This document shows positions 1-64,000 of a DNA stretch of 64,000 bases, one piece after another; within the stretch, counting starts at the first letter, position 1, and each line of letters begins with the position of its first letter. The notes beneath the pieces were generated by a model. It had not been told where the DNA came from. It saw nothing but the letters and a program-made list of their open reading frames with translations, and made no database searches. Both the position numbers and the translations under genes were made by a program. The DNA is from a virus. The stretch lies in the IMG/VR virus record IMGVR_UViG_3300028883_000002; one strand, 5' to 3'.

Positions 1-178
1 CGTCATTTCCCGAAAAATATCTTCGGTCCTTTTGTGGTATTTTGCCCCATAGGTAATCAGAATGCCTATAAACGAGATGGTCCCATATTACATATCCAAA
101 TAAGTGAGAATTATGATATTCCTCAATAACTTCATATGGCACTTTGTCCTTCCAACCTATTAAAGCCGTATAGCTCAT
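1..178 (-). CDS. hypothetical protein, N-terminal part only (gene runs off left edge)
   Basis: Minus-strand ATG at 178-176 behind a GGGGG RBS (revcomp of 185-189). Reads MSYTALIGWKDKVPYEVIEEYHNSHLFGYVIWDH... and stays open to position 1. Not in the ORF track because it is truncated. Confidence 0.4.
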   Translation of the reverse strand, partial: MSYTALIGWKDKVPYEVIEEYHNSHLFGYVIWDHLVYRHSDYLWGKIPQKDRRYFSGND

Positions 179-815
179 TATTTTCCCCCGCGCCCGAAAA
201 GGTCTAAGTCTAACCCCCTGTAATAAGAAAGACTATGACATTAAAATGTAAGAAGGAATCATTTGACTATTTTGCAGTCCTAAGAAAACCCCTAGGCTAC
301 TGGCCTATTTCTACTATATAAGGAGGGACTCTAGAAGGCCATAGGAAGCCCATACGGGCCTCATAAGCCAACCTAACCCCCTACCCAGACCCCTGCAAGT
401 AGAACAGTCAACGCGCGGAGTTAATGAGTCGTGGCTCACCTTCAGTTTTTTAACCGGGGATTTTTTTGAAAGTACCCATTCCGAATATCCCGTTCTACAC
501 CCTACATCCGGTTTTTTATGTTTGTTCGAAAGTGCTCAGCGGATTCGGCGGATTGTCTTTTAGGGAGGGTTACTGCGCTCCAAACGCGACGGTCGGGGCC
601 GTTCGCAAATCGAGAATGCCCCCATCTTGGCACAGTTCCTGCCGTGCAAGATTCGAGCCGACGAAAACGCGGGAGCGCCGAGTTCATGCCCAGCGGCTGG
701 GCGTTGTAGAGATTCTTCCGGTACGGCTCATGCTACATCAAGTCGTATGCCAACCCGAACGTGGTGCTAGCAGTCAAGTCGTGAGAGTGCTAACAGACCG
801 CGCGCGAGATAGGTG

Positions 816-844
816 TTGACACGCCCTAGGTTACATGGTACAAT
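816..844 (+). promoter_or_regulatory. sigma70-type promoter TTGACA-17nt-TACAAT
   Basis: TTGACA at 816-821, exact 17-nt spacer, TACAAT at 839-844. The next plausible + gene starts at 1069. Confidence 0.6.
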
Positions 845-1030
845 CATGAGTGTCGAAAAGCGCGCGGCCTTCGGCTTTCGAGCCGCCCATCTGACTCCGT
901 TCCGCGCGCGCTCCGTTCCACAAAACGCGACGCGCGAATCACGTGCAATTGAAAACTGAATACGGCGAATCCGCGCGGAGTAAACGGTCCAAAACGTGTG
1001 AGCGTTCCGCGCGACTCCGGAGTTCAAACC

Positions 1031-1051
1031 GAACGCGCATCGCGCGCGTTC
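1031..1051 (+). promoter_or_regulatory. palindrome GAACGCGC-atcgc-GCGCGTTC just upstream of the RBS
   Basis: The 8-nt arms at 1031-1038 and 1044-1051 are reverse complements. GGAGG follows at 1058-1062. Confidence 0.5.
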
Positions 1052-1068
1052 AACTCTGGAGGTTTCAA

Positions 1069-1569
1069 ATGTCAGCAATAGTCGGAGTGCAATTCGTGAG
1101 CGCAACAGATGGGAAGGTCCACGGCAAGGGTTCCACGTTCTGCGTCATTACGAAGATGAAGAACGCAACTCGTCTTTCGAACGTGATGGACGGACTCGTG
1201 AAGAACAACTCCGAGTTCACGAAAGGCGGGAATGCCCTGCCAGTGGAGAATGCACTCACGGGTGAGGCTGCGAAGCTGGACGCCGCAGACCTTGCGGCAA
1301 CGTTTGCTGCACTTCCAAAGAACGTCGCGGAGATGCTGCTTCGGAACATGAGTTCGAAAATCGACGGGCGCGGAAACCGTGACGCCTACGAGAAGATGGC
1401 GGAACACATCGCCGCGCGGAGCGGTGGCGCGGTGAAGCAGTACGTGTTCCCGCTCGACACGCCGGACGTGAAGAGCCTCCGAACCGTCGCAGAGCGTATG
1501 GACGAGACGTCCAACACGCGCAAGACGGTCGAGGCGGCAATCGCGTTCGTGAACAAGAGCAAGAAGTAG
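1069..1569 (+). CDS. hypothetical protein
   Basis: ORF track 943-1569 trimmed to ATG 1069, 6 nt after GGAGG. GC-rich codon usage. No family recognised. Confidence 0.7.
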   Translation: MSAIVGVQFVSATDGKVHGKGSTFCVITKMKNATRLSNVMDGLVKNNSEFTKGGNALPVENALTGEAAKLDAADLAATFAALPKNVAEMLLRNMSSKIDGRGNRDAYEKMAEHIAARSGGAVKQYVFPLDTPDVKSLRTVAERMDETSNTRKTVEAAIAFVNKSKK

Positions 1570-1677
1570 CAGAACGGAACAGCACGTAATTCCGAACCGC
1601 CGCGCCCGACGCGCGAAACCGAACCCCGGAGTCGCGCGGAGCGTTCACACAGAAAACGCAGAACAGACCAGAACGTA

Positions 1678-1711
1678 GCGCAAGATTCGTTCCAGCGCAA
1701 GATTCGTTCCA
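1678..1711 (+). repeat. tandem 17-nt direct repeat GCGCAAGATTCGTTCCA x2
   Basis: Identical copies at 1678-1694 and 1695-1711. Confidence 0.8.
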
Positions 1712-1725
1712 ACGGATTCGCCGGG

Positions 1726-1761
1726 CTTGCCAAGCGGCACAACTTGTGTCAGCTTGGCAAG
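1726..1761 (+). promoter_or_regulatory. 10-nt inverted repeat CTTGCCAAGC / GCTTGGCAAG
   Basis: Arms at 1726-1735 and 1752-1761 with a 16-nt spacer. Confidence 0.5.
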
Positions 1762-1771
1762 TTGCGCCTAT

Positions 1772-1835
1772 CCTGCACAGTTTGTGCAGTTTGTCAAGAT
1801 GGCGACATCCTGCACAGGTTGTGCAGGTTGTCAAG
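1772..1835 (+). promoter_or_regulatory. two 27-nt operator-like repeats, each with a CTGCACA-NNT-TGTGCAG palindrome
   Basis: CCTGCACAGTTTGTGCAGTTTGTCAAG at 1772-1798 and CCTGCACAGGTTGTGCAGGTTGTCAAG at 1809-1835. Confidence 0.6.
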
Positions 1836-1848
1836 TTCCTTTTTTTTT
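1810..1848 (+). terminator. possible intrinsic terminator (second palindrome plus T9)
   Basis: Hairpin CTGCACA-GGT-TGTGCAG at 1810-1826, followed 13 nt later by a T9 run at 1840-1848. The spacing is long for a classic terminator. Confidence 0.3.
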
Positions 1849-1872
1849 ATTTTCGTTAAAAGGACTTTGGGC

Positions 1873-1898
1873 AAAACCCTACAGATTTTTTCGAAAAT
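1873..1898 (+). promoter_or_regulatory. conserved AAAACCC-NAG-TTTTT(T)C leader/promoter motif, copy 1
   Basis: AAAACCCTACAGATTTTTTCGAAAAT. See the motif-family finding. Confidence 0.4.
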
Positions 1899-2031
1899 CG
1901 GTTTTGTCCGTAGGAACGGGACTCCGATAGGCGATATTCGGTTTCAGCGTTTCATTTGTGTGAATGGACAACAATCTAAAAAACGTGTTGAACAGACAAC
2001 AAAAAAGAAAGCTCCGAAGGGAGGTGAAAAC

Positions 2032-2328
2032 ATGAGCGACGAAGAACGCAGAATCCGAACAGAAGAGGCGGTTGAAATCGCCAACTTCCTAGATTCTGAG
2101 AAAAGCGGTATTCTCGGAACGTTCTGTTTTGATTGGACGCTGGATTCGTTTGACCGCGTTCTGGTAGTGAAGAACGAGCACGGATGTGTCGTTTCGGTTC
2201 TCACTACGGTTTTTGACGTTCGGACGTTTAGCCAGAACTTCTTGTCTGCAACACAAGCGAAGAAACTGGCTGAACTTCTGATTGCTTCTTCTGTATGTGA
2301 AAACAGGACTGCTTACTCTCTCATATAG
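2032..2328 (+). CDS. hypothetical protein
   Basis: ORF track 1744-2328 trimmed to ATG 2032 behind GGGAGGTGA. Confidence 0.65.
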   Translation: MSDEERRIRTEEAVEIANFLDSEKSGILGTFCFDWTLDSFDRVLVVKNEHGCVVSVLTTVFDVRTFSQNFLSATQAKKLAELLIASSVCENRTAYSLI

Positions 2329-2397
2329 AGGGATAGGTAGTCCTGTTTGTGTTTGCGCGAAATATGCGCGGTTTCTGTCGAACGGGAGACAAAGACG

Positions 2398-2601
2398 ATG
2401 AATACGGATTTTGAGCGCGAAACGGAAGTCAAGCGATTTGTGAGTTTCCAAGAGTCGCTTGCGGAGAACCTGAATCTCGACTTTGCTGAAATGTCGAAAA
2501 TCGCAAAGTGGACCGCAAGAGAGGTTTTCCACTTCGCACCATGCGAACTGTCAGATGATTCAATCCGTGACGGAATGCGCGAAATCTACAATCACGCCTA
2601 A
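2398..2601 (+). CDS. hypothetical protein
   Basis: ORF track 2347-2601 trimmed to ATG 2398 behind GGGAGA. Confidence 0.55.
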   Translation: MNTDFERETEVKRFVSFQESLAENLNLDFAEMSKIAKWTAREVFHFAPCELSDDSIRDGMREIYNHA

Positions 2602-2650
2602 ATCGCACGAAACGTGCGAAACTCAAAATGCGCGAAAGGGGGTGAAATCT

Positions 2651-2974
2651 ATGCGCAGTTCAAAGCACCGAATCGTCCTCAATCACGGAGGATACGATTG
2701 GGCGAAAGCCGTAGCGTTTTGTCGTTGTGTCAACAATCACAGCGACGTTTACGCTTGCGTGTTTCCGCTCAGCGACGGAACCGCCGAAATCGGTATCGCG
2801 TTCGGTAGCTCGTTTTTCGAGGATGTGTTCCTCTTCAAAGCGGGAACCGAATGCGAGATTTTCGCGGTTCTGTGCTCGGAGTCGCAGCCTGAGGTTTTGG
2901 ATAGTCTGATTGCTTATCCAGAACCTCACATTCTCGACGGACGCATCGGAGTTGTCAATCTGACAATTTCGTAA
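2651..2974 (+). CDS. hypothetical protein
   Basis: ORF track 2483-2974 trimmed to ATG 2651 behind GGGGGTGAAA. Confidence 0.6.
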   Translation: MRSSKHRIVLNHGGYDWAKAVAFCRCVNNHSDVYACVFPLSDGTAEIGIAFGSSFFEDVFLFKAGTECEIFAVLCSESQPEVLDSLIAYPEPHILDGRIGVVNLTIS

Positions 2975-3066
2975 GTTTTGTCCGGTTTTTCAGAACGTTC
3001 GGTTTGGGGCGGCTTTCATAGTCGCCCCTGCCATGCGTTCGGGAGTCTGACGCGGAGGTTTCATTC

Positions 3067-3354
3067 ATGAAGTACGATTTGAAGCGTTCTGCGGAAATGC
3101 GCGAAGAGGCAAAAAAGTTCCGTAGACGCGAAGCGCTGATTGTTGCGCTTGGCTTCGAATCTTACGAATCGGGACTTGAGTGCGTTTGCGAAGAAATGCG
3201 CTCCGCTGGATTCTCGATTTCTGAGATTCAGGCAACGCAACATTGGGGATTTCGAAACTGCGTGAACTTCGCAGAGCAGGGGTGCTACGACGAAAACGGG
3301 AATATCGTAACCGTCGAAAACCCTGTAGAAAAAGTCGAAAACATGGAAGGCTAG
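3067..3354 (+). CDS. hypothetical protein
   Basis: ORF track; GGAGG RBS. Confidence 0.6.
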   Translation: MKYDLKRSAEMREEAKKFRRREALIVALGFESYESGLECVCEEMRSAGFSISEIQATQHWGFRNCVNFAEQGCYDENGNIVTVENPVEKVENMEG

Positions 3355-3369
3355 AAAGGATAGGATTCC

Positions 3370-3507
3370 ATGAATATCTGGGCAACCGCGATTGCCGCTA
3401 TTCTGTTTGTTAGCGGTCTAATCGCCACGCGCACGGGACGCGAGATTCTGGCGGCTAAGCTGTTTTTCGTGTTTCTCGTAGTTTCATGTTTCGCCGTGGG
3501 AGACTAG
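3370..3507 (+). CDS. small hydrophobic (membrane) protein, 45 aa
   Basis: Read by eye and below the track cutoff: MNIWATAIAAILFVSGLIATRTGREILAAKLFFVFLVVSCFAVGD. It fills an otherwise empty gap. Confidence 0.45.
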   Translation: MNIWATAIAAILFVSGLIATRTGREILAAKLFFVFLVVSCFAVGD

Positions 3508-3512
3508 AAACA

Positions 3513-3695
3513 ATGAAACACACGGTTGTGGTGCTAAACGACGGAGAGACATTCTCGGATATTTCGGGATGTCGAATCGTCGAAGTTGAAGTTCCAGAAG
3601 GTGAAGAACTAGACAAACACGTTCAGGTGATGTATCAGTTCGGAGTTGATATTAGCCCCGTTTGGGAGAAAGTAAAGAAGCTCTGCGGAATCTGA
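3513..3695 (+). CDS. hypothetical protein
   Basis: ORF track 3486-3695 trimmed to ATG 3513 behind GGGAGA. Confidence 0.55.
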   Translation: MKHTVVVLNDGETFSDISGCRIVEVEVPEGEELDKHVQVMYQFGVDISPVWEKVKKLCGI

Positions 3696-3707
3696 AAGGG
3701 GGTGAAA

Positions 3708-3893
3708 ATGTCTGATTTCTGCGGAAACTGCTATTTCGTTTCCGAATGCTCGGAAGCGGATTTGCAGAGAGTACCAGAACGGCTGAAAGCTAACAATCCG
3801 ATGCGATGTGCGAACGGCGGCCTGGTTTTCAAAAAGCAGAAAGCTACAGACTGCGCGTTCTTCGTCAGTCGGAAGAGAGTGAAGAAAGGATAA
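3708..3893 (+). CDS. hypothetical Cys-containing small protein
   Basis: ATG 3708 behind GGGGGTGAAA. Confidence 0.55.
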   Translation: MSDFCGNCYFVSECSEADLQRVPERLKANNPMRCANGGLVFKKQKATDCAFFVSRKRVKKG

Positions 3894-3898
3894 GAACG

Positions 3899-4201
3899 AT
3901 GCATAAGATAGGGATTTCGCGCGAAGCGAGAAAGCTCATGACGCGCGGACAGCGAATGTGGTGGTGGTTCTACAATCGCGGAATCATCGTCACGTTCGGA
4001 GAGAACAAAGCAAAGGACGGCAAAAGCCTCATTTTCACACTTCGAACGAAACGTCGCTGTGCGCTTGCTTTTTCTTCGTTCTACAGAGAGCGCAGAAAGT
4101 TCAGAATCATGATTTTTCGTGTTCCGAACTTTCATATCTCACTCTCGCTTCATCGGTTCTGGGTGTGTTTCTACATCAGGGAGGAACTGACGAATGCGTA
4201 A
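3899..4201 (+). CDS. hypothetical protein
   Basis: ORF track 3806-4201 trimmed to ATG 3899. Confidence 0.5.
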   Translation: MHKIGISREARKLMTRGQRMWWWFYNRGIIVTFGENKAKDGKSLIFTLRTKRRCALAFSSFYRERRKFRIMIFRVPNFHISLSLHRFWVCFYIREELTNA

Positions 4202-4427
4202 TCTTCTGACGTACAATCCAATCGGAACAAAGCGTTTCGAACTTCAGAGGTTCGTGCGCAGGATGGCGCGTCATCATGTTGTGTTTCCTGATTCTTGTAC
4301 CAAAGATTGGTGTAAGCAGAAAATCAGGAATCGCGCGAAGCGCATGAAGTACAATATTGACCCGTGGCAGATTTCTCTGCTTTTCGATACTTCTGTTACA
4401 ACCGCCAGAGCGGAGATTCAGAACTAG
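4194..4427 (+). CDS. hypothetical protein
   Basis: ORF track; GGGAGGAA RBS. Confidence 0.55.
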   Translation: MRNLLTYNPIGTKRFELQRFVRRMARHHVVFPDSCTKDWCKQKIRNRAKRMKYNIDPWQISLLFDTSVTTARAEIQN

Positions 4428-4440
4428 TGGAGGAATCGTC

Positions 4441-4806
4441 ATGTCGTTCGAGAAACGCGAAAACGAGCTGAAGAACGAGTTTGATAAGCTCGTTTTCCTA
4501 AGGGGCAAGAATGCAGACGATTTGGAAGTTATCGCCGTCTGCACAAGGTACGCAAAGCTCCTGTTTGAAATGTTTCTCACAGGCGTTTCGATGCACGAAA
4601 TCTACGAAAAGTCGAAAGCGTTTGTGAGGCAGGAACAAACAGGAAAGCGAAGAAAGCGCGTTTGTAACGGAGCGTGGTTAAGGATAGAATACCACTTTCC
4701 AACACGAATGTTGCTTTCTTACGCAAACCGTGTTGAAAATCCAGAATCCGTAAGGTACGCAACGCGGAGAAAACGAAATGGAACGAACGTGCGCGTTCTG
4801 CCGTAA
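4441..4806 (+). CDS. hypothetical protein
   Basis: ORF track 4357-4806 trimmed to ATG 4441 behind GGAGGAA. Confidence 0.6.
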   Translation: MSFEKRENELKNEFDKLVFLRGKNADDLEVIAVCTRYAKLLFEMFLTGVSMHEIYEKSKAFVRQEQTGKRRKRVCNGAWLRIEYHFPTRMLLSYANRVENPESVRYATRRKRNGTNVRVLP

Positions 4807-5122
4807 GAAGATAGAAGAGAACGACGAGAACGCCTTGCGCGTTCTGTACTTCTGGACGTTTCCTCCGTATGAGGAAGGCGGAGCGGAACGTAGAGATTTC
4901 TGTTCTGAGAAATGTCTGCGGCTCTGGACTTGTGAGAAGTTACGAACAAACACACATTTCCAGAGAATAAACTATGACCGTTTCGACCCGCACGGAATCA
5001 CTCGTTTCTTCAGAAACGGAATAGTAAGTGCCGCGCTCGTAGGATGTGGAAACAGATTCTTCTTTATGGAAACTTATAAGCGGTCGTTAGAACATTTGCA
5101 ACCGCTTAAGGTGTGGCGATAG
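4778..5122 (+). CDS. hypothetical protein with CxxC...C motif
   Basis: ORF track; MERTCAFCRKK...; GGAGAA RBS. Confidence 0.5.
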   Translation: MERTCAFCRKKIEENDENALRVLYFWTFPPYEEGGAERRDFCSEKCLRLWTCEKLRTNTHFQRINYDRFDPHGITRFFRNGIVSAALVGCGNRFFFMETYKRSLEHLQPLKVWR

Positions 5123-5194
5123 AATAAACAAAACCCTCTTTCTGAGGAGGACGCTATGAACGTCTTGCTCAGAATGTGGGTTTCCCTTTGCCTT

Positions 5195-5220
5195 CGAATC
5201 CCGAAGATTCGGCTCTTTTT
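5195..5220 (+). terminator. candidate intrinsic terminator
   Basis: CGAATC-ccgaa-GATTCG hairpin (5195-5211), then GCTCTTTTT. Confidence 0.35.
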
Positions 5221-5232
5221 ATACCGATACGG

Positions 5233-5259
5233 AAAAACCCTAGAGGTTTTTTCGAAAAC
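5233..5259 (+). promoter_or_regulatory. conserved leader/promoter motif, copy 2
   Basis: AAAAACCCTAGAGGTTTTTTCGAAAAC. Confidence 0.4.
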
Positions 5260-5343
5260 GGAAGGGGGCAAAGAGAATGTGACTCCTATCGCTTAAATCA
5301 TTAAAAGCGATGTGTCAGTCGAGTAACAAAAAAGGGAGTTAAA

Positions 5344-5538
5344 ATGACGTTCGCGGTGTATTGTCCGAACGTACAATATGGGCGTAAAATCTTCGGAATT
5401 GACCAGATAGAACGTTCTGGGGAATGGTTGATTCTGAAGAAAAAAGTAACTGGCCCCGGTTCTATCATTAGGTTTGAACCAATGGCATACGTTTCGGTTC
5501 ACGGGGTTGTCGTCGAAGACGCGACAGTGGAGGAATAG
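5344..5538 (+). CDS. hypothetical protein
   Basis: ORF track; GGGAG RBS. Confidence 0.55.
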   Translation: MTFAVYCPNVQYGRKIFGIDQIERSGEWLILKKKVTGPGSIIRFEPMAYVSVHGVVVEDATVEE

Positions 5539-5756
5539 TGGAAGCTAAGAAAATGGCTTTTGATGGCGAGAAGCTAAAAACCGCTAAGGTTACACAGGTT
5601 CCGCAATCCAAGATGACAGGTGAATGTTGGCCCGTACAGTTCTGGGGATTCTCCGCTTGCGATTCGTGCGAGTTTAAAGATACGGACGTATGCGGCGGAC
5701 TCGATATTCGCAAAACAGGCAAGAACTCAAAGGGACATAAAGTCCCGATTCGTTAG
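5538..5756 (+). CDS. hypothetical protein (start uncertain: GTG 5538 or ATG 5553)
   Basis: ORF track; GGAGG at 5529-5533. Confidence 0.5.
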   Translation: MEAKKMAFDGEKLKTAKVTQVPQSKMTGECWPVQFWGFSACDSCEFKDTDVCGGLDIRKTGKNSKGHKVPIR

Positions 5757-5767
5757 GGGGTGAAAAC

Positions 5768-6049
5768 GTGAGCGCAAACCACACTCTAATGACAGCTGAA
5801 GATGCAACTGAAGTTTCGCATCTTTTGGGAATCTACGGATTCGCTGTTAGAAGTGACAACTGTACGGTTACTGTCTACAGCCCAACACATCCAGATTATG
5901 GATTTGTTGAATTGAATGACAAAAAGGTGTTTCTTTCGCGCGAGGATGTGATGGAATATCTGGACAGTCTAATGGGAAAAAGGCTGTTTGGATGTTACGC
6001 TAATGCCGCGCGTGAAGAAATCAAAAAGTTCTTCCAGACAGGGGAGTAA
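5768..6049 (+). CDS. hypothetical protein
   Basis: GTG start behind GGGGGTGAAA. Confidence 0.55.
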   Translation: MSANHTLMTAEDATEVSHLLGIYGFAVRSDNCTVTVYSPTHPDYGFVELNDKKVFLSREDVMEYLDSLMGKRLFGCYANAAREEIKKFFQTGE

Positions 6050-6050
6050 A

Positions 6051-6632
6051 ATGAGAACAAAACGCGAGTATACATGGATACTAGACTTCGCGCACGGATG
6101 GCTTGTCGTTCCCATATCGCACGTTTGGGAAGCTGGCGTTTGGGATGAAATCTCTCCGTGTAGTTACGTTCGTGGGGTTTTCGCATATCTTGAAGAGGAT
6201 TGCGATGCACCCATTTTCCTCAAAGCAGCCAAAAAGAAAGGATGGGATATAGTTACAACCAAAGTGCGAATAAACGGAATAAGTGCTATCCGTCTGTATG
6301 ACCGCTTCAATAAGAAACTCCCTCCAACTGCTGATTCCACACAACAGACACAAGAGCAGGAAGATATGCAGATTCTTACCTACCACGAAATAGTGGCACA
6401 TTATTTCGTTCGTTGGTTTGAATCAGACCAAACTCTTCCTGTTCTTGAAGATACAATCGCGGAACTGGTGTTTCAACTCGGTTTTGGCGAAAAGGACATA
6501 GAGAAAGCTAAGGACGCTCTCGCAGACCACGGAATTGAAGACGATGAGTCCTTCACTCTATGCGGTGAGTTTTCTGGCGTTACTCACAGTCCGTGTTGTC
6601 CTAGGTGTAAAATAGAAAGGGCAAATATGTGA
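6051..6632 (+). CDS. hypothetical protein
   Basis: ORF track 5988-6632 trimmed to ATG 6051 behind GGGGAG. Confidence 0.65.
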   Translation: MRTKREYTWILDFAHGWLVVPISHVWEAGVWDEISPCSYVRGVFAYLEEDCDAPIFLKAAKKKGWDIVTTKVRINGISAIRLYDRFNKKLPPTADSTQQTQEQEDMQILTYHEIVAHYFVRWFESDQTLPVLEDTIAELVFQLGFGEKDIEKAKDALADHGIEDDESFTLCGEFSGVTHSPCCPRCKIERANM

Positions 6633-6826
6633 AACGTTTCATAGTTTGCAACAAATCATACGGAACGTTTGTAGGGAAGGAACCGGGAAGTTGGGTTTCT
6701 TCGAAAGAAAAGGCCCAGAAGTTTAAAAGGAGACAATCGGCACAGGCAGTAGCGGATTTGTTGTGTGTTTTCGGCCAAGAGAAATGTGTAGTAGAGGAGG
6801 TTGAAGATGGAGAAGATATTCGTTAA
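6629..6826 (+). CDS. hypothetical protein
   Basis: GTG start overlapping the upstream stop (ATGTGA). Confidence 0.5.
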   Translation: MKRFIVCNKSYGTFVGKEPGSWVSSKEKAQKFKRRQSAQAVADLLCVFGQEKCVVEEVEDGEDIR

Positions 6827-7175
6827 TTCCGAACAACTGCGCGAGTGGGACGGTTGCAGAGGTGAAATCGAGCGGTTCGAAGCGGAATACGGCTGCAAAA
6901 AGATTGAAGTTACGCGCGAATTTCTGGTCGAATGCGCAGATAAGAACTATGATATCGGGTTCTGGTTCAGGCACGAATTTCCTGATATTGAAGATGGAGA
7001 AGAGTTTATAGCAAAGAACAACGCGCTACTTGATAAGTACCACGAAAGAATCGGGGAAATTAACAAGAACGCAGAACTTTCAACAGAGGAACAAATAAAG
7101 AAGAGGAAGGAGGCTAATCGGCTCGATAGAATTGCGTGGGCTAATCTTATCGCAGATTCGATTGGTTTGCCTTAA
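6807..7175 (+). CDS. hypothetical protein
   Basis: ATG 6807, 7 nt after GAGGAGG. Confidence 0.6.
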   Translation: MEKIFVNSEQLREWDGCRGEIERFEAEYGCKKIEVTREFLVECADKNYDIGFWFRHEFPDIEDGEEFIAKNNALLDKYHERIGEINKNAELSTEEQIKKRKEANRLDRIAWANLIADSIGLP

Positions 7176-7197
7176 GTGATAAAACGGGAGGTTTGGG

Positions 7198-7650
7198 ATG
7201 GATAGGGAACTAGCAGAAGGTTGCGTTGACATTTTGGAAGCAATTTTTCCAAACTGTGTAGCACACACGGACCACTACGCTGGAAATGAAGAAGACTGTT
7301 ACGCTTGTGAGCAAATTTCCTGCAATACATGGCTGGATGTAGAAACGCTCACAAACTTCATTCAAGACAACATAAACAGGTGGCAAGTTTTTGTCACCGT
7401 GTATGAAGTTACGAGACACTACGGAGGACCAGAAGAAGGGGGCTGGTGGTATAATTGGAACGAACCAGTTGAATCTGTTCTGGTTCTTCCTAGTCAAGAT
7501 GCAGAAGAAGTTGTTGAGCAAATGACAAAACGGAACGAATATCGCATATGGGGCGATATCTATTCCGTTTGTGGAGGAATGGATATTCTGGTGATGGTCG
7601 AAGCTACGCAGAACAAATATGCTACAAAGTGTAGACCGCACTACGAATAG
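7198..7650 (+). CDS. hypothetical protein with GGPEEGGWWY motif
   Basis: ORF track; GGGAGG RBS. I have seen this motif in other phage proteins of unknown function. Confidence 0.65.
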   Translation: MDRELAEGCVDILEAIFPNCVAHTDHYAGNEEDCYACEQISCNTWLDVETLTNFIQDNINRWQVFVTVYEVTRHYGGPEEGGWWYNWNEPVESVLVLPSQDAEEVVEQMTKRNEYRIWGDIYSVCGGMDILVMVEATQNKYATKCRPHYE

Positions 7651-7658
7651 GAGGAATT

Positions 7659-8270
7659 ATGTCCGTTCAGGCCGCTATTCAGCAGGCTGCGTATGACGCT
7701 TGGCCCGACCAGAACGTATTTCTCGGACCAAACGACAGATACGTTAGGATGATGCTGAACGTGTTCGGGTGTGCAATCTTTGGAAGTTTCTCACGCGAAC
7801 TTCTTTTTCGTCACTTAGCGGGAGAGGGATTCGGTAGTTATGAGAATATCGGAGATTTCGATTTTCTTGCAACTCGCACCGCATTTATTTCTATGAAGAA
7901 CGTAGGACTAGGAGTTTTTGCGGACTGCCATAACCCTCAGTATGATGAATTGATACTAGAGGGTTATCAGATTCACAAGCTCACGCGCGGGTGCAATGAA
8001 ATGGATTCTCACGTTGTAGTTCCATCCAGAACTGACTTAATCAAACTCGCTCTTCCTGATTTGATTAGGGAGTTTGCCAAGACCATAGATTTCGATGTGA
8101 ATGCGTGTTTCCTCACGATGCATTACGATATTCCTTTGTGGTTTACTCCGCACGGAGTTAATGTTTCCATAAAGGACGGAACCGCGTGTGGAGTAAATCC
8201 TGTCAATCCGCAGAGAATCAACAAGATGCTAGAACGCGGGTGGAGGCTACAACTTTCTCCTAGGAAGTAA
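7659..8270 (+). CDS. hypothetical protein, possible nucleotidyltransferase fold (weak)
   Basis: FGSFSRELL...GDFDFL resembles the G[SG]xxR...DxD head of pol-beta NTases. It lies directly upstream of the CCA enzyme. Confidence 0.6.
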   Translation: MSVQAAIQQAAYDAWPDQNVFLGPNDRYVRMMLNVFGCAIFGSFSRELLFRHLAGEGFGSYENIGDFDFLATRTAFISMKNVGLGVFADCHNPQYDELILEGYQIHKLTRGCNEMDSHVVVPSRTDLIKLALPDLIREFAKTIDFDVNACFLTMHYDIPLWFTPHGVNVSIKDGTACGVNPVNPQRINKMLERGWRLQLSPRK

Positions 8271-8271
8271 T

Positions 8272-17149: not shown

Positions 17150-17695
17150 ATGAAGCGGAATATTCTCATTGTTTGTTTGATTTGCCTCTGCGCTCTCGTT
17201 ATGATGGGTGCAGATAGTTGCAGCGGAGAAGGTGGCGACGAGTCGAAGAGCTTTATGGCAGAATCGCAGCACACGGAAGACAATCACGCAACGCTCGTTG
17301 CGGCTGTTCCTGCGCCACTTCTCGATACTTCTCTTGAGCGCGTTCAACTTAAGAAGAGGTTGATTCGTTTCAACGACGAGAACAAGATTAGTTACATCTA
17401 CCTGATTGACCGTGGCGTTATAATGGCACATTACGTTATCAAGGGCAAGGTTTCCAGCGTTAATAGTAAGCTCACAACGCAGGAAAAGATTGTTGACGAC
17501 CCTTGGCGTTATCGTTCAGGCGGAAAGGTTGTAGAGAGTCCTGCTTTGGATGGTTCATACGGAACAAACGGGGATGCTGTCTTCTTCTACTTGGCAGAAA
17601 ATGACGCTTACGTTGAGTGGAACGGAACGTATCTCCTGTTTGACCAGCCGATGAGAATGACTACGCAGCCCATTCTCGTCCAGACTGTAAACTAG
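17150..17695 (+). CDS. secreted or lipoprotein-like hypothetical protein
   Basis: Signal-peptide-like N-terminus MKRNILIVCLICLCALVMMGADSC. Confidence 0.65.
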   Translation: MKRNILIVCLICLCALVMMGADSCSGEGGDESKSFMAESQHTEDNHATLVAAVPAPLLDTSLERVQLKKRLIRFNDENKISYIYLIDRGVIMAHYVIKGKVSSVNSKLTTQEKIVDDPWRYRSGGKVVESPALDGSYGTNGDAVFFYLAENDAYVEWNGTYLLFDQPMRMTTQPILVQTVN

Positions 17696-17810
17696 AAAAT
17701 TCCGGGGAAGGGAGAGGGAGTTGATAAAGGAACGGGGGCCTTTTCTTCTCCTTCTCCCACCGGATGTGAAAGGTGGTGAACGTAACGAAAGCATTTAACA
17801 GGATTCTCAG

Positions 17811-17833
17811 AAAACCCAGAGGTATTTTCTAAA
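17811..17833 (+). promoter_or_regulatory. conserved leader/promoter motif, copy 4
   Basis: AAAACCCAGAGGTATTTTCTAAA before ATG 17834, which opens only a 25-codon ORF. Confidence 0.45.
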
Positions 17834-17898
17834 ATGACTGTTGCATCAGTCAGTAATTCCGTTTCTGTCAGATTGAAAATTAAATCTGGGAGGATAGA

Positions 17899-18048
17899 AT
17901 GGCTTATATAAAGCCGCTTCCAACAGTTAATGAAATCTACCACGCAGTTGAAAAGCTAGGAGATGAAAAGGTAGAAACGATTCAGAAGCTATGTGAGGGA
18001 GTTCTTGCACGGAGGAAAATGAAAAAAGAAGAGGAACAAAGTAAATGA
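17899..18048 (+). CDS. hypothetical protein, 49 aa
   Basis: Read by eye: GGGAGG RBS, ATGA overlap with the next gene. Contains repeat copy 1. Confidence 0.5.
   Translation: MAYIKPLPTVNEIYHAVEKLGDEKVETIQKLCEGVLARRKMKKEEEQSK
17912..17995 (+). repeat. 84-nt perfect direct repeat, copy 1
   Basis: Identical to 18333-18416 (offset 421 nt). Confidence 0.9.
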
Positions 18049-18380
18049 CAATTGGAGAAATGATTGAGAAAGAACGGAAAGACAACTTTCTTAATCCTCT
18101 AACGGAAACCGAGTGGAGATTTCTTGAGCATCTTTTAAGGAAGGCTTTACTATTCGATAGAGAATATAAGCAAGAAGACTTCGCTGACGTTCTCGCAGCT
18201 TTGAGAGAAGTTGTCGAAGAGTGTATTACATGGGAAGTTCCTCAAACTGACGGGGAGGGTTCATTCACAAAAGACACGGCACTCGGAAGAGCTTGGTTAA
18301 TTCTCGACAGATACCATGTTAATCTACCACCCAGCCGCTTCCAACAGTTAATGAAATCTACCACGCAGTTGAAAAGCTAG
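18045..18380 (+). CDS. hypothetical protein (3' end runs into repeat copy 2 in a different frame)
   Basis: ORF track. Confidence 0.6.
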   Translation: MTIGEMIEKERKDNFLNPLTETEWRFLEHLLRKALLFDREYKQEDFADVLAALREVVEECITWEVPQTDGEGSFTKDTALGRAWLILDRYHVNLPPSRFQQLMKSTTQLKS

Positions 18381-18416
18381 GAGATGAAAAGGTAGAAACG
18401 ATTCAGAAGCTATGTG
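18333..18416 (+). repeat. 84-nt perfect direct repeat, copy 2
   Basis: Identical to 17912-17995. Confidence 0.9.
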
Positions 18417-18440
18417 TTGGGATGTTGCTGACAAATAAAC

Positions 18441-18517
18441 GGGCCGATATGCCAATTGGTTAGGCGACCTGTCTCATAAACAGGCGGTTGAGGGTTCGAG
18501 TCCCTCTCGGCCCACCA
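18441..18517 (+). tRNA. tRNA-Met/Ile2(CAU), elongator-type, CCA encoded
   Basis: Acceptor GGGCCGA/TCGGCCC, anticodon arm CCTGT-CTCATAA-ACAGG, T-arm GAGGG-TTCGAGT-CCCTC, then ACCA. Confidence 0.85.
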
Positions 18518-18534
18518 GAAAGGAAAAAGAAAAG

Positions 18535-18879
18535 ATGCACAGTCCAACACCGTGGAAACTTAGCGGAGCAGAACCTGACCCAACACCAGACGTAACCGAT
18601 GCAGACGGTGTTCTAATTCTCGCGTGGGATGTTGCTCCATCGTTAGATGATACAGAACATATCGTCAATTGCGTAAATGCGTGTGCAGAAAAAGGACCGA
18701 TTCGCAATCTACTTGACTTAATCCCAACAGAGTTAGAATTGATGTACGATTCTGAACACGGAACGGATGGAAAGTATTGTGGTGACGGAATAACTACTGA
18801 ACTATGTCGTTATTGCACGCTAAAGAATGCTTACGAAGCTGCTATGGCTGCTCTCAATAAGGAGCATAAAGATGGTTAA
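18535..18879 (+). CDS. hypothetical protein
   Basis: ORF track. Confidence 0.6.
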   Translation: MHSPTPWKLSGAEPDPTPDVTDADGVLILAWDVAPSLDDTEHIVNCVNACAEKGPIRNLLDLIPTELELMYDSEHGTDGKYCGDGITTELCRYCTLKNAYEAAMAALNKEHKDG

Positions 18880-19063
18880 GGTTCCGCAAGAAATATACGA
18901 TGGTCTAGAACAAATCAGAAGTTCCTGTGAAATCAATATGTTCGACAGGTCTGGAGTTCAGGCAATAGCTAACAGAGAGGAAATGTACGCGCTCGTAACG
19001 TGGATTGAGGACCACAAAGACGAGTACGTTGATGGTATCTTCAGCGGATTCGAAGCCGAATAG
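18872..19063 (+). CDS. DUF5049-like small protein
   Basis: The pattern VPQEIYDGLEQIRSSCEINMFD recurs at the N-terminus of 44527-44925 (paralog). AAGGAG RBS. Confidence 0.55.
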   Translation: MVKVPQEIYDGLEQIRSSCEINMFDRSGVQAIANREEMYALVTWIEDHKDEYVDGIFSGFEAE

Positions 19064-19071
19064 GAGTTAAT

Positions 19072-19458
19072 ATGGAAATCCTGTTAGGCCATTTGTTTGG
19101 CGACTATATGTTTCAGTCTAAACCGATGGCTCTACAGAAATCTAAGAAAGGAATCAAAGGGTTCGGTTGGTGTCTACTTCACAGTCTTCTATACACCTTC
19201 GGAATCTATGTTTTCTTTCGCGACAAACCGTGGTACATTTACGTTACAATTGCGGTTACTCATTTCCTGATTGATAGATACAGATACGGACTCAAATGGC
19301 TGTATCTAATAAATGGGAGGGACTATACGAAACTACCAGAAATGGGGATATGGTACGAAACGGAAATCACATTCAACTGTCTTGTATATACCGTCGTTGA
19401 CAATACTCTCCATCTGCTAGTTTTGTGGTGGCTATTGGCTCAACCATTAGCGGGATAA
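19072..19458 (+). CDS. DUF3307-like membrane protein
   Basis: HLFGDYMFQS start motif and several hydrophobic helices. Confidence 0.6.
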   Translation: MEILLGHLFGDYMFQSKPMALQKSKKGIKGFGWCLLHSLLYTFGIYVFFRDKPWYIYVTIAVTHFLIDRYRYGLKWLYLINGRDYTKLPEMGIWYETEITFNCLVYTVVDNTLHLLVLWWLLAQPLAG

Positions 19459-19460
19459 AT

Positions 19461-19736
19461 ATGTCAGAATGGACAAAAGAAATACCAATGATGAAGTGTG
19501 GACATACTGCTAACGGCAAGAATGAAAAGAAAGAACCAATCTGTGTTATGTGTACGCTGGCAGGAAAGCCAGAAGGAGAAGAGTTAGCAGAAGAAACTCC
19601 TGACCTTACTGGCAGAATTGCTAGATGCAAAACGTGCGGCAAAGAAACAAAATCGTCAACGGCTCTTCCATTCTTTGAACATAGACCCGGCAGAGAGAAA
19701 GACGGATACTATTGTGGTTGCTTTGGATGGGATTAA
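19461..19736 (+). CDS. Cys-rich hypothetical protein
   Basis: ORF track 19425-19736 trimmed to ATG 19461. Confidence 0.55.
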   Translation: MSEWTKEIPMMKCGHTANGKNEKKEPICVMCTLAGKPEGEELAEETPDLTGRIARCKTCGKETKSSTALPFFEHRPGREKDGYYCGCFGWD

Positions 19737-19759
19737 GAGTTAGATTATAGGGAGAAGAC

Positions 19760-20032
19760 ATGGCTAAGTGTGGGCATTGTTGCCAAGAAATGTTAGAAGC
19801 AGATTCTTGTATAAAAGTTCCAGTTACTATTTCTCCTAGCGAGAATTATGACCCAATACCTTTTGGCACAGCAAGTATGGGCTATACAGACGGCAAAGCA
19901 GATGAATTAACGGACAGATGCCCAGATTGCAATGTTGCGGTTGGCGGATATCACCATCCCGGTTGTGATTGGGAAGTCTGCCCGAAATGTAACGGACAAT
20001 TAATAAGCTGCGGGTGCATAGAACAAACATAA
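19760..20032 (+). CDS. Cys-rich hypothetical protein
   Basis: ORF track; GGGAGAAG RBS. Confidence 0.55.
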   Translation: MAKCGHCCQEMLEADSCIKVPVTISPSENYDPIPFGTASMGYTDGKADELTDRCPDCNVAVGGYHHPGCDWEVCPKCNGQLISCGCIEQT

Positions 20033-20037
20033 AACAT

Positions 20038-20115
20038 GGGGTGCTAGAGTAATATGGTCAACTCGTCGGCCTTTCAAGCCGGAGATTACGGGTTCGATTC
20101 CCGTGCACCCTACCA
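20038..20115 (+). tRNA. tRNA-Glu(UUC), CCA encoded
   Basis: D-arm GAGT/ACTC, anticodon loop CTTTCAA, T-arm ACGGG-TTCGATT-CCCGT, then ACCA. Confidence 0.8.
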
Positions 20116-20131
20116 AACCTAAGAGGTTTCT

Positions 20132-20413
20132 ATGCAACGAGTTAACTTTGTTTGTCCCGTTTGTGGCGCACAAACTTTAGAAGAAGTTTTGATTAACGTA
20201 ACAGAATCTTCTGAAGTTCTTTCAATGACGCCAGATGAGATTTCCCAACGGGACAATCCAGAGAAATGGTATGAACAATCAAGGGTAGATAGGTTTGATT
20301 GCGTTAGTTGTGAATACGTTCTCCAAATGGATAATGGAGAGAACGTAACTACTGTTAAAGAATTGTACGAATGGCTGGACAAAAAAGGAATGCTAGGACC
20401 GGAGGAAAACTAG
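20132..20413 (+). CDS. zinc-ribbon protein (CPVCG...CVSC)
   Basis: ORF track. Confidence 0.6.
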   Translation: MQRVNFVCPVCGAQTLEEVLINVTESSEVLSMTPDEISQRDNPEKWYEQSRVDRFDCVSCEYVLQMDNGENVTTVKELYEWLDKKGMLGPEEN

Positions 20414-20414
20414 C

Positions 20415-20540
20415 ATGGGAAAGAAATTCAAGTGCGACAACTGCACAAAGATGATTCGCAAGCGATATGAGATAACTGAAAACGGAAAGAAGATGAAAGT
20501 ATGTCGCGCTTGCAAAGAACGAAAAGAAGGCAAAAACTAA
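20415..20540 (+). CDS. zinc-ribbon protein, 41 aa (CDNC...CRAC)
   Basis: Read by eye; GGAGG lies 9 nt upstream. Confidence 0.5.
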   Translation: MGKKFKCDNCTKMIRKRYEITENGKKMKVCRACKERKEGKN

Positions 20541-20725
20541 AGAAATTCTCGGCCCTATTAAGATACGGACATGCTGGTTCAGGTAGGTACGCGGAAACAA
20601 GGAGAATCATATGGGCTAGAAATATGTTACATGCATACGATGTGTGCAAGAAGTTACCGGGAGTAAAGAAAACAAAGAATGGGAGGTTACATTCAGTAAT
20701 CTCCATTGAAGAAATGAGGAATTGA
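20501..20725 (+). CDS. hypothetical protein (start uncertain)
   Basis: ORF track. It overlaps the previous small ORF by 40 nt. Confidence 0.4.
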   Translation: MSRLQRTKRRQKLKKFSALLRYGHAGSGRYAETRRIIWARNMLHAYDVCKKLPGVKKTKNGRLHSVISIEEMRN

Positions 20726-20726
20726 T

Positions 20727-20996
20727 ATGGCAACTCAGTTCTCAAATAAAGAGAAAGAAATCAGTAGAGAAGAAGTCTTCGAGATACTCGAAGCACAAGT
20801 TAAGAGCAAGAAGACACTCAAAAAGTTAAAGAAAAAGATTAAGCCAAGAAAGAAAATCTTCGTAATGCTAGGAAGCAAGCTAACTACTGTCCGCCATGAT
20901 GGTAAGATTGGATGGGCAAAAAGAAAAACTCTGTTGCCAGATGCTGACGATTACGATATGCACGTTGGTGTAACTATCGCAATTACAAGGCTTTAG
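20727..20996 (+). CDS. hypothetical protein
   Basis: ORF track. Confidence 0.55.
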   Translation: MATQFSNKEKEISREEVFEILEAQVKSKKTLKKLKKKIKPRKKIFVMLGSKLTTVRHDGKIGWAKRKTLLPDADDYDMHVGVTIAITRL

Positions 20997-21048
20997 AAAT
21001 TTTTTACAGCTTGGCGATTTCTTCACTCTACCCCTGAAGGAGTTTGTT

Positions 21049-21282
21049 GTGAATAAGAATCTAGGCGATGCCAAGCTCACCAGCGTGTTCAAAAACTCGG
21101 TGTTTAGTCCTATTGTTTTGGAGGAATCAGAAACAACGAAGATAACCTATGCGTGTGGAGTTATTGTCTACGAGACAAAGACAGAAAGGGGTGGCATCAA
21201 AAAGGTTTACTCACTTAGAAACACAGGAAAAGGGTTGTCAATAGAGTTAACCGGAACTATCAGACTAGGACCGGAAGAATGA
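21049..21282 (+). CDS. hypothetical protein
   Basis: GTG start behind AAGGAG. Confidence 0.5.
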   Translation: MNKNLGDAKLTSVFKNSVFSPIVLEESETTKITYACGVIVYETKTERGGIKKVYSLRNTGKGLSIELTGTIRLGPEE

Positions 21283-21476
21283 GTGACTTGAGGTTATTCA
21301 TCCACGGAATGTTGCACACAACTACCGGGAAGGTAGGAGTTGCGTTCTGGATTCTTGCTGGCATTATGTACATCATTGACATAAAAAAAGGAAAAGCATG
21401 GGGAGCTTTTGGAACTCTTTCGTTCATCATCGGATGGGCGATTCTAATCTTCCCTGTTGCTAGGGAAAACTTCTGA
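21279..21476 (+). CDS. small membrane protein
   Basis: Two hydrophobic helices; ATGA overlap. Confidence 0.55.
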   Translation: MSDLRLFIHGMLHTTTGKVGVAFWILAGIMYIIDIKKGKAWGAFGTLSFIIGWAILIFPVARENF

Positions 21477-21502
21477 GATTTATTCGGATTCCTGAGGTAA
21501 TC

Positions 21503-21781
21503 ATGGAAGAAATCAAACCGAAAGACCCAGATTTCTGGTGCAGAAAGTCTAGGGACGTAGACAATCCGTGGGAAATATGGAAAGGCTACGGTCCTCTTGA
21601 GGGCTGGGAGTGGAGAGTTCTCAAGAAGTGGCAAAGTCCAAAGAAAGAGATATGCAATCAGTATGCTCGGTGGTTCTGTGCTGTCAAAAGTCCAATGACT
21701 TACGACTCTTGGGAATATGGCGATGTGTACAGGCATGATGTGATAAACGGATACACAAAAAGAGTAGCAGTAGATTACTAG
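21503..21781 (+). CDS. hypothetical protein
   Basis: ORF track. Confidence 0.6.
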   Translation: MEEIKPKDPDFWCRKSRDVDNPWEIWKGYGPLEGWEWRVLKKWQSPKKEICNQYARWFCAVKSPMTYDSWEYGDVYRHDVINGYTKRVAVDY

Positions 21782-21834
21782 AGTACATAACCTGAACGTT
21801 CAGCGGCGAAGGCGATAACTTCAATTTCGCTAAA

Positions 21835-21873
21835 GGGCGGGTGGCGCGGAGCTTACGCTACCCGCCCTTTTTT
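21835..21873 (+). terminator. intrinsic terminator
   Basis: GGGCGGGT...ACCCGCCC stem followed by TTTTTT. Confidence 0.75.
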
Positions 21874-21888
21874 AGCCTTGGAGTTATG

Positions 21889-22338
21889 ATGCAACCTAAA
21901 TTAACAGTTGAGTTAGTTCCAAAAACTTCATGGTATTCAAACGTAAGGAGTGAAGTCTCATCTTCAACGTGGAACAAGATTAAGAAAATCACCGCAAAGG
22001 AAGCAAATTATTGTTGTGAAATATGTGGTAGCAGAGGAGACAGATGGCCCGTTGAATGTCATGAAGTTTGGGAATACGACGACAGAAATCAAATACAAAA
22101 ACTCATAGGGTTTCAAGCCCTATGTCCTAGTTGCCATAGAGTTAAACACATCGGGCTAGCTTTTGCTAGAGGAAACGCAGCTGAAGTATTAAAGCATCTG
22201 GCAAATATTAACGGGTGGACAAAATCTGAAACACAAGACTATCTTCAAGGAGTGGTTGATACTTGGAATTCAAGGTCGTCCCACAATTGGGAACTAGACC
22301 TCACTCTATTAGAAACTGAGCCTTTTAACGAAACTTAG
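21889..22338 (+). CDS. HNH-family endonuclease-like protein
   Basis: CEICG...ECHEVWEYDD...LCPSCHRVKH pattern. ORF track trimmed to the ATG after the terminator. Confidence 0.65.
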   Translation: MQPKLTVELVPKTSWYSNVRSEVSSSTWNKIKKITAKEANYCCEICGSRGDRWPVECHEVWEYDDRNQIQKLIGFQALCPSCHRVKHIGLAFARGNAAEVLKHLANINGWTKSETQDYLQGVVDTWNSRSSHNWELDLTLLETEPFNET

Positions 22339-22339
22339 C

Positions 22340-22362
22340 AAAAACCCAGAGGGATTTTTCCA
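22340..22362 (+). promoter_or_regulatory. conserved leader/promoter motif, copy 5
   Basis: AAAAACCCAGAGGGATTTTTCCA before ATG 22363. Confidence 0.5.
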
Positions 22363-22665
22363 ATGGAAACCACAAAACCTTCAGAAGTCATTCTGATGGG
22401 CGATTTTAAAAAGATGCTCAAATGTATAACAAGTGACCTTAAGCAGAACTTTGAGTTTCAGAAATACGAACAAGATATGTGGGACGAGTTCGTTAAGTGG
22501 GAAATACCAGCAGCAATGAAAAAACTGATTGGCACTTACGAACTCCCGCTAGTTTCAGAATGGACACCGGACGATTTCGCTGAATACATGCAAGTACAAC
22601 AGGCAAAGATACTACTTGCGTTTCTGTTTCATATTTGGAAAAGGCTTTGTATTCTTGAACAATAA
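22363..22665 (+). CDS. hypothetical protein
   Basis: ORF track. Confidence 0.6.
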   Translation: METTKPSEVILMGDFKKMLKCITSDLKQNFEFQKYEQDMWDEFVKWEIPAAMKKLIGTYELPLVSEWTPDDFAEYMQVQQAKILLAFLFHIWKRLCILEQ

Positions 22666-22713
22666 GTTTGTTCTCTCTACCTGAAAGGCGATGAGTTTTC
22701 GATAGGCGTTACA

Positions 22714-22743
22714 AGCTATATAATACGTTAGTATTATATAGCT
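22714..22743. promoter_or_regulatory. perfect 13-nt-arm palindrome AGCTATATAATAC-gtta-GTATTATATAGCT
   Basis: It carries TATAAT on both strands and lies in a 294-nt non-coding gap. Confidence 0.5.
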
Positions 22744-22959
22744 TAGGGGTGTAAAAAACCCCACGACAAACACTACTAACCTAAATAACCCAACATGGCT
22801 AGTGATGCAAGAGGAAAATGAAGCTAAGCGGAAAAATGTTGTTGGCTGACCAAGGGGCGAAAATAGGACTTGCATGGGGTTGGGCCTCTGACTAGGTTGT
22901 ACCTATGAGGGGTCGGCCTGTGTACCTAGGCCACCTAAGTGGTAACGGGGCAAGGTGTT

Positions 22960-23886
22960 ATGGCTAAAGGGAAAAAGTTTCCTAATACGCTTTCTGAATT
23001 TGTTGGTCAAGAAAATGTTGTAAAGCAATTGGCGGTTTCGATTCTGGCGAGTCATAAGAGCGGACATATATTACCACATATCCTGTTCACCGGACCAGCG
23101 GGTTTAGGAAAAACGACTCTGGCAGAATGTATTGCGCGAACTATCGAAGCACCAATCAAGTACGCAACAGGTGGAACAATTCGAAACCTGAATGACGTAA
23201 ACGAACTGATAGATTGGGTAAACTTAAGGGTTGGCGGAATACTTTTTATAGATGAGATTCATGCGCTACCTTCAAAGATTGAAGAGATATTCTTTCCGAT
23301 TATGCAGGACTTCAACTTCGAAGGGGATTCAGTAAACGAGTTTACATTATTAGGTGGCACAACAAACGCAGGAGATTTGAGTAAACCTCTGAGAGATAGG
23401 TTTGTCTATACATTCCAGTTGGACCATTACTCAGAGGAAGCAATCAAAATCATCCTTGCAAAGAACTGGCAGATTACACCTGAAGCAGCACATAAGTTAG
23501 CTATACGAAGTCATGGCATTCCTAGAATTGCAAAAAACTATTTGCAGATGTGCCGTGACCAAGCTATTATAGAGGATAGACACAGAGTAGAACTAAGCGA
23601 CGTAACATCTGTAATGGACCGACTTGAAATTGATGAAGAAGGATTGGGTCCGCTTGAGAGAGAGATACTTCTAATTCTATTCGAAGCACCAAAGGCAGTT
23701 GGGTTAGAGGTAATCGCATTGGCTCTCGATACAGAACCAGTAAACTTGAAACAGATACATGAACGAATCCTCTTACAAAAAGGTTACTTAGTCAGAGTGA
23801 GAAGTGGAAGAACCATTACGAAAAGAGGATTAAGGTACTTGATAGAGAAAGACCTAGTAGATTTTGAAACGGGATGCCGTAAGTGA
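22960..23886 (+). CDS. ruvB: RuvB-like AAA+ Holliday-junction helicase
   Basis: FVGQE...GPAGLGKTTLA...LFIDEIH...FTLLGGTTNAG...PLRDRF...SHGIPRIAKNYL, collinear with RuvB. Confidence 0.85.
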   Translation: MAKGKKFPNTLSEFVGQENVVKQLAVSILASHKSGHILPHILFTGPAGLGKTTLAECIARTIEAPIKYATGGTIRNLNDVNELIDWVNLRVGGILFIDEIHALPSKIEEIFFPIMQDFNFEGDSVNEFTLLGGTTNAGDLSKPLRDRFVYTFQLDHYSEEAIKIILAKNWQITPEAAHKLAIRSHGIPRIAKNYLQMCRDQAIIEDRHRVELSDVTSVMDRLEIDEEGLGPLEREILLILFEAPKAVGLEVIALALDTEPVNLKQIHERILLQKGYLVRVRSGRTITKRGLRYLIEKDLVDFETGCRK

Positions 23887-23944
23887 GGATTTCTTCGTCT
23901 ATCCTTAATGACTCCTTGAAGCCTTGCTGATTGTTGCTCTCGTT
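23868..23944 (+). ncRNA. Y-RNA-like module Y1 (compact; 5' strand overlaps the last ruvB-like codons)
   Basis: Closing helix AACGGGA/TCTCGTT, 5' loop TGCCGTA, helix AGTGAGGA/GCCTTGCT, 3' loop GATTGTTGC. Confidence 0.55.
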
Positions 23945-23955
23945 CTAAATGTATG

Positions 23956-24120
23956 GACCGGATGTCGTAGATGAGAGATACTTCGGATAAAACGCTCCCG
24001 AAGTTTAGGGGAAAAGTGGGTTCGACTTCCCGCTCTCCGCTCCAGAATCAGAAGTAATAAGCGGAGATAGTTTACGGTTGGCCTTCGGGCCTGTGCCTCT
24101 TATCGCCAATTACTCTGGTC
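23956..24120 (+). ncRNA. Y-RNA-like module Y2 with T-arm-like element
   Basis: Closing helix GACCGG/CTGGTC, 5' loop ATGTCGTA, helix GATGAGAG/CTCTTATC, internal GTGGGTTCGACTTCCCGC. Confidence 0.6.
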
Positions 24121-24131
24121 ACTATATAAAA

Positions 24132-24208
24132 GGATGGTGTCGTAGGGTAGAGTTACTTCTATAGAAAACACCTATAACAAAGGCCTCTACCCGCCTGTTA
24201 CCCATTCC
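24132..24208 (+). ncRNA. Y-RNA-like module Y3 (compact)
   Basis: GGATGG/CCATTCC, TGTCGTA vs GCCTGTTA, GGGTAGAG/CTCTACCC. Confidence 0.65.
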
Positions 24209-24241
24209 TCTAAAAAGAGGAAAAGGAAAGGGGAAAAGAAG

Positions 24242-25819
24242 ATGGCAAGATACGCGCAGAAGACTACAGGTACAAACAAGAGAGTGAATAAGGAAGGCGC
24301 AATCGCGTATGCAATGACTCCTGAAATGGAACTGTATACGCTCGTTTGCACTTCTACTCTCAAGGACAAGTTCTATACAAAGGCAGATGAAGATGTACAG
24401 AGAATTCGCAAGCTTGTTAGAAAGGTAAATCCTTTGCTTGTTGCTAAGCTTGCGGTGTACGCAAGAACACAGATGTATCTAAGAACGATTCCTTTGGTTC
24501 TTGCGGTTGAGCTTGCTAAGGTTCACTCTGAAAACATTCAGAAGGGAAAGAAGTTAGATTACCCCGCCGATATCGTTTCAAGAATGATTGCAAGTGTCAT
24601 AAGACGCGCTGATGAAATTCCAGAGCTTTTGGGGTACTACGCGCTTGCAAACGGAAGAAAGGGAACGAAGCAGCTTGGTAAGCTTTCGAAGCAAGTTCAA
24701 AAGGGATTGGGAATTTCGTTCAACAGATTCGATGAGTACGGATTTGGAAAGTACAATCGTGATACCGTGCCGTCAATGAGGGACGCATTGTTCCTTGTTC
24801 ACCCAAGACCTAAGAATGACGAGCAGCAAGCTTTGTTCCAGAAGATTGTAGACGACAATCTGGAAACTCCATACACTTGGGAGGTTGAGCTTTCAGAAGT
24901 TGGACAGGGAAAGTTTGATTCTCCTGAGGAAAAGGAAGCGGCAAAGCGCGACAAGTGGGAAGAGCTAATTGATAGCGGTAAGATTGGATATATGGCTCTG
25001 TTGAGAAATCTCAGAAACTTCCTTGACATTGGTGTATCTAATGACCATATTGATAAGGTAGCAGAGATTCTCTCAGACCCAGAACGCGTAGCAAAGTCAA
25101 AGCAGCTTCCGTTCAGATTCTATACTGCGTACAAGATGCTCAAGGACAATGCAAATCCGAATGTTGGAATCTTCCTTGACGCACTTAATACGGCAATCTG
25201 GGAATCTGTAAAGAATATTGATTGTGTGGATGAGAACGATACAGTTATGATTGCAGTTGATAAGTCAAGCTCAATGACCGGACGTTTAACTCCTTCAATG
25301 ATGTACTGTGAAGTTGGACTGTTGCTAGCTGTAATTCTCAGAAAGAAGGTTAAGAGAGTTACGCTTGGATTCTTCGGTTCCGACTTTGTTGTTTCACAGA
25401 TGCCAAAGACCGAAAACGTACTTGACGCTGTAGACAGGCTGAGCAAACAGCTTGGTGGTGGAGCAACAGAAGGTTGGCTTGTTCCCAAGTACGTTAGAGA
25501 AAATCCGAAATATGGATATAACAAGATTTTCATGTTCACCGATATGCAGTTGTGGAGCGTTGATAACAAGATAGGTTTAGGTTACGGATGGGGTTACGAT
25601 TCAAAGCTTCCCGGTGAATGGACTAAGTGCAAGGAAACCTTCGATGGAATTCAGTTGTATCTGATTGACCTTGCAGGATATGGAGATTCTCCGGTTGATA
25701 TCATGAGCAACAAGAGCGTTCTGATGGTAGCGGGATGGAGCGATAAGATTTTTAAGATGATTGGTCAGCTTTCTCGCGGCGGAACTGTTCTTAAAGAACT
25801 AGAAAAGATTGAAGTGTAG
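24242..25819 (+). CDS. rsr: Ro60/Rsr-like TROVE-domain protein with C-terminal vWA (MIDAS DxSxS)
   Basis: N-terminal ...NKEGAIAYAM...FY...LAVYARTQMYLRTIPL (TROVE pattern) and VDKSSSM MIDAS motif in the C-terminal third. Confidence 0.85.
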   Translation: MARYAQKTTGTNKRVNKEGAIAYAMTPEMELYTLVCTSTLKDKFYTKADEDVQRIRKLVRKVNPLLVAKLAVYARTQMYLRTIPLVLAVELAKVHSENIQKGKKLDYPADIVSRMIASVIRRADEIPELLGYYALANGRKGTKQLGKLSKQVQKGLGISFNRFDEYGFGKYNRDTVPSMRDALFLVHPRPKNDEQQALFQKIVDDNLETPYTWEVELSEVGQGKFDSPEEKEAAKRDKWEELIDSGKIGYMALLRNLRNFLDIGVSNDHIDKVAEILSDPERVAKSKQLPFRFYTAYKMLKDNANPNVGIFLDALNTAIWESVKNIDCVDENDTVMIAVDKSSSMTGRLTPSMMYCEVGLLLAVILRKKVKRVTLGFFGSDFVVSQMPKTENVLDAVDRLSKQLGGGATEGWLVPKYVRENPKYGYNKIFMFTDMQLWSVDNKIGLGYGWGYDSKLPGEWTKCKETFDGIQLYLIDLAGYGDSPVDIMSNKSVLMVAGWSDKIFKMIGQLSRGGTVLKELEKIEV

Positions 25820-25875
25820 CACGGTAACCAGATAACCAGAATGTATCATCGTTGCTGAGTTATCTGTAAGCCAAT

Positions 25876-25960
25876 AGCAGGGGGAGCAAAACTACACCCC
25901 CCTTTCTTGGGCCAGAAAAAGGAACGGTAACTCGGCCTATGCTCCCCTTGCTTGTTTTTG
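25876..25960 (+). terminator. long hairpin followed by TTGTTTTTG (possible rsr terminator or another structured RNA)
   Basis: AGCAGGGGGAGCA at 25876-25888 pairs with TGCTCCCCTTGCT at 25940-25952. Confidence 0.3.
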
Positions 25961-26039
25961 AAAATGTGTGCGGTTAAGTCAAGCACCCTTTGTGGTGTGT
26001 AGCTTAGTAAGTGGAGCTAGCCCCACCGCACCCCAGAAC

Positions 26040-26115
26040 GGGCCGTTAGAGCCTATTTGTTTGTTGCCTTTTAGTGCCGTAAAATAGGATTTCTTCTTCA
26101 GCGAGAGCACGGCCC
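26040..26115 (+). ncRNA. Y-RNA-like module Y4 (permuted: conserved loop strands joined by a hairpin loop)
   Basis: GGGCCGT/ACGGCCC outer helix. CCTATTT-GTTTGTTGCC-TTTTA-GTGCCGTA-AAATAGG. Confidence 0.5.
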
Positions 26116-26122
26116 ACCAATT

Positions 26123-26218
26123 TGATAAGTGCCGTTAGTGATGGGTTACTTCGTGGCTAAACGAAATGGTTGTGCTAGCCGAAATTAGCACTCTCCCGTT
26201 GCGTTTGTTGCCTTATCA
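26123..26218 (+). ncRNA. Y-RNA-like module Y5
   Basis: TGATAAG/CTTATCA, TGCCGTTA vs GTTTGTTGC, GTGATGGG/CCCGTTGC, apical GTGCTA-GCCGAAAT-TAGCAC. Confidence 0.65.
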
Positions 26219-26224
26219 TTAGGT

Positions 26225-26294
26225 TCTGAGTGCCGTAGTTTTGGGTTACTTCACCGAAAATGAAACCATAACCCAATACGCTTATTGCCTCAGA
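26225..26294 (+). ncRNA. Y-RNA-like module Y6 (compact)
   Basis: TCTGAG/CTCAGA, TGCCGTA vs GCTTATTGC, GTTTTGGG/CCCAATAC. Confidence 0.6.
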
Positions 26295-26335
26295 TTAAAA
26301 GTCTCTCTTGCTAATGTATAAATGACAATGGAATA

Positions 26336-26481
26336 TTCCGATGCCGTAGGATAGAGATACTTCAACCGGAACTGGAGATTACAGGTTCGAATCCTGCTGA
26401 CTCCTTAAAGCCGAAAGGCTTGGAGTGTGGTCGAAAGGTAAGACGCCAGTATAGAAAACTCTGTTCGCTTGTTGCTCGGAA
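26336..26481 (+). ncRNA. Y-RNA-like module Y7 with tRNA-like domain (YrlA-type)
   Basis: TTCCGA/TCGGAA, TGCCGTA vs GCTTGTTGC, GGATAGAG/CTCTGTTC. T-arm CAGG-TTCGAAT-CCTG, acceptor-like hairpin closed by GAAA, D-arm-like GTGGTCGAAAGGTAAGAC. Confidence 0.65.
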
Positions 26482-26496
26482 GCAACCTGACATATG

Positions 26497-26629
26497 AATA
26501 GGTGTCGTAGAGAAGAGTTACTTCGACTTGTAATCGAGTGGTTTTTGGTTCGAATCCAAACTGGAGCTTCGGCTCCTGTAGCTCAACTGGATAGAGCACT
26601 TACGTTCTCTTTTCGCCTGTTACCCTATT
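26497..26629 (+). ncRNA. Y-RNA-like module Y8 with tRNA-like domain (YrlA-type)
   Basis: AATAGG/CCTATT, TGTCGTA vs GCCTGTTAC, GAGAAGAG/CTCTTTTC. TTTGG-TTCGAAT-CCAAA, GGAGC-TTCG-GCTCC, GTAGCTCAACTGGATAGAGCAC. Confidence 0.7.
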
Positions 26630-26648
26630 CACTATTTGAAATGTTAAG

Positions 26649-26818
26649 AGCCAGATGTCGTTAGTGAAGAGTTACTTCGCTTATGACTATTAATCATGGG
26701 ATGCGGGTTCGAATCCCGTCGAGCGCACCATGCGCGCTCGTAGCTCAACGGTAGAGTATTGCAAATGGTTGCATCAGCCGAAATTGATGCGTCTCTCTTT
26801 ACGCCTGTTACTCTGGCT
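26649..26818 (+). ncRNA. Y-RNA-like module Y9 with tRNA-like domain retaining ACCA in the acceptor loop
   Basis: AGCCAGA/TCTGGCT, TGTCGTTA vs GCCTGTTAC, GTGAAGAG/CTCTTTAC. GCGGG-TTCGAAT-CCCGT, CGAGCGC-ACCATGC-GCGCTCG, TAGCTCAACGGTAGAGT. GCATCA-GCCGAAAT-TGATGC. Confidence 0.7.
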
Positions 26819-26859
26819 TTTAACATTTCTTGCCCCTAGAATAAGGAAGGAGAACAAAT

Positions 26860-27042
26860 ATGCTAGGGGAGATTCTTTTAATGGGCCTTGTTGATTCCCT
26901 TCTGGAATTACAGCTGGGTGAAGATAAGACTATACGTTTGGAATTCAAAACGAGAGAGGAGAAAATGTCGTGTCAGAAGGAACCGAAAAGAACGAGCAAG
27001 ATGTCCAGAAGAGAATTGATGCGCTTGAAGCGAGAATCGTAG
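26860..27042 (+). CDS. hypothetical protein (3' part overlaps the next gene)
   Basis: Strong AAGGAAGGAG RBS. It overlaps 26970-27293 by 73 nt. Confidence 0.4.
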   Translation: MLGEILLMGLVDSLLELQLGEDKTIRLEFKTREEKMSCQKEPKRTSKMSRRELMRLKRES

Positions 27043-27293
27043 ATTTAGAAGAAGCATTAGATTTAAGCGCGCATGTCGAAGTGATACAAGAGCTTAATAT
27101 GGCAGTTGAAGTTGTCTCAGAATTACTAGACATGACAAAGGAACTGGCTGAAGCGTTCGTAAGTACAATGGCAGATACATCGGATAACATGAAGGAAGAA
27201 TTCAAGCTATTAGAAAAGATGGCTGGAGTCAGGAAGGAGCTTGATAAGTATGTCAGACCAGAAGTTGAACGCGAAGAAGGAAGAGATTCGTAG
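26970..27293 (+). CDS. coiled-coil hypothetical protein
   Basis: GTG start 8 nt after GAGGAG; acidic heptad-like sequence. Confidence 0.55.
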   Translation: MSEGTEKNEQDVQKRIDALEARIVDLEEALDLSAHVEVIQELNMAVEVVSELLDMTKELAEAFVSTMADTSDNMKEEFKLLEKMAGVRKELDKYVRPEVEREEGRDS

Positions 27294-28179
27294 ACATTAT
27301 GAGTTAATGTTCGAAGCAGTCAAAAAGGATATACCTGAGCAGTATCAGCAGTTCCTTGTTCCACTAGAAAGAAACGTGAAGTTCAAGTGGTATGGCGAAG
27401 AAGAATGGGTAAACAACCTTAAGACTTTGTATTTTACAGTCGCTGGTCGTTTACAGATGGCGGTTGATGAACATGAACCGAACTCGTTCTACCTAACCAA
27501 CTTTACGAATACGTCAGATGAATCGCAAGTAATCAACACTAAAATTCCTGCTTGGGCAATGCCTGTTGTTAAGGATACGCCAAGCGAAGCTATTACGCAT
27601 ACTGTAATAGTCCCACCTAGGTCAACAGTAGCATTATTTGCCTCTCCCCTTAGAGGTATTTTTGATGGTATTGCGGGGATTGACCCGAAGAAACTAAGCA
27701 CAGAAACAGAGAATAAGTTTGGTCTTGAAGACGCAGAAACGTCTGCATTGGGACGCGCACTTGGTAAGGCTGGATATGGAATTGTCTGTTCTGGATTTGC
27801 TTCAGCAGATGAAATGGTTAGATATCTAGCTACTGGCGCAGAGGACCAAACTATTCAAGCTCAGAAGAATCCGCCAGCAGTTGAAAGAGGCTCTTCAGAA
27901 AAGAAGAAGGATGAAAAGAAGTATGAGTTTGAAAGAAGCACAATGAAAAAGGTCACAGGTCTTGAAAGGTATTCTGAAGACCAATTAAAGGAAATGGCAA
28001 AGAAAGACCTGAGCACAGCAGTTAAGAATTTGAGAACTGCGATGGGCCTTAGTGCTGAACACATGAAGGGAATCATCTACAATATAGCTGGCGAGAAAGT
28101 TGACATGCGTAGCGTTACTTCGGAGATTCTTGTTGCTGCTTACATTGACCTTGCAAAGCTTGCCGATTGGGATGGCTAG
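27250..28179 (+). CDS. hypothetical protein, possible Rad52/Sak-like single-strand annealing protein (weak)
   Basis: AETSALGRALGKAGYG resembles the conserved helix-hairpin motif of Rad52-type SSAPs. Sits upstream of the helicase. Confidence 0.6.
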   Translation: MSDQKLNAKKEEIRRHYELMFEAVKKDIPEQYQQFLVPLERNVKFKWYGEEEWVNNLKTLYFTVAGRLQMAVDEHEPNSFYLTNFTNTSDESQVINTKIPAWAMPVVKDTPSEAITHTVIVPPRSTVALFASPLRGIFDGIAGIDPKKLSTETENKFGLEDAETSALGRALGKAGYGIVCSGFASADEMVRYLATGAEDQTIQAQKNPPAVERGSSEKKKDEKKYEFERSTMKKVTGLERYSEDQLKEMAKKDLSTAVKNLRTAMGLSAEHMKGIIYNIAGEKVDMRSVTSEILVAAYIDLAKLADWDG

Positions 28180-28443
28180 ATGATTGCAAAGGAAATTGTC
28201 TCTGAGCTATCCCGAAAGATGGAGGAAGGGCAAGAGTTAGAAGTCTTTCCAAAAGATTGGGGTCTATTCGGGAAAGCTGCAAAGATATTTAACGATGCAA
28301 TCTTGGAAGAAGCGATTAGGAGCTTCCCCACTCATAACGTTGAAACACCGGGGAAGCTCTTCTTCTTCCTTTGTAAGAAAGCAACCAAAACGGTTCTCTC
28401 GAAAAACGCGGTTGATTTATCAAAGCTAACCAATAAATTCTAG
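28180..28443 (+). CDS. hypothetical protein
   Basis: ORF track. Confidence 0.6.
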   Translation: MIAKEIVSELSRKMEEGQELEVFPKDWGLFGKAAKIFNDAILEEAIRSFPTHNVETPGKLFFFLCKKATKTVLSKNAVDLSKLTNKF

Positions 28444-28446
28444 GAC

Positions 28447-29811
28447 ATGCATATGGCAGATAGGTTAGTCCATACTGATGAGCCAGAACGACAGGCTTTG
28501 CATCTAGCTATCAAAGACGACCTATCAGCCTCGATTGTTCTTTCGAAATTAAGAACAGAGTATTTCCACAATCCGTTTTCGAAAGCAATCTTTCTGGCAA
28601 TACAGGATGTGTTTGCACAAAACAGTAAGGTCAATCTTCCTCTTGTTAAGAATGCGATTGGCGATAAGATTGTCCTTGACCATGTAAACGAGATAATGTC
28701 AGAAGCACCACAGGCTGATATTGATAGTCTTTGTAAAATAGTCGTAGATAACTATTGGGTCAGAGCAGTAGATGATTTTTGCCGAAACACCAGACAAGAG
28801 ATAGACTCTTCTCCTATTGCTGGCATTGACCTAATAGACAAGATGCAACGCAAGGTTCTTGAGCTTACGACTACAGCTAAACGGGACTTTGTTACATTTG
28901 GAGAATCATTTGCGGAAACGCTCGATGCTATAAAGGAGCTTCAAAAAGAAGGAACAGGTATCGTTGGATTGCCAACGGGGATACCTGAACTTGACAATAA
29001 AACAACTGGTTTTCGTGGTGGTCAATTCATTGTAGTTGGCGGTAGACCATCACACGGTAAATCAGAGTTGATGATTAATATACTCACTCATATGGCAGTT
29101 AATGAAGGAGCGGAATGTGCTCTGTTCTCATTGGAAATGAGCGTAGAAGAAATCAACTTACGAATTGCCAGTTGTCTAACCGAAGTCCCTTTATGGAAGT
29201 TGAGAACAGGAAATATAACCCATAAGGATGAACGAAAACTAGAACACCTTATGGAACAAAGCGGAAAGATACCGCTCCACATATCAGAACAACCGCACGT
29301 TGGGCCAAGTGCTCTTCATGCACAGATAAAGAAAAAGAAGATTGAGTGCCCAAACCTTGCGTGTGTAGCAGTAGATTACTTACAGCTAATGAGGTCAGAC
29401 ACGAAAGGAGAAAACAGGAATCTAGAACTGGCAGATATCACAAGGGGGTTCAAGATACTAGCCAGCGAAATTGGGATACCCGTTATCGTTGGTTCACAGA
29501 TGTCGAGAACAGTAGAACACAGGCAAGCTAAGAAACCGAAGCTATCGGACCTTAGAGATTCTGGTGCAATTGAACAGGATGCAGATGTGGTTCTGTTTGT
29601 TCAAAGACCAGACTCGTCATTCGAAGGGGGTAAGAGTGAATATGTAATCAAAATAATCCTAGAGAAGCAGAGGAATGGCCCCATTGGAACTATCCTAGCA
29701 ACTAACAACGTTGAGATTCAAAAGATATTCCAGCGTGGTGACGAGTGTTGGGATGAGAAAATGACGCCAGATGATAGGGGTAGGATTGAACCAGATGATT
29801 TACCGTTTTAG
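28447..29811 (+). CDS. dnaB: DnaB-family replicative helicase with C-terminal DDLPF tip
   Basis: GLPTGIPELD, GGRPSHGKS (Walker A), DYLQLM, SQMSR...LSDLRDSGAIEQDADVV. Confidence 0.9.
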   Translation: MHMADRLVHTDEPERQALHLAIKDDLSASIVLSKLRTEYFHNPFSKAIFLAIQDVFAQNSKVNLPLVKNAIGDKIVLDHVNEIMSEAPQADIDSLCKIVVDNYWVRAVDDFCRNTRQEIDSSPIAGIDLIDKMQRKVLELTTTAKRDFVTFGESFAETLDAIKELQKEGTGIVGLPTGIPELDNKTTGFRGGQFIVVGGRPSHGKSELMINILTHMAVNEGAECALFSLEMSVEEINLRIASCLTEVPLWKLRTGNITHKDERKLEHLMEQSGKIPLHISEQPHVGPSALHAQIKKKKIECPNLACVAVDYLQLMRSDTKGENRNLELADITRGFKILASEIGIPVIVGSQMSRTVEHRQAKKPKLSDLRDSGAIEQDADVVLFVQRPDSSFEGGKSEYVIKIILEKQRNGPIGTILATNNVEIQKIFQRGDECWDEKMTPDDRGRIEPDDLPF

Positions 29812-29826
29812 AAAGGGAGAAAGAAA

Positions 29827-30135
29827 ATGAAGGTTATCGAAGTCAATGGAATGCGTTCGAATAACAGGACTGATAGTAAGCTAGTCGGTTGGTGCAATGT
29901 TGTTCTTGCTTGCGGTGATGCTGAGCTTGTGATTACAGGTTGTGCCGTGATTGATGGTAAGAACGGAAAATATGTTGCTATGCCTTCGCGCAAGATTTCG
30001 AAGAAAGATGGAACTGATGAGTGGCGCGATGTGTGTTACATTCGCAACGGCAAGGAGCACAGCGATTCGTTCTCTGACCAAGTGCTTGCTCTTCTAGCTG
30101 ACCAGAAAAAGGAAGATGACGACCTTCCGTTCTAG
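29827..30135 (+). CDS. SpoVG-fold protein with SSB-like acidic C-terminal tip (EDDDLPF)
   Basis: VIDGKNGKYVAMPSRK...DG...RDV aligns with the SpoVG core. The C-terminus mimics the SSB tip DDDIPF. Confidence 0.65.
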   Translation: MKVIEVNGMRSNNRTDSKLVGWCNVVLACGDAELVITGCAVIDGKNGKYVAMPSRKISKKDGTDEWRDVCYIRNGKEHSDSFSDQVLALLADQKKEDDDLPF

Positions 30136-30156
30136 TCGTATTTTTTGTTGGGTTTA

Positions 30157-30180
30157 GGGGGCCTCTTTTTAAGAGGCCTC
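30157..30180 (+). terminator. GC-rich hairpin GGCCTCTT-ttt-AAGAGGCC (terminator-like, no T-run)
   Basis: Stem 30160-30167 / 30171-30178. Motif copy 6 follows. Confidence 0.4.
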
Positions 30181-30181
30181 C

Positions 30182-30206
30182 AAAAACCCAGAGAGGTTTT
30201 TGGAAA
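30182..30206 (+). promoter_or_regulatory. conserved leader/promoter motif, copy 6
   Basis: AAAAACCCAGAGAGGTTTTTGGAAA before ATG 30207. Confidence 0.5.
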
Positions 30207-31232
30207 ATGCAACGTAAGCTAATCATAATCTCTGCTGGATTAGAGCGCGATAAGCACATACTACACGAAGCGGGAATAATGCCCAGACTCTATCCACAAT
30301 CCGTAACGGGCCTTGCGGAAAGATGTAAAGATAAGGGTATTGAATTCGTTTCCGACTTGGCGAATGATAATGCCAAGGAACTATTGATAGCAATAGGAGA
30401 AGAGGGCAATCCTATTCCTATTTTGTTCATGGGAATGCTAGAGGTTTTTTCGAATCTCTCGTTTGTGCCAGATTTCTGTCCGCTCTACTTAGTGGACTAT
30501 GACCTAGGATTAACACCTGCCCTCTATTCTAGGTTTGCAAAAATCTTCACGCCAATTTGTAGTACGTTTGGAATTGGTGCAAACGCGGATTTGATTGGAA
30601 TGCTAGGTGACAACTTACTTCCTTCGCCAGCATTTCCGAACACGTTGAACAGAGAGCATAAGGTAGAAGATATAGAGCCAAAGGAAAAGCTTTCTATTCT
30701 GTATCCGCTTGAACTTGTGATAGAAACTTTCTACTCACTAGGAATCGTTAACCAGATTGTAAAAGGTTCTTCGAATTTTGATTTCTATCCGTTCATGATT
30801 CCGTATCGTAGAGATAAAGAAAACAAGCACATAGTAGAAGACATGAGAGCGATGGCATATCAGATATGCAGTTGCGAAGTTGCAGATTACGGTGAAGTTA
30901 ATCCGTCTGACTTTGACCTGATGGTTCAGTCTGCACCATTCTCGGTATGGCAGGAAGCATATGCAATTCAGGCGTTTGAAATGGGATGTCCAACTGTGTA
31001 TTGTGACATTCATAAACGCTTGAAGGGTACGAACATTCCTGTAATGACTTATTGCGAAATGCCTGAATTAGCCACAAAACTCAATGAGATTATGAACCAC
31101 GGAATCCCGCGCTCTAGGCTAGACGACATAAAGAGATACTACCTAGAGTTTTGGAACTTCGTGCTTGCGGTAATAGAAATGAACTCTGGCGACATTTGGG
31201 ATGTTAGTGAAACCAGCTACATCAAGCAGTAG
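30207..31232 (+). CDS. hypothetical protein, 341 aa
   Basis: ORF track. No family recognised. Confidence 0.7.
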   Translation: MQRKLIIISAGLERDKHILHEAGIMPRLYPQSVTGLAERCKDKGIEFVSDLANDNAKELLIAIGEEGNPIPILFMGMLEVFSNLSFVPDFCPLYLVDYDLGLTPALYSRFAKIFTPICSTFGIGANADLIGMLGDNLLPSPAFPNTLNREHKVEDIEPKEKLSILYPLELVIETFYSLGIVNQIVKGSSNFDFYPFMIPYRRDKENKHIVEDMRAMAYQICSCEVADYGEVNPSDFDLMVQSAPFSVWQEAYAIQAFEMGCPTVYCDIHKRLKGTNIPVMTYCEMPELATKLNEIMNHGIPRSRLDDIKRYYLEFWNFVLAVIEMNSGDIWDVSETSYIKQ

Positions 31233-31239
31233 GTGACAA

Positions 31240-34200
31240 ATGACTAAGTTTTGTTCTCTACATAATCATTCCGACTATAGCTTTCTTGACGGGTTTGCAA
31301 AAATTGAAGACCTAGTTAAGAGAGCTAAAGAGTTGGAATACGAAAGCTTGGCTTTGACTGAGCACGGCAACATGTGTTCAGCGGTTAAGTTTGCTAGAAT
31401 ATGTGAGGACTTTGGAATCAAACCGATTCATGGTCAGGAATTCTATATTGTAGATGATTTGTGGGTTCCAAATTGCAATCTAACCAAAACACCACAAGAA
31501 CAAACTAGGCACATCATTCTATTAGCCAAGAATGAAATAGGATTCAAAAATCTCATTGCCTTATCCACAGTTGCACACACAAGGGGATTTTACTACAATC
31601 CAAGAATCAACTTTGACTTACTGAGAAAACATTCAGAAGGAGTAATCTGTTTAACTGCTTGCCTGAACGGAGTTTTGGCAAAGTCAATTAAACTGGAAAA
31701 ATTAGACGAAGCTAACGAGATAGCAGATGCACTAAAATCCATCTTTAGTGATGATTTATATGTAGAACTCCAAACCAATGGGCTGGAAATACAGAGGCAA
31801 GTTAACGGAGAGCTTCGTAAAATAGCGGATAGGATAGGCGCAAAGTGTGTGGCAACTACAGATGTTCACTATGTTACCGCAGATGATTATGAAGCCCATG
31901 ATGCATGGCTCTGTATTAGGTTCAACAAGAAGGTAAGCGACCCGAACAGGAAAAGGTATGAGCCTAATGCATACTACCTTCCTGCTCCCGAAGAAATTCC
32001 AGAAGAACTAAAAGACGCAGCAGCAAACACAATAGAAGTATCAGAAAAATGCAATGTTAAAATAAAACTGGAAAGCGGAGCATCTAATTTTCCAGAATCT
32101 GACATAAAAGACCCGATGGAGTGGATAAGTATACAATGCCTTGAAGCTCTAGATGGGCTTTCTGTCGTTATTAGCGGCGAATTCAGTAGATACTCAGAAA
32201 GGCTAGATTACGAATTGAGAGTCATTGACCAGTTGGGATTTGGTCACTACTTCGTAATCATTGCGGATATCATTTCTTGGTGTAAGCGCATAGGCATTAG
32301 AACAGGACCAGCTAGAGGGTCAGGAGCGGCATCATTAGTTTGCTATCTTTTGGGTATAACAGAGATTGACCCAATAGAATATGACCTAATATTTGAGCGG
32401 TTCCTGCACGAAGATAGAGTTTCGCCGCCTGACCTAGATTTGGATTTCCAACAAGATAGGCGCGATGAAGTTATAGAATACGTTAAGAACAAATATGGAG
32501 CTTCAAATGTTGCATCCATTTGTAACTTCTCTATGCTTCAGCCTAAACAGGCAATCAAAGATGCAATGAGAGTTCTAGGAATCGAATACAAGATTGCAGA
32601 ATCAATCTCAAAGATGATTCCAGAAGGTGCAGCAACAATAAAGCAAGCTGTTGATATAAATGACGAACTTAGAAATAAGATAAAAGGGAGTCACATTTTA
32701 CAAGAGGCCTTTAAATTGGCCTCAAAGTTTCAGGGGCATCTTCGTCAGGCAGGAACACATGCGGCAGGAATTGTTGTTACTCCTATGCCGCTAAATGAAA
32801 TTGTTCCGCTTCAAAGAATCAGGGGCAACATTGTAACACAGTTTGATATGCACGACGTAGAAGCTCTTGGCCTGCTGAAGATGGACTTGCTTGGCCTTAG
32901 GACTCTAACCATAATAGAGAACACGATTAGGATGCTCAACAGGGACGGGCACCTAAGCGGTGAACCCGAATGGGACTTGAAAGACGAAAATGTTTATGAA
33001 ATGCTAAGGCATGGAGATACCAAAGGGTGCTTCATGTTAGAAACCGACCTGTTGACTAGAGCTTGTATAGAGTTTGAAATTGATAAATTCGACGACCTGA
33101 TTCTAATTGGCGCAATTTGTAGGCCTGTTACCTTAGAGTCAGGAATGAAAGACGAGTGCTTAAAGAACAAGAAAAACCCATCTAGAATTAAGTATCTAGA
33201 CGATAGACTTAAGCCAATTCTGAAAAAGACATATGCCACGGCTGTGTTCCAAGAGCAAATCATGCAGATTTGTCAGGTTATGGCAGGATTCTCCATGATT
33301 GACGCCGATAAGGTTAGGAAACTAATTGGTAAAGGTGCGCAGATGGAGAGTTACCAGAAGGATAAGTTTCTCAGGGACATGAAGGAAAAGTTCTACGTTG
33401 GATGCAAGGGGAATAATGTATTAAGAAAAACAGTTGATAGGTTATGGAAATTGATAGCCAATGCTAGTTACGGATTCAATAAGCCACATGCCACTTCGTA
33501 TGCTAAATTATCGTTCATGACAGCATGGCTTAGACATTATTTTCCAACCTATTTCTTTGCAGCTGTATTATCTAGTGTATCTGATAGACAAGCCAAGGTT
33601 GCTGACTATGCCAGAGAATGCAGAAGGATGGGAATAGAGGTAATACCACCAGATGCAATTTGGTCCAAGCCAGAGTTTACAGTAGATGCAGGGCGAGTTA
33701 GGTTTGGACTGAATGCTATCAAGGGGATAGGAGTTGAATCATCAGGCAAGATTTCAGATAGCGTTGAAAAGTTAAGAGATAAAGCGTTAACGCCGAACTT
33801 TAATAATATAGCAACAATCTGTGAGTCTGTGGGTAAGAAACAAATCCTGCAAGCTCTGACAGAATCTGGAGCATTGGATAAATATATTACAACTCGGAAA
33901 GCTATCATGGTCCAGATAGGCGAAATTATAAAAGCTATCCGAGCTTTTCATAAAGGTCCGATTCAAACAAATCAGGAACTTCTGTTTGGAGGTACTCTTG
34001 AAACTAAATCTCTTAATCTAGATTCTATCATACATCCAGCGGAAGAATTCACACTTGAAGAATTGGCTCTAATGGAATATGACAGAACAGGAATATTCTT
34101 ATCAACTGACCCGTTAAAAGAGCACAGGAAACTGTTCTTGCAATCTTGTGTTTCTTCTGTGAAGGAAGTTAAAAATGCTGCATATAGCGGCAGGGCAAAA

Positions 34201-34431
34201 TTTGGTGGAGTAGTGGTTGGCGTTAAAGAAATCACAACTAAGAAACACGACTTGATGGCTAAGGTTGCAATCGAAACAGTAATGGGGGTTTATGAATTTG
34301 TAATGTTTCCATCTACATGGAACTCGTTTGGTAAGATAATGAAAATAGGTAAAGCTGTTATCATAAGGGCAACCCCTCAAAAAGAAGGGGATTGGATTGC
34401 ACAAGATGCCAGAGAGGTAGGGAGATATTAA
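31240..34431 (+). CDS. dnaE: DNA polymerase III alpha subunit (DnaE-type, PHP domain)
   Basis: LHNHSDYSFLDG...LTEHGNM PHP motifs, GPARGSGAASLVCYLLGIT, LDLDF, KMDLLGLRTL, FNKPHATSYA. Confidence 0.95.
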   Translation: MTKFCSLHNHSDYSFLDGFAKIEDLVKRAKELEYESLALTEHGNMCSAVKFARICEDFGIKPIHGQEFYIVDDLWVPNCNLTKTPQEQTRHIILLAKNEIGFKNLIALSTVAHTRGFYYNPRINFDLLRKHSEGVICLTACLNGVLAKSIKLEKLDEANEIADALKSIFSDDLYVELQTNGLEIQRQVNGELRKIADRIGAKCVATTDVHYVTADDYEAHDAWLCIRFNKKVSDPNRKRYEPNAYYLPAPEEIPEELKDAAANTIEVSEKCNVKIKLESGASNFPESDIKDPMEWISIQCLEALDGLSVVISGEFSRYSERLDYELRVIDQLGFGHYFVIIADIISWCKRIGIRTGPARGSGAASLVCYLLGITEIDPIEYDLIFERFLHEDRVSPPDLDLDFQQDRRDEVIEYVKNKYGASNVASICNFSMLQPKQAIKDAMRVLGIEYKIAESISKMIPEGAATIKQAVDINDELRNKIKGSHILQEAFKLASKFQGHLRQAGTHAAGIVVTPMPLNEIVPLQRIRGNIVTQFDMHDVEALGLLKMDLLGLRTLTIIENTIRMLNRDGHLSGEPEWDLKDENVYEMLRHGDTKGCFMLETDLLTRACIEFEIDKFDDLILIGAICRPVTLESGMKDECLKNKKNPSRIKYLDDRLKPILKKTYATAVFQEQIMQICQVMAGFSMIDADKVRKLIGKGAQMESYQKDKFLRDMKEKFYVGCKGNNVLRKTVDRLWKLIANASYGFNKPHATSYAKLSFMTAWLRHYFPTYFFAAVLSSVSDRQAKVADYARECRRMGIEVIPPDAIWSKPEFTVDAGRVRFGLNAIKGIGVESSGKISDSVEKLRDKALTPNFNNIATICESVGKKQILQALTESGALDKYITTRKAIMVQIGEIIKAIRAFHKGPIQTNQELLFGGTLETKSLNLDSIIHPAEEFTLEELALMEYDRTGIFLSTDPLKEHRKLFLQSCVSSVKEVKNAAYSGRAKFGGVVVGVKEITTKKHDLMAKVAIETVMGVYEFVMFPSTWNSFGKIMKIGKAVIIRATPQKEGDWIAQDAREVGRY

Positions 34432-35397
34432 ATGGCAGACAAGAGGAGAAAGAACGTAAGCCCTTCTCAAATGTGGATGTATGCTAATTGTTCTCTTCGA
34501 TATTATTTTGAATACATCCTAAAACTTAAGATGCCGGGAAATCTCAACTTTGCAATTGGTACGGCAGTACATGAAGTTGCTAGAGAGTTGATGGGAATGC
34601 CAAAAGATAGCATTGACCGAAAACAACTCAAGGCTATCTTTGCGCAGAATTGGGATAAGAAAGTTAAAGAGGCATATATAAGGCATCAGGACGACGTAGA
34701 TAAATCAAGGGAACTTGGTGAAAACATCGCAGAGAAGTTTATCAAGGGATATGAAACAGGAGATTTTACATTCTCGCCAATTGAGTATCTTCCTATTGGC
34801 AAGGACAAACCAGAGTTGGCGGTTGAAACTGCATTTGAATTACCTGCGGTTAATGTCTTGACCGGAGAACCACTTGCCAATATGGTCTACGGAAAAGAGG
34901 GTGATAATGTTGATATGTACTTTGTCTGTTCCCTCGACTTCATTGGAACAGACCCGAAGGATGAGCTTTACATTATAGACTACAAAACTGCGGCAAGAGC
35001 ATATAGCAAATCAAAGATAATGAAGGAACCGCAACTTCCGTTCTATGATGTAATCTTGAGGATTGCTATTAGGCTTGGATTGATTCCCGGCTTAGAAAAG
35101 AAACAAAGCGACAAGATTGCGTATGCCGTAATGATGAAAACAAAGAAAGCTCTGGAAGGTAAGTGGTCAGATTTCTTCCAGATTTGGGAGAGGGAGATAA
35201 CCGACAAGGAACTAGAGTTTTTCTATTGGAATCTCAAGCAAATGGTTTTTGCAATGGAGAATGGACCTTATTGTGCATGTCCCGGTAATCAATGTGACAA
35301 CATGTGTGCACATAGGCCAATTTGTGATGCGTTCATGAGGGGAGAAGACCCTGAAGATGCATATAACAAGTTTATGCTTGAATGGGAAAACTCTTAA
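34432..35397 (+). CDS. PD-(D/E)XK nuclease, Cas4/AddB-like with Cys cluster
   Basis: N-terminal SPSQ...ANCSLRYY, core D...IIDYKT, and C-terminal C-x8-C-x5-C. Confidence 0.75.
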   Translation: MADKRRKNVSPSQMWMYANCSLRYYFEYILKLKMPGNLNFAIGTAVHEVARELMGMPKDSIDRKQLKAIFAQNWDKKVKEAYIRHQDDVDKSRELGENIAEKFIKGYETGDFTFSPIEYLPIGKDKPELAVETAFELPAVNVLTGEPLANMVYGKEGDNVDMYFVCSLDFIGTDPKDELYIIDYKTAARAYSKSKIMKEPQLPFYDVILRIAIRLGLIPGLEKKQSDKIAYAVMMKTKKALEGKWSDFFQIWEREITDKELEFFYWNLKQMVFAMENGPYCACPGNQCDNMCAHRPICDAFMRGEDPEDAYNKFMLEWENS

Positions 35398-35473
35398 CCA
35401 AGGAGGTTTAATTAATGAACTAAATTGCAGTATCGCAGTTGAAGTCATTCTAAACCGAACTTAGGAGGATGTA

Positions 35474-35932
35474 ATGATTCGCAATATCTTACTTATGATT
35501 GTTGCTGGTTTGCTTTTGGTTCCTGCGTTAGCGATTGCTGAACCCGCTGAAGCCGACACTACAAATTGGTGGGACGAGATTACCAAGATTCCGAACTTTA
35601 AGGTTGGATATATTGGTATCAATACCGCACATGACGACCACATTCTTGGAGACACGGAAGGGCTTGCTTGGGATATGGCAGCGTCTATTCCTGTTTTCGA
35701 ATGGCGCAAGTTTGATATAGATGGTGGAATTTCAAAGTCCGGTCTTGTCTACGGAGCTATAACATTTGACGTTATTGAACTAAATGACATTAGTGCGGTC
35801 AATGTTCCCGGCTCTGAATTCATCAAGATTAACGTTGGCATCTTTGTAGGAAAAGACGCCGATGCAATTGATGGCGTCGAGTGGGCTGATGATTGGACGA
35901 TTGGGGCTGTTGTTAATTTGGCAGGGCTGTAG
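35474..35932 (+). CDS. secreted hypothetical protein
   Basis: Signal peptide MIRNILLMIVAGLLLVPALAIA; GGAGGA RBS. Confidence 0.65.
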   Translation: MIRNILLMIVAGLLLVPALAIAEPAEADTTNWWDEITKIPNFKVGYIGINTAHDDHILGDTEGLAWDMAASIPVFEWRKFDIDGGISKSGLVYGAITFDVIELNDISAVNVPGSEFIKINVGIFVGKDADAIDGVEWADDWTIGAVVNLAGL

Positions 35933-35940
35933 TTAAAAAC

Positions 35941-36053
35941 GAAATAGCGCGTATTTTCTAATCCCCTAGAGCTATACTGACCTCTACAATCTGGTAGCTA
36001 TGGGGTAGGATTTCTAAAAAACCTACCGAAGTCAGATGGGAACGCGCTATTTC
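35941..36053 (+). other. 113-nt structured intergenic element (three-helix)
   Basis: Outer 12-bp helix GAAATAGCGCGT/ACGCGCTATTTC. Inner hairpins CCCCTAGAGCTA..TAGCTATGGGG and GGTAGG..CCTACC. Confidence 0.45.
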
Positions 36054-36073
36054 CCAGAAGGGTGGTGAGGAAT

Positions 36074-36613
36074 ATGGATTGGATAGTGATTGGATTTGAC
36101 CCCGGCTCCCATAATACGGGGTTTGCTGTTTTAAGGTATGTTAGAGAAACTGATAGTGCTTCGATAGCAGAAATAGGAACCTTTACAATTGATAACGAAA
36201 ATCCCGCTTCTAGAATTTATGGGATGTTCGAACAAGCCGAAAAGCTATTTAAAAAGTATAACAACCTTAATAAGAAGTTTCTTGTAACATGTGAATCTTT
36301 TTATTCAACTAGACGGCTATTCGGAGCAGACCTAACTCCTAAAGTTATTGGTGCAATTATTGTTGCATCAATACAAGGGCTTTCTGGAGAAAACAATTGG
36401 TACAGAGAGGTTAACAGGTCTGCTATAAATAAGGCAGTTTGCGGATACGGCGGAAGCAATAAAAGAAAGATAACCAAGAACGATATTCGAAAGGCATTAG
36501 AAACTAGGTTTGATAATGCAATAAAGAACAAACAAGAATTAACGGACCATTCATGGGACGCTCTGGCTGTTTGTGTAGCGGCAATCGTAAAGTTTGACTT
36601 TGAGGGGAAATGA
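36074..36613 (+). CDS. ruvC: RuvC-like Holliday junction resolvase
   Basis: IGFDPGSHNTGFAV at the N-terminus and DHSWDALAV near the C-terminus. Confidence 0.75.
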   Translation: MDWIVIGFDPGSHNTGFAVLRYVRETDSASIAEIGTFTIDNENPASRIYGMFEQAEKLFKKYNNLNKKFLVTCESFYSTRRLFGADLTPKVIGAIIVASIQGLSGENNWYREVNRSAINKAVCGYGGSNKRKITKNDIRKALETRFDNAIKNKQELTDHSWDALAVCVAAIVKFDFEGK

Positions 36614-36975
36614 TGGGAAAGCTAGAGAACTCAATTAGGACGGCACAGAACTGTAGCGTATGTGCGCACTATTGTGAAATAGAAGAGGGTGGAACAGGAA
36701 GATATATAGGGGTGTGCATGTGGTTTGGAAAGAAGAAGTTGTGTGCTGCTCCTAAAAGGTTAGGCCCAATGGAGGCGCATAATATATTAACTAGTCTATC
36801 CTGCCAGAGGGTATGTGATGATTTTTATCCGAGAAGAACATTTATAGATGATGTAGGGTTACTATATGCTTTCAGGGGAGTAAGATACAGGAAAATAATC
36901 AACGGCAGTCAAGTAACGTTTGTTGAGGAAAAAGTGAAGTGGAGCGAATATGAAGGCGATAGTAGCAAGCTCTGA
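36610..36975 (+). CDS. Cys-rich hypothetical protein
   Basis: ORF track; ATGA overlap. Confidence 0.6.
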   Translation: MMGKLENSIRTAQNCSVCAHYCEIEEGGTGRYIGVCMWFGKKKLCAAPKRLGPMEAHNILTSLSCQRVCDDFYPRRTFIDDVGLLYAFRGVRYRKIINGSQVTFVEEKVKWSEYEGDSSKL

Positions 36976-37453
36976 TTTCAATTCAACCAGAGATTCTACT
37001 GGAATCGCTCATGTGATTTATTTTGCGGGGTGCCCCAGAAATTGTGAAGGTTGCCACAATCCTGCACTTAGACACAGAAGCGGCGGTATTGACGTAGACA
37101 TAGAGAATCTCAAAGTTGAGATATCATCTAACAAACTAGCAACCCATGTGGTCTTTAGTGGCGGCGAACCTTTTGAACAGCCGGAAGCATTAAAAGAACT
37201 CGCAGAGTACGCACAAAAAAGAGGGAAAAAGGTCTGGGTATATACGGGTTACACATTTGAACAATTAGTAGAGGGGCTTGAATGTTGGGAAGAACAACTA
37301 AGGCCAATCAATGTAATAATTGCAGGGCCATTTATCAAGGGTCAGCTTAGAAAAGATTACTCTTTTCTAGCTTCTTCCAACCAACAGGCTTGGACAAGGA
37401 AGGGTTCAACATGGTACAAAACATCAGAAGAAGCCTTACTCGCAGGAGGATAA
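36950..37453 (+). CDS. nrdG: anaerobic ribonucleotide reductase activating protein (radical SAM)
   Basis: CPRNCEGC (CxxxCxxC) and VVFSGGEPF. It lies directly upstream of nrdD. Confidence 0.85.
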   Translation: MKAIVASSDFNSTRDSTGIAHVIYFAGCPRNCEGCHNPALRHRSGGIDVDIENLKVEISSNKLATHVVFSGGEPFEQPEALKELAEYAQKRGKKVWVYTGYTFEQLVEGLECWEEQLRPINVIIAGPFIKGQLRKDYSFLASSNQQAWTRKGSTWYKTSEEALLAGG

Positions 37454-40237
37454 ATGGCAAATACCAGAAAGAAAGTATCGGAGTATGTGGATGATACCGG
37501 ATGGAGGGCAAAAGAGAACGCCAATACGAGAAAATCAGTTTCAGGTCTCTACTCATTCGTTGCACATTCCGTCTTTGCGGAAGAGAACATGGAATCCATT
37601 CCGCATGGAGAAGAACATAGAGTTGGAGCATTGTATGCCCATGATTTAGGGTATCCAATCCAGACGGTGTATTGCGTAGGACACGACCTTTATGAGATTT
37701 TGACAAGAGGAATAATGACGGCTGGCGGGACGAGAAGTAAACCAGCTAAGCATATGGACACAGCAGTTGACCACATGGTTAATTTTCTGTGTATGGCACA
37801 GAACGAATGCGCTGGTGCTCAATCGTTTAGCAATGTGTCAACCCTTCTTGCTCCGTTTGTTAGAGCGGACAGGATGAATTATCAGCAGATTAAACAAACG
37901 GTTCAAAGAATGATATTCTCTCTTAACTATGAGAACCGAATCGCATTTCAGCAGAGCTTTACAAACTTCACTCTGGACCTAAAGCCAGCGGAAGTTTTCA
38001 AAGATGTAGAAGTTAGAGTTGGCGGTGAACCGCAGGGATATACTTACAAAGAATTGGGGAGAGAAGTTGAACTAGTTAACATGGCATTCCTAGAGGTTTA
38101 TATGGAAGGAGATTCAGAAGGAAAGCCATTCTCGTTTCCTATCCCGACAGTACAGGTTACCGATTACTCGCTCTTTGAAAAAACTGAATTCAACGACATG
38201 TTCTGGAAATTAGTTGCAAAGTTTGGAACTCCTTACTTTGCTAATTTCATAGGAACAGAACTAGACCCGAAAGCTACAAGGTCAATGTGCTGTGTAACGC
38301 CAGATACCAAGCTGTTTGTGCAAACCGCAAAAGGCAATACTGTTCAGACAGCCAAATATATATGGGATACGCACGGCAACGATAAATCAAATGGTTTTTT
38401 ATTATTCCATAACGGAAAGTGGAATAAAGCCAACATAGCAAGAGTAGAGGATGATGGTTACTTTGAAATAACGCTGTCAAACAATCACAAAATAAAGCTT
38501 ACGAAAACCCATGCGTGTAAAATATGGGATGATGAACTTGGAGAACAATTGGTTCCAGCACAACATGTTATTCCAAAACGACACTATATTCCCGTTAACA
38601 CAACAGCAATAAAAGGTAGTGTTCTAGGAGATTACAAACTTGGATATTTTATTGGAGTGTACGCTGGCGATGGGTGCGTATGCAACGACAATAACATAAC
38701 GATATCTCTAAACTCAGACCAAATGGATATAGCTAGAGAGCTTGTTGTTTTTGCGGAAAATAGATTTGGCTCGATTTGTACAACAGAAATAAGAGATAAT
38801 GTATTGTTCGTAAGGATTTTCGACAAAGCTCTTGTGGCATTTCTGAATAAATACATAGACACCAGCCTGCATGCTATAGATAAAACATTTACTGGAAAAG
38901 TTATTATGGCTAGCGAAGATTTTAGAAGGGGTGTTTATGCTGGAATGATGGATGCCGATGGAGCTATAGGCAATGTTAGTAAAAACAGATACTACTCTGC
39001 ATCAGAAAAACTCATAGAAGATTTTGTTGCTATCTGCACTTCTCTTGGTCTTGTTACATATCTTGAAAAACCCGATACAAGAGAAAGTAGATTAGGAACA
39101 AATCCGACATACTGTGCAAGAATATATTCTGGAAGACCGGGATATGCCACAGCATTCTTTACTGATGAGTTTGGAACCAAGTGGTATTCCGTTAAGAGCA
39201 TTGATTGGATTGCTAAGCCGGGAGTGTTCTTTGATTTTGAAGTAGATTCAGAAGAGCATTTATTTACACTCGCTAATGGAATCATTACTCATAATTGCCG
39301 CTTGAATTTAAATGCTAAAGATGCAGAACAACCACACGGACTCTGGGCTATTGGTTCTAAGACAGGTTCTCTGGCTGTCTCTACTATCAACCTGAATCGT
39401 TTGGGTATCATAGCAAACGATGAGGAAGAGTTCTTCAAACTCCTTAAAGATAAGATGGACCAAGCTAGGGAACAGTTGAAATATAGAAGGAACAGAATTG
39501 AAGAGGGTAGAGTCAAGCACAAGCTGCTTCCTATTTTCTCAGAATACATCGGAACCGAGAGAACCTTCTTCCTGACTGTTGGAATATGCGGTATGCATGA
39601 GTGTTGCATGAATTTGTTTGGCAAACCTATTTCTCAATGCGAAGATTTTGTCCTCAGGGTACTAGACAGAATGAAGAAGACCTTGAGAAAATGGGGCAAA
39701 GAAGATGGTTACCTATACAACTTTGAACAAACACCAGCAGAAACCGCTAGTTATAAAATGGCTAAAGAGGATATAAGACTATTCCCAGAGGCATTTGTTA
39801 GTACGGGAACGAATGGCGTTCCGTTCTTGACTAACTCAACCCATGAACCAATGTATAACGGAAGAACGCTACAAGAAAGATTAGAATGGGCAAGCAAAAC
39901 AGACAGCTTTTATACTGGTGGAACCATCTTGCATATCTGGTTACACGAAAAGCCGAATATAGCTTCGGTAAAGACTTTGGTTCGCGCAACGCTAGGGTAC
40001 AATATTCCTTACTTCACAATTACCCCAACTGTTACCCATTGTGGAGATTGCGGAAAGATATCATATGGACCGAGAGATAAGTGTCCGCATTGTGGCTCAT
40101 TAAACGTCGAAAGCCTAACTAGAGTCGTAGGATATTATGCGCCTATGTCTCGATTCAACAAAGGGCAGCATGAACAACATGGCGTGAAAGTAGCGTTTGA
40201 TAATCAGGTGGATGAGGTTATAATGAAAGGGGAATAA
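37454..40237 (+). CDS. nrdD: anaerobic (class III) ribonucleoside-triphosphate reductase, interrupted by an intein
   Basis: Extein junction RSMC|CRLNL restores the NrdD CCRL motif. C-terminal CGDCG...CPHCG Zn site and RVVGYYA glycyl-radical motif. Confidence 0.9.
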   Translation: MANTRKKVSEYVDDTGWRAKENANTRKSVSGLYSFVAHSVFAEENMESIPHGEEHRVGALYAHDLGYPIQTVYCVGHDLYEILTRGIMTAGGTRSKPAKHMDTAVDHMVNFLCMAQNECAGAQSFSNVSTLLAPFVRADRMNYQQIKQTVQRMIFSLNYENRIAFQQSFTNFTLDLKPAEVFKDVEVRVGGEPQGYTYKELGREVELVNMAFLEVYMEGDSEGKPFSFPIPTVQVTDYSLFEKTEFNDMFWKLVAKFGTPYFANFIGTELDPKATRSMCCVTPDTKLFVQTAKGNTVQTAKYIWDTHGNDKSNGFLLFHNGKWNKANIARVEDDGYFEITLSNNHKIKLTKTHACKIWDDELGEQLVPAQHVIPKRHYIPVNTTAIKGSVLGDYKLGYFIGVYAGDGCVCNDNNITISLNSDQMDIARELVVFAENRFGSICTTEIRDNVLFVRIFDKALVAFLNKYIDTSLHAIDKTFTGKVIMASEDFRRGVYAGMMDADGAIGNVSKNRYYSASEKLIEDFVAICTSLGLVTYLEKPDTRESRLGTNPTYCARIYSGRPGYATAFFTDEFGTKWYSVKSIDWIAKPGVFFDFEVDSEEHLFTLANGIITHNCRLNLNAKDAEQPHGLWAIGSKTGSLAVSTINLNRLGIIANDEEEFFKLLKDKMDQAREQLKYRRNRIEEGRVKHKLLPIFSEYIGTERTFFLTVGICGMHECCMNLFGKPISQCEDFVLRVLDRMKKTLRKWGKEDGYLYNFEQTPAETASYKMAKEDIRLFPEAFVSTGTNGVPFLTNSTHEPMYNGRTLQERLEWASKTDSFYTGGTILHIWLHEKPNIASVKTLVRATLGYNIPYFTITPTVTHCGDCGKISYGPRDKCPHCGSLNVESLTRVVGYYAPMSRFNKGQHEQHGVKVAFDNQVDEVIMKGE
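38291..39295 (+). mobile_element. intein (335 aa) with LAGLIDADG homing endonuclease
   Basis: Starts CVTPDTKL, ends ITHN followed by +1 Cys. LAGLIDADG blocks GYFIGVYAGDG and YAGMMDADG. Confidence 0.85.
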
Positions 40238-40238
40238 G

Positions 40239-40427
40239 TTGAATATTCTTGGTTGGTCTTTTGCGTTTGTGTGCGGATTGGCATTTGCTCTAATTGGTTT
40301 TGTTGCATTTTGTGCTGGAGCATGGGGCAACCTTCAAGGAAAACTGTTAACATTCGGATTTCTAGGTGGCGGTGCTACGGTAGCTGTAGCATCTGCCGTA
40401 ATTCTCATTAATCATATGTTAAATTAG
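40239..40427 (+). CDS. small membrane protein (TTG start)
   Basis: ORF track; two hydrophobic helices. Confidence 0.45.
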   Translation: MNILGWSFAFVCGLAFALIGFVAFCAGAWGNLQGKLLTFGFLGGGATVAVASAVILINHMLN

Positions 40428-40463
40428 TGGGGGCGTGGCTAAACTGGTAAAGGCACTTGGCTT

Positions 40464-41187
40464 AGTTAAGCTGAGCACTAATATTGGAAACTTTATTAGT
40501 GAATGTAGTCAAATTCGGGGAAACCTGTAAAATGGCAATCCCGAGCTAAGCAAGGAGAAAGTATTAACTTTATTTAGGGCGGCAATAAGAAATTGTTAAA
40601 GCATGACAATTTGGACACAACACAGTAAGATTATCAATGTTATTATTTCTATTGTTTCCATCAATATGATGTAACTGTAAAGGAATTGGCTGATGTTGCC
40701 ATTCTGATAGCCCGCAATTATAGCACTTGTGTTCAAAGTAGCCATCAGAAATAAGGCGACACCTTAACCAAGATGTTTTGATTTCATGTTTGCAATTATC
40801 GGTTAAATAATAGCTGGTATCTCTTTTGGGACCATGAACTTGCCCTTTGTTCCAGCCTTTTCCCTTAAAATGAGATACATCAATCGCCAATCTTTTGACC
40901 AATGATTTAATGCTTTGATAATTTCCTCCAGCAGTTTTGAGTCCTAGCTTTAAAATAACCTGTCGGTAGGATATAGACTCTTTTACTGCTTTGCGCAATT
41001 GTTTCTCTGAATATGACCTAGTTCGCATAATTTCTCCTTGAAAGTGTAGAGACTCAACGGCTACTACCTAAGTTCAAAAGAATAAGGTAAAGAGAGAGTC
41101 CAGACCACAAACGTATTTGCCGTATATAATACAGGTGAAAGTGCTTAAATTAGTGCATTTACGGTAACGAAAGTTATAGCTGGCAAG
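40464..41187 (+). mobile_element. group I intron (tRNA-Leu-intron-like core)
   Basis: GGGGAAACCT...GGCAATCCCGAGCTAAGC and GAGACTCAACGG..TAAGGTAAAGAGAGAGTCCA resemble the cyanobacterial tRNA-Leu intron core from memory. IGS GAGC at 40473-40476 pairs with exon GCTT through a U.G pair. Confidence 0.75.
40570..41028 (-). CDS. HNH homing endonuclease encoded antisense inside the intron
   Basis: LQLHHIDGNNRNNNIDNLTVLCPNCHA. Its RBS AAGGAGAA is the complement of intron stem strand TTCTCCTT (41032-41039). Confidence 0.85.
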   Translation of the reverse strand: MRTRSYSEKQLRKAVKESISYRQVILKLGLKTAGGNYQSIKSLVKRLAIDVSHFKGKGWNKGQVHGPKRDTSYYLTDNCKHEIKTSWLRCRLISDGYFEHKCYNCGLSEWQHQPIPLQLHHIDGNNRNNNIDNLTVLCPNCHALTISYCRPK

Positions 41188-41246
41188 AGGACCAAGGTTA
41201 ATGGGGGTTCGAATCCCTCCGCCCCTACCAAATCAAAGGAAAGGAA

Positions 41247-41843
41247 ATGCTGACTAACGGAGTAGAGAAACTAGGTAAAAAGATATTCTCGTTCAGTCTA
41301 CCAACAGAAAGCTGCAAACACCAAACAGAGGAATGCAAAAGATATTGTTATGCAAAAAGGGGAAATTTTAGATATCCGCATGTTGCAAGATTCTACCGGA
41401 GAAACTTTGAAAACAGTAAGCAAGAAGATTTCGAAGCAAAGATTAACAGCGAGATAAACTATCTCCATATATCTAAAGGCGTGAAGTACATCAGGATACA
41501 TAGTTCGGGAGATTTCTACTCCCAAGCATACTTTAACAAGTGGGCGCGAATCGCCAGAGCTAATCCTGATGTTAGCTTTTTGGCTTTTACTAGAAACTAC
41601 AGCATGGATACATCTAACAAGCCAAATAATTTAATGTTAATTTACTCGGTTGATGAAAGCACAGAATATTTCAATCCTACTATAAAGAGGTCTGCCTATG
41701 TAATAGATAGCAGGCACAAGCATTCGAAGCATATGGAAAAACACAAGAAGACTAACAGTAGAATATGTACTGGTAAATGTTATAGCTGTAAGTTTTGCTG
41801 GTATGCTACAGAGGACGTTAGCTTTCCAAGGAGAGGAAAATGA
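41247..41843 (+). CDS. conserved phage protein with Cys cluster (GP88-like, tentative)
   Basis: The pattern C...C..YCYA...RIHSSGDFYS recalls the GP88 family. Confidence 0.6.
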   Translation: MLTNGVEKLGKKIFSFSLPTESCKHQTEECKRYCYAKRGNFRYPHVARFYRRNFENSKQEDFEAKINSEINYLHISKGVKYIRIHSSGDFYSQAYFNKWARIARANPDVSFLAFTRNYSMDTSNKPNNLMLIYSVDESTEYFNPTIKRSAYVIDSRHKHSKHMEKHKKTNSRICTGKCYSCKFCWYATEDVSFPRRGK

Positions 41844-42202
41844 CAGAGAAATACAAGGCTTGTGCAACCGCAGAGAAAATTGAGTATGGCGATGCTATAG
41901 ATTTCCTCAATGGTATTGAAAAGCAAGACGCTGATACTCTGATAGCAGAGTACCTAGAAGAACACGGTCATAACATCATCAACTTCGATTTCCTTGTTCT
42001 CATAGCTCTCAGGGTATTGCTCAACAGACCGCAAATGAAAATGAGCTTTTCCTCAAGTGCTGATACCACAAGAGTTAAGGAACTTGAAAAGGCCCTAGGC
42101 GATATTTTGGAATGTATCTTTGGGTGTGCGGCTCCGTGTGCTACGGAAGTAAGGCGAATCATCATGGCTACCAAGACAAAAGGATGCGAAGATGAATACT
42201 AG
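41840..42202 (+). CDS. hypothetical protein
   Basis: ORF track; ATGA overlap. Confidence 0.6.
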   Translation: MTEKYKACATAEKIEYGDAIDFLNGIEKQDADTLIAEYLEEHGHNIINFDFLVLIALRVLLNRPQMKMSFSSSADTTRVKELEKALGDILECIFGCAAPCATEVRRIIMATKTKGCEDEY

Positions 42203-42635
42203 GCCGTGGATTGATTACTATATGGATGTTGCAAATGTGGTTGCCACTAGGTCTTCATGTCTCATGAAAAAGGTTGGAGCAGTAGCAGTTAAGGATAGAC
42301 GAATAATTGCTACTGGATACAATAATCCACCTAGCGGATATCCACATTGTAAAAAGTGTGCCAGAAAAGAACAGGGCATCAAACCGGGAGAGAATTACGA
42401 TTCCTGTCCATCTGTCCATGCAGAATTAAACGTGGTTACTCAGGCGGCGAAGCATGGTACTAGCTTGAAAAATGCGGCAGTTTTTTGCACACACTATCCG
42501 TGCCCTAACTGCTTAAAAGCCATGATAAATTCTGGTATTACTGATATCTATGTAAAACAGCCGCTTGCTATTTCTGGTATTGATTCCAGCCTTGTTAAAC
42601 AATTAGGAGAGTATGTGAGGATACATGAACTATGA
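42192..42635 (+). CDS. dCMP deaminase
   Basis: HAELN and PCPNC zinc-binding motifs. Confidence 0.9.
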   Translation: MNTRPWIDYYMDVANVVATRSSCLMKKVGAVAVKDRRIIATGYNNPPSGYPHCKKCARKEQGIKPGENYDSCPSVHAELNVVTQAAKHGTSLKNAAVFCTHYPCPNCLKAMINSGITDIYVKQPLAISGIDSSLVKQLGEYVRIHEL

Positions 42636-44002
42636 TAAATAAAGGGTTAGGCTGGAAAGGTATCAAAATTGGAATCATAGGGGCTGGTCCTGCTGGTTTA
42701 TTCTGTGCGCAAAGACTTCTTGATTCTGGCATTGACAAAGAAGATATTGTCCTGATAGATAAGGGCAAGCGAATTACTTCAAGAGCTTGTCCCGGTAGAT
42801 TCAATTGTCTACGTTGTGACGTATGCGATATTACCTGTGGATTCGGTGGTGCTGGCGGATTCTCAGATGGTAAACTAATCTACTCTATCAGTACGGGCGG
42901 AAATTTGTGGGAACTAGGCAGAAACGATATCCCTCTTTGTATGGCAGAAGTGGAAGAAATAACAAAAAGGATAGAGCCAACACTTAGAGATGCTTTCAAA
43001 AATTCTTACCAGAACACAGAGGGAAAGCTAGTCCACCTAGGTAGTGATGGTTGCGAATGGTTCATGGAAGCGTTGTACAAGCAAATGAAAGAAGATGGTC
43101 CTTTACTGTGGTTAAATACAAAAGTAAACTCGGTAAATGGAACAACAATCCGAACTGAACCCATACATACCAAAGAAGATGAAAAAGCTGCAACTGGCAG
43201 AATGATGCAAAATATAGATTGTGATTATGTTGTTATAGCTGTGGGAAGGGAAGGTAATTCAAAGATTGAAAAGCTTGCCCAGACTCTACCTAGTAAGGGT
43301 GCCGTGGATATCGGCGTGAGGGTAGAGCTTCCCTATCTTTGCGCTGCTCATCTAACTGACCGCCAATATGAATTCAAATTAAGAACAGAAGCATTCGGAT
43401 TAGAGCTTAGAACGTTCTGTGTTAATCCGCACGGATATGTTCTTCACCAACACTCTAATGGCGTGACAACAGTTAATGGATATGCCTATAGGCGAAGGAG
43501 GCATTCTAACTTAACAAACTTCGCTATATTAGCGAAGGTTCCTTTCTCGCAAATCCAAGACCCGTCTGGTTACGCAACGCATCAGTCGCACGGATGCAGA
43601 ACCTTGAATGGGAAGGATATTATAACTCAAAGGGTAGTTGACTTCCTTCTCGACAGGGCTACGCCAGATGAGGAAATGCACAACGTACATCTTTCATACA
43701 AAGGTTCTCCCGGTAATCTTAACATGATATTCCCGTATAGGATTGCCAAGGCTCTGCATGAAGGAATAAAGGTATTTGCAAAAGACATTCCCGGTCTTTA
43801 CTCAGAGGATGCATGGTTACACGGAATTGAAACAAAGCTATATTCCAACCGAGTACCTGTAACAAGGGTATTCGAGACTCCTATAGATAACGTGTTTTGT
43901 ATTGGTGATGGTTCAGGCTGGACAAGGGGATTCATGCAAGCTGCGTGTAGTGGAATCATGGTTGCCGATGAGATTTGTTTGCGCATAGAAAGGGAAGGGT
44001 AA
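42632..44002 (+). CDS. FAD-dependent oxidoreductase-like protein (COG2509-type)
   Basis: GIIGAGPAGLFCA dinucleotide fold, CGFGGAGGFSDGKL, C-terminal IGDGSGWTRG. Confidence 0.7.
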   Translation: MINKGLGWKGIKIGIIGAGPAGLFCAQRLLDSGIDKEDIVLIDKGKRITSRACPGRFNCLRCDVCDITCGFGGAGGFSDGKLIYSISTGGNLWELGRNDIPLCMAEVEEITKRIEPTLRDAFKNSYQNTEGKLVHLGSDGCEWFMEALYKQMKEDGPLLWLNTKVNSVNGTTIRTEPIHTKEDEKAATGRMMQNIDCDYVVIAVGREGNSKIEKLAQTLPSKGAVDIGVRVELPYLCAAHLTDRQYEFKLRTEAFGLELRTFCVNPHGYVLHQHSNGVTTVNGYAYRRRRHSNLTNFAILAKVPFSQIQDPSGYATHQSHGCRTLNGKDIITQRVVDFLLDRATPDEEMHNVHLSYKGSPGNLNMIFPYRIAKALHEGIKVFAKDIPGLYSEDAWLHGIETKLYSNRVPVTRVFETPIDNVFCIGDGSGWTRGFMQAACSGIMVADEICLRIEREG

Positions 44003-44003
44003 A

Positions 44004-44534
44004 GTGTCTACAAGATGTCAGGTGCTAGTTGTATCTGAAGGGCTAGCGTGGAAAAATGAAGTAATGCTGTATCATCATTGGGACGGATATCCTACTAATA
44101 TGCTACCCGTGATTAAAAAAGGAAAAAATATTGCCCTGAAGTTGTCAAAGGAAAGAGCAGAGAGGATTAAAATTGAACCTATTGAGGTAGATACTTGGGA
44201 ATTAGGTAGAGCAGGAAAGTCTGCTTCTTTTCTATGTGCAGCAGACCCCGGAGGTTTTGAACCTGAATCCGAAGTGGCGTTACACGGCGATATTGAATGG
44301 CTTTATATAGTTCGCTGTGTAAATCAAGAAGGAGGACATATTGGAGACAAGTGTGATTGGGAAGTCGAAGTCTATAAAACAGACTTTGGCTTCTCTGGTG
44401 AGGATGCAGAAATGTCGCTAGCAGATTCAATTGCAAAAAGGGCTAAACCAGTATATCCGCGAACACCAATTGACGAGTTAGTTAGTAAGGCGAAGGAAAT
44501 AGAAGAAAGAGTGGAGGCTAAATACAATGAGTAA
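44004..44534 (+). CDS. hypothetical protein
   Basis: GTG start behind GGGAAGGG. Confidence 0.6.
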   Translation: MSTRCQVLVVSEGLAWKNEVMLYHHWDGYPTNMLPVIKKGKNIALKLSKERAERIKIEPIEVDTWELGRAGKSASFLCAADPGGFEPESEVALHGDIEWLYIVRCVNQEGGHIGDKCDWEVEVYKTDFGFSGEDAEMSLADSIAKRAKPVYPRTPIDELVSKAKEIEERVEAKYNE

Positions 44535-44925
44535 GAGTGGAACCAGAGTTTCACGGGAAATCTTTGATGGGTTAAAAGCTGTCAAAGAGAGCGGCAAGGT
44601 TGATATGTTCGATTATCCGAAGGTTGCGGCTCTTGCCGAGAAGATGGGTTTTAAGGAAACCGCAGCTTGGGTCCAGTATGCTCCTAGGGATATCTATCCG
44701 TATGGTGTCCTATGGGGCTTCAAGGTGAAAGGCAAGGAAGAGAAGTTGTCGGGAATCATGGAGGATAAGGCAAATGCCGAAAAAGAGAAGCCGCGAAGAG
44801 CTAGCAAAGGAACTAGCAAAAACAAAAAGGCAGCTAGCAAGAAGAAAACAAAGAGTGGAGGAACAAGAAAAAAGTCTAGCCGTGCTAAGAAATCAACCCC
44901 GAAGTCTTCTAAGCGAAAGGGATAG
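44527..44925 (+). CDS. DUF5049-like protein with Lys/Ser-rich tail
   Basis: The N-terminus is paralogous to 18872-19063. The tail overlaps the next ORF. Confidence 0.55.
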   Translation: MSKSGTRVSREIFDGLKAVKESGKVDMFDYPKVAALAEKMGFKETAAWVQYAPRDIYPYGVLWGFKVKGKEEKLSGIMEDKANAEKEKPRRASKGTSKNKKAASKKKTKSGGTRKKSSRAKKSTPKSSKRKG

Positions 44926-45025
44926 AGCTTTCCAATTTCTATCCGAGTTTATGAAGTCAGAAGAAAATAAACAAAACGCACTTGAAAGTGCTAAAGAACT
45001 AATCAGAAGCTGGAGAGGTTACTAG
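44774..45025 (+). CDS. hypothetical basic coiled-coil protein
   Basis: GGAGG lies 9 nt upstream. It overlaps the previous ORF by 152 nt. Confidence 0.45.
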   Translation: MPKKRSREELAKELAKTKRQLARRKQRVEEQEKSLAVLRNQPRSLLSERDRAFQFLSEFMKSEENKQNALESAKELIRSWRGY

Positions 45026-45033
45026 TTAAAACC

Positions 45034-45111
45034 GGGAGCGCGGGTCGGCTTTCTTCACCTAACCGGAACGCGACAGGAAGTTCCGACCTTGCGCTCCCCC
45101 CAGATTGGGGG
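45034..45111 (+). promoter_or_regulatory. long stem-loop with alternative pairing to the downstream RBS
   Basis: GGGAGCGCGGGTCGG (45034-45048) pairs with CCGACCTTGCGCTCCC (45083-45098). The CCCCC run at 45096-45100 could instead pair with RBS GGGGG at 45107-45111. Confidence 0.4.
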
Positions 45112-45115
45112 AAGG

Positions 45116-46351
45116 ATGATAAACATATATGCACCATTAAATACTCTTGGCTATGGGGTCCATGCCCTCAACTGGACAGGAGCTTTACACCAACTAGGAG
45201 TTGAATTAGGTTTCAGACCAATAGGCGTAGCGGGTGGGCTTCAAAATTCGTTCTACGTTGATATATTCAATAAGGCAATTGCTAACCATCCTGTAACGGA
45301 TTTTGATGCACCTACTATTGTGCTCTGGCACGAAAACGACCTTGCAAGATATAGAGGAACTCCGCTCATTGGGTACACAGTATTCGAAACTAATCAGTTG
45401 AGAAACAACCATGTTTATGAGCTTTCTCAACTCGATGCAATATGGGTTGTATCACATTGGGCAAAAGAGGTACTGGAGCAATATGACGAATTAAAAGAAA
45501 AAGTCTATGTTGTACCAGAAGGGGTTCACGCGGGTATTTACAAGAGAGAAAAAAGTGAAGAAGACAGGGAACTGCTTCAAGGGTTTTCTGAAGCACTTGA
45601 TGAAATAATAGGAGATAGATATGCTATTGTCTCCCTTGGCAAGTACGAGAAGAGGAAGAACAACGACCTGATTCTCGAATTGATGGATAAGAGATTCAAA
45701 AATGGAATCACGCCAATCTGCCTTTTTGCGTTATGGGACAATCCCTTCATGCCAGATTACGGGCAAAATATAATGGAACACATGGAAGGTATTCACTACT
45801 TCATAGACCAAGAGCTTTCCTCTAAAGCGGGCATTCCTGTATTTAACTCAATAGCTGGCGGACATAGGATTGTTCTCTTTCCTAGGAGGTTGACCGAAAT
45901 ACATCTTGCAGAGATTTATAGAAAGTCAGACCTAGGATTATTCCCCTATAGGTCAGAGGGATGGAACCTTCCTTTGATTGAATGCTTGGCTTGTGGTACT
46001 AGATGTATAGCAACTAACTACTCTGGTCCAACTGAATATCTACCTGATACCGATGCTACACTAATTGAAGATTTTGAAATGGTAACAGCAGATGATGGAA
46101 TGTGGTTCAGGGGTGACGTTGGAACTTGGCCTGAGTTTTCGGCAGAAACACTCTACGAGATTTCCAATCCTATAATCTTAGAAGGAAAGGGGATACGAAA
46201 CAAATGTGCAGAAACAATTGCACAGAAGTGGAGTTGGATAGAAGCGGCAAAGAAATCAATTGAAGCTTTGAATCAGCTTGATATTATGACGTATACGGGC
46301 CACGATGTAGCACAAGTTGTGGAGGATGAGGATGAAACACAGAGTAGCTAA
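45116..46351 (+). CDS. glycosyltransferase, GT-B fold (GT4-like)
   Basis: EGWNLPLIECLACGTRCIATNYSGPTEY matches the GT1/GT4 C-terminal signature. Confidence 0.7.
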   Translation: MINIYAPLNTLGYGVHALNWTGALHQLGVELGFRPIGVAGGLQNSFYVDIFNKAIANHPVTDFDAPTIVLWHENDLARYRGTPLIGYTVFETNQLRNNHVYELSQLDAIWVVSHWAKEVLEQYDELKEKVYVVPEGVHAGIYKREKSEEDRELLQGFSEALDEIIGDRYAIVSLGKYEKRKNNDLILELMDKRFKNGITPICLFALWDNPFMPDYGQNIMEHMEGIHYFIDQELSSKAGIPVFNSIAGGHRIVLFPRRLTEIHLAEIYRKSDLGLFPYRSEGWNLPLIECLACGTRCIATNYSGPTEYLPDTDATLIEDFEMVTADDGMWFRGDVGTWPEFSAETLYEISNPIILEGKGIRNKCAETIAQKWSWIEAAKKSIEALNQLDIMTYTGHDVAQVVEDEDETQSS

Positions 46352-46667
46352 AGTAGGATGGGAAGAAACTTGCCCAATGTGTGGCGGTGAAGGGGAAGAT
46401 TGGGAAGGGAATGCCTGTGAGCTTTGCGAGGGTTCTGGATACACTCAAGTTGGACCCATTCTTGTTTTTCCTGATGAAAGTTCGTATACTACTTTTAAAG
46501 ATATGACAGAAATATTCGAAGAGTGGCTAAAGGAGTTTGGCGGTTGTGACCACGATGTTGGTATTTGTTGTTGCCATGAAGATGCTCTCTTAGATGATGC
46601 CAAACAGATAATCAAGGCGGTAGAAGAGGCTAAGGCATGTGGGAAGATGATAGAAATAGACTTGTAG
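46332..46667 (+). CDS. DnaJ-type zinc-finger (CxxCxGxG) protein
   Basis: CPMCGGEG...CELCEGSG. Confidence 0.6.
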   Translation: MKHRVAKVGWEETCPMCGGEGEDWEGNACELCEGSGYTQVGPILVFPDESSYTTFKDMTEIFEEWLKEFGGCDHDVGICCCHEDALLDDAKQIIKAVEEAKACGKMIEIDL

Positions 46668-47302
46668 AAATTTCCGAAGAGATATCAAACTGCAACAATT
46701 GTCCCTTAGCTAAACAAAACAAGGGCAGAGTTGCTGGTTGGATACCTGACAAGAAACCCAGAAGTATGATAGTTACGGATTATCCAACCATAAAAGAATC
46801 TCAGCTTCAGATTCCTTTAGTTGATGCTGTAGGAGAAAGAGTCAACCCCATACTTAAGGAAGCCGGAATCTCTAAGGATGATTTAGCGATATTGCATTGC
46901 CTCAAATGTTCAACACCGCACGAAAGGTATCCAACGCACCATGAGTCAATAGCCTGTTCGCATATAATCGAACAGGTAAATATCCTTAAGCCAGATGCAA
47001 TATTGCTTATGGGCAAGATTTCGACTAATTTGGTTCTTGGCGTAGATGGATTTGTTGCAGACGTAGACGAGTTGGTAGAAGCTGATGTAATAGAGGCTAA
47101 TAGGCACAAAACTATTTTAGGTTCGTATGGTGAACCGGGACATTTGGTAGCTATACGAATAACATATTCTCCGCACTTTAAACAAGAGATACACAGAGGT
47201 TCACCAGAATCAATAGAAGAAAAGATTAGGGCAGACATAATCGAGTTTGCTAAAATTCACAGAAATGTGCAGGAGATATATGAACAGAAGGAAACTGTAT
47301 AA
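46637..47302 (+). CDS. uracil-DNA glycosylase superfamily (family-4-like) protein
   Basis: CNNCPL...IVTDYP...LVDAVGE...HCLKC is collinear with family 4 UDG, but the GEAPG motif is replaced. Confidence 0.55.
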   Translation: MWEDDRNRLVEISEEISNCNNCPLAKQNKGRVAGWIPDKKPRSMIVTDYPTIKESQLQIPLVDAVGERVNPILKEAGISKDDLAILHCLKCSTPHERYPTHHESIACSHIIEQVNILKPDAILLMGKISTNLVLGVDGFVADVDELVEADVIEANRHKTILGSYGEPGHLVAIRITYSPHFKQEIHRGSPESIEEKIRADIIEFAKIHRNVQEIYEQKETV

Positions 47303-48389
47303 GATAGCTGACGAATACTGGAGGTCACAGTTAAAAAAGTCAGAGAAAGCACGGGAGTATCTTCTGTCAAGAGGCATCATAGAAAGAACTTGGGACAAGT
47401 ATGGGCTAGGATTTGCACCCTCTGATGGAAGAGAGTTATTTGAAATTCTACTTGCAGAGAGTAGCCTCTATGCTATATTAGATAGTGGGCTATTTGTAGT
47501 TGACGGGATTAGGACAAAGGCAAATCTAAGATATCGTATTACATTCCCAATCGTCAAGGATGGGACTACAGAATCTTTTACGGCAAGGTCAATTGACCCA
47601 TCGAATCCTGTCAGATACAAGCACATCAGCGGTTGGCTCAAATGGATATACAACGAAGACCTGTTGTCTTATCCAATTGTAGTAGTAACTGAGGGTCCAC
47701 TAGATGCTCTATCGGTATCTCAGGCAGGGTTCCCTTCGGTTGCTACGTTCGGCACATCAGGAAAGAGATTCGCAGAGAAGTTTGATAAGCAAAGACTAGT
47801 TTACATTGCTTATGATAATGACCAGAAAGAAGACGGTACCAATCCCGGCTTAGACCATGCGATAAAGCTGGGCGTTTCAATAAGAAGGAGCCATAGTATA
47901 CCTGTTCATATTATAGAGATTCCTGCTTTGGAAAAAGCTGGCGCTGACCCAAATGACTTTTTAAGGGCATCAGAAAATCCCAAGAAAGATTTTGCAAAAA
48001 TAGTAAATAAAGCAAAGTCAATCAATAGCTATCCGCAATATTGGGAAATAGTAAGAAACCTAAAAGAACAAGAAACGAGAAAAAAGAGAAGAACTCGGAA
48101 TTCTACAACATTAGATGATTTGAAAGCTATCCCTATAGAAGAGGTAGCTTCAAAATATATAGACGAGTTAACGGTTACTGACAATGCTATATATTGCAGG
48201 TGTCCCTTTCATGAGGATAAAAATCCGTCAATGGCACTTTATCTTGACACGAATACTTTCATTTGTAGGGGAGCAAGCTGCGGCAAGAGGGGAGATGTAA
48301 TCCAGTTTGTTCAATATGCAGACGGAGTATCATTTACAGAAGCATGTAGAAGGCTAAAGGAGGGGTCGTATGGAAGCTCCGAAGATTAG
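47280..48389 (+). CDS. dnaG: DnaG-type primase with the CHC2 zinc finger at the C-terminus
   Basis: N-terminal YLLSRGI...GLGFAP, RITFPI, TOPRIM VVTEGPLDAL...YDNDQ. The C-terminal CPFHEDKNPSM...CRGASCGKRGDVIQF is zf-CHC2-like. Confidence 0.8.
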   Translation: MNRRKLYKIADEYWRSQLKKSEKAREYLLSRGIIERTWDKYGLGFAPSDGRELFEILLAESSLYAILDSGLFVVDGIRTKANLRYRITFPIVKDGTTESFTARSIDPSNPVRYKHISGWLKWIYNEDLLSYPIVVVTEGPLDALSVSQAGFPSVATFGTSGKRFAEKFDKQRLVYIAYDNDQKEDGTNPGLDHAIKLGVSIRRSHSIPVHIIEIPALEKAGADPNDFLRASENPKKDFAKIVNKAKSINSYPQYWEIVRNLKEQETRKKRRTRNSTTLDDLKAIPIEEVASKYIDELTVTDNAIYCRCPFHEDKNPSMALYLDTNTFICRGASCGKRGDVIQFVQYADGVSFTEACRRLKEGSYGSSED

Positions 48390-48969
48390 GTTAAGTAAGC
48401 TTAAGAGTATCTTTTCCGATGAGGCTATGGAAGAAAGCCAAGCTTCTACGGAAATGGTAATTGTTGAAAAACCTCTGGGCAAAGAAATTATTCTGCATGT
48501 TGTCAATCCGCCAGAGGAAGAGAATAAAAGAATAGAGATTATAACCAAACCACGCAAGGGATTACCAAAAGACATGATAGAACTGGCTGGCGAAATGGTC
48601 CGGTCAGATGGATACATGTCAACTGTGTTTACCTTGATACCAATTCCAGATTACTATTTACATTGTGTATTCTACGGACAACCATTTACAGAAGACGAAA
48701 GGTATCCAACGACCAATTTTTCTATTGTACTAATAGAATTTGACGGAACCATTAAGACATTTGCAAACTACGAGAAGTTTATTGATGATGCTGGATTATT
48801 GATACACAAAATTCCAATTTTACACAGAGGAAAGGCTAGGCTAGACGACATAAAGTCAATGGTGGAAACTAGTGTATTAGCAAATGACGGAGTTGGCGTT
48901 GGATGCTATATCATCTTTGAGCCTATCTATCATGCAATGAGCGGGAATCTAATGGTGTTCCAAGCATAG
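48370..48969 (+). CDS. hypothetical protein
   Basis: ORF track; GGAGGGG RBS. Confidence 0.65.
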   Translation: MEAPKIRLSKLKSIFSDEAMEESQASTEMVIVEKPLGKEIILHVVNPPEEENKRIEIITKPRKGLPKDMIELAGEMVRSDGYMSTVFTLIPIPDYYLHCVFYGQPFTEDERYPTTNFSIVLIEFDGTIKTFANYEKFIDDAGLLIHKIPILHRGKARLDDIKSMVETSVLANDGVGVGCYIIFEPIYHAMSGNLMVFQA

Positions 48970-48978
48970 GAGGTTTCA

Positions 48979-49332
48979 TTGAAACGTGTATGGGTTGTTT
49001 GTCCTGTATGTGAAGGACAAAATGGCGGACAGCTTTGTTGTGCTCCTTGCCAACATTGCGGTGATGCTGGGGGCTGGTATGCATATTCGCTTCCCGTTAA
49101 GGAAGGTTTTGTTGCAATAAAAGAACAGGATTGGGAAGCGTTCGATAAAGCATTAGCCGATGCATTTTCAGAAGTTAGAGCAGCGGCATTGCGCGGCGGA
49201 CTCGGTTTATCGGGACCGGATGCATCAGCAGCATATCGCAAAGAAGTAGCTCCATATATTGCTTCTGCTCTTCTAGATAACGGATTCTACATTACAGGGG
49301 GCGAAAAAAGTGAGCGAAAAGAAACGGCGTAG
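48979..49332 (+). CDS. Cys-rich hypothetical protein (TTG start)
   Basis: TAGGAGG RBS. Confidence 0.55.
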   Translation: MKRVWVVCPVCEGQNGGQLCCAPCQHCGDAGGWYAYSLPVKEGFVAIKEQDWEAFDKALADAFSEVRAAALRGGLGLSGPDASAAYRKEVAPYIASALLDNGFYITGGEKSERKETA

Positions 49333-49837
49333 GGTTTGCGCTGGCGATAGTTTAGGCGTACCGGGAGAAGAACCCATTTACGGAAAAAACGTAGATGGTG
49401 AGTTTGAGGATTTGTTTGCAGTTAGGCAACAGGTAATCCCGGCAATACCGGGGCCAGCATCACAAGGTATAACCTACATAGAGATTAAAGTAGCAGTAGA
49501 ATTTGAGCCTCACGGTAGGGCTTCAGAAATGTGGGAAGAGTATGTTTCCTTGAGGCTTCCGCAACAGCAAGCATGGACAAGATACACAAAGGGATGGTTC
49601 CCTATCAAAGACGGATTAACGATGGGGTTTAGTGGGCGCACACTTGCTCAAGTATTGAAGAAAACCAGACGATGGATAGATGAAATGTTCTTGCAAGGAT
49701 TTGGGGAATGTATAGGCTGTGTCAATCTAGAAGAATCCAGAAAGCAAGCAAGTCTCAGGCGAGTGAAAACAGATTATCCTCATTGGCTTAAAGATGTTGA
49801 CCCAACATGGCTTCTACCGGAGAAATTGTGGTTATGA
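49310..49837 (+). CDS. hypothetical protein (GTG start)
   Basis: ORF track; GGGGG RBS. Confidence 0.6.
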   Translation: MSEKKRRRVCAGDSLGVPGEEPIYGKNVDGEFEDLFAVRQQVIPAIPGPASQGITYIEIKVAVEFEPHGRASEMWEEYVSLRLPQQQAWTRYTKGWFPIKDGLTMGFSGRTLAQVLKKTRRWIDEMFLQGFGECIGCVNLEESRKQASLRRVKTDYPHWLKDVDPTWLLPEKLWL

Positions 49838-50205
49838 AAAAGCAAAAAGAAATATTTGAGTTAAAGAAGGAGCACCTAATCCTCTTAAAACATGCTTGTA
49901 TCACATGGGAAGATTGCGAAACTGGCGCTCCAGCTATTGACTGTAAAAGACCATATGGTAACGGTTCAGTATCGAGAGACATAATTAAAATACTTGGATG
50001 GGATGCTTTGGAATGTCCTAACTGCGGAGAGTTTATAGACGAAGGTATCCACGAAAAAGCAATGGCGTTACATTACGAAACGAAAACTGCTCTTCAGCTT
50101 CTCTTGCTTGGCTATACCGAACCGGGAACATATGAACACTATGACTACGGAAGCAGGGCTTGGCGATTAATAGGAGCGGATACTGTTGAAGCTCGTAAGG
50201 CATAA
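49834..50205 (+). CDS. hypothetical protein
   Basis: ATG 49834 behind GGAGAA; ATGA overlap. Confidence 0.6.
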   Translation: MKKQKEIFELKKEHLILLKHACITWEDCETGAPAIDCKRPYGNGSVSRDIIKILGWDALECPNCGEFIDEGIHEKAMALHYETKTALQLLLLGYTEPGTYEHYDYGSRAWRLIGADTVEARKA

Positions 50206-50497
50206 AGGTAAGCAGAATCTTGTAAAGAAACGGGACACCTATAAGTGTATTAGCTGCGATGAGCGTCCCGGCGCAAAGCAGTTAGATGTCTATGAAATAG
50301 AGAATGGCAAAAAAACAAAGATGGCCATTATATGCAAAGCCTGTGCTAAGATGATAATCCAAAATGGAATAGAAGACAGGAACATCGAAGGATATGCCAC
50401 GATGCTAAAAAACAAAGATTTCCTCAGGTGGCTATTGGCCCAACCAGCTAGGAGAAAACCTTGGCATAAAAAGGTTTACGGAAACGGAAAAGACTAA
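50186..50497 (+). CDS. hypothetical protein (TTG start)
   Basis: ORF track. Confidence 0.5.
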   Translation: MKLVRHKGKQNLVKKRDTYKCISCDERPGAKQLDVYEIENGKKTKMAIICKACAKMIIQNGIEDRNIEGYATMLKNKDFLRWLLAQPARRKPWHKKVYGNGKD

Positions 50498-50994
50498 TGA
50501 AAGAATACTATATCTTAACTCCGTTACGCGGCAATAGAATTCTCGTTAAAGACCACGTTGAACGAGAAATGTCAAAGATAAATTTTAAAGACTTCTTGCA
50601 TTACTGCGATGTATACAGCGTATACCCAGAGTATATTTCTATCAAGTGGCTTGATGAAGAAACAAGAAATAATGACGGCCCGGTATACGCCGAAGTAATA
50701 GGAAAAAGAATATACATATACTTTCAGAAAACCAAAACTAGGAAATATCACTATTCTTTTATTCTGTGGATTCTTCTCCACGAACTAAGGCATGTGTATC
50801 AACTTGAAAATGAAGGACTCAAGAAATGCATAGAGTGGTTAGCTAGAAGTAGAGCAAGAGAGTGGACAGAGATAAAGAAAAATGGAAAACCACTAGAAGT
50901 AGATGATTGGCGTTGGTTCATTAGGGAAGATGATGCAAATTGCTTTGCCGCTTCTATAACTGGATACTCTAGGCCCAGAAGGATATACGAATGA
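50497..50994 (+). CDS. hypothetical protein with HExxH (LLHELRH) motif
   Basis: Possible Zn-metallopeptidase motif only. Confidence 0.6.
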   Translation: MKEYYILTPLRGNRILVKDHVEREMSKINFKDFLHYCDVYSVYPEYISIKWLDEETRNNDGPVYAEVIGKRIYIYFQKTKTRKYHYSFILWILLHELRHVYQLENEGLKKCIEWLARSRAREWTEIKKNGKPLEVDDWRWFIREDDANCFAASITGYSRPRRIYE

Positions 50995-51149
50995 CAGATA
51001 ATCTCCCGGTTCAGCTAGATAAAACTACCTGCCCCAACTGCGGCAGAAAACTTAAGGACATAGAAACCAAAGAGGTAGACAAATATTTTGTTTTAGCAAG
51101 ATGCGATAGTTGTTTCTGTGACTTCGTAATTCCGAAAGGCTTACTATGA
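50991..51149 (+). CDS. zinc-ribbon protein, 52 aa (CPNCG...CDSC)
   Basis: Read by eye; ATGA overlaps at both ends. Confidence 0.55.
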   Translation: MTDNLPVQLDKTTCPNCGRKLKDIETKEVDKYFVLARCDSCFCDFVIPKGLL

Positions 51150-53725
51150 AAATTCTCCATGTAGGACAAGCGGCAAGCCTAGCCCAAAAGTATGGCGGAG
51201 CAGAATACACAGATGCTATGATAATGAAAGCTGGAGTAAAGAGAGGGCATCGTGTCCTTTCGGTAAACCATCGTGGAAAAATGACAGACTGGAATACAGG
51301 TAGCACCCAAAAGATAAACCTGTGGAGGATAATTAGTGCTGCTGAAGTTTGTGATGTTGCGATAGTATGCAATATAGAATGGTTTCTTCCAGAAATAATT
51401 GAGAGGTTTGTTGATACTCTAGTTGGTAGAATTCCGTTTGTTTATCATCCACACCACTTTACTCCATGTATGTATACAGGACTGCCGGATACAACAGAAG
51501 GTCTATGTGACAAAATGTGCAAAGGAAAATATTCGTGCCTAGAAGAGTATAGAGGCCTTTTCTATAAGTACATTCTAATGAATGCATCGAAAGTAATTTG
51601 CTTAAGCCCTCTGCATAGAGAAATGTTCATCAAAGCATATGGCGACGAAATAGACTATGGACACTTTGAGTGCTGCCCCCCTGTAATAGGAGAGGAATTT
51701 TGTAATGAAAAACTGGATAGAATACTAGATACCGTTACTGTAGGTGGTGGAACATTTCAAAAAGGCTTCTTGAATCATATAACATGGGCAAAAGAGAATC
51801 CAGACAGAACTCTTAGCGTGTATGGTAAGGTTCAAAAAATCGGAAAACTTCCAGACAACATTGAGTTGTGCGGAACAACTTCTAACGCTTCTCTACCAAG
51901 CATATTAAACATGTATAGGTCTTTCCTATATCTGCCCCAATGGGAAGAACCATACGGGAGAGTGGTGGCAGAAGCCGCTTTGTGCGGCTGCGAAATGATA
52001 GTAGATAAAGATAAAACAGGGGCATATTCCTATTCTACCCCACCAAAAATGCATCAAATTGACCCAGAAACGGGCAATGGATTTTGGAACCACCTAGAAG
52101 CTATAGCTAATACTCGACTTCCAAAACTGTCGTTCGAAGAAGTTGCAAAGAGTAGCAACATAGAATTTAGCAAAGATAGCATAGATTCATGCAAGGTTGG
52201 GATAGTAACCGCTATGTACAACCAAGCTGAATATACCATTAAGTTTCTGGAAAGTCTTGAAAAAAGTAGCATACCACCAAATACTTTTGTTGTAATAGTT
52301 GATGATAATTCCGACCCAGAAGAACTAGAAAAACTGTGCAGCAGCAAAACATACCAAGAAACCAAGCTAAACGTAGAAATACTAAAGCACACCGAAAACG
52401 AAAGCTGCACTAAATCATGGAATGATGGCATCAATATAGTATTCGAAGTTATGCCAGATGTAGAATATATAGTAATAACCAATAATGATGTTATCTTTCC
52501 AAAGGCATGGTTGTACTATTTAGTAAGGGACCAAAGGATATTTGGTGCTGCAATTGTGGGGCCACTGTCAAACCAGCCGGGTTCAAGGCCTTGCCAAGAA
52601 GTGGGCTTGGTGCTTTCAAATTACAAAGAAAGCGATAAGCCAGAAAATATCGAAGAGACACAAGCTAAACTTGCAGCTTTTAATCTACTGCCAAGAAATG
52701 TATCCGCTGTTAACGGATTTTGCATGTTATTTGAAACTAGTGCCTTAAAAAGGCTACAGAAAAACCCCGGCGAATATTTTGATAATAGTATGGTTACCTA
52801 TGGTAGCGATGATGATATCAACAACAGGGCATTTTTAGCAAGAATGGACATAAGGATAAGTAAAACATCTTTTGTATTTCACTACAAAGCTGTTACTGTT
52901 GAGGATAACCCGCTAGAACACCCCGGCTTATTAAGGATTGGAAAAGATATGAGCAAAACAGTAAGGGCAAAAGGAGTGGTGGATAGCTTTAATACCCTAG
53001 TTAAAACCCTTGATAATAACAAGAGAGTGTTCTTTACTAGATTTGGGGATGCCGATATTCTCATGATGTCCGGCAAACAAATGAAGTCTAGCGGTAATCA
53101 AACAACTAACACACCGGACCTGACAGCCGAAATGAAGGAAGCATTTCAAATAGATGACCCAAGATTTCTTAAGGCTACTAGCACATCATATCCAAAAGAG
53201 CCGGGAATGCAGGACGGCCTGTTTGCGCCTTTTCCTTACAATGCAGAACTAGCTGAAATAGTAAAGAGGTATAACACTTCGGACCAAACGCTATTCGAAA
53301 ACCCTGTAATGTTTCACTATCTCGCCGTGTTTTCGCCAGAGGTATTTCTTACATTTCTAGATAAGTACATTAGGCCCAAGAGAAAACTATTCGTGGGGGC
53401 TTGTTCAAAAGAGAACATGGAAAAAATGTTTGGCAAGATAGACTTCTATGTTAACACTCCCTTGCAAAACTCATATGCAACTATGCACCAATGGTATCCT
53501 CAAGTTCTTGATACAGTTGTTAATGATAAAATTGAATTGGTTATCTTAGCAAGCGGTCAAAGTAGCAGAGCATTACAAGCAAGATTGTGGAACATAGCAG
53601 AAACGTATGCTCTTGATTTTCATAGTATTGACATAGGAAGTGTAGTAGATGCAGTAGAGGGTAATTCTACAAGGACTTGGATTAGACTCGCAGGAGATAA
53701 AGTAAGGAGGTTGTTTGATGGTTAA
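51146..53725 (+). CDS. 859-aa multidomain glycosyltransferase (GT4-like + GT2 + GT-D/DUF1792-like)
   Basis: YGRVVAEAALCGCEMIV (GT-B), VGIVTAMYNQ...VIVDDNSD (GT2), FTRFGDADILMM (GT-D-like). Confidence 0.75.
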   Translation: MKILHVGQAASLAQKYGGAEYTDAMIMKAGVKRGHRVLSVNHRGKMTDWNTGSTQKINLWRIISAAEVCDVAIVCNIEWFLPEIIERFVDTLVGRIPFVYHPHHFTPCMYTGLPDTTEGLCDKMCKGKYSCLEEYRGLFYKYILMNASKVICLSPLHREMFIKAYGDEIDYGHFECCPPVIGEEFCNEKLDRILDTVTVGGGTFQKGFLNHITWAKENPDRTLSVYGKVQKIGKLPDNIELCGTTSNASLPSILNMYRSFLYLPQWEEPYGRVVAEAALCGCEMIVDKDKTGAYSYSTPPKMHQIDPETGNGFWNHLEAIANTRLPKLSFEEVAKSSNIEFSKDSIDSCKVGIVTAMYNQAEYTIKFLESLEKSSIPPNTFVVIVDDNSDPEELEKLCSSKTYQETKLNVEILKHTENESCTKSWNDGINIVFEVMPDVEYIVITNNDVIFPKAWLYYLVRDQRIFGAAIVGPLSNQPGSRPCQEVGLVLSNYKESDKPENIEETQAKLAAFNLLPRNVSAVNGFCMLFETSALKRLQKNPGEYFDNSMVTYGSDDDINNRAFLARMDIRISKTSFVFHYKAVTVEDNPLEHPGLLRIGKDMSKTVRAKGVVDSFNTLVKTLDNNKRVFFTRFGDADILMMSGKQMKSSGNQTTNTPDLTAEMKEAFQIDDPRFLKATSTSYPKEPGMQDGLFAPFPYNAELAEIVKRYNTSDQTLFENPVMFHYLAVFSPEVFLTFLDKYIRPKRKLFVGACSKENMEKMFGKIDFYVNTPLQNSYATMHQWYPQVLDTVVNDKIELVILASGQSSRALQARLWNIAETYALDFHSIDIGSVVDAVEGNSTRTWIRLAGDKVRRLFDG

Positions 53726-54002
53726 GACTAGAGCGTGTGACAAATGCGGGGCAAAAGATAAAGAGCTTAATTGGGTGCATTCCAAATGGCTATGTGCAGA
53801 TTGCGCAGAGAGCAAGGAAGAAACACCTGGCGCAGTTGAAGATTTGAATGAGCTTGACAGGATTATTGAAGAGGGAGAAAAAGAAAATGGGGGAACAGAA
53901 AGTAACAGCGGTAATTCTGAACTGGAAGAGGCCACAGAACATACCGAAGATAATAGAAAGCCTTTTGCCCCATTCCTTCATAGACGAGATAGTGATTCAT
54001 GA
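53718..54002 (+). CDS. zinc-ribbon protein with acidic tail
   Basis: CDKCG...CADC; GGAGG RBS. The 3' end overlaps the next gene by 116 nt. Confidence 0.5.
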   Translation: MVKTRACDKCGAKDKELNWVHSKWLCADCAESKEETPGAVEDLNELDRIIEEGEKENGGTESNSGNSELEEATEHTEDNRKPFAPFLHRRDSDS

Positions 54003-54498
54003 TAATTCAAAGGGCAACAATATAATTAATTACGGTAGATATCTTCACGGAACCCACGACCTGATATATACCCAAGATGATGATTGCATTGTTCATGGCA
54101 TTGAAAACCTATATGCCTCTTTTGTTACAGCGCCAGATAGAATTTCATATGGTGGAACGGAAGGATTACATAACGTAGACCAGCAAAATATTCGCGGTTC
54201 CGCCAAGATGTGTATGGCAGGATGGGGAAGTATGTTCAGTCGCTCTTGGATTTCTGTGTTAGATAAATATATAGAGAGATATGGTATGGACACTTGTTTC
54301 TTTAGGGAGACAGACAGAATTTTTTCTCTATTGCTAAACAAACACCATAATCTTGTTAAAACAGTTAGGATAGAACATCTTGAAGGGGCAGTCGACAAAA
54401 ATGCCCTCGCACTTGAGGCAGACCATTGGAAATCGAAAGCCAAGGCTATTGACCGAGCACTTGGAATTTTGAAGGAGGAAGGAACGTGGTCCTCTTAG
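53887..54498 (+). CDS. GT2-like glycosyltransferase
   Basis: VTAVILNWKRPQN...IVIHDNS...QDDDC. Confidence 0.65.
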   Translation: MGEQKVTAVILNWKRPQNIPKIIESLLPHSFIDEIVIHDNSKGNNIINYGRYLHGTHDLIYTQDDDCIVHGIENLYASFVTAPDRISYGGTEGLHNVDQQNIRGSAKMCMAGWGSMFSRSWISVLDKYIERYGMDTCFFRETDRIFSLLLNKHHNLVKTVRIEHLEGAVDKNALALEADHWKSKAKAIDRALGILKEEGTWSS

Positions 54499-55043
54499 CT
54501 CCTCATAACGATGATGAGGTTCTGTTTGCTTCTGGTATATTAGAAGAGTTTAGGCCAACGGTTGTAATTGTGACGGATGCAATTAGACATTCTGAAAGAT
54601 TAGGCAATCCAGATTTCTGGCTTACCAGAAGAATGGAAAGCTGCAAGGCTGTTCAGATGTACGACTTGCCAATCATCTTCCTTGGTATTCCAGATACAGA
54701 ACTCAATGCAACTAGATTCTGGAACAGAATGAGATTGAGGGTTCCTTGGGGAACGCTAATTGCACCGGATTGGTATTCTGCTAATGAAGACCATAATCTA
54801 ATAGGGGAAACGATTTACAAAAACTGTCCGCTGTCTTTCTTTTATCCTACCTATACGAAAGAACTAGAAACTAAGCCAACGCTTAAAGTAGAAATAGAAT
54901 ATAAGCCTGAAGGGGAACATCGCCAAAAGAAGATTCAAGCTCTTGAGTGTTATGAAACTCAATGGAGAATGAACAAAGCACATTTCGAAGCAGCATTGAA
55001 ACAATCTGAGTATCTGTGCAGGGCTGATATCAAAGATGAATGA
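54486..55043 (+). CDS. PIG-L/LmbE-family deacetylase
   Basis: LAPHNDDEVLF signature; GTG start behind AAGGAGG. Confidence 0.7.
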   Translation: MVLLAPHNDDEVLFASGILEEFRPTVVIVTDAIRHSERLGNPDFWLTRRMESCKAVQMYDLPIIFLGIPDTELNATRFWNRMRLRVPWGTLIAPDWYSANEDHNLIGETIYKNCPLSFFYPTYTKELETKPTLKVEIEYKPEGEHRQKKIQALECYETQWRMNKAHFEAALKQSEYLCRADIKDE

Positions 55044-55614
55044 GAAGGATAAAGCGCACAGAATAGAACTTCTGAATACCTTTCCAAAAAACTCAATTGG
55101 AGCAGAGATAGGTGTGTGGAAAGGTGAAATGTCGGGTTTAATTCTTGAAGTTGTACAGCCAAATATGTTGTACTTAATTGATGTATGGGAATTCGACTTA
55201 CCGAAAGGGTTTGGTCAATTGCCAGAAGGATATGGAGCCAAGAACGCAAAGAAAAACCAAAAAGCAATTGATGAAATCTATATACGAGTATGCTCAAAGT
55301 TTCTCGATAAAAATAATGTAACCATAACCAAAGGATTCTCAAAAGATGTAGCAAAAACACTTGAGGATGAATCTCTGGATTGGGTTTACATAGATGCTAA
55401 CCACGAATATTTTGGCGTGTTAGAAGACTTGACAGAATACTATCCCAAAGTAAAACCGGGAGGAATTGTTTCGGGCCATGATTGGACCTATCCAATAAAA
55501 GAAAAGAGAAATCCTGTACAAGATGCTATAAGAGATTTTTGGTCTTATACAGATGTAAACTTAAGTCAACCAGAACTATTCGGTACAAACTGGAAAATGA
55601 TAAAGGAGAAATAA
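55036..55614 (+). CDS. class I SAM-dependent methyltransferase (Methyltransf_24/TylF-like)
   Basis: GAEIGVWKGEMS...DWVYIDANHEY...PGGIVSGHDW. Confidence 0.7.
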   Translation: MNEKDKAHRIELLNTFPKNSIGAEIGVWKGEMSGLILEVVQPNMLYLIDVWEFDLPKGFGQLPEGYGAKNAKKNQKAIDEIYIRVCSKFLDKNNVTITKGFSKDVAKTLEDESLDWVYIDANHEYFGVLEDLTEYYPKVKPGGIVSGHDWTYPIKEKRNPVQDAIRDFWSYTDVNLSQPELFGTNWKMIKEK

Positions 55615-55850
55615 TGGATGTACTGAAAGAGCTAGGAGCAGAAGACAAGTGGGAAGCGGGAATCCTGTTCATAGACAAGGACGAATCAGTTAAGCCAATT
55701 CATAACAATAAAACCGTTCACTTAGCAATTGTAGATTTCTATGGCAGACCTTCTTGGGTTAAGCTAAGTGATGGCGACCTTATCATAGTTGTTAGGAAAG
55801 GAGATTACAATCTTGACTCCATACGAGCAAGCCAAACGAAATCTGATTGA
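55614..55850 (+). CDS. hypothetical protein
   Basis: TAATG overlap; GGAGAA RBS. Confidence 0.55.
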   Translation: MDVLKELGAEDKWEAGILFIDKDESVKPIHNNKTVHLAIVDFYGRPSWVKLSDGDLIIVVRKGDYNLDSIRASQTKSD

Positions 55851-56379
55851 TTTTTCATCAATCCTAGCTACTCATAAAGTTCCATTCTGCCTGATGGATG
55901 GAACCCTATTGGGGGCATGCAGAGAGAAGGACTTCATAAAGGGTGACGAGAAAGATATTGATACTGCCATTCTAGATTATCATTATGATGTATTTGTCGC
56001 CCAGCTTCTGCCCAAGCTGAGAGAGATTGGTTTTAATGATATTAGGATATACTCAGTAGACGGAACGGTTGAAGGAGTGGCAATGTTCCGTGGTAACAAC
56101 CACATTGATGTAATGCGAATACATATCAAAAACGATTATGCATACAATCTTGCCAAAAGCTTCGGAAGATTTAGGCAACCACATATTGCTTTCAAATATC
56201 CCGTTGAGTGCTTTAGGGAATTTGACGAGATTGAATTCTTAGGAGCTACATACAATACTCCGCATGACCCAGAGAGATATTTAGAAGTAAGGTATGCAGA
56301 TTGGAAAACTCCAGTTGCCCAGAAGGACTACGACTACTTTGACCAAAAACAGGTTCCCTGTCTAAGCTTGGAGTGGTAA
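55813..56379 (+). CDS. licD: LicD-family phosphotransferase (TTG start, uncertain)
   Basis: [29 protein letters not shown] matches the LicD signature. Confidence 0.75.
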
Positions 56380-56380
56380 A

Positions 56381-57736
56381 ATGTCGCACGACTCTACGGT
56401 ATACGTCGGAATGGCAGCAGATGTTCTTCATGCAGGACACATAAACATCTTGCGAACAGCAGCGGGATACGGAAGAATAATTGTGGGGCTGTTAAGTGAT
56501 GAAGCTATCGCAAGTTACAAACGCATCCCCTTGATGAATTTTCATCAAAGGCAGGAAGTGGTTAGCAACATTTCAGGCGTGAATGAAGTCATTATTCAGA
56601 AAACACTAGACTATACAGACAACCTGAAGCGGTTAAAACCCGATTATGTTGTTCATGGTGACGATTGGAAAGATGGACCACAGAAGGGAACAAGAGAAAA
56701 AGTAATAGAGTGCCTCAGAGAGTGGGGCGGTAAGTTAATTGAAGTTCCGTATACCAAGGGAATTTCTTCAACTGAGGTAATCAATAGAATCAGAGGAGAA
56801 GGAATATCTCCTGACAAACGCAGGGAATTACTCAGAGATATAATGAGCAAGAAACCTCTCTGTAGATTCATCGAAGCACACAATGGACTAAGTGCTTTGG
56901 TAGCAGAGAATGCTGAATATACAGACGGAGAAATTCGCAGGGAGTTTGATGGTATCTGGGTTGGGAGTTTAGCTCTCTCCACTTCAAAAGGCAAGCCAGA
57001 TACAGGAGTAGTTGACTTCTCTGAGCGATACAAGGCAATCGAAGAAATCATGGAGGTTACTACGAAGCCGATAATCGTAGACGGAGATTCTGGCGGTTCG
57101 TATGACAACTTTGGACACAAGGTCAGAACGCTTGAGCGGCTTGGTGTATCGGGTATCATAATAGAGGACAAGATAGGCGTTAAAAGGAACTCGCTTTTCC
57201 AAGAGGGGGAAGCTGTTCCTCAAACGCAAGACACGATAGAAAACTTCTCAAAGAAAATTCGCGCAGGAGTTCAGGCTCTACTGGACCGCAGGAGCTTCAT
57301 GATAATCGCTAGAATAGAATCTCTTGTGCTAGGCGGTACGGTAGAAGACGCCCTAGAAAGAGCGCAATGGTATTTGAACTCTGGCGCAAGTGCGATAATG
57401 ATACACAGTAAAGATAGGGAAATCGGGAAGTTACTAGATTTTTGCGAAAAATACAATGAAAAAATCTACCTATTGGGCGGACCTTATGAAACTCCGCAGA
57501 AAACAAGAATGCCGCTCGTCATGGTTCCTACTGCTTATGACCATATCAGAGAAGAGGAACTAAAACGATGGGGAGCTAATGTTGTTATATATGCAAACCA
57601 ACTAGTACGAAGTGCTTATCCTGCAATGCTAAGAACAGCAAATCAGATACTAAGGGACCAACAGGCAGAAAGAGCCTGTAACGAAAACTGTATGTCAGTA
57701 AAAGAGTTGCTCACTTTAATACCGGAGGACTATTAA
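56381..57736 (+). CDS. pepM: cytidylyltransferase-phosphoenolpyruvate mutase fusion (PntC-PepM type)
   Basis: N-terminal [11 protein letters not shown] (HxGH). C-terminal [16 protein letters not shown] and the PepM-diagnostic [10 protein letters not shown]. Confidence 0.9.
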
Positions 57737-58824
57737 TGTACACAAAGGTTCCACAGTTGGAAAAGGGGTATGCAGATTGGAAAGATGCTCTTTGCGACAT
57801 ATGGAGAAGCCACTCCTGCTTCCAAAGTCCGCTGTATGTGGTTTCCGAAGGTAGCATGAAGAGACTCAAGCTTGGGCCGTTTGCAAGCGAGAACTGGATT
57901 TGGGTTGACTCAAGCGAAAGGGACATGAGGAAGGTATCAAAATTCTATCTTAAAAGAACGCTCGACTTAGATTTTGATACCGTAATTGCAATAGGTGGCG
58001 GATTTACACTAGACGTAGCTAAGTTGATTCTTGCCAGTAAGTGTTTTGATACCTGTTCGGCAGAAGTTATCAAAGACAGAGAAGATATAATCTACAGATA
58101 TTGCCCGTCAATATTCATTCCCACTACTTGTGGGTCTGGTAGTGAAGCTACTCCATATGCAACTGTGTGGGATTTACACAACAAGAGGAAGTTCTCTATT
58201 AGAAGCGAAGATTTAGTTCCAAACTATGCGATACTTGATTCGCATCTTCTTTTGTCTATGCCCCAACAGGTAGCGCACAGTTCAATGATGGATGCAATAG
58301 CACATTGTATTGACTCGTTCTTGAGCGTTAAAAGAACGGAGCAATCCCAGCTATTCGCAAGAGAAGCTCTAAGCGCAATTGTTCCAAAGCTTAATGCAAA
58401 CGACCATACCTACAGAGATGTTCTAGACCTGATGGTAGGAGCATATTACGCAGGAAGAGCAATTGCAATCAGCGAGACTTCTTTGTGCCATGCACTTAGT
58501 TATCCGTTAACACTTCATTATGGGATACCGCACGGTATCGCATGTGGAATGATGTTAGCTACGGCGATAGATTGCCATGCTGCTCTCGATAAATATCTGG
58601 AAAGAATCGTATCTAGAGGAGAATTGAGTTCTAGAATTCTGCTACATTTTGAGGTAATGTTGAAGAAGTGGAATGCATTCCTCAGGGACGAAAATCCAGA
58701 TATTAATTTCCTAGCTAATTGCGCCAGTAATGAGAGGATGAGTAACTACAGCTATATTGACCCAAGAAATGAAAGCGAAGTTTTTGAGGCGGCAAAGGAC
58801 TTTTACAAAAGGGTCTTACGATGA
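57736..58824 (+). CDS. iron-containing alcohol dehydrogenase (candidate phosphonoacetaldehyde reductase)
   Basis: IGGGFTLDVAK, TTCGSGSEATP, MMDAIAHC, CHALSYPLTLHYGIPHG. Confidence 0.8.
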   Translation: MYTKVPQLEKGYADWKDALCDIWRSHSCFQSPLYVVSEGSMKRLKLGPFASENWIWVDSSERDMRKVSKFYLKRTLDLDFDTVIAIGGGFTLDVAKLILASKCFDTCSAEVIKDREDIIYRYCPSIFIPTTCGSGSEATPYATVWDLHNKRKFSIRSEDLVPNYAILDSHLLLSMPQQVAHSSMMDAIAHCIDSFLSVKRTEQSQLFAREALSAIVPKLNANDHTYRDVLDLMVGAYYAGRAIAISETSLCHALSYPLTLHYGIPHGIACGMMLATAIDCHAALDKYLERIVSRGELSSRILLHFEVMLKKWNAFLRDENPDINFLANCASNERMSNYSYIDPRNESEVFEAAKDFYKRVLR

Positions 58825-59225
58825 GAGTTAAAGACCTGTACCATCACGCAAGATATCAATTGGGAATCTCGTTTTTCACAGGCGTACCAGACAGTTTACT
58901 CTCTCCCTTTCTGAAAGAATTAGACAAGGAGATAAGAGAAGGAGGTACATCAACAAAGCACATAATTGCCGCTCACGAATCTCAAGCGGTAGGTATTGCA
59001 GTTGGAGCAATGTTGGCTGGCAGTAACGCGGCTGTATATACCCAGAATTCGGGAGTAGGGAATTTGGTCAATCCGATAGCTAGTCTGTGTTTGCCGTATA
59101 ACTTGCAACCTTGGATAATCATAGGCCACAGGGAAGGGCTACCCCAGCACAGGGTAATGGCAAAGATAGATGATGATATCATGCAGCTTCTAGGTTATAA
59201 AAAGTACCTACTGGTGAAGGAGTAG
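58821..59225 (+). CDS. ppd: phosphonopyruvate decarboxylase, N-terminal (pyrimidine-binding) subunit
   Basis: FFTGVPDSLL...AAHESQAVGIAVGA... ThDP-enzyme N-domain pattern. It lies next to pepM. Confidence 0.75.
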   Translation: MRVKDLYHHARYQLGISFFTGVPDSLLSPFLKELDKEIREGGTSTKHIIAAHESQAVGIAVGAMLAGSNAAVYTQNSGVGNLVNPIASLCLPYNLQPWIIIGHREGLPQHRVMAKIDDDIMQLLGYKKYLLVKE

Positions 59226-59228
59226 AAA

Positions 59229-59723
59229 ATGCCTATGTCGCTAGATGTTGCGCTTTCGTTTATTTTCCTGAAACACATGAAAGAGAGCATAAAGGACGAC
59301 ATAATCTATGTGGTCAGCACAGGCTATCTTTCAAGAGCGGTATACCGAATGCATCCCAAGTGGAAAAACGTTTTCTACATGCAAGGAAGTATGGGACTTG
59401 CTCCTGCCATTGGGCTGGGTATGGCGCTAAAAACAAAGAAGAAGGTTGTTGTCATAACGGGCGATGCAGCACTTCTGATGCACTTGGGAATTACCCATAC
59501 GATTAGGGATGCCGACCTAGACAACCTTTTTGTGTACGTCATTAAAAACGGTTGCCATGAATCTACTGGTGGGCAACCGTGTTCCGAAGTTAAACTGCAT
59601 TATCCCGGTGTTACTGAAGTGCTGAAAGTTGACCCCTTAATTCCACCTAGGATTGATATGAGCTTCAATAAGATTACTGAAAACGTTAAGGATTCGCTAA
59701 ATGCGCTTAAACAAAAAGCTTAA
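59229..59723 (+). CDS. ppd: phosphonopyruvate decarboxylase, C-terminal (diphosphate-binding) subunit
   Basis: GSMGLAPAIGLG...ITGDAALLMHLG...NGCHESTGGQ ThDP motif. Confidence 0.75.
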   Translation: MPMSLDVALSFIFLKHMKESIKDDIIYVVSTGYLSRAVYRMHPKWKNVFYMQGSMGLAPAIGLGMALKTKKKVVVITGDAALLMHLGITHTIRDADLDNLFVYVIKNGCHESTGGQPCSEVKLHYPGVTEVLKVDPLIPPRIDMSFNKITENVKDSLNALKQKA

Positions 59724-60021
59724 GTATCTGTGGTTACCGATTAGGAAAAAGGTTCACCAACAGATAGAACACAAGAAGATGGAAAAGCTAGGACTCACAG
59801 AGAAGTTCCTAGCTATTTCAGCCGTGGTCCAATTCCTAACTACAGAACTGGACCAGATAGAACTAAGAGAGAGCGAATACAAGAAGCTCTTCTTTCATGG
59901 CTGTAGGTACATACTCAGGAACTCAGATATCAATATTCCTAAAGTACCTAAGTTCCTGAGGGGGTTTGTTATTAACCGCATAATCAATGCGGTTTATGAC
60001 TTTACCAAAAAGAACCAATAG
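59701..60021 (+). CDS. hypothetical protein
   Basis: ORF track. This is the last + strand gene. Confidence 0.45.
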   Translation: MRLNKKLKYLWLPIRKKVHQQIEHKKMEKLGLTEKFLAISAVVQFLTTELDQIELRESEYKKLFFHGCRYILRNSDINIPKVPKFLRGFVINRIINAVYDFTKKNQ

Positions 60022-60043
60022 TAAAGAATTGGTCAAAAAGAGC

Positions 60044-60598
60044 TTAGTCGTATTCGTATATAGGGTGGGTCTCAAACCATGCCTCTAGACCTCCATAGAG
60101 GGCCGTAGCGACCCTATCGGGCCATGTTGGGTGCTGGATATGCACCGCATCCTGAAGGTTCGTTAGGAAGCCCCCTTCGACGATTACGGCGGGAATCTGT
60201 AGGGCTTCAGCGTCCTTTAAGACCTTGAGTCCAGACCGCCTCTTAAGGCCTCGCCAAGGTAAGCCAAGCTCGTCCTTTAAAGGCCCCTCTAGGGCCTCTG
60301 CAAGCTTCTTAGATGCCTCCCCGCAGTATAGAAGCTCTCCCCCCCTGGCAGACGAATCTGTGAATGCATTATGGTGGAGAGATATCATTATATCTGGTTT
60401 CCATAATTTGTACATTTCTGCACGATTGCCTAATTGTTCAGCACACACAATCATGCAATCGTAATCTTTATCAGCAAGTCGCATCATTAGAGCGGCAGAA
60501 CAATATGCATTTTCTTTGAATTCGTCTACTCCGTTTGCAGATGCACCTGTACCTATTCCGTGGTGTCCGCACAGAATAGCGATTCGCTTGTTTCGCAT
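60044..60598 (-). CDS. N-acetylmuramoyl-L-alanine amidase (Amidase_3) endolysin
   Basis: ILCGHHGIGTGA...DIMISLHHNA...GGELLY. ORF track trimmed to the ATG behind GGGAGAA. Confidence 0.8.
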   Translation of the reverse strand: MRNKRIAILCGHHGIGTGASANGVDEFKENAYCSAALMMRLADKDYDCMIVCAEQLGNRAEMYKLWKPDIMISLHHNAFTDSSARGGELLYCGEASKKLAEALEGPLKDELGLPWRGLKRRSGLKVLKDAEALQIPAVIVEGGFLTNLQDAVHIQHPTWPDRVATALYGGLEAWFETHPIYEYD

Positions 60599-60599
60599 C

Positions 60600-60803
60600 T
60601 TATTCTCCCGGCGAAGTATCGCCTTCATCTTCGACAACAATGACAATATCTTTGCCCACGAACTCAGAAAGCTTGTCCACGACATCATAAGAGTGATTCA
60701 CCTCGTTGTTTTCGTCTACGAGAAATATAGCTAGCGGAAAATCTCCATCGCCTTCTCTTCTCTTTTCGCGTATTACTCTACCTTTGAAAATAATCTTTTT
60801 CAT
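60600..60803 (-). CDS. hypothetical acidic protein
   Basis: ORF track; GGAGGAAAAA RBS. Confidence 0.6.
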   Translation of the reverse strand: MKKIIFKGRVIREKRREGDGDFPLAIFLVDENNEVNHSYDVVDKLSEFVGKDIVIVVEDEGDTSPGE

Positions 60804-60812
60804 TTTTTCCTC

Positions 60813-64000: not shown

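What the first reader, a model, noticed from the sequence alone, without database searches (positions are those of the whole stretch)
23868..26818. Ro60/TROVE-vWA gene embedded in nine Y-RNA-like modules with covarying helices
The Ro60-like CDS (24242-25819) is flanked by nine copies of one RNA architecture. Three are upstream (23868-23944, 23956-24120, 24132-24208). Six are downstream (26040-26115, 26123-26218, 26225-26294, 26336-26481, 26497-26629, 26649-26818). Each module has four parts. (i) A closing helix differs in sequence in every copy but stays complementary: AACGGGA/TCTCGTT, GACCGG/CTGGTC, GGATGG/CCATTCC, TGATAAG/CTTATCA, TCTGAG/CTCAGA, TTCCGA/TCGGAA, AATAGG/CCTATT, AGCCAGA/TCTGGCT. 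(ii) A conserved asymmetric internal loop has 5' strand TG(T/C)CGT(T)A and 3' strand G(C/T/A)(C/T)T(G/A)TT(A/G)C. (iii) An 8-bp helix again covaries: GGGTAGAG/CTCTACCC, GAGAAGAG/CTCTTTTC, GTGAAGAG/CTCTTTAC, GGATAGAG/CTCTGTTC, GATGAGAG/CTCTTATC, AGTGAGGA/GCCTTGCT, GTGATGGG/CCCGTTGC. (iv) Then comes T(T/A)ACTTC or TTTCTTC and a variable apical part. It is established that bacterial Ro60 orthologs (Rsr) bind Y RNAs through a bulged helix, that such RNAs are usually encoded next to rsr in small numbers, and that some carry a tRNA-like domain (YrlA). What stands out here is the number of copies (nine), their placement on both sides of the gene with Y1 overlapping the ruvB-like stop, and the coexistence of compact, tRNA-like and permuted forms in one phage locus. 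I infer a phage RNP toolkit in which one Ro ring is programmed by a family of adaptor RNAs.
Basis: partly seen in the sequence, partly recalled or inferred. Interest (0 to 1): 0.85.

Follow-up and report, generated by a model that had tools for sequence, protein, structure and literature searches.

The report
Phage Ro60 gene with nine Y-RNAs
A large uncultivated phage carries a Ro60 RNA-binding protein gene flanked by nine small structured RNA genes of the Y-RNA type; such arrays prove common in this Ro60 lineage, and one copy belongs to an apparently undescribed form laid out like a tRNA.

Summary
A TROVE/Ro60 gene (24242-25819) is flanked on its own strand by nine RNA modules: three upstream and six downstream.

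- **Shared core.** The order is closing helix, U-G-N-C-G-U-A(U)-R, an ~8-bp helix, then (A/U)UACUUC. The 3' strand is helix, G-Y-Y-U-G-U-U-N'-C, closing helix. Both helices covary strongly. N pairs with N' in all 16 standard copies from this phage and a relative.
- **Identity.** These are Y-RNA/YrlA-type partners of Ro60. The motif is a one-base variant of the published GNCGAAN0-1G. Two copies carry full T, acceptor-like and D arms. Rfam's YrlA model stays below threshold.
- **Copy number.** A phage with 63%-identical Ro60 has the same 3+6 layout. Nine is not unique: related Ro60 loci in Bacteroidota genomes carry a median of about 4 (up to 8), and one viral contig has at least 11.
- **The newer point.** "Permuted" Y4 has its Ro-binding stem capped by a loop. 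Its ends sit in a 7-bp acceptor-like stem followed by encoded ACCA. Full tRNA-shaped versions occur in five other viral contigs, and none in 80 bacterial loci.

Expression, processing and Ro60 binding are inferred, not shown. This is a new variant of a known kind.

The parts
22939..23886 (+). Upstream RuvB-like AAA+ ATPase CDS (context). Its last 19 nt overlap Y1.
   Evidence: Pfam RuvB_N 1.2e-35, AAA_lid_4 and RuvB_C. PHROGs calls it a clamp-loader-like protein. The same gene sits upstream of Ro60 in related phage L001.
23868..23944 (+). Y1: compact standard module. Closing helix AACGGGA/UCUCGUU, UGCCGUA, helix AGUGAGG/CCUUGCU, UUUCUUC.
   Evidence: Structural scan 13/14 pairs. R2 51.3 bits. 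MFE fold.
23956..24120 (+). Y2: long standard module (165 nt). Its apical domain has three hairpins, including a T-loop-like one at 24015-24034 (GUGGGUUCGACUUCCCGC).
   Evidence: Scan 14/14. R2 50.9 bits. Fold. Coordinates.
24131..24209 (+). Y3: compact standard module. It ends 32 nt before the Ro60 start codon.
   Evidence: Scan 14/14. R1 67 bits and R2 61.7 bits.
24242..25819 (+). Ro60/Rsr ortholog of 525 aa: a TROVE ring plus a vWA domain with a DxSxS MIDAS motif.
   Evidence: Pfam TROVE 1.4e-24. phrog_850 9e-50. About 48% identity over the full length to Bacteroidota TROVE proteins. Nearest solved structure is Thermus phage phiLo Ro60, 9KOP/9L5Y, E 2e-18. D340/S342/S344 are invariant in A1.
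26040..26119 (+). Y4: capped (tRNA-topology) module. The order is acceptor-like stem GGGCCGU, UAGAG, CCUAUUU, GUUUGUUGC, cap C-UUUUA-G, UGCCGUA, AAAUAGG, AUUUCUUC, 12 nt, ACGGCCC, ACCA.
   Evidence: Regex plus pairing. R3 55.2 bits. Capped-core covariation is 96% paired against 38-53% slid. ACCA lies at 26116-26119, and all five phage tRNA genes end in A-CCA. The ortholog in L001 has compensatory changes.
26123..26218 (+). Y5: medium standard module (UGCCGUUA variant). The apical hairpin has the loop GCCGAAAU (26178-26185).
   Evidence: Scan 14/14. R2 51.6 bits. Loop coordinates.
26224..26295 (+). Y6: compact standard module.
   Evidence: Scan 13/14. R1 67.4 bits and R2 59.9 bits.
26335..26482 (+). 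Y7: long standard module. It has a T arm (26381-26397, ACAGGUUCGAAUCCUGC), an extended acceptor-like stem-loop and a D-like segment.
   Evidence: Scan 14/14. R2 59.9 bits. Coordinates.
26496..26630 (+). Y8: complete YrlA-type module. It has an anticodon-like arm (26522-26538, loop CUUGUAA), T arm (26544-26560), closed acceptor-like stem (26563-26576, UUCG loop) and D arm (26579-26598).
   Evidence: R2 68.6 bits. Rfam YrlA 39 bits, E 2.5e-6, below the gathering score of 69. Partial tRNA hit of 22.5 bits. Coordinates.
26649..26818 (+). Y9: complete YrlA-type module. It has an anticodon-like arm (26682-26698), T arm (26703-26719), a 7-bp acceptor-like stem with the loop ACCAUGC (26720-26740), D arm (26741-26757) and an extra hairpin with the loop GCCGAAAU (26777-26784).
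   Evidence: Scan 14/14. R2 50.5 bits. Rfam YrlA 33.6 bits and tRNA 27.8 bits, both sub-threshold. Coordinates.

Best explanation
The region is a phage-borne Ro60 (Rsr) gene embedded in an array of nine genes for Y-RNA-family non-coding RNAs.

**Standard copies.** Eight have the usual Y RNA/YrlA topology. The 5' and 3' ends pair to form the stem that carries the Ro60-binding bulged helix. The variable 'effector' domain sits at the apex.

**Y4.** It has the opposite topology. The Ro-binding stem is closed by a small loop. The RNA ends lie in a 7-bp acceptor-like stem followed by ACCA, as in a tRNA.

**Proposed mechanism (inferred)**
- The array is co-transcribed with the flanking genes. Spacers are only 3-39 nt, too short for separate promoters for most copies.
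- The transcript is cut into small RNAs, at least partly by tRNA-processing enzymes.
- Each RNA docks on the outer face of the Ro60 ring through the constant motif.
- The differing apical domains gate the ring or tether it to different partners. Candidates are host exoribonucleases such as PNPase and tRNA-binding enzymes.

**Shown here:** the anatomy, the covariation, the link to Ro60 genes across many loci, and the tRNA-like elements.

**Inferred:** transcription, processing, Ro60 binding and partner recruitment.

The confidence of 0.8 is for 'an array of Ro60-partner Y-RNA genes'. The specific adaptor-toolkit mechanism deserves about 0.4.
For: **The protein**
- It is a full-length Ro60: TROVE, vWA/MIDAS, and the nearest solved structure is a phage Ro60.

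**The core is a conserved structure, not a sequence repeat**
- Helices differ in every copy but stay complementary.
- 18 of 19 pairs show double changes across 65 modules from 26 sources. 90% of cells pair, against 38-55% in slid controls. That alignment is model-fitted. The independent MAFFT alignment gives 89%.

**The module tracks Ro60**
- 199 of 200 hits in 73 sources (the window, L001 and 71 viral contigs) lie on the Ro60 strand. So do all 300 listed of the 367 hits in bacterial loci.
- My scanner finds 493 hits on the Ro60 strand against 37 on the opposite strand.
- In the 64-kb window the models hit nothing outside this locus.

**Match to the published Ro60-binding motif**
- The 5' strand GNCGUA(N0-1)R corresponds to the published GNCGAAN0-1G (PMC4201824). 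Relatives in the same model family carry the canonical GGCGAAG (L052).

**tRNA-like domains**
- Y8 and Y9 have T arm, acceptor-like stem and D arm in YrlA order. They give the only Rfam YrlA hits.

**Conservation and context**
- A phage whose Ro60 is 63% identical keeps the 3-upstream, 6-downstream layout, including the capped copy in the same position.
- In other viral contigs the modules alternate with genuine tRNA genes (L072, L005). This supports tRNA-type processing.
- The phage encodes a tRNA nucleotidyltransferase. All its tRNA genes end in ACCA.

**Precedents**
- Thermus phage phiLo Ro60 binds two phage Y-like RNAs and host PNPase (PMC12135203).
- M. smegmatis YrlA is cut by RNase P and receives CCA (PMC4201824).
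Against: - There are no expression, end-mapping or binding data.
- Rfam's YrlA model does not reach its gathering score for any copy. It scores 39 and 33.6 bits against 69, and gives nothing for the other seven.
- The motif differs from the published consensus at one position in all nine copies.
- Five of the nine copies lack any clear tRNA-like domain. 'YrlA' fits only part of the array.
- No promoter or convincing terminator was found in the region by the sigma-70 scan, so the transcription units are guesswork.
- The Listeria phage P100 region, homologous to the one reported as highly transcribed next to an Rsr-like gene, has no match to this model. That transcriptome therefore cannot be borrowed as support.
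Confidence: 0.8

Rival explanations
1. The modules act in cis. They are Ro60-binding sites in the 5' and 3' untranslated parts of the ro60 message. They let the protein regulate its own mRNA's stability or translation, and they are not released as free small RNAs.
For: Three modules lie directly between the upstream gene and the Ro60 start, the last ending 32 nt before the ATG. Six follow the stop codon. Spacers are too short for separate promoters, and no promoter-like site was found inside the array.
Against: - In other loci the same modules sit only on one side of the gene, up to about 4 kb away. They also alternate with tRNA genes that must be excised.
- Y4 carries an acceptor-like stem with ACCA, and Y9 has a 7-bp acceptor-like stem with ACCA in its loop. 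These are features of processed RNAs.
- In every bacterium studied so far, co-transcribed Y RNAs are released and bound as small RNAs (PMC4201824).
Confidence: 0.07
2. The RNAs work mainly as tRNA mimics or decoys, independently of the phage Ro60. For example, they could soak up host tRNA-cleaving defence nucleases, host Rsr or tRNA-modifying enzymes. Linkage to the Ro60 gene would then be a legacy of their origin.
For: Four to five copies contain T-arm or D-arm elements. Y8 and Y9 carry 7-nt anticodon-like loops. Y4 mimics an acceptor stem almost identical to that of the phage tRNA-Met(CAU). The phage also invests in five tRNAs and a CCA-adding enzyme.
Against: The only element invariant in all nine copies, and across about 150 other loci, is the Ro60-type bulged stem, not the tRNA-like part. 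Four copies (Y1, Y3, Y5, Y6) have no tRNA-like domain. The strict association with Ro60 genes argues that Ro60 is the common partner.
Confidence: 0.08
3. The array is non-functional repeated DNA. It would be tRNA-derived debris or a small mobile repeat that has amplified locally.
For: The copies are tandem, some contain tRNA fragments, and copy number varies between loci.
Against: Copies share almost no sequence in the helices yet keep pairing, which recent amplification cannot produce. The layout is conserved between phages whose Ro60 proteins are only 63% identical. Nothing similar occurs elsewhere in the 64-kb window.
Confidence: 0.02

Closest known systems
YrlA (Y RNA-like A; Rfam RF02553) of Salmonella Typhimurium, Mycobacterium smegmatis and mycobacteriophages (Chen et al. 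2014, PMC4201824; Wang et al. 2018, bioRxiv 10.1101/312249)
   Same: It is encoded beside, and on the strand of, a Ro60 ortholog. The stem is formed by the RNA ends and carries a GNCG(A/U)A motif on the 5' strand. In Y8 and Y9 the apical domain has T arm, closed acceptor-like stem and D arm in the same order. Y9's 7-bp acceptor-like stem resembles that of M. smegmatis YrlA, which RNase P cleaves.
   Different: The motif is GNCGUA rather than GNCGAA. The 3' strand (GYYUGUUN'C) and a following UUACUUC are also conserved here. In the published YrlAs only the 5' strand is recognisable. Rfam scores are well below threshold. Most copies lack the tRNA-like domain. There are nine per locus rather than one or two.
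Deinococcus radiodurans Yrn1/Yrn2 and metazoan Y RNAs
   Same: The design is modular: a constant bulged Ro60-binding helix with both strands conserved, plus a variable loop or effector part. The compact copies Y1, Y3 and Y6 (70-79 nt) resemble these more than they resemble YrlA. Several different Y RNAs serve one Ro60.
   Different: There is no sequence homology outside the short motif. Vertebrates have two to four dispersed or clustered genes with their own promoters, not a tight tandem array around the protein gene.
Thermus phage phiLo Ro60 with Yrl1 and Yrl2 (PMC12135203; PDB 9KOP, 9L5Y)
   Same: It is a phage-encoded Ro60, and the nearest solved structure to this protein. Phage-encoded Y-like RNAs lie next to the gene. 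Binding of the RNAs and of host PNPase was shown in vitro.
   Different: It has two RNAs, both upstream, identified by a CGAA motif. No array, tRNA-like domains or capped form are described.
RNase P-cleaved, CCA-tailed M. smegmatis YrlA, and circularly permuted tRNA genes of red algae and archaea
   Same: They show that a Y RNA can carry an open acceptor stem with a CCA end. They also show that tRNA and its circular permutation can interconvert. Y4 and its tRNA-shaped relatives are the one-piece, genome-encoded counterpart.
   Different: In M. smegmatis the open acceptor stem arises after transcription, and the RNA becomes two pieces. Here the gene order itself is tRNA-like and the Ro stem is closed by a loop. 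I found no description of that form in the library I could search.

Membership tests
Y RNA / YrlA-like RNAs (Chen et al. 2014; Rfam RF02553) | Encoded within about 4 kb of a Ro60/TROVE gene and on the same strand | tested here: met
   All nine lie within 1 kb of the TROVE CDS on the + strand.
Y RNA / YrlA-like RNAs (Chen et al. 2014; Rfam RF02553) | Long stem formed by pairing of the 5' and 3' ends and containing the Ro60-binding helix | tested here: met
   Met for eight of nine, with strong covariation. Y4 has the same helix, but it is closed by a loop instead of being formed by the ends.
Y RNA / YrlA-like RNAs (Chen et al. 2014; Rfam RF02553) | 5'-strand motif GNCGAAN0-1G | tested here: not met
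   All nine have GYCGUA(U)0-1R, with U instead of the first A. Members of the same covariance-model family elsewhere carry GGCGAAG or GGCGGAG (L052, L009). This is therefore a continuous variant, not an unrelated motif.
Y RNA / YrlA-like RNAs (Chen et al. 2014; Rfam RF02553) | tRNA-like effector domain with T arm, closed acceptor-like stem and D arm | tested here: inconclusive
   Present in Y8 and Y9. Y7 has a T arm only, and Y2 a T-loop-like hairpin. Absent in Y1, Y3, Y5 and Y6. Y4 has only the acceptor-like stem.
Y RNA / YrlA-like RNAs (Chen et al. 2014; Rfam RF02553) | Score at or above Rfam's gathering threshold (69 bits) | tested here: not met
   No hit at gathering. Y8 scores 39 bits and Y9 33.6 bits in E-value mode.
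Y RNA / YrlA-like RNAs (Chen et al. 2014; Rfam RF02553) | Exists as a discrete small RNA physically bound by Ro60 | not testable with these tools
   This needs RNA sequencing, northern blots and co-purification or gel-shift assays.
Ro60 / Rsr protein | TROVE (HEAT-repeat ring) domain followed by a vWA domain with a MIDAS motif, at full length | tested here: met
   Pfam TROVE 1.4e-24. Alignment over residues 10-511 to phage Ro60 structures 9KOP/9L5Y. DxSxS at D340/S342/S344 is invariant among 22 homologs.
tRNA (considered for Y4) | 7-bp acceptor stem followed by a discriminator base and CCA | tested here: met
   GGGCCGU/ACGGCCC followed by A-CCA (26109-26119). All five tRNA genes of the window also end in A-CCA.
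tRNA (considered for Y4) | D arm, anticodon arm and T arm; recognised by ARAGORN or the Rfam tRNA model | tested here: not met
   There is no tRNA call in the region. Y4 has no D or T arm. Its relative in L006 does score 47.4 bits as a full-length tRNA, with a 68-nt insert in place of the anticodon arm.

The most novel reading that the evidence does not exclude
The capped copies form a distinct class of 'tRNA-topology Y RNAs'. This covers Y4 here and the full tRNA-shaped versions in other viral contigs. They are genes in normal tRNA order whose anticodon arm has been replaced by a Ro60-binding stem.

They would mature like tRNAs, with RNase P cutting the 5' end and a CCA 3' end kept up by the phage's own CCA-adding enzyme. 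They might be recognised, or even charged, by tRNA-handling enzymes, and so couple the Ro60 ring to tRNA or translation machinery during infection.

They would also be the missing intermediate for the proposal that YrlA-type Y RNAs arose from tRNAs by circular permutation.
Probability: 0.2. Interest if true: 0.8.

Novelty: new variant of a known kind. Interest (0 to 1): 0.6.

Why it matters
- **Array size.** In a large Ro60 lineage (Bacteroidota-type genomes and many phages), Ro60 comes with arrays of 4 to 11 or more different partner RNAs that current Rfam models miss. The published cases have far fewer: at least two Y RNAs each in the three bacteria studied, and two in Thermus phage phiLo. 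This supports the idea that one Ro ring is specialised by interchangeable RNAs. It also gives many natural variants for finding what the apical domains bind.
- **Origin of Y RNAs.** The tRNA-topology forms link Y RNAs to tRNAs in gene order, not only in fold. The hypothesis that YrlA derives from tRNA becomes directly testable. So does the question of whether such RNAs are processed, CCA-tailed or charged.
- **Annotation.** The covariance models built here explain long 'empty' intergenic stretches beside Ro60 genes in phage and bacterial genomes.
- **Phage biology.** The locus points to deliberate remodelling of RNA surveillance during infection, but that remains unproven.

Tried and rejected
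- **Rfam at gathering thresholds.** Nothing in the region.
- **Megablast to 50,697 phage records.** No match.
- **Close-relative scan of IMG/VR with the protein alone.** None found. An alignment-based scan was needed instead.
- **Loose 5'-half regular expression for counting copies.** The background was too high, at 261 hits on the wrong strand. I replaced it with covariance models and a pairing-aware scanner.
- **Exact-pattern scan of IMG/VR for capped modules.** It returned 47 stretches. Almost all lacked helix complementarity, so the scan was uninformative.
- **Pairing-aware regex for capped forms.** Many false positives arose where purine-rich helices met U-rich spacers. The 'capped' hit in bacterial locus L157 is the junction of two tandem standard modules. 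Model R3 separates true capped cores (46-49 nt, 39-62 bits) from such junctions (55 nt or more, 38 bits or less), with one weaker hit (L044 1523-1573, 31 bits) that fits neither group.
- **A possible degenerate tenth module at about 25870-25960.** Not supported by R2 with filters off.
- **A remnant of the 113-aa ORF that L001 carries after Ro60.** None in the window.
- **Listeria phage P100.** The tRNA/Rsr-like region, homologous to the highly transcribed regions reported for phage CKA15 (PMC12282133), has no hit to R2 with filters off. That transcriptome cannot be used as support.
- **L003 and L004.** They are identical to the window across 22939-27300, so they add no variation.
- **Supplementary tables of Chen et al. 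2014.** Not held, so per-phage YrlA counts could not be read. The 2020 Annual Review was also not held.

Full report
**1. The observation**

The region 23868-26818 holds a 525-aa ORF (24242-25819, + strand). It is a TROVE protein (Pfam E 1.4e-24; phrog_850 'RNA-binding protein' E 9e-50). It is about 48% identical over its full length to TROVE/Ro60 proteins of Bacteroidota. Its nearest solved structure is the Ro60 of Thermus phage phiLo (9KOP/9L5Y, E 2e-18, residues 10-511). The DxSxS MIDAS motif of the vWA domain is present and invariant among 22 homologs (D340, S342, S344).

- The 5'-strand motif TGYCGTWR occurs 23 times in the window, against 10.5 +/- 3.0 in shuffles. Nine of the 23 lie in this 3-kb stretch.
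- My own scan of all 64 kb required the motif, a complementary 8-nt helix and a complementary 6-nt closing helix. It returned exactly the eight standard modules at 13-14 of 14 pairs, plus one weak chance hit.
- Each module folds on its own into closing helix, asymmetric internal loop and ~8-bp helix.

The only corrections are that a few pairs are G-U or mismatched, and that Y4 should run to 26119.

**2. The core is a conserved structure**

The MFE folds and the alignments give the same picture:

- a closing helix;
- a bulged U;
- two pairs, G-C and N-N';
- a UU bulge on the 3' strand;
- pairs C-G and G.U;
- a small internal loop (UA opposite GYY);
- the ~8-bp helix;
- the near-invariant single-stranded (A/U)UACUUC.

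I aligned 16 standard modules, eight from the window and eight from a related phage, with MAFFT (alignment A2). Long apical parts were trimmed. No structural information was used.

- 89% of cells form standard pairs, against 41-53% when 3' partners are slid by 1-3 columns.
- 14 of 19 pairs show changes on both sides.
- No shuffle of 500 reaches the observed covariation score.
- The N/N' pair is C-G in eight copies and U-A in eight.

A covariance model from this alignment (R1) hits only this locus in the window. A second model (R2) was built from 65 modules in 26 sources (A3).

- R2 recovers all eight standard copies at 50-69 bits and nothing else in the window.
- On A3, 90% of cells pair against 38-55% slid, and 18 of 19 pairs show double changes.
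- N/N' takes all four Watson-Crick combinations: GC 27, CG 18, UA 14, AU 4.
- A3 is fitted to the model and so leans towards the structure. A2 is not fitted and gives the same answer.

**3. A related phage keeps the whole layout**

The exact protein occurs on contigs up to 122 kb. The two copies I fetched (L003, L004) are identical across the region.

A protein 63% identical (P0002) lies on contigs L001 and L002. The synteny is the same: RuvB-like, Ro60, DnaB-like, SpoVG-like, Pol III alpha, PD-(D/E)XK.

L001 again has three modules between the RuvB-like gene and Ro60 and six after Ro60. The first downstream module is again the permuted one. Helix sequences differ between the two phages, but the pairing is kept.

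Two details are not conserved. L001 has a 113-aa ORF between Ro60 and the downstream array, where the window has 220 nt of non-coding sequence. The overlap of Y1 with the upstream stop codon is also absent from L001.

**4. What the modules are**

The 5' strand G-N-C-G-U-A-(N0-1)-R is a one-base variant of GNCGAAN0-1G. Chen et al. defined that motif for the Ro60-binding stem of bacterial YrlA RNAs (PMC4201824). Other loci in the same model family carry the canonical GGCGAAG (L052) or GGCGGAG (L009).

Y8 and Y9 contain, in YrlA order, a T arm (GGUUCGAAUCC), a closed acceptor-like stem and a D arm (GUAGCUCAA..GGUAGAG). A stem-loop with a 7-nt anticodon-like loop precedes these arms. They give the only Rfam YrlA matches (39 and 33.6 bits; E 2.5e-6 and 9e-5), well below the gathering score of 69 (coordinates).

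The other copies are as follows.

| Copy | Apical domain |
|---|---|
| Y7 | T arm and an extended acceptor-like stem |
| Y2 | T-loop-like hairpin |
| Y1, Y3, Y6 | Compact (70-79 nt), more like Yrn1 or metazoan Y RNAs |
| Y5 | Two hairpins |

Y5 and Y9 share an identical 8-nt hairpin loop, GCCGAAAU.

Y9's acceptor-like stem has seven pairs and the loop ACCAUGC. This recalls M. smegmatis YrlA, the one YrlA known to be cut by RNase P and then to receive CCA (PMC4201824).

The modules are therefore Y-RNA-family RNAs of a subfamily that current Rfam models do not capture.

**5. How unusual is nine?**

I fetched 80 viral contigs (IMG/VR) and 80 bacterial loci, almost all Bacteroidota. All encode relatives of this Ro60, and each locus had up to 4 kb on either side.

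R2 finds 200 hits in 73 sources (the window, L001 and 71 of the viral contigs). 199 of them are on the Ro60 strand. The larger arrays are:

| Locus | Hits |
|---|---|
| L065 | at least 11 (cut by the contig end) |
| L072, L005 | 8 each |
| L068, L066 | 7 each |
| L035, L048, L026, L050 | 6 each |

In the bacterial loci R2 finds 367 hits, about 4.6 per locus, with up to 8 in L204 and L196.

An independent pairing-aware scanner gives 493 hits on the Ro60 strand and 37 on the other. Per-locus counts have a median of 4 and a maximum of 8 in bacteria. In viral contigs the median is 1-2 and the maximum 8. The window has 8 standard copies.

Multi-copy arrays are therefore the rule in this lineage. 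With eight standard and one capped copy, this phage sits at the top of the range but is not an outlier.

The papers I could search describe far fewer. Two Y RNAs each are characterised in S. Typhimurium and M. smegmatis, and at least two in D. radiodurans. Thermus phage phiLo has two (PMC12135203). The 2014 survey reported 355 YrlAs for 276 genomes (PMC4201824). I found no description of such arrays. This is an absence in a limited library, not proof.

**6. The permuted copy has tRNA topology**

In Y4 the order is reversed. The 3' strand of the helix (CCUAUUU) comes first, then GUUUGUUGC, a 7-nt cap, UGCCGUA, the 5' strand (AAAUAGG) and AUUUCUUC. The Ro-binding stem is thus closed by a loop.

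The whole element is enclosed by a 7-bp helix, GGGCCGU/ACGGCCC, immediately followed by ACCA (26116-26119). All five tRNA genes of this phage end in A-CCA. The acceptor stem of its tRNA-Met(CAU) is GGGCCGA/UCGGCCC. The L001 ortholog has (C)GGGCCGA/UCGGCCC(G) followed by ACCA, and its inner helix CCUUAGUU/GACUAGGG shows compensatory changes.

The same capped core sits inside complete tRNA-shaped RNAs in other viral contigs, in place of the anticodon arm.

- L006 5643-5769 scores 47.4 bits with the Rfam tRNA model (gathering score 29). The match is full length, with a 68-nt insert where the anticodon stem-loop should be.
- L030, L035, L034 (two copies) and L044 are built the same way. The cap is often CC-UUCG-GG.
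- Across five capped cores, 96% of cells pair against 38-53% slid. Eight of 11 pairs show double changes.

A model of the capped core (R3) finds compact hits of 39-62 bits in the window, L001, L006, L030, L035, L034 and L044. A weaker second hit in L044 (1523-1573, 31 bits) coincides with the core of the second tRNA-shaped RNA there. The remaining lower hits are longer junctions between neighbouring standard modules. In the 80 bacterial loci the best hit is 38 bits, and those hits are of the junction type.

Capped forms therefore appear in seven of 73 sources in the viral set and in none of 80 bacterial loci. The caveat is that the bacterial sample covers only the closest Ro60 clade.

[quoted passage not shown] The forms found here are the un-permuted counterpart, encoded as such. 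Y4 and its L001 ortholog are minimal versions: an acceptor-like stem plus a Ro stem, with no D or T arm.

**7. Likely mechanism**

The following is shown:

- a Ro60 gene;
- nine structured RNAs sharing one covarying bulged stem that matches the Ro60-binding motif;
- variable apical domains, several of them tRNA-like;
- tight packing, with spacers of 3-39 nt;
- conservation of the layout in a second phage;
- interleaving of such modules with genuine tRNA genes in other viral contigs (L072: tRNA, module, tRNA, module and so on);
- a phage tRNA nucleotidyltransferase at 8272-9675 (phrog_2244, E 5e-72).

The following is inferred. It rests on established Y-RNA biology: Y RNA acts as tether and gate, Rsr-Y RNA-PNPase forms a complex, and M. 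smegmatis YrlA is processed by RNase P and receives CCA (PMC4201824). It also rests on phiLo Ro60 binding phage Y-like RNAs and host PNPase (PMC12135203).

- The array is transcribed with its neighbours.
- It is cut into small RNAs, partly by tRNA-processing enzymes.
- Each RNA binds the phage Ro60 through the common stem.
- The different apices specialise or regulate the ring.

I put about 0.8 on 'Ro60-partner Y-RNA array'. I put about 0.4 on the specific adaptor-toolkit reading. No promoter or clear terminator was detected.

**8. Rivals**

- Cis-acting autoregulatory sites in the ro60 message: about 0.07.
- tRNA-mimic decoys acting independently of Ro60: about 0.08.
- Non-functional repeats: about 0.02.

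The main arguments against them are the invariance of the Ro-type stem rather than of the tRNA-like parts, the processed-RNA features (ACCA), the covariation, and the strict association with Ro60 genes.

**9. Context**

The window looks like part of a large uncultivated phage.

- The source contig reaches 122 kb.
- It carries five tRNAs, DnaB-like helicase, primase, Pol III alpha, NrdD, an exonuclease and a tail-fibre-like protein.
- The nearest phage Pol III alpha homologs are human-gut phage contigs and Moorella phage MTATph1, at 33-36% identity.
- No isolate phage has a Ro60 closer than 32%.
- Strong Shine-Dalgarno sequences precede the genes (for example GGAAGGAG before 26860). From my own knowledge this hints at a host outside Bacteroidota, although the Ro60 itself is closest to Bacteroidota proteins. 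I did not resolve the host.

**10. Verdict**

The finding is real and correctly read as Ro60 with Y-RNA-like partners. Its headline feature, nine copies, is the high end of a widespread and apparently undescribed habit of this Ro60 lineage. Its most novel element is the tRNA-topology, CCA-ended form. I rate it a new variant of a known kind, with interest of about 0.6.

Noticed in passing
window 25968-26035: A second acceptor-like element lies just upstream of Y4. A 7-bp stem GUGCGGU/ACCGCAC is followed by C-CCA and encloses about 50 nt, including a D-arm-like UAGCUUAGUAAGUGGAGCUA. It has no Ro-binding motif. The fold is weak (z -1.3) and the element is absent from L001.
   Followed up: partly
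window 25820-25965: The non-coding stretch after the Ro60 stop folds unusually well (z -4.2). It has a hairpin at 25829-25866 and a 13-bp long-range helix GCAGGGGGAGCAA/UUGCUCCCCUUGC followed by a U-rich run. Its function is unknown. L001 has a 113-aa ORF at this position, with no remnant here.
   Followed up: partly
window 8272-9675: A phage-encoded tRNA nucleotidyltransferase (CCA-adding enzyme): PolyA_pol head domain and phrog_2244 at E 5e-72. It is relevant to the CCA-ended Y4 and to the phage's tRNAs.
   Followed up: partly
window 14695-20115: Five tRNA genes (Leu-UAA, Leu-CAA, Lys-UUU, Met-CAU, Glu-UUC) all encode A73 plus CCA. The tRNA-Met acceptor stem GGGCCGA/UCGGCCC is nearly identical to Y4's stem, and identical to that of Y4's ortholog in L001.
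   Followed up: partly
window 26178-26185 and 26777-26784: Y5 and Y9 share an identical 8-nt hairpin loop, GCCGAAAU, on different stems. It may be a common docking or tertiary-contact motif.
   Followed up: no
window 26522-26538 and 26682-26698; L001 about 8590-8610: The stem-loop between the Ro stem and the T arm of the YrlA-type copies has a 7-nt loop shaped like an anticodon loop, with U at position 2 and A at positions 6-7. The loops are CUUGUAA, CUAUUAA and, in L001, AUGAUAA. The Rfam tRNA model aligns it as the anticodon arm.
   Followed up: no
L072 970-3961; L005 5791-9256: In other viral contigs the Y-like modules alternate one-for-one with genuine tRNA genes in a single array next to Ro60.
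   Followed up: partly
L065 17-1892: One viral contig carries at least 11 tandem modules upstream of its Ro60 gene, truncated by the contig end. ARAGORN also calls three odd 'tRNAs' with 2-nt anticodons inside this array.
   Followed up: partly
window 37454-40237: The anaerobic ribonucleotide reductase (NrdD) gene carries a LAGLIDADG domain at residues 490-560. This suggests an intein or homing-endonuclease insertion.
   Followed up: no
window 45089-58824: A cluster unusual for a phage. It holds two glycosyltransferases, a cytidylyltransferase fused to PEP phosphomutase (56381-57736) and an iron alcohol dehydrogenase (57736-58824). This looks like a phosphonate-type modification pathway.
   Followed up: no
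L213 (Listeria phage P100) 38000-50000: The Rsr-like gene region of P100-like Listeria phages has no match to the module model. Three highly transcribed non-coding regions were reported there and proposed as Y RNAs (PMC12282133). If those are Y RNAs, they belong to another subfamily.
   Followed up: yes

Follow-up and report, generated by a model that had tools for sequence, protein, structure and literature searches.

Within the stretch of viral DNA analysed here (64,000 nucleotides; hereafter, the window), a tRNA gene appears to be split in its anticodon loop by an intron that harbours an HNH endonuclease gene on the opposite strand. This locus raises the question of whether a phage leucine tRNA gene is interrupted by a group I intron, and whether the intron and its antisense gene together work as a homing element. 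According to a 2014 review, the phage introns known at that time all interrupted protein-coding genes, although phages encode numerous tRNAs (PMC3984707). Antisense homing-endonuclease genes have been described in nuclear rDNA introns only (PMC9548176). Our own literature search, which left subscription journals mostly out of scope, found no description of phage tRNA group I introns and no antisense endonuclease genes in bacterial or phage introns; such an absence is unproven.

Results

Anatomy of the split tRNA gene

When introns were allowed, ARAGORN called a 78-nt tRNA with the anticodon UAG at 40429-41230, in which 724 nt of intron (40464-41187) separate positions 34 and 35. Without introns, the program did not call the gene. 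The exons and intron proposed in a first-pass annotation of the sequence were all found with the expected coordinates and sequences, and ARAGORN arrived independently at the same junction, anticodon and intron position. The elements of the gene are as follows.

40429-40463, plus strand: tRNA exon 1, ending in ...CTTGGCTT; acceptor 5' strand GGGGGCG, D-arm, anticodon stem 5' strand CUUGG, and loop nucleotides C32 U33 U34 (ARAGORN, introns allowed)
40464-41187, plus strand: intron, 724 nt, assigned to group I, subgroup IC3, tRNA-Leu type (Rfam partial matches, family HMM, alignment and covariation)
41188-41230, plus strand: tRNA exon 2, beginning with AGGACCAAG; A35 G36 G37 A38, CCAAG stem, 6-nt variable loop GUUAAU, T-arm, acceptor 3' strand, A73 and CCA, with encoded ACCA at the end (ARAGORN; alignment to tRNA-Leu(UAA))
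40197-40224, plus strand: sigma-70-like promoter match, TTGATA-16-TATAAT, 11/12 (consensus scan only)

The long-intron mode of ARAGORN also produced false chimeric calls across tandem tRNAs, which were filtered by requiring ribozyme motifs. The sequence of the locus was assembled in two independent samples with an identity of 99.98-100%, indicating that it is not an assembly artefact. The promoter match lies 5' of a small ORF (40239-40427) and of the tRNA, and may drive the pre-tRNA; the number of sigma-70-like sites in the region showed no excess over the shuffle expectation.

Identification of the group I intron

The core segments of the tRNA-Leu group I intron, which had been recognised in the first-pass annotation, proved to be real and far beyond chance. 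At permissive thresholds, Rfam Intron_gpI (RF00028) matched both halves of the intron, at 40454-40748 (32.4 bits, E 2.8e-6) and at 40884-41122 (21.2 bits, E 6e-3). At the gathering threshold (50 bits), no match was obtained at the locus. This low score is explained by the 470-nt ORF insert, which splits the model into two half-matches; an ORF-less homologue (L020) exceeds the gathering score with 61.7 bits.

Subsequently, an HMM that represents 15 ORF-less tRNA-Leu introns of phages, the window not being among them, was searched against the 64-kb window with nhmmer. Matches were observed at 40466-40556 (E 2.4e-17, model positions 4-93) and 41037-41117 (E 2.3e-13, model positions 97-175), and nothing significant was found elsewhere in the window (next match, E 4.5). 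The break at model positions 93/97 corresponds to the loop L6a. Furthermore, bacterial introns in tRNA-Arg and tRNA-Met/fMet genes contain the 27-mer of 41086-41112 without a mismatch. Judging from these sequence comparisons, we assign the intron to the IC3 type of the tRNA-Leu lineage. Its guanosine-dependent self-splicing is inferred; since there are no RNA data, splicing is unproven.

The classical tRNA-Leu intron (Kuhsel et al. 1990, cited in PMC3984707) has the insertion site U34/A35 in common with the window. Also shared are the core (GGGAAACC..GGCAAUCC.GAGC.AAG; AGAGACU..ACGG; GGUAAAGAGAGAGUCCA), the P6/P6a layout and the dependence on the exon anticodon stem. Unlike the classical intron, that of the window resides in a phage-borne gene with the anticodon UAG instead of UAA and a short variable loop. 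Moreover, the classical intron has no ORF, whereas the window carries the endonuclease-gene insert in L6a and an expanded P9.

Secondary structure and covariation

The paired elements of the ribozyme were assigned from the fold of the window and from a family alignment of 19 introns.

40461-40475, plus strand: P1, exon C40461 U U and intron A G (40461-40465) with CUGAG (40471-40475) (sequence, Rfam alignment)
40476-40501, plus strand: P2 hairpin, CACUAAUA / UAUUAGUG, 8 bp (sequence; family covariation)
40505-40510, plus strand: P3 5' strand GUAGUC, partner 41059-41064 (window fold and family covariation)
40514-40545, plus strand: P4-P5 domain (window fold and family alignment); P4, UUCGGGG 40514-40520 / UCCCGAG 40539-40545; P5, CC 40524-40525 / GG 40534-40535
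40546-40560 region, plus strand: P6, C40546 U40547 / A41043 G41044, then an AAG internal loop
40551-40560, plus strand: P6a 5' arm CAAGGAGAAA (window fold)
41031-41040, plus strand: P6a 3' arm UUUCUCCUUG (sequence)
41049-41101, plus strand: catalytic core (P7, P3 3' strand, P8), every pair of which forms in the window; P7 5' strand, G41049, bulged A41050 and GACUC 41051-41055; P7 3' strand, GAGUCC 41096-41101; P3 3' strand, 41059-41064; P8, 41065-41068 / 41086-41089
41104-41187, plus strand: P9 region (family alignment); P9.0, 41105-41108 / 41179 and 41181-41183; window-specific AT-rich P9 expansion, about 41113-41163; GAAA-capped hairpin, 41164-41177

In the family alignment, 96.3% of the cells were paired, as against 32-41% when the partners were slid. 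Double-sided changes were observed in 36 of the 59 pairs, and none of 500 shuffles reached the observed values. In the window, the anticodon stem, P1 and P3-P8 are fully paired, and all of P1-P9 form.

At the 5' splice site, U40463.G40473 constitutes a wobble pair, and the P1 columns are 100% paired in the 19 family members. The internal guide that had been proposed, GAGC (40473-40476), is present and provides this U.G pair; in the family, however, its C varies in concert with the pair that closes P2 (C-G or U-A) rather than with the exon. Accordingly, the secure P1 consists of CUU and AG, on either side of the splice site, with CUGAG, and G40460-C40476 is an optional sixth pair. For the same reason, the view of G40460-C40476 as a "compensatory" guide-exon pair was downgraded.

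Compensatory changes were found at all nine P2 pairs of the family alignment. All six pairs of P3 form in the window and covary in the family. The second pair of P6 covaries (C-G / U-A / G-C), and the four aligned P6a pairs all vary on both sides. The arms of P6a, CAAGGAGAAA (40551-40560) and TTTCTCCTTG (41031-41040), are perfect complements; the P6a sequence differs among the antisense loci, with complementarity kept in each of them. P7, as a pseudoknot, is 100% paired in the family, and its sixth pair covaries (U-A / A-U / C-G). The anticodon stem, which is needed by the ribozyme, was kept through a compensatory A-U to G-C change. G41187, previously suggested to serve as the omega-G, occupies the alignment column of the terminal G, which is invariant among the family introns; these end in GGYAAG. 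An expanded P9 is typical of the antisense-ORF introns; the fold of the expansion in the window was no better than those of shuffles.

The antisense HNH gene

The loop of the P6a helix was claimed to contain an ORF for a 152-aa HNH protein on the opposite strand, and this ORF was confirmed.

40570-41028, minus strand: HNH homing-endonuclease gene, 152 aa, in loop L6a (40561-41030) (ORF; family homology)

The start codon lies 2 nt from the 3' arm of P6a and the stop codon 9 nt from the 5' arm. On the minus strand, the 3' arm reads CAAGGAGAAATT-ATG; its complement on the minus strand, CAAGGAGAAA, supplies the Shine-Dalgarno sequence AAGGAG approximately 6 nt before the ATG, in agreement with the earlier claim that this sequence is the complement of the intron helix. 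The same P6a-derived arrangement was also observed in L027, L035, L052, L054 and L072.

We found 465 homologues of the HNH protein. In an alignment of 36 sequences, all 19 invariant family residues were kept in the window protein, including H121, N129, N133/N140, H142, C102, C105, C138 and C141, which cover the catalytic His and Asn and the four zinc-binding Cys of the HNH motif. PHROG 10822 "HNH endonuclease" matched residues 1-150 (E 2.1e-43), and the Pfam families HNH_3 (22.6 bits, cut-off 24.8) and HNH (17.6 bits, cut-off 21.4) both remained below their cut-offs. The AlphaFold model (pLDDT 89) showed an N-terminal helical domain and a beta-beta-alpha-metal HNH domain with E118-121, E134-137 and H139-143. 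Weak fold matches were the HNH domains of McrA, TagI, Cap5 and Gme; sequence and fold searches against the PDB gave only such matches at the level of the HNH motif, and no closer solved relative. The C-terminus, ISYCRPK, deviates from the family consensus YRGKN.

Of all long ORFs in the first 60 kb, only the HNH gene runs on the minus strand. A sigma-70 consensus scan upstream of its ATG found no minus-strand promoter, and no terminator was found. In nine antisense introns, the positions of the best promoter matches were inconsistent. Expression of the HNH gene and DNA cleavage by its product are inferred.

The HNH family and its tRNA-Leu neighbourhood

In 73 of the 80 best IMG/VR loci, the HNH gene adjoins or sits inside a tRNA gene, which is almost always tRNA-Leu, and every orientation was observed. 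It lies within L1 or L6a of the ribozyme in 17 of these 80 loci. Antisense genes in L6a were found in eight further loci (L022, L024, L027, L035, L052, L054, L072 and L103), sense genes in L1 in seven loci and a sense gene in L6a in one locus. Since the cassette is kept in the eight antisense loci with proteins only about 50% identical, long-term purifying selection on the protein is implied. The rarity that had been ascribed to antisense endonuclease genes holds for the literature, but not for phage metagenomes, in which at least eight other divergent loci have the same architecture.

The majority of the family is free-standing, next to tRNA-Leu genes which lack introns and form part of tRNA arrays. 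Another set is free-standing and adjoins tRNA-Leu genes with an ORF-less intron (L020, L028-L031, L042, L046, L048, L056, L058, L059, L071, L073, L080, L085 and L088). The cultured phages Francesca, GodonK, S-CRM01 and Michonne likewise have the HNH gene next to tRNA-Leu, the hosts of phages with this adjacency being Rhodococcus, Gordonia, Synechococcus and Citrobacter. None of 14 ORF-less introns of non-Leu tRNAs had an HNH gene beside it. Among ORF-less tRNA-Leu intron loci with complete flanks, 19 of 24 had no HNH gene nearby. As far as gene neighbourhoods can tell, the HNH family is dedicated to tRNA-Leu genes and also occurs free-standing.

At least 78 intron-split tRNA genes were found in the IMG/VR scan, and the unannotated GenBank huge-phage genomes LR756501 and LR756511 contain such genes as well. 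Alleles without an intron also occur: the L028 exons share 92-95% identity with uninterrupted tRNA-Leu genes of Synechococcus phages. A neighbour-joining tree of the HNH proteins, which has short deep branches, poor resolution and no support values, was not relied on for counting invasions.

Identity of the tRNA and the UAG allele

The spliced tRNA would be 78% identical to the phage's own tRNA-Leu(UAA) at 14695; a single gap accounts for the loss of half the variable arm. The 6-nt loop GUUAAU aligns with the 5' half of that arm, the remainder being deleted. The short variable arm described previously was substantiated, and the long variable arm (at least a 10-nt stem-loop) of bacterial type II tRNA-Leu is absent. 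The D-stem has three pairs only, one of which is G.U, and the acceptor stem, T-arm and anticodon stem are intact (ARAGORN). The discriminator A73 is A41227, followed by the encoded CCA. A G at position 37 is expected of a CUN reader with the anticodon UAG; indeed, G37 accompanies UAG here, having changed together with UAA to UAG. CUN codons account for 68% of the phage's leucine codons, and CUA for 19%. Class-I-shaped tRNAs with leucine anticodons are common in phages, cultured ones included, and for one bacterial LeuRS the charging of a naturally occurring type I tRNA-Leu is known (PMC6614811). The tRNA identity had been called unclear on account of the short variable arm. This feature stands, but the 78% identity to tRNA-Leu(UAA), A73 and G37 make leucine likelier. 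By sequence, the tRNA(UAG) descends from tRNA-Leu without being a canonical type II member; its leucylation is inferred.

The window contains the sole UAG allele found. An anticodon-arm 17-mer searched for an intron-less allele in IMG/VR matched only unrelated tRNAs and one coding sequence, an exon-1 27-mer had no match in the JGI metagenomes, and the neighbouring GP88 gene, used as a probe, led to one locus, which was non-syntenic. Six matches of the 16-mer GGTAAAGAGAGAGTCC in IMG/VR were rejected as chance, all being within coding sequence. No close relatives of the phage were found in INPHARED by DNA, and the identity of its DnaE to other sequences reached at most 36%. Because neither an intron-less UAG allele nor a second UAG-type intron was found, current mobility of the window copy is undocumented.

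Discussion

We consider it quite probable that the locus is a phage tRNA-Leu(UAG) gene split by an IC3 intron which bears an antisense HNH gene in L6a and works as a homing element. This interpretation is built on the observed anatomy, homology, conserved RNA structure, intact ORF and family-wide association with tRNA-Leu. The pre-tRNA would be transcribed along with the other plus-strand genes. The ribozyme would then fold through P1-P9, with the anticodon stem holding the exons together, and guanosine-driven self-splicing would proceed after U40463, followed by attack at omega-G41187. The predicted product is a 78-nt tRNA with the anticodon UAG, G37, A73 and CCA, which would read CUN leucine codons. 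The HNH gene would be transcribed separately from the minus strand, for which the expanded AT-rich P9 is a candidate promoter region, and translated from the Shine-Dalgarno sequence formed by the P6a complement. During co-infection, the enzyme would cut intron-less or HNH-less tRNA-Leu alleles of related phages, and repair would copy the intron and the endonuclease gene into the cut alleles. Splicing, HNH expression, the cleavage target, mobility and leucylation are inferences in this scheme.

It could be argued that the ribozyme works while the HNH gene is silent or no longer homing, so that the element is a fixed, immobile passenger tolerated since splicing restores the tRNA. The undetected minus-strand promoter, the unique UAG allele without an intron-less counterpart and the divergent C-terminus ISYCRPK in place of YRGKN would fit such a passenger. 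In addition, we infer from the sequence that the complementary P6a arm would sequester the Shine-Dalgarno sequence in a longer minus-strand transcript. Nevertheless, a silent gene would not be expected to be full-length with every invariant catalytic and zinc-binding residue, to be preceded by a canonical AAGGAG about 6 nt before its ATG, or to belong to a cassette kept in eight other loci with proteins about 50% identical, and we regard this explanation as unlikely. We give still less credence to the idea that the spliced RNA is not a functional leucine tRNA but a decaying pseudogene of tRNA-Leu in which the intron merely resides, or else a tRNA for a different amino acid. The 6-nt variable region, instead of the long arm that defines bacterial tRNA-Leu, and the weak D-stem would be accounted for by decay; the intact acceptor stem, T-arm, anticodon stem, A73 and CCA would not, nor would the compensatory change that preserved the anticodon stem. 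The concerted change of position 37 and the anticodon, as for a CUN reader, the 19% share of CUA, the frequency of class-I-shaped leucine tRNAs in phages and the charging of one by a bacterial LeuRS (PMC6614811) likewise speak for leucine.

Another possibility concerns the role of the HNH family, which might lie in phage-phage competition or in amplification and exchange of the tRNA region, the location in the intron being incidental. T4 SegB, a free-standing GIY-YIG endonuclease in a tRNA gene cluster, offers a precedent; in earlier work, it reportedly promoted inheritance and amplification of the T-even tRNA region. Like the enzyme studied here, SegB is a homing endonuclease of a phage that is dedicated to a region of tRNA genes, although it belongs to a different nuclease family and involves no intron. 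It is described as promoting the inheritance and amplification of the T-even tRNA cluster (PMC13096335). Most members of the HNH family are, in the same manner, free-standing beside intron-less tRNA-Leu genes in arrays. However, the two roles are not exclusive, an intron-borne gene is co-converted with its intron, and the repeated tight placement within L1 or L6a (17/80 loci) is what homing selects for. As a substitute for homing, such a role appears improbable to us.

Several described systems come close to the proposed tRNA-Leu homing element. I-SspI, encoded by the Synechocystis tRNA-fMet intron, is an enzyme of the PD-(D/E)XK type and not an HNH enzyme. That intron is likewise a bacterial-type group I intron of the anticodon loop and carries its own tRNA-gene-specific homing endonuclease, whose gene is on the sense strand and cellular rather than phage-borne (Bonocora and Shub 2001, cited in PMC3984707). 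The introns of I-HmuI, I-BasI, I-TwoI and I-PfoP3I are phage group I introns with HNH-family homing endonucleases, as in the window, but they interrupt protein-coding genes and their ORFs are on the sense strand (PMC3428280, PMC3984707). In PDB searches, the window protein resembled none of the solved HNH homing enzymes in sequence or in overall fold. Among the antisense genes of nuclear rDNA introns, I-DsqI in Dsq.L2066 and the gene in Dir.S956-2 also lie in a peripheral ribozyme loop on the strand opposite to the host gene, and they share the need for their own promoter and the problem of antisense interference (PMC9548176). These are eukaryotic His-Cys box enzymes in P9 or P2 of IE/IC1 introns, which use RNA polymerase II promoters, polyadenylation and spliceosomal introns (PMC9548176), whereas in the window a bacterial-type ORF, preceded by a Shine-Dalgarno sequence and coding for an HNH enzyme, occupies L6a of the IC3 intron that splits a phage tRNA gene.

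In collaborative homing, a free-standing endonuclease and an ORF-less intron share the same site, as in S-PM2 psbA/F-CphI and a second phage system (PMC3984707). The relatives L020, L028, L046, L059, L073 and others match this situation in gene order, as their HNH genes adjoin tRNA-Leu genes with ORF-less introns. The window differs in having the gene inside the intron, which is the fused form and the predicted end-product. Free-standing, adjacent and intron-borne forms are expected if the endonuclease and an ORF-less intron converged on one tRNA and then fused. Taken together, the HNH arrangements resemble a natural series in which collaborative homing gives way to a composite mobile intron.

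More broadly, and only tentatively, we propose that phage tRNA genes, long regarded as intron-free, host a large IC3 radiation, in which the tRNA-Leu HNH lineage may have been caught at all stages from free-standing to composite. L1 (sense) and L6a (antisense) would then have been invaded independently, an intron-internal promoter in the expanded P9 would make HNH expression in the antisense form independent of the tRNA transcript, and the window copy would represent a retargeting of such an element from tRNA-Leu(UAA) to a class-I-shaped tRNA-Leu(UAG).

What seems to be new, from the loci compared, is a tRNA-Leu-associated HNH family with free-standing, sense intron-borne and antisense intron-borne members, which extends beyond a single locus. 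The locus and its relatives contradict the picture of phage group I introns as confined to protein-coding genes (PMC3984707). Standard tRNA finders miss split genes, and phage tRNA repertoires are therefore undercounted; the missed tRNA is a predicted CUN-reading tRNA-Leu here, and elsewhere possibly includes suppressor tRNAs. The antisense arrangement, otherwise known only from eukaryotic rDNA introns, also poses the mechanistic question of how the gene is transcribed within a 60-kb block of genes that point the other way, and by what means the ribozyme escapes antisense interference. The relatives, in which one endonuclease lineage is found beside, adjacent to and within the same intron and in either orientation, form a natural series of dozens of independent cases that can be used to test how mobile introns originate. 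If the broader proposal is true, the antisense form would be a stable bacterial-type solution in which expression of the endonuclease is uncoupled from the tRNA transcript.

An intron-split tRNA gene

In its default mode, ARAGORN detected five tRNAs in the window, none of them at the split-tRNA locus. When introns were allowed, a 78-nt tRNA(UAG) was called with the same exons, junction and anticodon as those inferred in the first-pass annotation, whose quoted strings and coordinates were all present in the sequence (40200-41500).

Features of the split tRNA gene (ARAGORN, introns allowed)
40429-40463, plus strand: tRNA exon 1
40464-41187, plus strand: intron, 724 nt
41188-41230, plus strand: tRNA exon 2

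Because the intron and exon 2 both begin with AG, a 2-nt shift of the splice junction would leave the product unchanged. U34|A35 is the only junction giving a 5' splice site after U plus a terminal G, and this site is used in all relatives. The locus was assembled from two independent samples with 99.98-100% identity. Chimeric false calls across tandem tRNAs, which arose in the long-intron mode, were removed by demanding ribozyme motifs.

A group I intron of the IC3 lineage

Rfam gave no match at the intron locus at the gathering score. At permissive thresholds, Intron_gpI matched both the 5' half (40454-40748, 32.4 bits, E 2.8e-6) and the 3' half (40884-41122, 21.2 bits, E 6e-3), the match being in two halves because the ORF splits the model. 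An ORF-less homologue (L020; L numbers denote homologous HNH or intron loci, mainly from IMG/VR) scored 61.7 bits, above Rfam's own threshold. Furthermore, a profile HMM built from 15 ORF-less introns (196-218 nt) of viral contigs, with the window left out, matched the 64-kb window in two places only, 40466-40556 (E 2.4e-17, model 4-93) and 41037-41117 (E 2.3e-13, model 97-175), and the break between them was loop L6a.

Subsequently, 19 family introns were aligned with their ORFs trimmed. RNAalifold recovered the exon anticodon stem, P1, P2, P3, P4, P5, P6a, P8 and P9 from this alignment. In the full P1-P9 model, with P7 as a pseudoknot, 96.3% of cells were paired, versus 32-41% with slid partners; 36 of 59 pairs changed on both sides, and none of 500 shuffles attained the observed pairing values. 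The window formed all pairs of the anticodon stem, P1, P3, P4, P5, P6, P6a, P7 and P8, and its P2 was a perfect 8-bp helix (CACUAAUA/UAUUAGUG), the apparent mismatches being a one-column alignment offset. The guide GAGC had been proposed to pair with the exon; across the family, the C of this motif instead covaries with the pair that closes P2, so that P1 can safely be drawn as CUU|AG with CUGAG, the further G-C pair being optional. Introns of bacterial tRNA-Arg(CCU) and tRNA-Met and of cyanobacterial tRNA-fMet contained the identical 27-mer GGTAAAGAGAGAGTCCAGACCACAAAC (41086-41112); this assigns the element to the IC3 lineage of tRNA introns. Taken together, these results identify the insert as a group I intron whose ribozyme belongs to the classical tRNA-Leu IC3 lineage.

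Identity of the spliced tRNA

GACUU|AAAAUC, with anticodon UAA and A37, is shared by every other member of the family. Only the window carries GGCUU|AGGACC, with anticodon UAG, G37 and G-C as the 31-39 pair. The tRNA nearest to the spliced product was the phage's own tRNA-Leu(UAA) at 14695, with 61 of 78 positions identical, including the acceptor 5' strand and the T-loop. A single gap converts GGGUUAAUAGCCAUG of the latter into GGUUAAUG of the spliced tRNA. The identity had been considered unclear owing to the short variable arm; the arm is indeed short and fails the long-arm criterion defining canonical bacterial tRNA-Leu, but these comparisons indicate a tRNA-Leu by descent in which half of the variable arm was deleted. 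A73 and the encoded CCA are kept, as in the phage's other five tRNAs. CUN accounted for 68% and CUA for 19% of Leu codons in 21 large ORFs of the phage. Phages repeatedly carry class-I-shaped tRNAs with Leu anticodons, and a natural type I tRNA-Leu is charged by a bacterial LeuRS (PMC6614811). We consider that the spliced tRNA derives from and works like tRNA-Leu; there are no data on its charging by LeuRS. Charging by LeuRS has apparently not been tested for the tRNAs of L010, L016, L020, L046, L054, L059, L080, L085, L088, GodonK, Michonne and S-CRM01 either.

No intron-less allele of the UAG tRNA was found by the IMG/VR anticodon-arm search or the exon-1 search of JGI metagenomes. The acceptor 5' strand GGGGGCG was common to tRNA-Leu(UAA) (14695-14781), tRNA-Lys(UUU) (16331-16404) and the split tRNA (40429-41230), a hint that tRNA sequences of the phage were homogenised or share a common descent.

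The antisense HNH gene

As the first-pass annotation had described, a 152-aa minus-strand HNH ORF lies in the loop of an intron helix, whose complement supplies its Shine-Dalgarno sequence; the helix is P6a, the loop L6a, and AAGGAG comes from the complement of the P6a 3' arm. The ORF fills the loop almost exactly, with its ATG 2 nt from the P6a 3' arm and its stop codon 9 nt from the 5' arm. Since every ORF of 200 aa or more in the interval 1-60 kb is encoded on the plus strand, the HNH gene opposes the whole block. The protein scored under the Pfam HNH cut-offs and was matched by PHROG 10822 at E 2e-43; it has 465 homologues. All 19 invariant positions of a 36-sequence alignment were kept, including four Cys, the catalytic His and Asn residues. 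The AlphaFold model (pLDDT 89) showed an N-terminal helical, HTH-like domain and a C-terminal beta-beta-alpha-metal fold. No whole-protein match was found in the PDB, which gave only weak HNH-motif matches to McrA, TagI, Cap5 and Gme.

Distribution of the family

In five close homologues (L019, L020, L022, L024, L026), the HNH gene was opposite in direction to its neighbours, which was explained by the layouts found by ARAGORN with introns. L022 and L024 have the antisense-in-intron design of the window, in L020 a 197-nt ORF-less intron interrupts tRNA-Leu(UAA) and a convergent HNH gene abuts the tRNA 3' end, and L019 and L026 have a tRNA-Leu without intron and a convergent HNH gene. Scanning IMG/VR with the HNH alignment yielded 547 relatives. 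Among the best 80, a tRNA, nearly always Leu(UAA), touched or enclosed the HNH gene in 73.

Position of the HNH gene (best 80 of 547 relatives)
Directly downstream of intron-less tRNA-Leu, same strand: ~26 loci
Downstream of intron-containing tRNA-Leu: ~11 loci
Upstream: 8 loci
Convergent with intron-containing tRNA: ~7 loci
Within intron, sense: 9-10 loci
Within intron, antisense: 6 loci

HNH homologues adjoining tRNA-Leu in cultured phages
Rhodococcus phage Francesca: UAA
Gordonia phage GodonK: UAG, 76 nt
Synechococcus phage S-CRM01: CAA, 75 nt
Citrobacter phage Michonne: UAG, 77 nt

The antisense ORF was in L6a in all nine cases (window, L022, L024, L027, L035, L052, L054, L072, L103), each with its start codon adjoining the P6a 3' arm; P6a differed in sequence in each, with complementarity kept. 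Of the sense ORFs, seven occupied L1, where they separate the 5' splice site from the guide sequence, and one (L067) was in L6a. Some antisense ORFs (L022, L027) continue through the complement of the ribozyme P4/P5 core, and their similar C-terminal tails (..SALP.K.SPN) are probably incidental read-through. In the weakly resolved HNH tree, antisense HNHs did not form one clade but were placed among convergent and divergent free-standing ones; because of the weak resolution, invasion events cannot be counted.

No minus-strand sigma-70-type promoter was found for the HNH gene. Between P7' and the 3' splice site, the same nine antisense introns had 54-91 nt, versus 46-51 nt (one 68) in sense or ORF-less introns (Mann-Whitney p = 8e-6; cases not phylogenetically independent). 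The added length consists of an AT-rich expansion of P9 (41113-41163 in the window, where its fold was unremarkable) that may be the site of a minus-strand promoter. From the helix symmetry we infer that a long minus-strand transcript would hide its own Shine-Dalgarno sequence in the P6a complement, which could hold the endonuclease low.

The intron-containing L028 has exons that match uninterrupted tRNA-Leu genes of Synechococcus phages S-CAM1, S-WAM2 and SynMITS9220M01 at 92-95% identity; hence intron-minus alleles exist in close relatives. Two unannotated huge phages in GenBank (735 and 595 kb; L115, L116) have a split tRNA-Leu(UAA), with a 205-nt ORF-less intron in LR756501.1 (within the region 189088-191728) and a 700-nt intron with a sense HNH gene in LR756511.1 (within the region 408178-410878).

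An intron-first scan with AGTCCAGACYACAAA gave at least 119 loci, at least 78 of them in intron-split tRNAs, mostly Leu(UAA). Among the matches listed, tRNA-Leu introns with complete flanks were ORF-less without HNH nearby (19), had HNH adjacent (5) or had HNH inside (5); none of 14 ORF-less introns of other tRNAs had a family HNH nearby, and no second UAG-type intron was found.

Non-Leu tRNAs split by IC3-type introns (intron-first matches listed)
Arg(UCU): L117, L185, L198, L205, L209, L210
Asn(GUU): L127, L168, L221, L233
Met(CAU): L183, L189
Ser(UGA): L213
Anticodon UCA: L119, L158

The two UCA tRNAs could be opal suppressors. The 776-nt intron of L210 contains a different, 187-aa HNH-like ORF in antisense; the backwards layout is thus not restricted to the tRNA-Leu family.

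Genomic surroundings

No close relatives of the phage were found by DNA in INPHARED. Directly upstream of the split tRNA, nrdD (anaerobic ribonucleotide reductase; 37454-40237, plus strand) contains an intein with a LAGLIDADG endonuclease domain, placing two different self-splicing mobile elements within 4 kb. Between them, a 62-aa hydrophobic ORF (40239-40427, plus strand) has two predicted membrane-like segments and no family match in Pfam or PHROGs. A PolyA_pol-head nucleotidyltransferase of the CCA-adding type (8272-9675) and a TROVE/Ro60-like protein (24242-25819), both on the plus strand near the tRNA cluster at 14.7-20.1 kb, suggest a phage RNA-maintenance module. Glycosyltransferases, a PEP mutase-cytidylyltransferase fusion and an Fe-alcohol dehydrogenase (45089-46351, 51146-53725, 56381-58824, plus strand) look like a phosphonate or glycan-decoration cluster.

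Discussion

Intronless homing, collaborative homing and endonuclease-gene invasion are concepts set out in a review (PMC3984707), and the family distribution, as far as sequence comparison can tell, matches them. A free-standing endonuclease may have specialised on a conserved tRNA-Leu gene in which an ORF-less intron also resides, and fusion would put the endonuclease gene into a peripheral ribozyme loop. By inference, the element in the window is a fused intron of this kind and potentially mobile. Its plus-strand pre-tRNA would self-splice, the HNH protein would be produced from a separate minus-strand mRNA, and the enzyme would cut element-free tRNA-Leu alleles of co-infecting phages; these steps are inferred and have not been demonstrated.

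Known phage-intron HNH enzymes are encoded in sense within protein-coding host genes (PMC3428280, PMC3984707), whereas the present one is antisense within a tRNA gene. Antisense endonuclease genes in group I introns had been called rare in the first-pass annotation. This agrees with the literature, where the documented cases are all His-Cys box genes of nuclear rDNA introns (PMC9548176), but the same design recurred in 8 further phage loci. According to a 2014 review, every phage intron then known was in a protein-coding gene (PMC3984707). We found no report of phage tRNA introns, and neither a paper on huge phages nor one from 2025 on an intron database mentions them; our coverage was incomplete, and an earlier description elsewhere is not excluded. 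Default tRNA finders would miss these IC3-split phage tRNA genes, and the main value of the locus is the family that it reveals.

Follow-up and report, generated by a model that had tools for sequence, protein, structure and literature searches.

The operon described here, carried by a large uncultured phage, is predicted to build a glycan and to decorate it with an activated phosphonate. On homology, we consider it likely that its enzymes make CMP-2-hydroxyethylphosphonate (CMP-HEP) and that a LicD-type enzyme transfers the phosphonyl group onto the glycan. The operon is a long-resident part of the phage genome. The whole statement, a resident phage phosphonoglycan operon whose acceptor lies on the virion, is an evenly balanced proposal that draws on homology and gene context. 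If the virion is the acceptor, the particles would be coated with a phosphatase-resistant, charged glycan. No description of a phosphonate-tagged-glycan operon was found for any bacteriophage in the searchable literature, PHROGs holds no family for the core enzymes, and a 2022 inventory found PEP mutase absent from RefSeq viruses and 364 huge phages.

Layout and surroundings of the operon

The genes form one tightly packed operon on the plus strand at positions 51146-59723 of the window (the whole 64-kb stretch of DNA that was analyzed), and their ends overlap or nearly abut, with gaps of -116 to +3 nt. ORFs and HMM matches bore out the span, coordinates, and named genes given for this phosphonate and glycan cluster in the sequence-only reading. 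The count of thirteen consecutive genes needed correction: the span contains 11 ORFs, and 13 is reached only with a 52-aa ORF before it and a 106-aa ORF after it. The operon size was taken as 11 to 12 genes. The operon genes and their neighbors are as follows, with the evidence in parentheses.

45089..46351, + strand, upstream GT-B glycosyltransferase, 411 to 420 aa (PF00534, 39.3 bits; PF13692, 36.2 bits)
51146..53725, + strand, 859-aa three-domain glycosyltransferase, GT-B/GT-A/GT-D (Glycos_transf_2; PF08759-bearing homologues)
53718..54002, + strand, 94-aa Zn-ribbon-like ORF (translation)
53887..54498, + strand, 203-aa GT-A-fold glycosyltransferase (homologues, AF2 model, Foldseek)
54486..55043, + strand, 185-aa PIG-L/LmbE-type de-N-acetylase (PF02585, motif)
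55036..55614, + strand, 192-aa class-I SAM methyltransferase, Methyltransf_24/TylF-like (PF13578, PF05711)
55614..55850, + strand, 78-aa ORF with no assigned family (gene calls)
55813..56379, + strand, 188-aa LicD/FKRP-fold phosphotransferase (PF04991, AF2 model, Foldseek)
56381..57736, + strand, 451-aa Fom1-type cytidylyltransferase (residues 1-140)-PEP mutase (residues 150-450) (PF01467, PF13714, TIGR02320)
57736..58824, + strand, 362-aa iron-dependent alcohol dehydrogenase, Fe-ADH (PF00465, PF25137, TIGR03405)
58821..59225, + strand, 134-aa phosphonopyruvate decarboxylase (Ppd) alpha-like subunit, TPP enzyme N domain (TIGR03297, PF02776)
59229..59723, + strand, 164-aa Ppd beta-like subunit (PpdB), TPP-binding C domain (TIGR03297, PF02775)
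59701..60021, + strand, 106-aa basic ORF, last gene of the plus-strand block (ORF and gene calls)
60044..60601, - strand, N-acetylmuramoyl-L-alanine amidase, endolysin (PF01520, Amidase_3, 89.5 bits)
60813..64000, - strand, tail-fibre-like protein, C-terminal 1049 of 2592 aa, gene running past the window (local PHROGs matches to tail fibre and tail protein)

Three small ORFs returned no match in family searches. The 106-aa ORF shares its first 23 nt with the end of the PpdB gene. The putative 94-aa ORF is Cys-rich (CxxC...CxxC) with an acidic tail and is called in other assemblies too; the 203-aa GT-A gene begins inside it and takes in the final 116 nt. The 78-aa ORF is polymorphic: blastn and sequence inspection showed that in other samples 87 bp (55680-55766) are duplicated in tandem and in frame, and gene calls were 78 or 107 aa.

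The window is clearly phage DNA, with DnaB, a DnaE-type polymerase, NrdD/NrdG, primase, and five tRNAs. The cluster does adjoin lysis and tail-fibre genes, as had been proposed: the endolysin gene is convergent with the operon and lies 22 nt from its end, followed by the giant tail-fibre-like protein. The full-length 2592-aa tail protein is visible in assemblies L055 and L056 and is followed there by a second protein, at least 1877 aa long, that matches GLEYA faintly. Upstream, the GT-B gene (phrog_2170 "glycosyltransferase," E of 8e-23) is separated from the operon by a UDG-like gene, primase, and seven small ORFs. Phage-like L027 likewise has a phrog_2170 glycosyltransferase, 5 kb away from its phosphonate genes, and the upstream GT-B is possibly part of the same glycan pathway.

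Phosphonate enzymes and their predicted product

The 451-aa protein matched CTP_transf_like (PF01467, 58.1 bits) and PEP_mutase (PF13714, 165.7 bits). The proposed fusion of a cytidylyltransferase with PEP mutase (PepM) held up, since the protein scored 325.8 bits against TIGR02320, above the equivalog cut-off of 319.55, and carries the diagnostic EDKxxxxxNS motif as [10 protein letters not shown] (longer stretch, [13 protein letters not shown]). The mutase domain matched PEP mutase 1M1B (E of 1e-34), and the N-terminal domain matched PDB 5X3D (E of 1.8e-50) with 79 of 131 residues identical (60%). The 160-aa 5X3D entry is labeled only "Phosphoenolpyruvate phosphomutase," and we take it to be the Fom1 CyTase domain. 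Fom1 is a characterized HEP cytidylyltransferase (PMC6697681).

The Fe-ADH and the two-subunit phosphonopyruvate decarboxylase were likewise confirmed. The former matched PF00465 (73 bits) and PF25137 (54 bits); its best NCBIfam match, TIGR03405 (Phn_Fe-ADH), scored 166 bits, below the equivalog cut-off of 423.7, and the next family scored 102 bits. It is a probable phosphonoacetaldehyde reductase (PhpC/FomC-like) making 2-hydroxyethylphosphonate (HEP). The decarboxylase subunits matched the N- and C-terminal parts of TIGR03297, at positions 1-122 (95.0 bits) and 178-293 (95.7 bits), both below the NCBIfam equivalog cut-off. The alpha-like subunit scored 25.6 bits against PF02776 (cut-off of 26.8), and the beta-like subunit scored 40.9 bits against PF02775 and contains the TPP motif GDAALLMHLG...NGCHESTGGQ. 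Among the profile searches suggested with the sequence-only reading, PEP_mutase, CTP_transf_like, Fe-ADH, LicD, and Glycos_transf_2 were positive, whereas PIG-L and TPP_enzyme_N fell just below their Pfam cut-offs.

Clusters with Ppm, Ppd, and Fe-ADH belong to the HEP class under the rule of Li and Horsman (PMC8942020). The gene calls of the window include no aminotransferase or other branch-point enzyme, which places this cluster in that class. The presence of Fe-ADH, the absence of an aminotransferase, and the 60% identity between the cytidylyltransferase domain and its Fom1 counterpart make CMP-HEP the most likely activated product, with HEP rather than AEP as the phosphonate. AEP-type clusters too can contain PF01467-Ppm fusions (PMC8942020), which leaves the HEP specificity of the cytidylyltransferase domain putative.

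The first four proposed steps follow the established enzymology of the matched families. The PEP mutase domain would convert PEP to phosphonopyruvate, and the split TPP decarboxylase would convert this to phosphonoacetaldehyde, with the unfavorable equilibrium pulled forward. The Fe-ADH would then yield HEP, from which the Fom1-type N-terminal domain would form CMP-HEP with CTP.

We found bona fide PepM on 29 IMG/VR contigs. In 24 of these loci, Fe-ADH is linked to the cytidylyltransferase/PepM and two Ppd subunits, and split Ppd follows PepM in most of them (47 to 55% identity). The LicD-cytidylyltransferase/PepM-Ppd-Fe-ADH module also occurs in phage-like L027 and L032, in IMG/VR contig L022, and in a Bacteroidota-type bacterial contig (L064), and LicD adjoins PepM in all four.

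Glycan enzymes, LicD transfer, and the acceptor

The three domains proposed for the 859-aa glycosyltransferase were recovered at different strengths. Its GT-A (GT2) domain at residues 353-532 matched Glycos_transf_2 (39.9 to 43 bits). The first domain (residues ~1-330) is a sub-threshold GT4-like GT-B, with weak Glyco_transf_4 and Glycos_transf_1 matches in the correct order; the protein has an ExxxxxxxE motif (EPYGRVVAE). The third (residues ~600-859) is a GT-D (DUF1792) domain: homologues of the C-terminal 260 aa, at 36 to 43% identity, carry PF08759, one is named a "GT-D fold" glycosyltransferase by NCBI, and the top PDB matches of the domain profile were the DUF1792 structures 4PFX, 4PHR, and 5V4A (E of 0.003 to 0.013).

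The 203-aa protein, previously read as a GT2, gave no match in a Pfam search and is instead a GT-A-fold enzyme closest to EXTL2. It has an invariant R...DDD...G...D signature and 293 homologues at E of ≤1e-3; about 34 residues of the homologues precede the matched part, in keeping with 53887 as the start of the gene. Its AF2 model (pLDDT of 96.7) best matched EXTL2 in Foldseek (E of 2e-6, TMq of 0.69; PDB label alpha-1,4-N-acetylhexosaminyltransferase), followed by WrtF, TarP, and hyaluronan synthases. The PIG-L protein scored 26.5 bits against PF02585 over residues 3-79, just below the cut-off of 28.2, and its AHxDDE motif is present as LAPHNDDE. The methyltransferase matched PF13578 (Methyltransf_24, 63.4 bits) and PF05711 (TylF, 28.5 bits) and, weakly, the PDB entries of NovP and MycF, which methylate sugars at oxygen; it is probably a sugar O-methyltransferase. 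Phages L062 and L063 likewise have Methyltransf_24 genes within their glycan cassettes, and the analogous cassette of L027 again associates LicD, PIG-L, methyltransferase, and GT2 genes with PepM.

The LicD protein scored 31 bits against PF04991 (cut-off of 22.6) and has the conserved DxD-type motif GTLLGA.R..DF..D..D.D. Its AF2 model (pLDDT of 95.4) superposed best on FKRP, a CDP-ribitol phosphotransferase (6KAK, 6KAL, and 6KAM; E of 1.4e-7, TMq of ~0.6), with match structures that include CMP/CDP-ribitol. Only 1 nt separates licD from the cytidylyltransferase-PepM gene, and LicD is translationally coupled to the pathway. The enzyme is predicted from its model to move the 2-hydroxyethylphosphonyl group from the CMP conjugate to a sugar hydroxyl, which would release CMP as the fifth step. 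The acceptor may be a short hetero-oligosaccharide assembled by at least four soluble GT domains (GT-B, GT-A, and GT-D of the 859-aa protein and the EXTL2-like GT-A); PIG-L would de-N-acetylate a HexNAc, and the TylF-like enzyme would O-methylate a sugar. The earlier proposal of a phage-built glycan onto which a LicD-type transferase places a CMP-activated phosphonate is supported by the PepM cut-off and motif, the 5X3D and FKRP matches, and recurrence of the module.

No operon protein contains a 19-mer hydrophobic enough to span a membrane, and the operon lacks genes for a flippase, polymerase, initiating phosphoglycosyl transferase, or exporter, unlike the bacterial counterpart, which has an ABC exporter and TagF-like polymerases. 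Every step would therefore be cytoplasmic, within the infected cell. As acceptor we favor the virion proteins of the phage itself, at slightly less than an even chance. Related GT-D/Methyltransf_24/GT2 and LicD/CTP-transferase cassettes lie, in other phages, directly beside tail genes (L062) and beside the major capsid gene (L063). The only solved GT-D structures include the DUF1792 domain of a protein deposited as "GalT1," an enzyme that elongates an O-glycan on protein. In mycobacteriophages, it is established that phage-encoded enzymes glycosylate capsid and tail-tube subunits (Freeman 2023, as cited in PMC12619734). Several points speak against a virion acceptor: the operon is codirectional with the replication genes rather than the late genes, the neighboring 2592-aa tail protein has no Ser/Thr-rich tracts, and the capsid and most structural genes are located outside the window. 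In addition, the characterized bacterial LicD enzymes all, to our knowledge, act on envelope polymers.

The same chemistry could instead act on a host envelope glycopolymer precursor, such as a lipid-linked teichoic-acid, capsule, or O-antigen unit at the cytoplasmic membrane face, a somewhat unlikely acceptor in our judgment. Host machinery would flip and export the product, and the changed surface of the infected cell could give superinfection exclusion, less adsorption of progeny to debris, or receptor masking. LicD enzymes that have been characterized modify teichoic acid and LPS. An ABC exporter and two TagF-like glycerophosphotransferases accompany the homologous bacterial module (L064), and the phage operon lies in the same transcription block as the replication genes, where early or middle expression would fit. 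A phosphonyl-tailoring logic has been proposed for cell surfaces (PMC6697681), and in some Flandersviridae gut phages, licD and ispD-family genes within the replication module were read as changing the host surface (PMC8008677). However, none of the 12 phage genes encodes a membrane protein, initiating transferase, flippase, or exporter, and at least four GT domains point to de novo glycan assembly and not to the decoration of a unit that the host already makes. The 64-kb window has no integrase or lysogeny module, which makes a classic serotype-converting prophage unlikely.

It is improbable that the phosphonate genes act apart from the glycan genes and that their product is a free small molecule, such as methylphosphonate, an antibiotic resembling fosfomycin, or a store of phosphorus. 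The cytidylyltransferase-PepM, Ppd, and Fe-ADH do equal the first three enzymes of Streptomyces fosfomycin synthesis (Fom1, Fom2, and FomC), which proceeds through CMP-HEP (PMC6697681). However, the window encodes no Fom3-type radical-SAM/B12 methyltransferase, HppE/Fom4 epoxidase, HEPD/MpnS-type dioxygenase, CMP-hydrolase, or resistance kinase, its only radical-SAM protein being the NrdG-like activase beside NrdD. The coupling of LicD to the pathway, the mutual overlap of the glycan genes, and the recurrence of the association in L027 also argue against this reading.

Slightly less probable still is hypermodification of phage DNA by the GTs and LicD, e.g., a phosphonate-bearing glycan on a modified pyrimidine that evades restriction. 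The operon follows the replication module, the extra GT-B lies between a DUF5049 gene and the UDG-like/primase genes, the methyltransferase matches phrog_2675 ("DNA methyltransferase"), and in Vibrio phage Va2, PepM-like and TPP-protein genes are interleaved with RNR genes. Some phage glycosyltransferases are known to attach di- and trisaccharides to DNA (Pyle 2024, as cited in PMC12619734). However, Pfam annotation of the 64-kb window revealed no thymidylate-synthase-like hydroxymethylase, dNMP kinase, or deazaguanine or other base-modifying genes, although NrdD, NrdG, and dCMP deaminase are present; LicD/FKRP enzymes use sugar acceptors, and the methyltransferase resembles the TylF/NovP sugar O-methyltransferases.

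Residence in the phage genome

A misassembled bacterial fragment, or host DNA captured very recently and without any role in the phage, is negligibly probable. In favor of such an origin, the contig comes from a metagenome, and the nearest cellular cytidylyltransferase-PepM proteins are common in bacterial MAGs. Both operon junctions, from the replication genes to the GT gene and from PpdB through the 106-aa ORF and amidase to the tail protein, recurred at 99.9 to 100% identity in five independent assemblies (including ERZ27252236, SRR8554434, SRR8554445, and JGI 3300031111) from at least four samples. Contig breaks within the GT gene were Nextera adapter remnants. The best cellular PepM is just 55 to 57% identical. 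Codon usage of the operon correlated with that of 12 core genes at 0.95 (0.92 for core versus core), whereas the cellular homologous module reached only 0.66 to 0.74, and the GC content was 0.410 for the operon and 0.415 for the core genes. The assemblies and codon usage thus exclude the mis-joined host fragment that the sequence-only reading had named as a refutation.

The operon and its residence in the phage genome

The cluster at 51146-59723 on the plus strand can be read as a 2-hydroxyethylphosphonate (HEP)-type phosphonoglycan cassette that is stripped of membrane components and resident in the genome of a tailed phage. It ends a long co-directional stretch of phage replication and nucleotide-metabolism genes, which are listed here together with the phosphonate genes.

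28447-29811, plus strand: DnaB-like helicase
31240-34431, plus strand: DnaE-type polymerase
Plus-strand block, upstream of the cluster: PD-(D/E)XK nuclease, RuvC, NrdG, NrdD and dCMP deaminase
45089-46351, plus strand, upstream of the cluster: GT-B glycosyltransferase
47280-48389, plus strand, upstream of the cluster: UDG-like protein and primase
55813-56379, plus strand: LicD
56381-57736, plus strand: cytidylyltransferase (CyTase)-PEP mutase (PepM) fusion, 451 aa
57736-58824, plus strand: Fe-ADH
58821-59225 and 59229-59723, plus strand: two subunits of phosphonopyruvate decarboxylase (Ppd)

Neighboring ORFs of the cluster overlap or abut, with intergenic gaps of -116 to +3 nt. The sequence-only reading counted 13 genes in this span, and 11 ORFs were found instead. 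Its placement of the cluster beside lysis and tail-fibre genes was borne out, since a convergent Amidase_3 endolysin gene lies 22 nt beyond the end of the plus-strand block and is followed by a minus-strand gene for a 2592-aa tail-fibre-like protein. A promoter and terminator scan of 44-61 kb performed no better than on shuffled sequence and was uninformative on timing or operon borders. PHROGs and Pfam scans of seven small upstream ORFs and of the Zn-ribbon, 78-aa, 106-aa, and 67-aa ORFs gave no usable match.

The window corresponds to bases ~8914-72913 of a 121,748-bp ENA contig. The junction between the replication genes and the gene for an 859-aa glycosyltransferase recurs in the assemblies ERZ27252236, SRR8554445, and SRR8554434, and the one at the other end, where the decarboxylase is followed by the 106-aa ORF, the endolysin, and the tail protein, recurs in these three and in JGI 3300031111. 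Assemblies with either junction were 99.9-100% identical to the window. The codon usage of the cluster was correlated with that of 12 core genes at r = 0.95 (core versus core, r = 0.92), and the GC fractions were 0.410 and 0.415 for cluster and core; the codon-usage correlation of the homologous bacterial module was only 0.66-0.74. The closest cellular CyTase-PepM proteins were only 55-57% identical. Mis-assembly and recent capture were both rejected because the junctions recur, codon usage and GC match the core, and the cellular PepM proteins are distant. The recurring junctions and the codon usage thereby exclude a mis-joined host fragment, the possibility that the sequence-only reading had raised against itself.

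Several independent assemblies break at one spot (~52437-52504) inside the 859-aa glycosyltransferase gene, where the comparison contigs L051, L052, L057, and L058 end. A variable cassette was suspected from breaks of three other assemblies inside this gene and was rejected. Nextera adapter sequence (CTGTCTCTTATACACATCT) was found on two of the contig ends, those of L052 and L057, and both flanks are identical to the window; we therefore interpret the break as a library artefact.

Phosphonate enzymes and the predicted product

An HMM search had been proposed for the PEP mutase, and in this search the protein was recognized by family, motif, and equivalog. The PEP mutase/isocitrate lyase fold (PF13714) scored 165.7 bits against a cut-off of 31.5 over the full profile (positions 2-240), and the TIGR02320 equivalog scored 325.8 bits against a cut-off of 319.55, with phosphonopyruvate hydrolase as the next family at 120 bits. 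The translation contains EDKxxxxxNS, the Ppm-specific motif that sets PEP mutases (Ppm) apart from isocitrate lyase-like enzymes, as defined in PMC6697681 and PMC8942020. In addition, the mutase domain matched two solved PEP mutases, 1M1B and 5UNC, with E values of 1e-34 to 2e-30. The 451-aa fusion is predicted to convert PEP to phosphonopyruvate.

The fusion itself was also confirmed, with PF01467 at 58.1 bits on residues 14-136, N-terminal to the mutase in one 451-aa protein. The CyTase domain matched PDB 5X3D, a 160-aa chain that we take to be the Fom1 CyTase domain, with an E value of 1.8e-50, 175 bits, and 79 of 131 residues identical (60%). Fom1 has been shown to cytidylylate HEP (PMC6697681).

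The two-subunit Ppd proposed from sequence corresponds to two short proteins that cover the N- and C-terminal parts of the TIGR03297 model, at positions 1-122 (95.0 bits) and 178-293 (95.7 bits). TIGR03297 was the best family for both subunits, with scores that are individually and in sum below the single-chain cut-off of 312.5, and the sulfopyruvate decarboxylase models were lower (60 and 86 bits). The Ppd genes share the operon with PepM, 1 kb apart, and in most of the 29 IMG/VR loci PepM is likewise followed by a split Ppd pair (47-61% identity). The Fe-ADH assignment held, with both PF00465 and PF25137 above their cut-offs and the Asp/His metal-ligand motifs visible in the translation. Its best NCBIfam family was the phosphonate-cluster model TIGR03405, at 166 bits, far below the equivalog cut-off of 423.7.

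At the predicted branch point of the operon stands the Fe-ADH, which is of the PhpC/FomC type. Li & Horsman assign clusters with Ppm, Ppd, and Fe-ADH to the HEP class (PMC8942020), and by their rule the present cluster belongs there. No aminotransferase, aldolase, or aldehyde dehydrogenase was found among the annotated genes of the 64-kb window. Fusions of PF01467 and Ppm are also found in aminoethylphosphonate (AEP) clusters; the assignment of HEP as the CyTase substrate is supported by context, namely the presence of the Fe-ADH and the absence of an aminotransferase. Pfam annotation of all window genes gave neither Fom3 (the B12 radical-SAM methyltransferase) nor the Fom4/HppE epoxidase, and the sole radical-SAM protein of the window is an NrdG-like activase. 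Dioxygenases of the HEPD/MpnS type and the later fosfomycin enzymes were likewise absent from the 64-kb window. Fosfomycin, methylphosphonate, and AEP as products were rejected because their defining enzymes are absent from the window. Given the Fom1-like CyTase, the Fe-ADH branch, the HEP class, and the absence of later enzymes, CMP-HEP is the likely end of the small-molecule part.

The Streptomyces fosfomycin pathway, in which Fom1 (CyTase-PepM), Fom2 (Ppd), and FomC (Fe-ADH) lead to CMP-HEP, has the same bifunctional architecture. Ppd, Fe-ADH, and HEP cytidylylation activities are common to both (PMC6697681), and the CyTase domains are 60% identical. However, the phage has no Fom3, Fom4, FomD, or FomA/B, its Ppd is split into two short subunits, and its genes are phage-borne. 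CMP-HEP is a transient intermediate in Streptomyces, whereas in the phage it is predicted to be the donor for LicD.

LicD, glycan genes, and the candidate acceptor

The LicD phosphotransferase assignment was upheld by PF04991, which scored 31 bits (cut-off 22.6) with an alignment restricted to profile positions 4-49. The invariant LicD motif GTLLGA.R..DF..D..D.D was present in eight homologues. An AlphaFold2 model of LicD (pLDDT 95.4) was compared with PDB structures, and the 12 best matches were all FKRP (E 1.4e-7 to 9e-7; TMq 0.58-0.62), including complexes with CMP and CDP-ribitol; FKRP adds ribitol phosphate to a glycan from CDP-ribitol. Only 1 nt separates licD from the fusion gene downstream, a placement that makes LicD the likely consumer of CMP-HEP. 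In the predicted mechanism, LicD would move the phosphono head group from the CMP-HEP donor onto the glycan. We regard this biochemical part, CMP-HEP synthesis followed by LicD transfer to a glycan, as likely. The sequence-only interpretation that the phage builds a glycan and decorates it with a phosphonate is thus supported and sharpened to HEP, from the enzyme families and from the recurring module of LicD, CyTase/PepM, Ppd, and Fe-ADH.

The first glycosyltransferase gene had been read as encoding three domains, in agreement with the modules indicated in the 859-aa protein. It contains a GT2 match, and its N-terminal third shows sub-threshold Glyco_transf_4 and Glycos_transf_1 matches in the right order and an ExxxxxxxE motif. 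The C-terminal 260 residues gave no direct Pfam match, even at E<=5. PF08759 was detected on five of seven homologues of this C-terminal domain (36-43% identity), one of which is named a GT-D fold glycosyltransferase by NCBI. DUF1792 structures were the three best PDB matches of the family profile (E 0.003-0.013), aligned on an RFGD(G/A)(E/D) motif. The Pfam, homologue, and profile matches thus indicate that GT-B, GT-A, and GT-D modules are combined in one protein.

The gene previously called GT2 encodes a 203-aa protein for which the glycosyltransferase fold stood and the GT2 family did not: an AlphaFold model (pLDDT 96.7) has a GT-A fold with EXTL2 as the closest structure, and no Pfam match was obtained. 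An exhaustive HMMER search returned 293 relatives, which are stand-alone proteins of ~200 aa or modules of giant multi-domain glycosyltransferase/methyltransferase proteins. Alignment of the relatives places the start of the gene at 53887, so that it overlaps the Zn-ribbon ORF by 116 nt. EXTL2 is labelled in the PDB as an alpha-1,4-N-acetylhexosaminyltransferase, which fits the de-N-acetylase gene overlapping the 3' end of the GT-A gene. This PIG-L deacetylase was retained at 26.5 bits, marginally below the cut-off, with the AHxDDE motif present, and the SAM methyltransferase was corroborated by Methyltransf_24/TylF matches.

Two observations concern the small ORFs among these genes. The Zn-ribbon ORF (53718-54002) and the GT-A gene (53887-54498) lie in different frames; either the overlap is genuine or translation does not extend into the acidic tail of the Zn-ribbon ORF. 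In two other assemblies, L057 and L058, the ORF at 55614-55850, located between the methyltransferase and LicD genes, is extended from 78 to 107 aa by an in-frame tandem duplication of 87 bp (55680-55766). Because these are other assemblies of the same phage, the duplication constitutes a within-population length polymorphism of the small ORF.

None of the 12 operon proteins, counted with the 106-aa ORF (59701-60021), has a hydrophobic segment of transmembrane strength, and no initiating phosphoglycosyl transferase, flippase, polymerase, or exporter was found in the operon, unlike in the bacterial cassette L064 described below. We therefore infer that assembly is cytoplasmic. At least four glycosyltransferase domains are present, which suggests that a glycan is synthesized de novo and not that a host unit is decorated. 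Serine-rich adhesins are O-glycosylated by enzymes with this set of GT-B, GT-A, and GT-D folds, and the DUF1792 domain was characterized in that system; this is part of the reason for proposing a virion acceptor.

The phage's own virion proteins are the acceptor that we favor, with some hesitation. In mycobacteriophages, soluble phage-encoded glycosyltransferases glycosylate capsid and tail-tube subunits (Freeman 2023, as cited in PMC12619734). Two related phage contigs also count for this acceptor: a homologous GT-D/Methyltransf_24/GT2 cassette directly follows the tail genes in L062, and two LicD-like genes, a CTP-transferase, GT2, and Methyltransf_24 lie just after the major capsid gene in L063. 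Counted against it are the transcription of the operon with the replication genes and the absence of Ser/Thr-rich acceptor tracts in the neighboring 2592-aa tail protein; the capsid genes are located beyond the window. The fuller proposal, that capsid, tail, or fibre proteins of the virion bear an O-methylated, partly de-N-acetylated glycan with HEP esters, is possible but somewhat doubtful.

A serious rival places the glycan on lipid-linked envelope precursors of the host, exported by host machinery. It agrees with the published guess of envelope modification for Flandersviridae phages that carry a licD/ispD insertion (PMC8008677), and we consider it rather unlikely for this operon. DNA hypermodification by the operon is very improbable, as no homologue of dCMP/dUMP hydroxymethylase or thymidylate synthase occurs in the 64-kb window, although the window holds nucleotide-metabolism genes.

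Related loci, occurrence, and host

The Pnt/Lic cell-surface pathways follow the same logic, making a head group, activating it with CMP, and transferring it to a glycan by a LicD-type enzyme (PMC6697681). The characterized Pnt enzymes, however, are of the PF12804 PntC type and act on AEP, whereas the phage domain is PF01467 in the HEP branch. In the bacterial cassette L064, the four gene families (LicD, CyTase/PepM, Ppd, and Fe-ADH) are adjacent as in the phage. The bacterial version includes an ABC exporter and TagF-like polymerases, its LicD is 396 aa long, and its Ppd is fused. The phage, in contrast, lacks any membrane or export component, its LicD is a minimal one of 188 aa, and its Ppd is split. 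L064/L065 (JGI 3300008625 Ga0115653_1000541, locus 6868-15746) is a Bacteroidota-type contig with Por_Secre_tail neighbors; the gene order is ABC exporter, LicD, CyTase-PepM, Ppd, Fe-ADH, and two TagF-like glycerophosphotransferases. The contig collection has the identical PepM protein in 59 blocks (24 contigs read), and L064 apparently represents a common, uncharacterized HEP-teichoic-acid-like locus.

The same four-family adjacency was found in contigs L027, L032, and L022. L027 (IMGVR_UViG_3300032070_000632, locus 800-19600) is an unrelated phage-like 77-kb contig that repeats the same functional set. It carries DnaB helicase, PD-(D/E)XK nuclease, UDP-glucose dehydrogenase, GT2, and methyltransferase genes; LicD, PepM (EDKAFPKRNS, with no CyTase domain detected), a fused Ppd, and Fe-ADH; and FkbM methyltransferase, PIG-L, two GT2, and a phrog_2170 glycosyltransferase.

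HEP-carrying glycans of Glycomyces and Stackebrandtia are described as the only isolated ones in the accounts of Yu et al. 2014 given in PMC8942020 and PMC13576164. Their HEP is the product class predicted for the phage; these glycans are actinobacterial exopolysaccharides, whereas the phage glycan is predicted from genes. A virus-encoded AEP cluster has been described on an NCLDV metagenome contig, GCF 881 (Li & Horsman 2022, PMC8942020). It resembles the present operon in having a PepM-Ppd core beside sugar-modifying genes in a viral genome and was interpreted as specifying a viral phosphonoglycan. However, it belongs to a giant virus of eukaryotes and has a Ppm-Ppd fusion and an AEP transaminase, whereas the operon here is of HEP type, includes LicD, and is carried by a tailed phage of bacteria. 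The Flandersviridae gut phages (Benler 2021) have licD and an ispD-family nucleotidyltransferase gene among their replication genes, like the phage-borne licD here, but this insertion comprises two genes with no head-group biosynthesis, PepM, or glycosyltransferases, and its function is putative.

Mycobacteriophage virion glycosylation differs from the present system in that no phosphonate or LicD has been reported for it; the operon here lies apart from the structural genes, and glycosylation of its virion proteins is a prediction. Methyltransferases accompany glycosyltransferases in the L062/L063 cassettes, as they do in mycobacteriophages. These cassettes share the GT-D, GT2, Methyltransf_24, and LicD/CTP-transferase families with the operon and adjoin tail or capsid genes, which suggests a wider family of phage glycan-decoration cassettes adjoining structural genes. 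Both lack PepM. In L062 (SRR6811659_13811), tape-measure and tail genes are followed by Mannosyl_trans3, GT2, GT-D, Methyltransf_24, and GT2. In L063 (ENA ERZ28669879 ctg34867, locus 1-20591), an SU10-type major capsid gene precedes CTP_transf_like, the two LicD-like genes, a GT2-methyltransferase fusion, GT2, Methyltransf_24, and DegT.

An alignment-based scan of IMG/VR gave 29 contigs, most of them putatively viral, that encode PepM with the diagnostic motif, mostly followed by a split Ppd and Fe-ADH; a single-protein scan returned none. Several large contigs of this set resemble sugar-nucleotide/TagF islands. Neither the cluster nor 22 kb of core genes matched any of 50,697 GenBank phage records by megablast, and tblastn of PepM against the same records gave full-length matches only in two short unannotated faecal contigs and a partial match in Vibrio phage Va2. 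A primase-based IMG/VR scan for relatives of the phage returned only zinc-finger motif matches and no close relatives. In PHROGs v4, the PEP-mutase domain, both Ppd subunits, and LicD are without a family, as are the 203-aa GT-A protein and the 859-aa glycosyltransferase.

The inventory of RefSeq viral genomes and 364 huge-phage genomes by Li & Horsman (2022, PMC8942020) turned up no Ppm, and the authors singled out the one giant-virus AEP contig, "a virus-encoded phosphonate", as a surprise. No description of a bacteriophage phosphonate pathway was found in the literature searched. The component families and the pathway logic (Fom1/Fom2/FomC, then Lic/Pnt-type transfer) are established; the carrier and the combination are new. 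The decoration of glycans with phosphonates is little understood as a surface chemistry; a protective role against hydrolases, grazers, and phages has been proposed (PMC8931226, PMC8942020). A stable, ameliorated phage operon reverses this usual picture, in that the virus itself would invest in C-P chemistry, with a predicted pathway spanning C-P bond formation, CMP activation, a transferase, and glycan-building enzymes. If functional, it would be a new kind of auxiliary or virion-modifying pathway, would provide compact, soluble, membrane-independent enzymes that make and transfer CMP-HEP for glyco-engineering, and would make a viral input to the environmental phosphonate pool testable. If the virion is indeed coated, it would be the first phosphonylated virus particle, and phages, including the PepM-bearing viral contigs of IMG/VR, would be a direct biological source of glycan-bound HEP. 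Such a compact soluble system would surprise a specialist in phosphonates or phages and is testable by heterologous expression with 31P-NMR and LC-MS.

In the isolate Vibrio phage Va2 (L047, MW073017: 109638-110942 and 104837-105937; Vibrio alginolyticus), a PEP mutase is annotated. Its motif, VVEDKNPSAKINS, is EDKx6NS, one residue longer than the diagnostic EDKx5NS, and the enzyme is 31% identical to the mutase core of the window. A 367-aa TPP-binding protein is encoded nearby, and both genes are interleaved with ribonucleotide reductase subunits. These genes may amount to another phage phosphonate pathway that has gone unremarked.

When GTDB genomes were scanned with the DnaE-type polymerase, only cellular DnaE genes of many phyla were returned, at 32-36% identity, with no indication of a host. 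The endolysin matches (~30%) were mostly to Bacillus phages and too weak for host assignment. The phage has a SpoVG homologue (29827-30135) and a RuvB-like AAA+ protein (22939-23886); along with the Amidase_3 endolysin, they point faintly to a Bacillota host, too faintly to assign one.

Several other features of the genome were observed. Immediately 5' of the operon, a 165-aa ORF (50497-50994) contains an HExxH motif (HELRH) without a family match and may encode a small metalloprotease-like protein. Beyond the endolysin, two giant minus-strand proteins (60813-64000 onward; 11993-20405 in the comparison contigs L055/L056) have 2592 and at least 1877 aa; a GLEYA adhesin domain was faintly matched in the second. 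The ORF of 67 aa that separates the endolysin from the first giant protein has an acidic, non-hydrophobic product, so no holin is evident after the endolysin. An RNA-maintenance set (8272-9675, 14695-20115, and 24242-25819) comprises a CCA-adding/poly(A) polymerase-family enzyme, five tRNA genes (two Leu, Lys, Met, and Glu), and a Ro60-like, RNA-binding TROVE protein. The anaerobic ribonucleotide reductase points to an anoxic habitat. Its NrdD (927 aa, 37454-40237; activase at 36950-37453) shows faint intein-splicing and LAGLIDADG matches between two NRDD segments and may contain an intein.

Follow-up and report, generated by a model that had tools for sequence, protein, structure and literature searches.

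A phage operon predicted to make 2-hydroxyethylphosphonate, activate it as CMP-HEP and attach it to a glycan

The early fosfomycin pathway of Streptomyces wedmorensis leads from phosphoenolpyruvate (PEP) through phosphonopyruvate (PnPy), phosphonoacetaldehyde (PnAA) and 2-hydroxyethylphosphonate (HEP) to CMP-HEP. Its enzymes are Fom1 (a cytidylyltransferase (CyTase) fused to PEP mutase), Fom2 (phosphonopyruvate decarboxylase, Ppd) and FomC (an iron-type alcohol dehydrogenase, Fe-ADH) (PMC6697681). The cytidylylation of HEP to CMP-HEP is attributed to Fom1 (Cho 2017, as cited in PMC6697681). CMP-HEP is transient in this pathway, being C-methylated by Fom3 and then hydrolysed. The Pnt pathway, which places 2-aminoethylphosphonate (2-AEP) on cell-surface glycans by means of PntC and LicD-like transferases, uses an AEP transaminase (AEPT) and mostly a LicC-type (PF12804), AEP-specific PntC (Rice et al. 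2019, PMC6697681).

Among phosphonate head groups AEP is the most frequent, with 56% of neighbourhoods, and the HEP branch accounts for 8.5% of ppm neighbourhoods (PMC8942020). HEP is also a branch point for methylphosphonate (MPn), hydroxymethylphosphonate (HMP), fosfomycin and phosphinothricin (PMC9381506, PMC13576164). In cells, LicD-type genes have been seen in neighbourhoods of pepM, aepY and phpC (PMC9381506). As presented in the papers that cite them, the HEP phosphonoglycans of Stackebrandtia nassauensis and Glycomyces (Yu et al. 2014, cited in PMC8942020, PMC13576164) and the HEP esters in marine polysaccharide DOM are chemically proven examples of the product class that we predict below; these are actinomycete and environmental materials, for which the citing accounts report no link to phages. 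An inventory from 2022 saw no PEP mutase among RefSeq viruses and reported none for 364 huge-phage genomes; the one viral example in it was a giant-virus contig that encodes AEP (PMC8942020).

We analysed 64 kb (the window) of a 121.7-kb contig, IMG/VR record IMGVR_UViG_3300028883_000002. The relevant features are all on the plus strand:

51146..55043, +, upstream glycan-building genes: an 859-aa multi-domain glycosyltransferase, a GT-A-like ORF of 216 aa and a PIG-L-like deacetylase
55036..55614, +, class I SAM methyltransferase, Methyltransf_24/TylF-like (PF13578, PF05711)
55789..56379, +, compact LicD-family phosphotransferase of 196 aa with a TTG start (PF04991)
56381-57736, +, ORF of the CyTase-PEP mutase (PepM) fusion (CTP_transf_like at residues 14-136, PEP_mutase at residues 152-424)
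56381..56800, +, cytidylyltransferase domain, N-terminal in the fusion, aa 1-140 (PF01467)
56816..57736, +, PEP mutase domain of the fusion, aa 146-451 (TIGR02320, PF13714)
57736..58824, +, PhpC/FomC-type Fe/Zn alcohol dehydrogenase, the Fe-ADH (PF00465, PF25137, TIGR03405)
58821..59225, +, N-terminal, PYR-domain subunit of Ppd, PpdN (TIGR03297 profile positions 1-122)
59229..59723, +, C-terminal, TPP-binding PP-domain subunit of Ppd, PpdC (TIGR03297 profile positions 178-293)

Positions 55789-59723 carry a single operon of an uncultured, large tailed phage, with its genes translationally coupled. The PepM stop and the Fe-ADH start share 1 nt, and the Fe-ADH and PpdN genes overlap over 4 nt (ATGA). 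The original prediction had given the same ORF positions, had sited an Fe-ADH between PepM and Ppd and had described Ppd as split in two. The ORFs that we recovered match it exactly, the placement and the family of the Fe-ADH hold, and the split is real: PpdC has its own ribosome-binding site, and viral homologues keep the two-gene arrangement.

We estimate a probability of roughly 0.72 that the operon makes HEP, activates it as CMP-HEP and uses LicD to attach it to a glycan. In the proposed pathway, the PEP mutase would convert PEP to phosphonopyruvate, and the two-subunit TPP decarboxylase would convert this to phosphonoacetaldehyde, drawing the unfavourable mutase equilibrium forward. The metal-dependent dehydrogenase would then reduce phosphonoacetaldehyde to HEP, which the fused CyTase domain, acting like Fom1, would join with CTP to give CMP-HEP. 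Finally, the compact LicD would move the HEP-phosphonyl group from CMP-HEP onto a glycan hydroxyl. The acceptor glycan is probably made or trimmed by the upstream glycosyltransferases, the deacetylase-like protein and the methyltransferase. We infer the substrate specificities in this scheme, the donor and acceptor of LicD, and the purpose of the tagged glycan, which could concern the host envelope, the virion or another target.

The window shares with the fosfomycin pathway its enzyme set, its order of chemistry and the N-terminal fusion of a PF01467 domain to PepM. However, it has no Fom3, FomD or Fom4, its Ppd is split and it is phage-borne. In place of the missing fosfomycin genes it carries LicD and glycosyltransferases, which points to glycan attachment. 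With the Pnt pathway it has in common the logic of a phosphonate, a CMP conjugate and a LicD-type transferase in a glycan locus, but it has no AEPT and encodes an Fe-ADH together with a PF01467 CyTase that has a lysine at position 47.

The cellular CyTase-PepM/Ppd/PhpC cassette has the same three core functions, often with a LicD neighbour, at identities of 50-58% for the PepM fusion and roughly 30-40% for the Fe-ADH. Its Ppd is a single protein of ~375 aa, and its gene order is PepM-Ppd-ADH in 75/75 examined loci with Ppd. By contrast, the window lies on a phage backbone and has the order PepM-ADH-PpdN-PpdC, with a Ppd that is trimmed and divided into two subunits and a LicD of 196 aa. A compact HEP cassette in uncultured, largely marine-type IMG/VR viral contigs resembles the window in being phage-borne and in having the CyTase-PepM fusion and a split Ppd (~130 + 155 aa), and it is this cassette to which the window's Ppd halves score best. 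Unlike the window, it has a shortened Fe-ADH (~260 aa), the order PepM-PpdN-PpdC-ADH and, at least in contig L010, a TagF-like (PF04464) transferase rather than LicD. Five of the compact-cassette contigs were tested for PolIII-alpha, and no match was found.

The predicted enzymology is therefore that of the known bacterial CMP-HEP cassette of the Fom1/Fom2/FomC type, with a LicD transferase added. The original prediction did not make this link; since the Fom1/FomC logic is already characterised, its idea, though supported, is not new chemistry. What is new is the phage setting, the split, trimmed Ppd and the compact LicD. We found no published report of HEP tagging chemistry in a tailed phage. 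Close relatives of the locus were found neither by blastn against phages nor by a single-protein viral scan, and among 5.8 billion sequences no protein exceeded 57% identity to the fusion protein. An exact 40-mer taken from the window had no match in IMG/VR or JGI metagenomes.

The PEP mutase domain of the fusion scores 325.8 bits with TIGR02320, above the NCBIfam equivalog cut-off of 319.55, and matches PF13714 (E 1.8e-48) and the PDB PEP mutases 1m1b and 5unc (E 1e-35 to 1e-30). The Ppm-specific motif EDKxxxxxNS is present as a 10-residue stretch. The CyTase domain matches PF01467 at residues 14-136 (E 1.4e-15), has LHAGH (residues 16-20) as its HxGH motif and is ~60% identical (79/131 residues, E 1.8e-50) to the CyTase domain of Fom1 (PDB 5x3d, chain 5x3d_A). 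This kinship with Fom1 does not prove HEP specificity: a CyTase linked to AEPT scores nearly as high against 5x3d (168 bits, versus 175 bits for that of the window), so that similarity alone does not discriminate HEP from AEP.

A residue signature, S45/K47/S130, was derived here by comparing Fe-ADH-linked with AEPT-linked PF01467 CyTases. The window CyTase has Ser45, Lys47 and Ser130, i.e., the Fe-ADH-linked pattern. Lysine occupies position 47 in 104/105 Fe-ADH-linked enzymes (the lone exception is L181) and in Fom1, but in 0/10 AEPT-linked enzymes, all ten of which have W, F, T or N there. The full Lys47/Ser45/Ser130 pattern is likewise absent from 10/10 AEPT-linked CyTases. The naive Fisher p for Lys47 is 1.5e-13, a value inflated by relatedness. 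The ten AEPT-linked enzymes represent only 3-4 independent lineages or evolutionary changes, so the association is not statistically secure, and significance is out of reach for a tree-aware test.

An alternative is that the end product is 2-AEP: a transaminase outside the window or from the host would turn phosphonoacetaldehyde into AEP, the CyTase would form CMP-AEP for LicD, and the Fe-ADH would have a side or salvage role. The prevalence of AEP among head groups speaks for this reading, as does the occurrence of PF01467-PepM fusions with AEPT (L099, L102, L127 and six Clostridia loci). Moreover, the window is roughly half of the contig, and a transaminase, or another enzyme that modifies HEP, could be encoded in the ~58 kb beyond it or by the host. 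However, no aminotransferase occurs in six frames of the 64-kb window, where genuine AEPT seeds (TIGR03301/PhnW) reach a best E of only 0.15; the earlier statement that the cluster lacks one thus extends to the entire window. A complete, DTR-bounded phage genome of 77 kb (L026, G409) that shares the operon's gene set, short LicD included, also has no class-V aminotransferase. Translational coupling ties the Fe-ADH to PepM on one side and to Ppd on the other, and the CyTase has the residue pattern that AEPT-linked enzymes lack. We consider 2-AEP an improbable end product.

The neighbourhoods of related fusions fit HEP as the product. Of the 80 nearest CyTase-PepM loci from cells, 68 place an Fe-ADH next to Ppd, 8 are truncated by a contig end and just 2 encode AEPT. 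Split Ppd and Fe-ADH accompany the fusion in 23/27 IMG/VR contigs that encode it at full length. The original preference for 2-HEP over 2-AEP is supported by the kinship of the Fe-ADH, the lack of a transaminase in the window, and the Fom1 homology and residue pattern of the CyTase. The latter two are also consistent with its proposal that the fused domain activates 2-HEP or a derivative.

The Fe-ADH matches both PF00465 and PF25137. Among NCBIfam families TIGR03405 (Phn_Fe-ADH) comes first with 166 bits, 64 bits ahead of the runner-up (102). This is under the equivalog cut-off of 423.7 bits, but the tested Fe-ADH homologues from cellular cassettes also miss it (232-303 bits), so the model is narrow. 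Fe-ADHs from phosphonate (PepM-Ppd) cassettes match the window protein at 130-160 bits, versus 107 bits for the best generic Fe-ADH of solved structure. The gene also lies with pepM and ppd, the synteny used as a criterion for PhpC/FomC-type reductases (Lockwood et al. 2022). The metal ligands D186/H190/H252/H266 are kept, as is GGG..D..AK.

In an AF3 model of P. fungorum PhpC, HEP is bound by Lys157, Thr256, Tyr264 and Arg349 (PMC13576164). The window protein has K152/T248/Y256/R334, invariant across 60 cassette homologues, at positions that correspond to these residues by spacing, rather than by direct alignment. Tyr256 is not diagnostic of PhpC, as generic Fe-ADHs also have a tyrosine there.

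For Ppd, TIGR03297 is the best family for each half (PpdN 95 bits, PpdC 95.7 bits), ahead of sulfopyruvate decarboxylase alpha (60.5 bits) and beta (86.1 bits), respectively. Neither half reaches the single-polypeptide cut-off of 312.5 bits; the split protein is without profile positions 123-177 (the middle segment) and the C-terminal tail. PpdN keeps GVPDS, the catalytic Glu (HE) and QNSGxGN. In PpdC, the TPP motif reads GDA...KN (GDG...NN in the family), and HxSxGGQ is kept. PpdN matches split Ppd subunits from viral contigs best, with scores of up to 137 bits. These homologues have the same two-gene split with overlapping frames, and metagenomes contain 662 clusters of similar beta subunits (~152 aa).

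In the window, the two ORFs share a reading frame with TAG-AAA between them, and a GAAGGAG Shine-Dalgarno sequence lies immediately 5′ of the PpdC ATG. Recoding of the TAG, or a nonsense mutation, was ruled out as the origin of the split. TAG terminates 13/39 genes in the window and so is an ordinary stop here, the PpdC ribosome-binding site is strong, and viral homologues whose reading frames are arranged differently keep the split.

The truncation of Ppd and some unusual substitutions in the Fe-ADH (S90F within the GGGS motif, giving a GGG-F variant, E193D and W196L) could suggest a decaying or non-functional passenger. Alternatively, the Fe-ADH could be catabolic, oxidising HEP to phosphonoacetaldehyde, as PhpC-type enzymes are also catabolic in other gene contexts (PMC13576164). 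In either case no phosphonoglycan would be made. However, all five operon ORFs, LicD to PpdC, are open, intact and coupled, with their catalytic residues kept on inspection of ORFs and motifs. The window lacks the catabolic partners PhnX, PhnY and PhnA but has the biosynthetic PepM and Ppd. In addition, the conservation of the trimmed Ppd over many viral contigs and the 662 protein clusters argues for selection. Decay or catabolism is thus very improbable, even more so than 2-AEP as the end product.

The LicD protein scores 31 bits with PF04991 (gathering score 22.6), although only its N-terminal 48 residues, a quarter of the protein, align, to profile positions 4-49 of 227. It also matches the NCBIfam Mf1 cholinephosphotransferase (E 2.4e-10) and contains the motif GTLLGA...DEKDID. 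An AlphaFold model with a pLDDT of 93.7 has FKRP, a CDP-ribitol phosphotransferase, as its top PDB fold (E ~1e-7, best 8e-8; TM 0.6). This confident match of a predicted structure favours the earlier assignment to LicD. Viral contigs L026 and L031 also carry this short LicD subfamily next to PepM, Ppd and Fe-ADH. The predicted role of LicD is to take the HEP-phosphonyl group of CMP-HEP and transfer it to the hydroxyl of a sugar.

Upstream, the 859-aa glycosyltransferase matches PF00535 and PF00534, the 216-aa GT-A-like ORF has a QDDDC motif and no family match, and the PIG-L-like deacetylase scores 26.5 bits, slightly under the PIG-L cut-off. These three proteins probably build or trim the acceptor. 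The methyltransferase (PF13578, E 4e-17; PF05711, E 1e-6) may O-methylate the sugar or the head group. A DhpI-like phosphonate O-methyltransferase was also considered, but sequence comparison gave no relative of solved structure.

This SAM methyltransferase, two genes upstream of the fusion, raises the question of whether HEP or CMP-HEP is only an intermediate. It could be O-methylated by this enzyme, or oxidised or rearranged by one encoded outside the window, so that the attached group would be, e.g., methylphosphonate, hydroxymethylphosphonate or a methoxyethyl form. The position of HEP at a metabolic branch point agrees with such a fate, and the original prediction had likewise allowed for “a derivative”. 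However, the methyltransferase is a class I TylF-like O-methyltransferase and not a Fom3-type radical-SAM/cobalamin enzyme, and most cellular cassettes end at the Fe-ADH, followed by a transferase. Furthermore, no MpnS/HEPD cupin dioxygenase (~440 aa) was found downstream of the Fe-ADH in the window. Because every window ORF of at least 400 aa is assigned to another family, no ORF of MpnS or HEPD size is left unassigned; the sole unassigned neighbour is a 106-aa ORF. Further conversion of HEP is therefore unlikely, although it is the least unlikely of the alternatives that we considered.

If HEP is indeed attached, a phage with a full HEP route and a transferase would mean that viruses rewrite glycan chemistry with C-P compounds. 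Phosphonate head groups make surface glycans phosphatase-resistant and alter their recognition by phages, grazers and immune systems. Such phages could be one source of the HEP esters in environmental polysaccharides. Because the operon is small and self-contained, it would also suit heterologous CMP-HEP production.

A broader proposal has, in our view, an even chance of being correct as a whole. It holds that tailed phages of several unrelated lineages, that of the window included, make CMP-HEP during infection and put a hydrolysis-resistant C-P head group on a phage-built glycan (of the host envelope, the virion or another target), that infected cells are an unrecognised source of HEP-polysaccharide, and that position 47 (Lys versus W/F/T/N) predicts HEP or AEP specificity across PF01467 phosphonate cytidylyltransferases. 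The Lys47 signature offers a testable rule for annotating HEP and AEP cassettes. One Clostridia genome (L167) contains both types of cluster together, each with its own residue type.

We found a candidate operon for 2-hydroxyethylphosphonate (HEP) synthesis in a large uncultured tailed phage, of which the window is a part. Phage genes in the window encode a DnaB helicase, a PolIII-alpha-type polymerase, NrdD, a primase, an Amidase_3 endolysin and a tail-fibre protein, and the nearest relatives of the polymerase, at 33-36% identity, belong to human-faecal phage contigs and a Moorella phage. The genes of interest form a single operon:

55789-59723, + strand: five tightly packed genes, for a LicD-family protein, a fusion of a cytidylyltransferase (CyTase, PF01467) to PEP mutase (PepM), an Fe-type alcohol dehydrogenase (Fe-ADH), PpdN and PpdC

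The successive junctions are a 1-nt gap, a 1-nt overlap, a 4-nt overlap and the sequence TAG-AAA-ATG, which lies behind a GAAGGAG ribosome-binding site. The PEP mutase scores above the NCBIfam equivalog cut-off and contains the diagnostic EDKxxxxxNS motif. ORFs, profile matches and this motif bear out the gene set and positions of the original prediction in every particular, including an Fe-ADH that is located, with its 1-nt and 4-nt overlaps, between PepM and a split phosphonopyruvate decarboxylase (Ppd).

PpdN and PpdC correspond to the N-terminal and C-terminal thiamine-diphosphate (TPP) domains of Ppd, and share a reading frame with one TAG between them. This codon is an ordinary stop in the phage, terminating 13 of the 39 genes in the window, and PpdC has its own strong ribosome-binding site. 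Among 27 IMG/VR contigs with a CyTase-PepM fusion, 23 likewise have Ppd as two genes, in overlapping frames. The split, which had been predicted, is therefore genuine. Compared with single-chain Ppd (~375 aa), the pair lacks a middle segment (approximately residues 139-195) and the C-terminal tail, and retains the catalytic Glu, QNSGxGN, the GDA...KN thiamine-diphosphate motif and HxSxGGQ. Marine metagenomes are the main source of stand-alone beta subunits of ~152 aa, which fall into 662 protein clusters. By contrast, Ppd is fused in all 75 sampled cellular loci that have it.

A 114-aa protein-database call that is identical to part of PpdC (59229-59723) belongs to a 62,879-bp contig, and the PepM fusion to a 121,748-bp contig. 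Because the two are recorded on different contigs, the phage may have been assembled more than once. A lysine-rich ORF of 106 aa (59701-60021) overlaps the end of PpdC and is convergent to the endolysin gene; it has no family match and no homologue in any of the comparison loci.

Synthesis of 2-aminoethylphosphonate (AEP) instead of HEP would call for an AEP transaminase (AEPT). We searched with two proteins from related loci that score above the TIGR03301 AEP-transaminase cut-off. In unfiltered six-frame phmmer and tblastn searches, the best match in the window has E = 0.15, and no aminotransferase was found among the large ORFs by Pfam and PHROG scans. Thus, the predicted lack of an aminotransferase in the cluster extends to the entire 64-kb window. 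A complete phage genome (L026 in record G409; 77,054 bp, direct terminal repeats, CheckV 100%) provides a precedent. It encodes a short LicD like that of the window, a stand-alone PepM, a fused Ppd, an Fe-ADH, a separate CyTase and an FkbM-type methyltransferase, and has no class-V aminotransferase at all.

The best NCBIfam family for the Fe-ADH is TIGR03405 (Phn_Fe-ADH), at 166 bits against 102 for the runner-up. This score is under the strict cut-off of 423.7 bits, as are those of three Fe-ADHs from cellular PepM-Ppd cassettes (232-303 bits). The window protein scores 130-160 bits against cassette Fe-ADHs, versus 107 bits for the best generic solved Fe-ADH. It retains the metal ligands as well as K152, T248, Y256 and R334, and these four residues are invariant in 60 cassette homologues. 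They match in spacing the modelled HEP clamp of PhpC, a FomC-type Fe-ADH (Lys157/Thr256/Tyr264/Arg349; PMC13576164), although the correspondence was mapped by spacing only and the Tyr also occurs in generic Fe-ADHs. At positions that are otherwise nearly invariant in cassettes, the protein (57736-58824) has S90F (in the GGGS motif), E193D and W196L, the latter two being shared with some viral homologues.

The gene neighbourhoods of relatives point in the same direction. We sampled the 80 closest cellular CyTase-PepM loci, which have 50-56% identity and represent many bacterial and archaeal phyla. Fe-ADH is beside Ppd in 68 of these, while a contig end cuts 8; LicD occurs in 12 and AEPT in only 2. 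In a tree, the window lies on a long branch within a 98%-supported group, together with Marinimicrobia and two large viral contigs. Leaving aside neighbourhoods truncated by a contig end, all members of this group are Fe-ADH-linked. A compact viral cassette (L001-L027, L037) is present in 23 viral contigs, some of 95-189 kb, and consists of CyTase-PepM, PpdN (~129 aa), PpdC (~155 aa) and an Fe-ADH shortened to ~260 aa, in which about 65 profile positions are missing from the start.

The window CyTase domain is ~60% identical to that of the fosfomycin enzyme Fom1 (PDB 5x3d, E = 1.8e-50), which cytidylylates HEP (Cho et al. 2017, as cited in PMC6697681). Similarity to Fom1 does not by itself decide specificity for HEP: against 5x3d, the window domain scores 175 bits and an AEPT-linked enzyme 168. 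We therefore compared CyTases according to their neighbouring gene. In the first comparison, Fe-ADH-linked enzymes differed from AEPT-linked ones at three positions, at each of which the window agrees with the former. After the AEPT-linked set was enlarged by adding 25 Clostridia loci, the clearest of these was Lys47 (motif IASYKR). Lys occupies position 47 in Fom1 and in 104 of 105 Fe-ADH-linked CyTases, and the residue is W, F, T or N in 10 of 10 AEPT-linked ones. This pattern reflects only 3-4 independent changes, too few for a tree-aware test to reach significance. In one Clostridia genome (L167, G324:C49:25269-43681), an Fe-ADH-linked phosphonate cluster is followed in tandem by an AEPT-linked one, and the residue type differs accordingly: the former has a Lys-type CyTase and a triple-fusion PepM of 668 aa, and the CyTase of the latter is RYN-type. 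The sole exception to the Lys47 rule (L181, G295:C1:70655-83938) is an RYN-type CyTase-PepM adjoining an Fe-ADH and two LicD genes, near which we detected no Ppd.

PepM is 668-671 aa long in several Clostridia loci (L164, L167, L168, L170, L173, L176, L177, L179 and L180), where a further N-terminal domain of ~235 aa precedes the CyTase; nearly all of these proteins are Fe-ADH-linked.

The lack of an AEPT in the window, the phosphonate-type Fe-ADH, the neighbourhoods, the Lys47 pattern and the AEPT-free L026 genome support the original prediction that the pathway would lead to HEP rather than AEP, and that the CyTase would activate HEP. Judging from these sequence data, we estimate a probability of roughly 0.7 that HEP and CMP-HEP are made.

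Transfer of the HEP group to a glycan by LicD is somewhat less probable. The Pfam match of the 196-aa LicD is above the gathering score and confined to the first quarter of the protein. An AlphaFold model based on seven sequences has a pLDDT of 93.7, and its best solved matches are FKRP (E about 1e-7, TM 0.6). FKRP belongs to the LicD superfamily and uses CDP-ribitol as its donor of ribitol phosphate. We found the short LicD subfamily nowhere but in the window, L026 and L031, with HEP genes adjacent in all three contexts. In the common viral cassette, at least in L010, the adjoining transferase is TagF-like, not LicD. There, a TagF-like CDP-glycerol glycerophosphotransferase family protein (PF04464; L010:6947-7993) is directly upstream of the viral CyTase-PepM, an arrangement suggesting that CMP-HEP can also feed TagF-type transferases. 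Both kinds of neighbour are consistent with CMP-HEP as a donor for CDP-alcohol-type phosphotransferases. Any assignment of an acceptor, of a part played by the methyltransferase or of a purpose for the operon is an inference.

The operon shares the chemistry of the early fosfomycin enzymes Fom1, Fom2 and FomC, but later fosfomycin steps are absent from the window. Cytidylyl activation with LicD was proposed for AEP tailoring (PMC6697681), and the window joins the same logic to HEP chemistry. A cellular HEP cassette accounts for 8.5% of neighbourhoods of the PEP mutase gene ppm (PMC8942020), and pepM-aepY-phpC adjoining LicD-type genes is on record (PMC9381506). The window differs from the catalogued cellular cassette in its phage carrier, trimmed two-subunit Ppd, gene order and compact LicD. 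Ppm was absent from RefSeq viruses and not reported from 364 scanned huge-phage genomes, while a single NCLDV contig encoding AEP was found (PMC8942020). In the literature searched, we came across no tailed phage for which a phosphonate pathway is described. GenBank does include a PepM annotation for a cultured phage: in Vibrio phage Va2 (L126, MW073017, 102.7-117.2 kb), a PEP mutase and a TPP-binding (Ppd-like) protein are annotated among ribonucleotide reductase genes, with no Fe-ADH or AEPT within 7 kb.

We now note properties of the region around the LicD start. The gene begins at a TTG that has no obvious Shine-Dalgarno sequence, and its call in the database is shorter by 8 residues. LicD shares its reading frame with the methyltransferase gene, and no ATG, GTG or TTG occurs in the 58 codons between the two (55615-55788). 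Further upstream, a 216-aa ORF (53848-54498) has no family match. Its layout looks GT-A-like, with VTAVILNW as an early beta strand and with a QDDDC motif, which makes it a probable further glycosyltransferase of the island.
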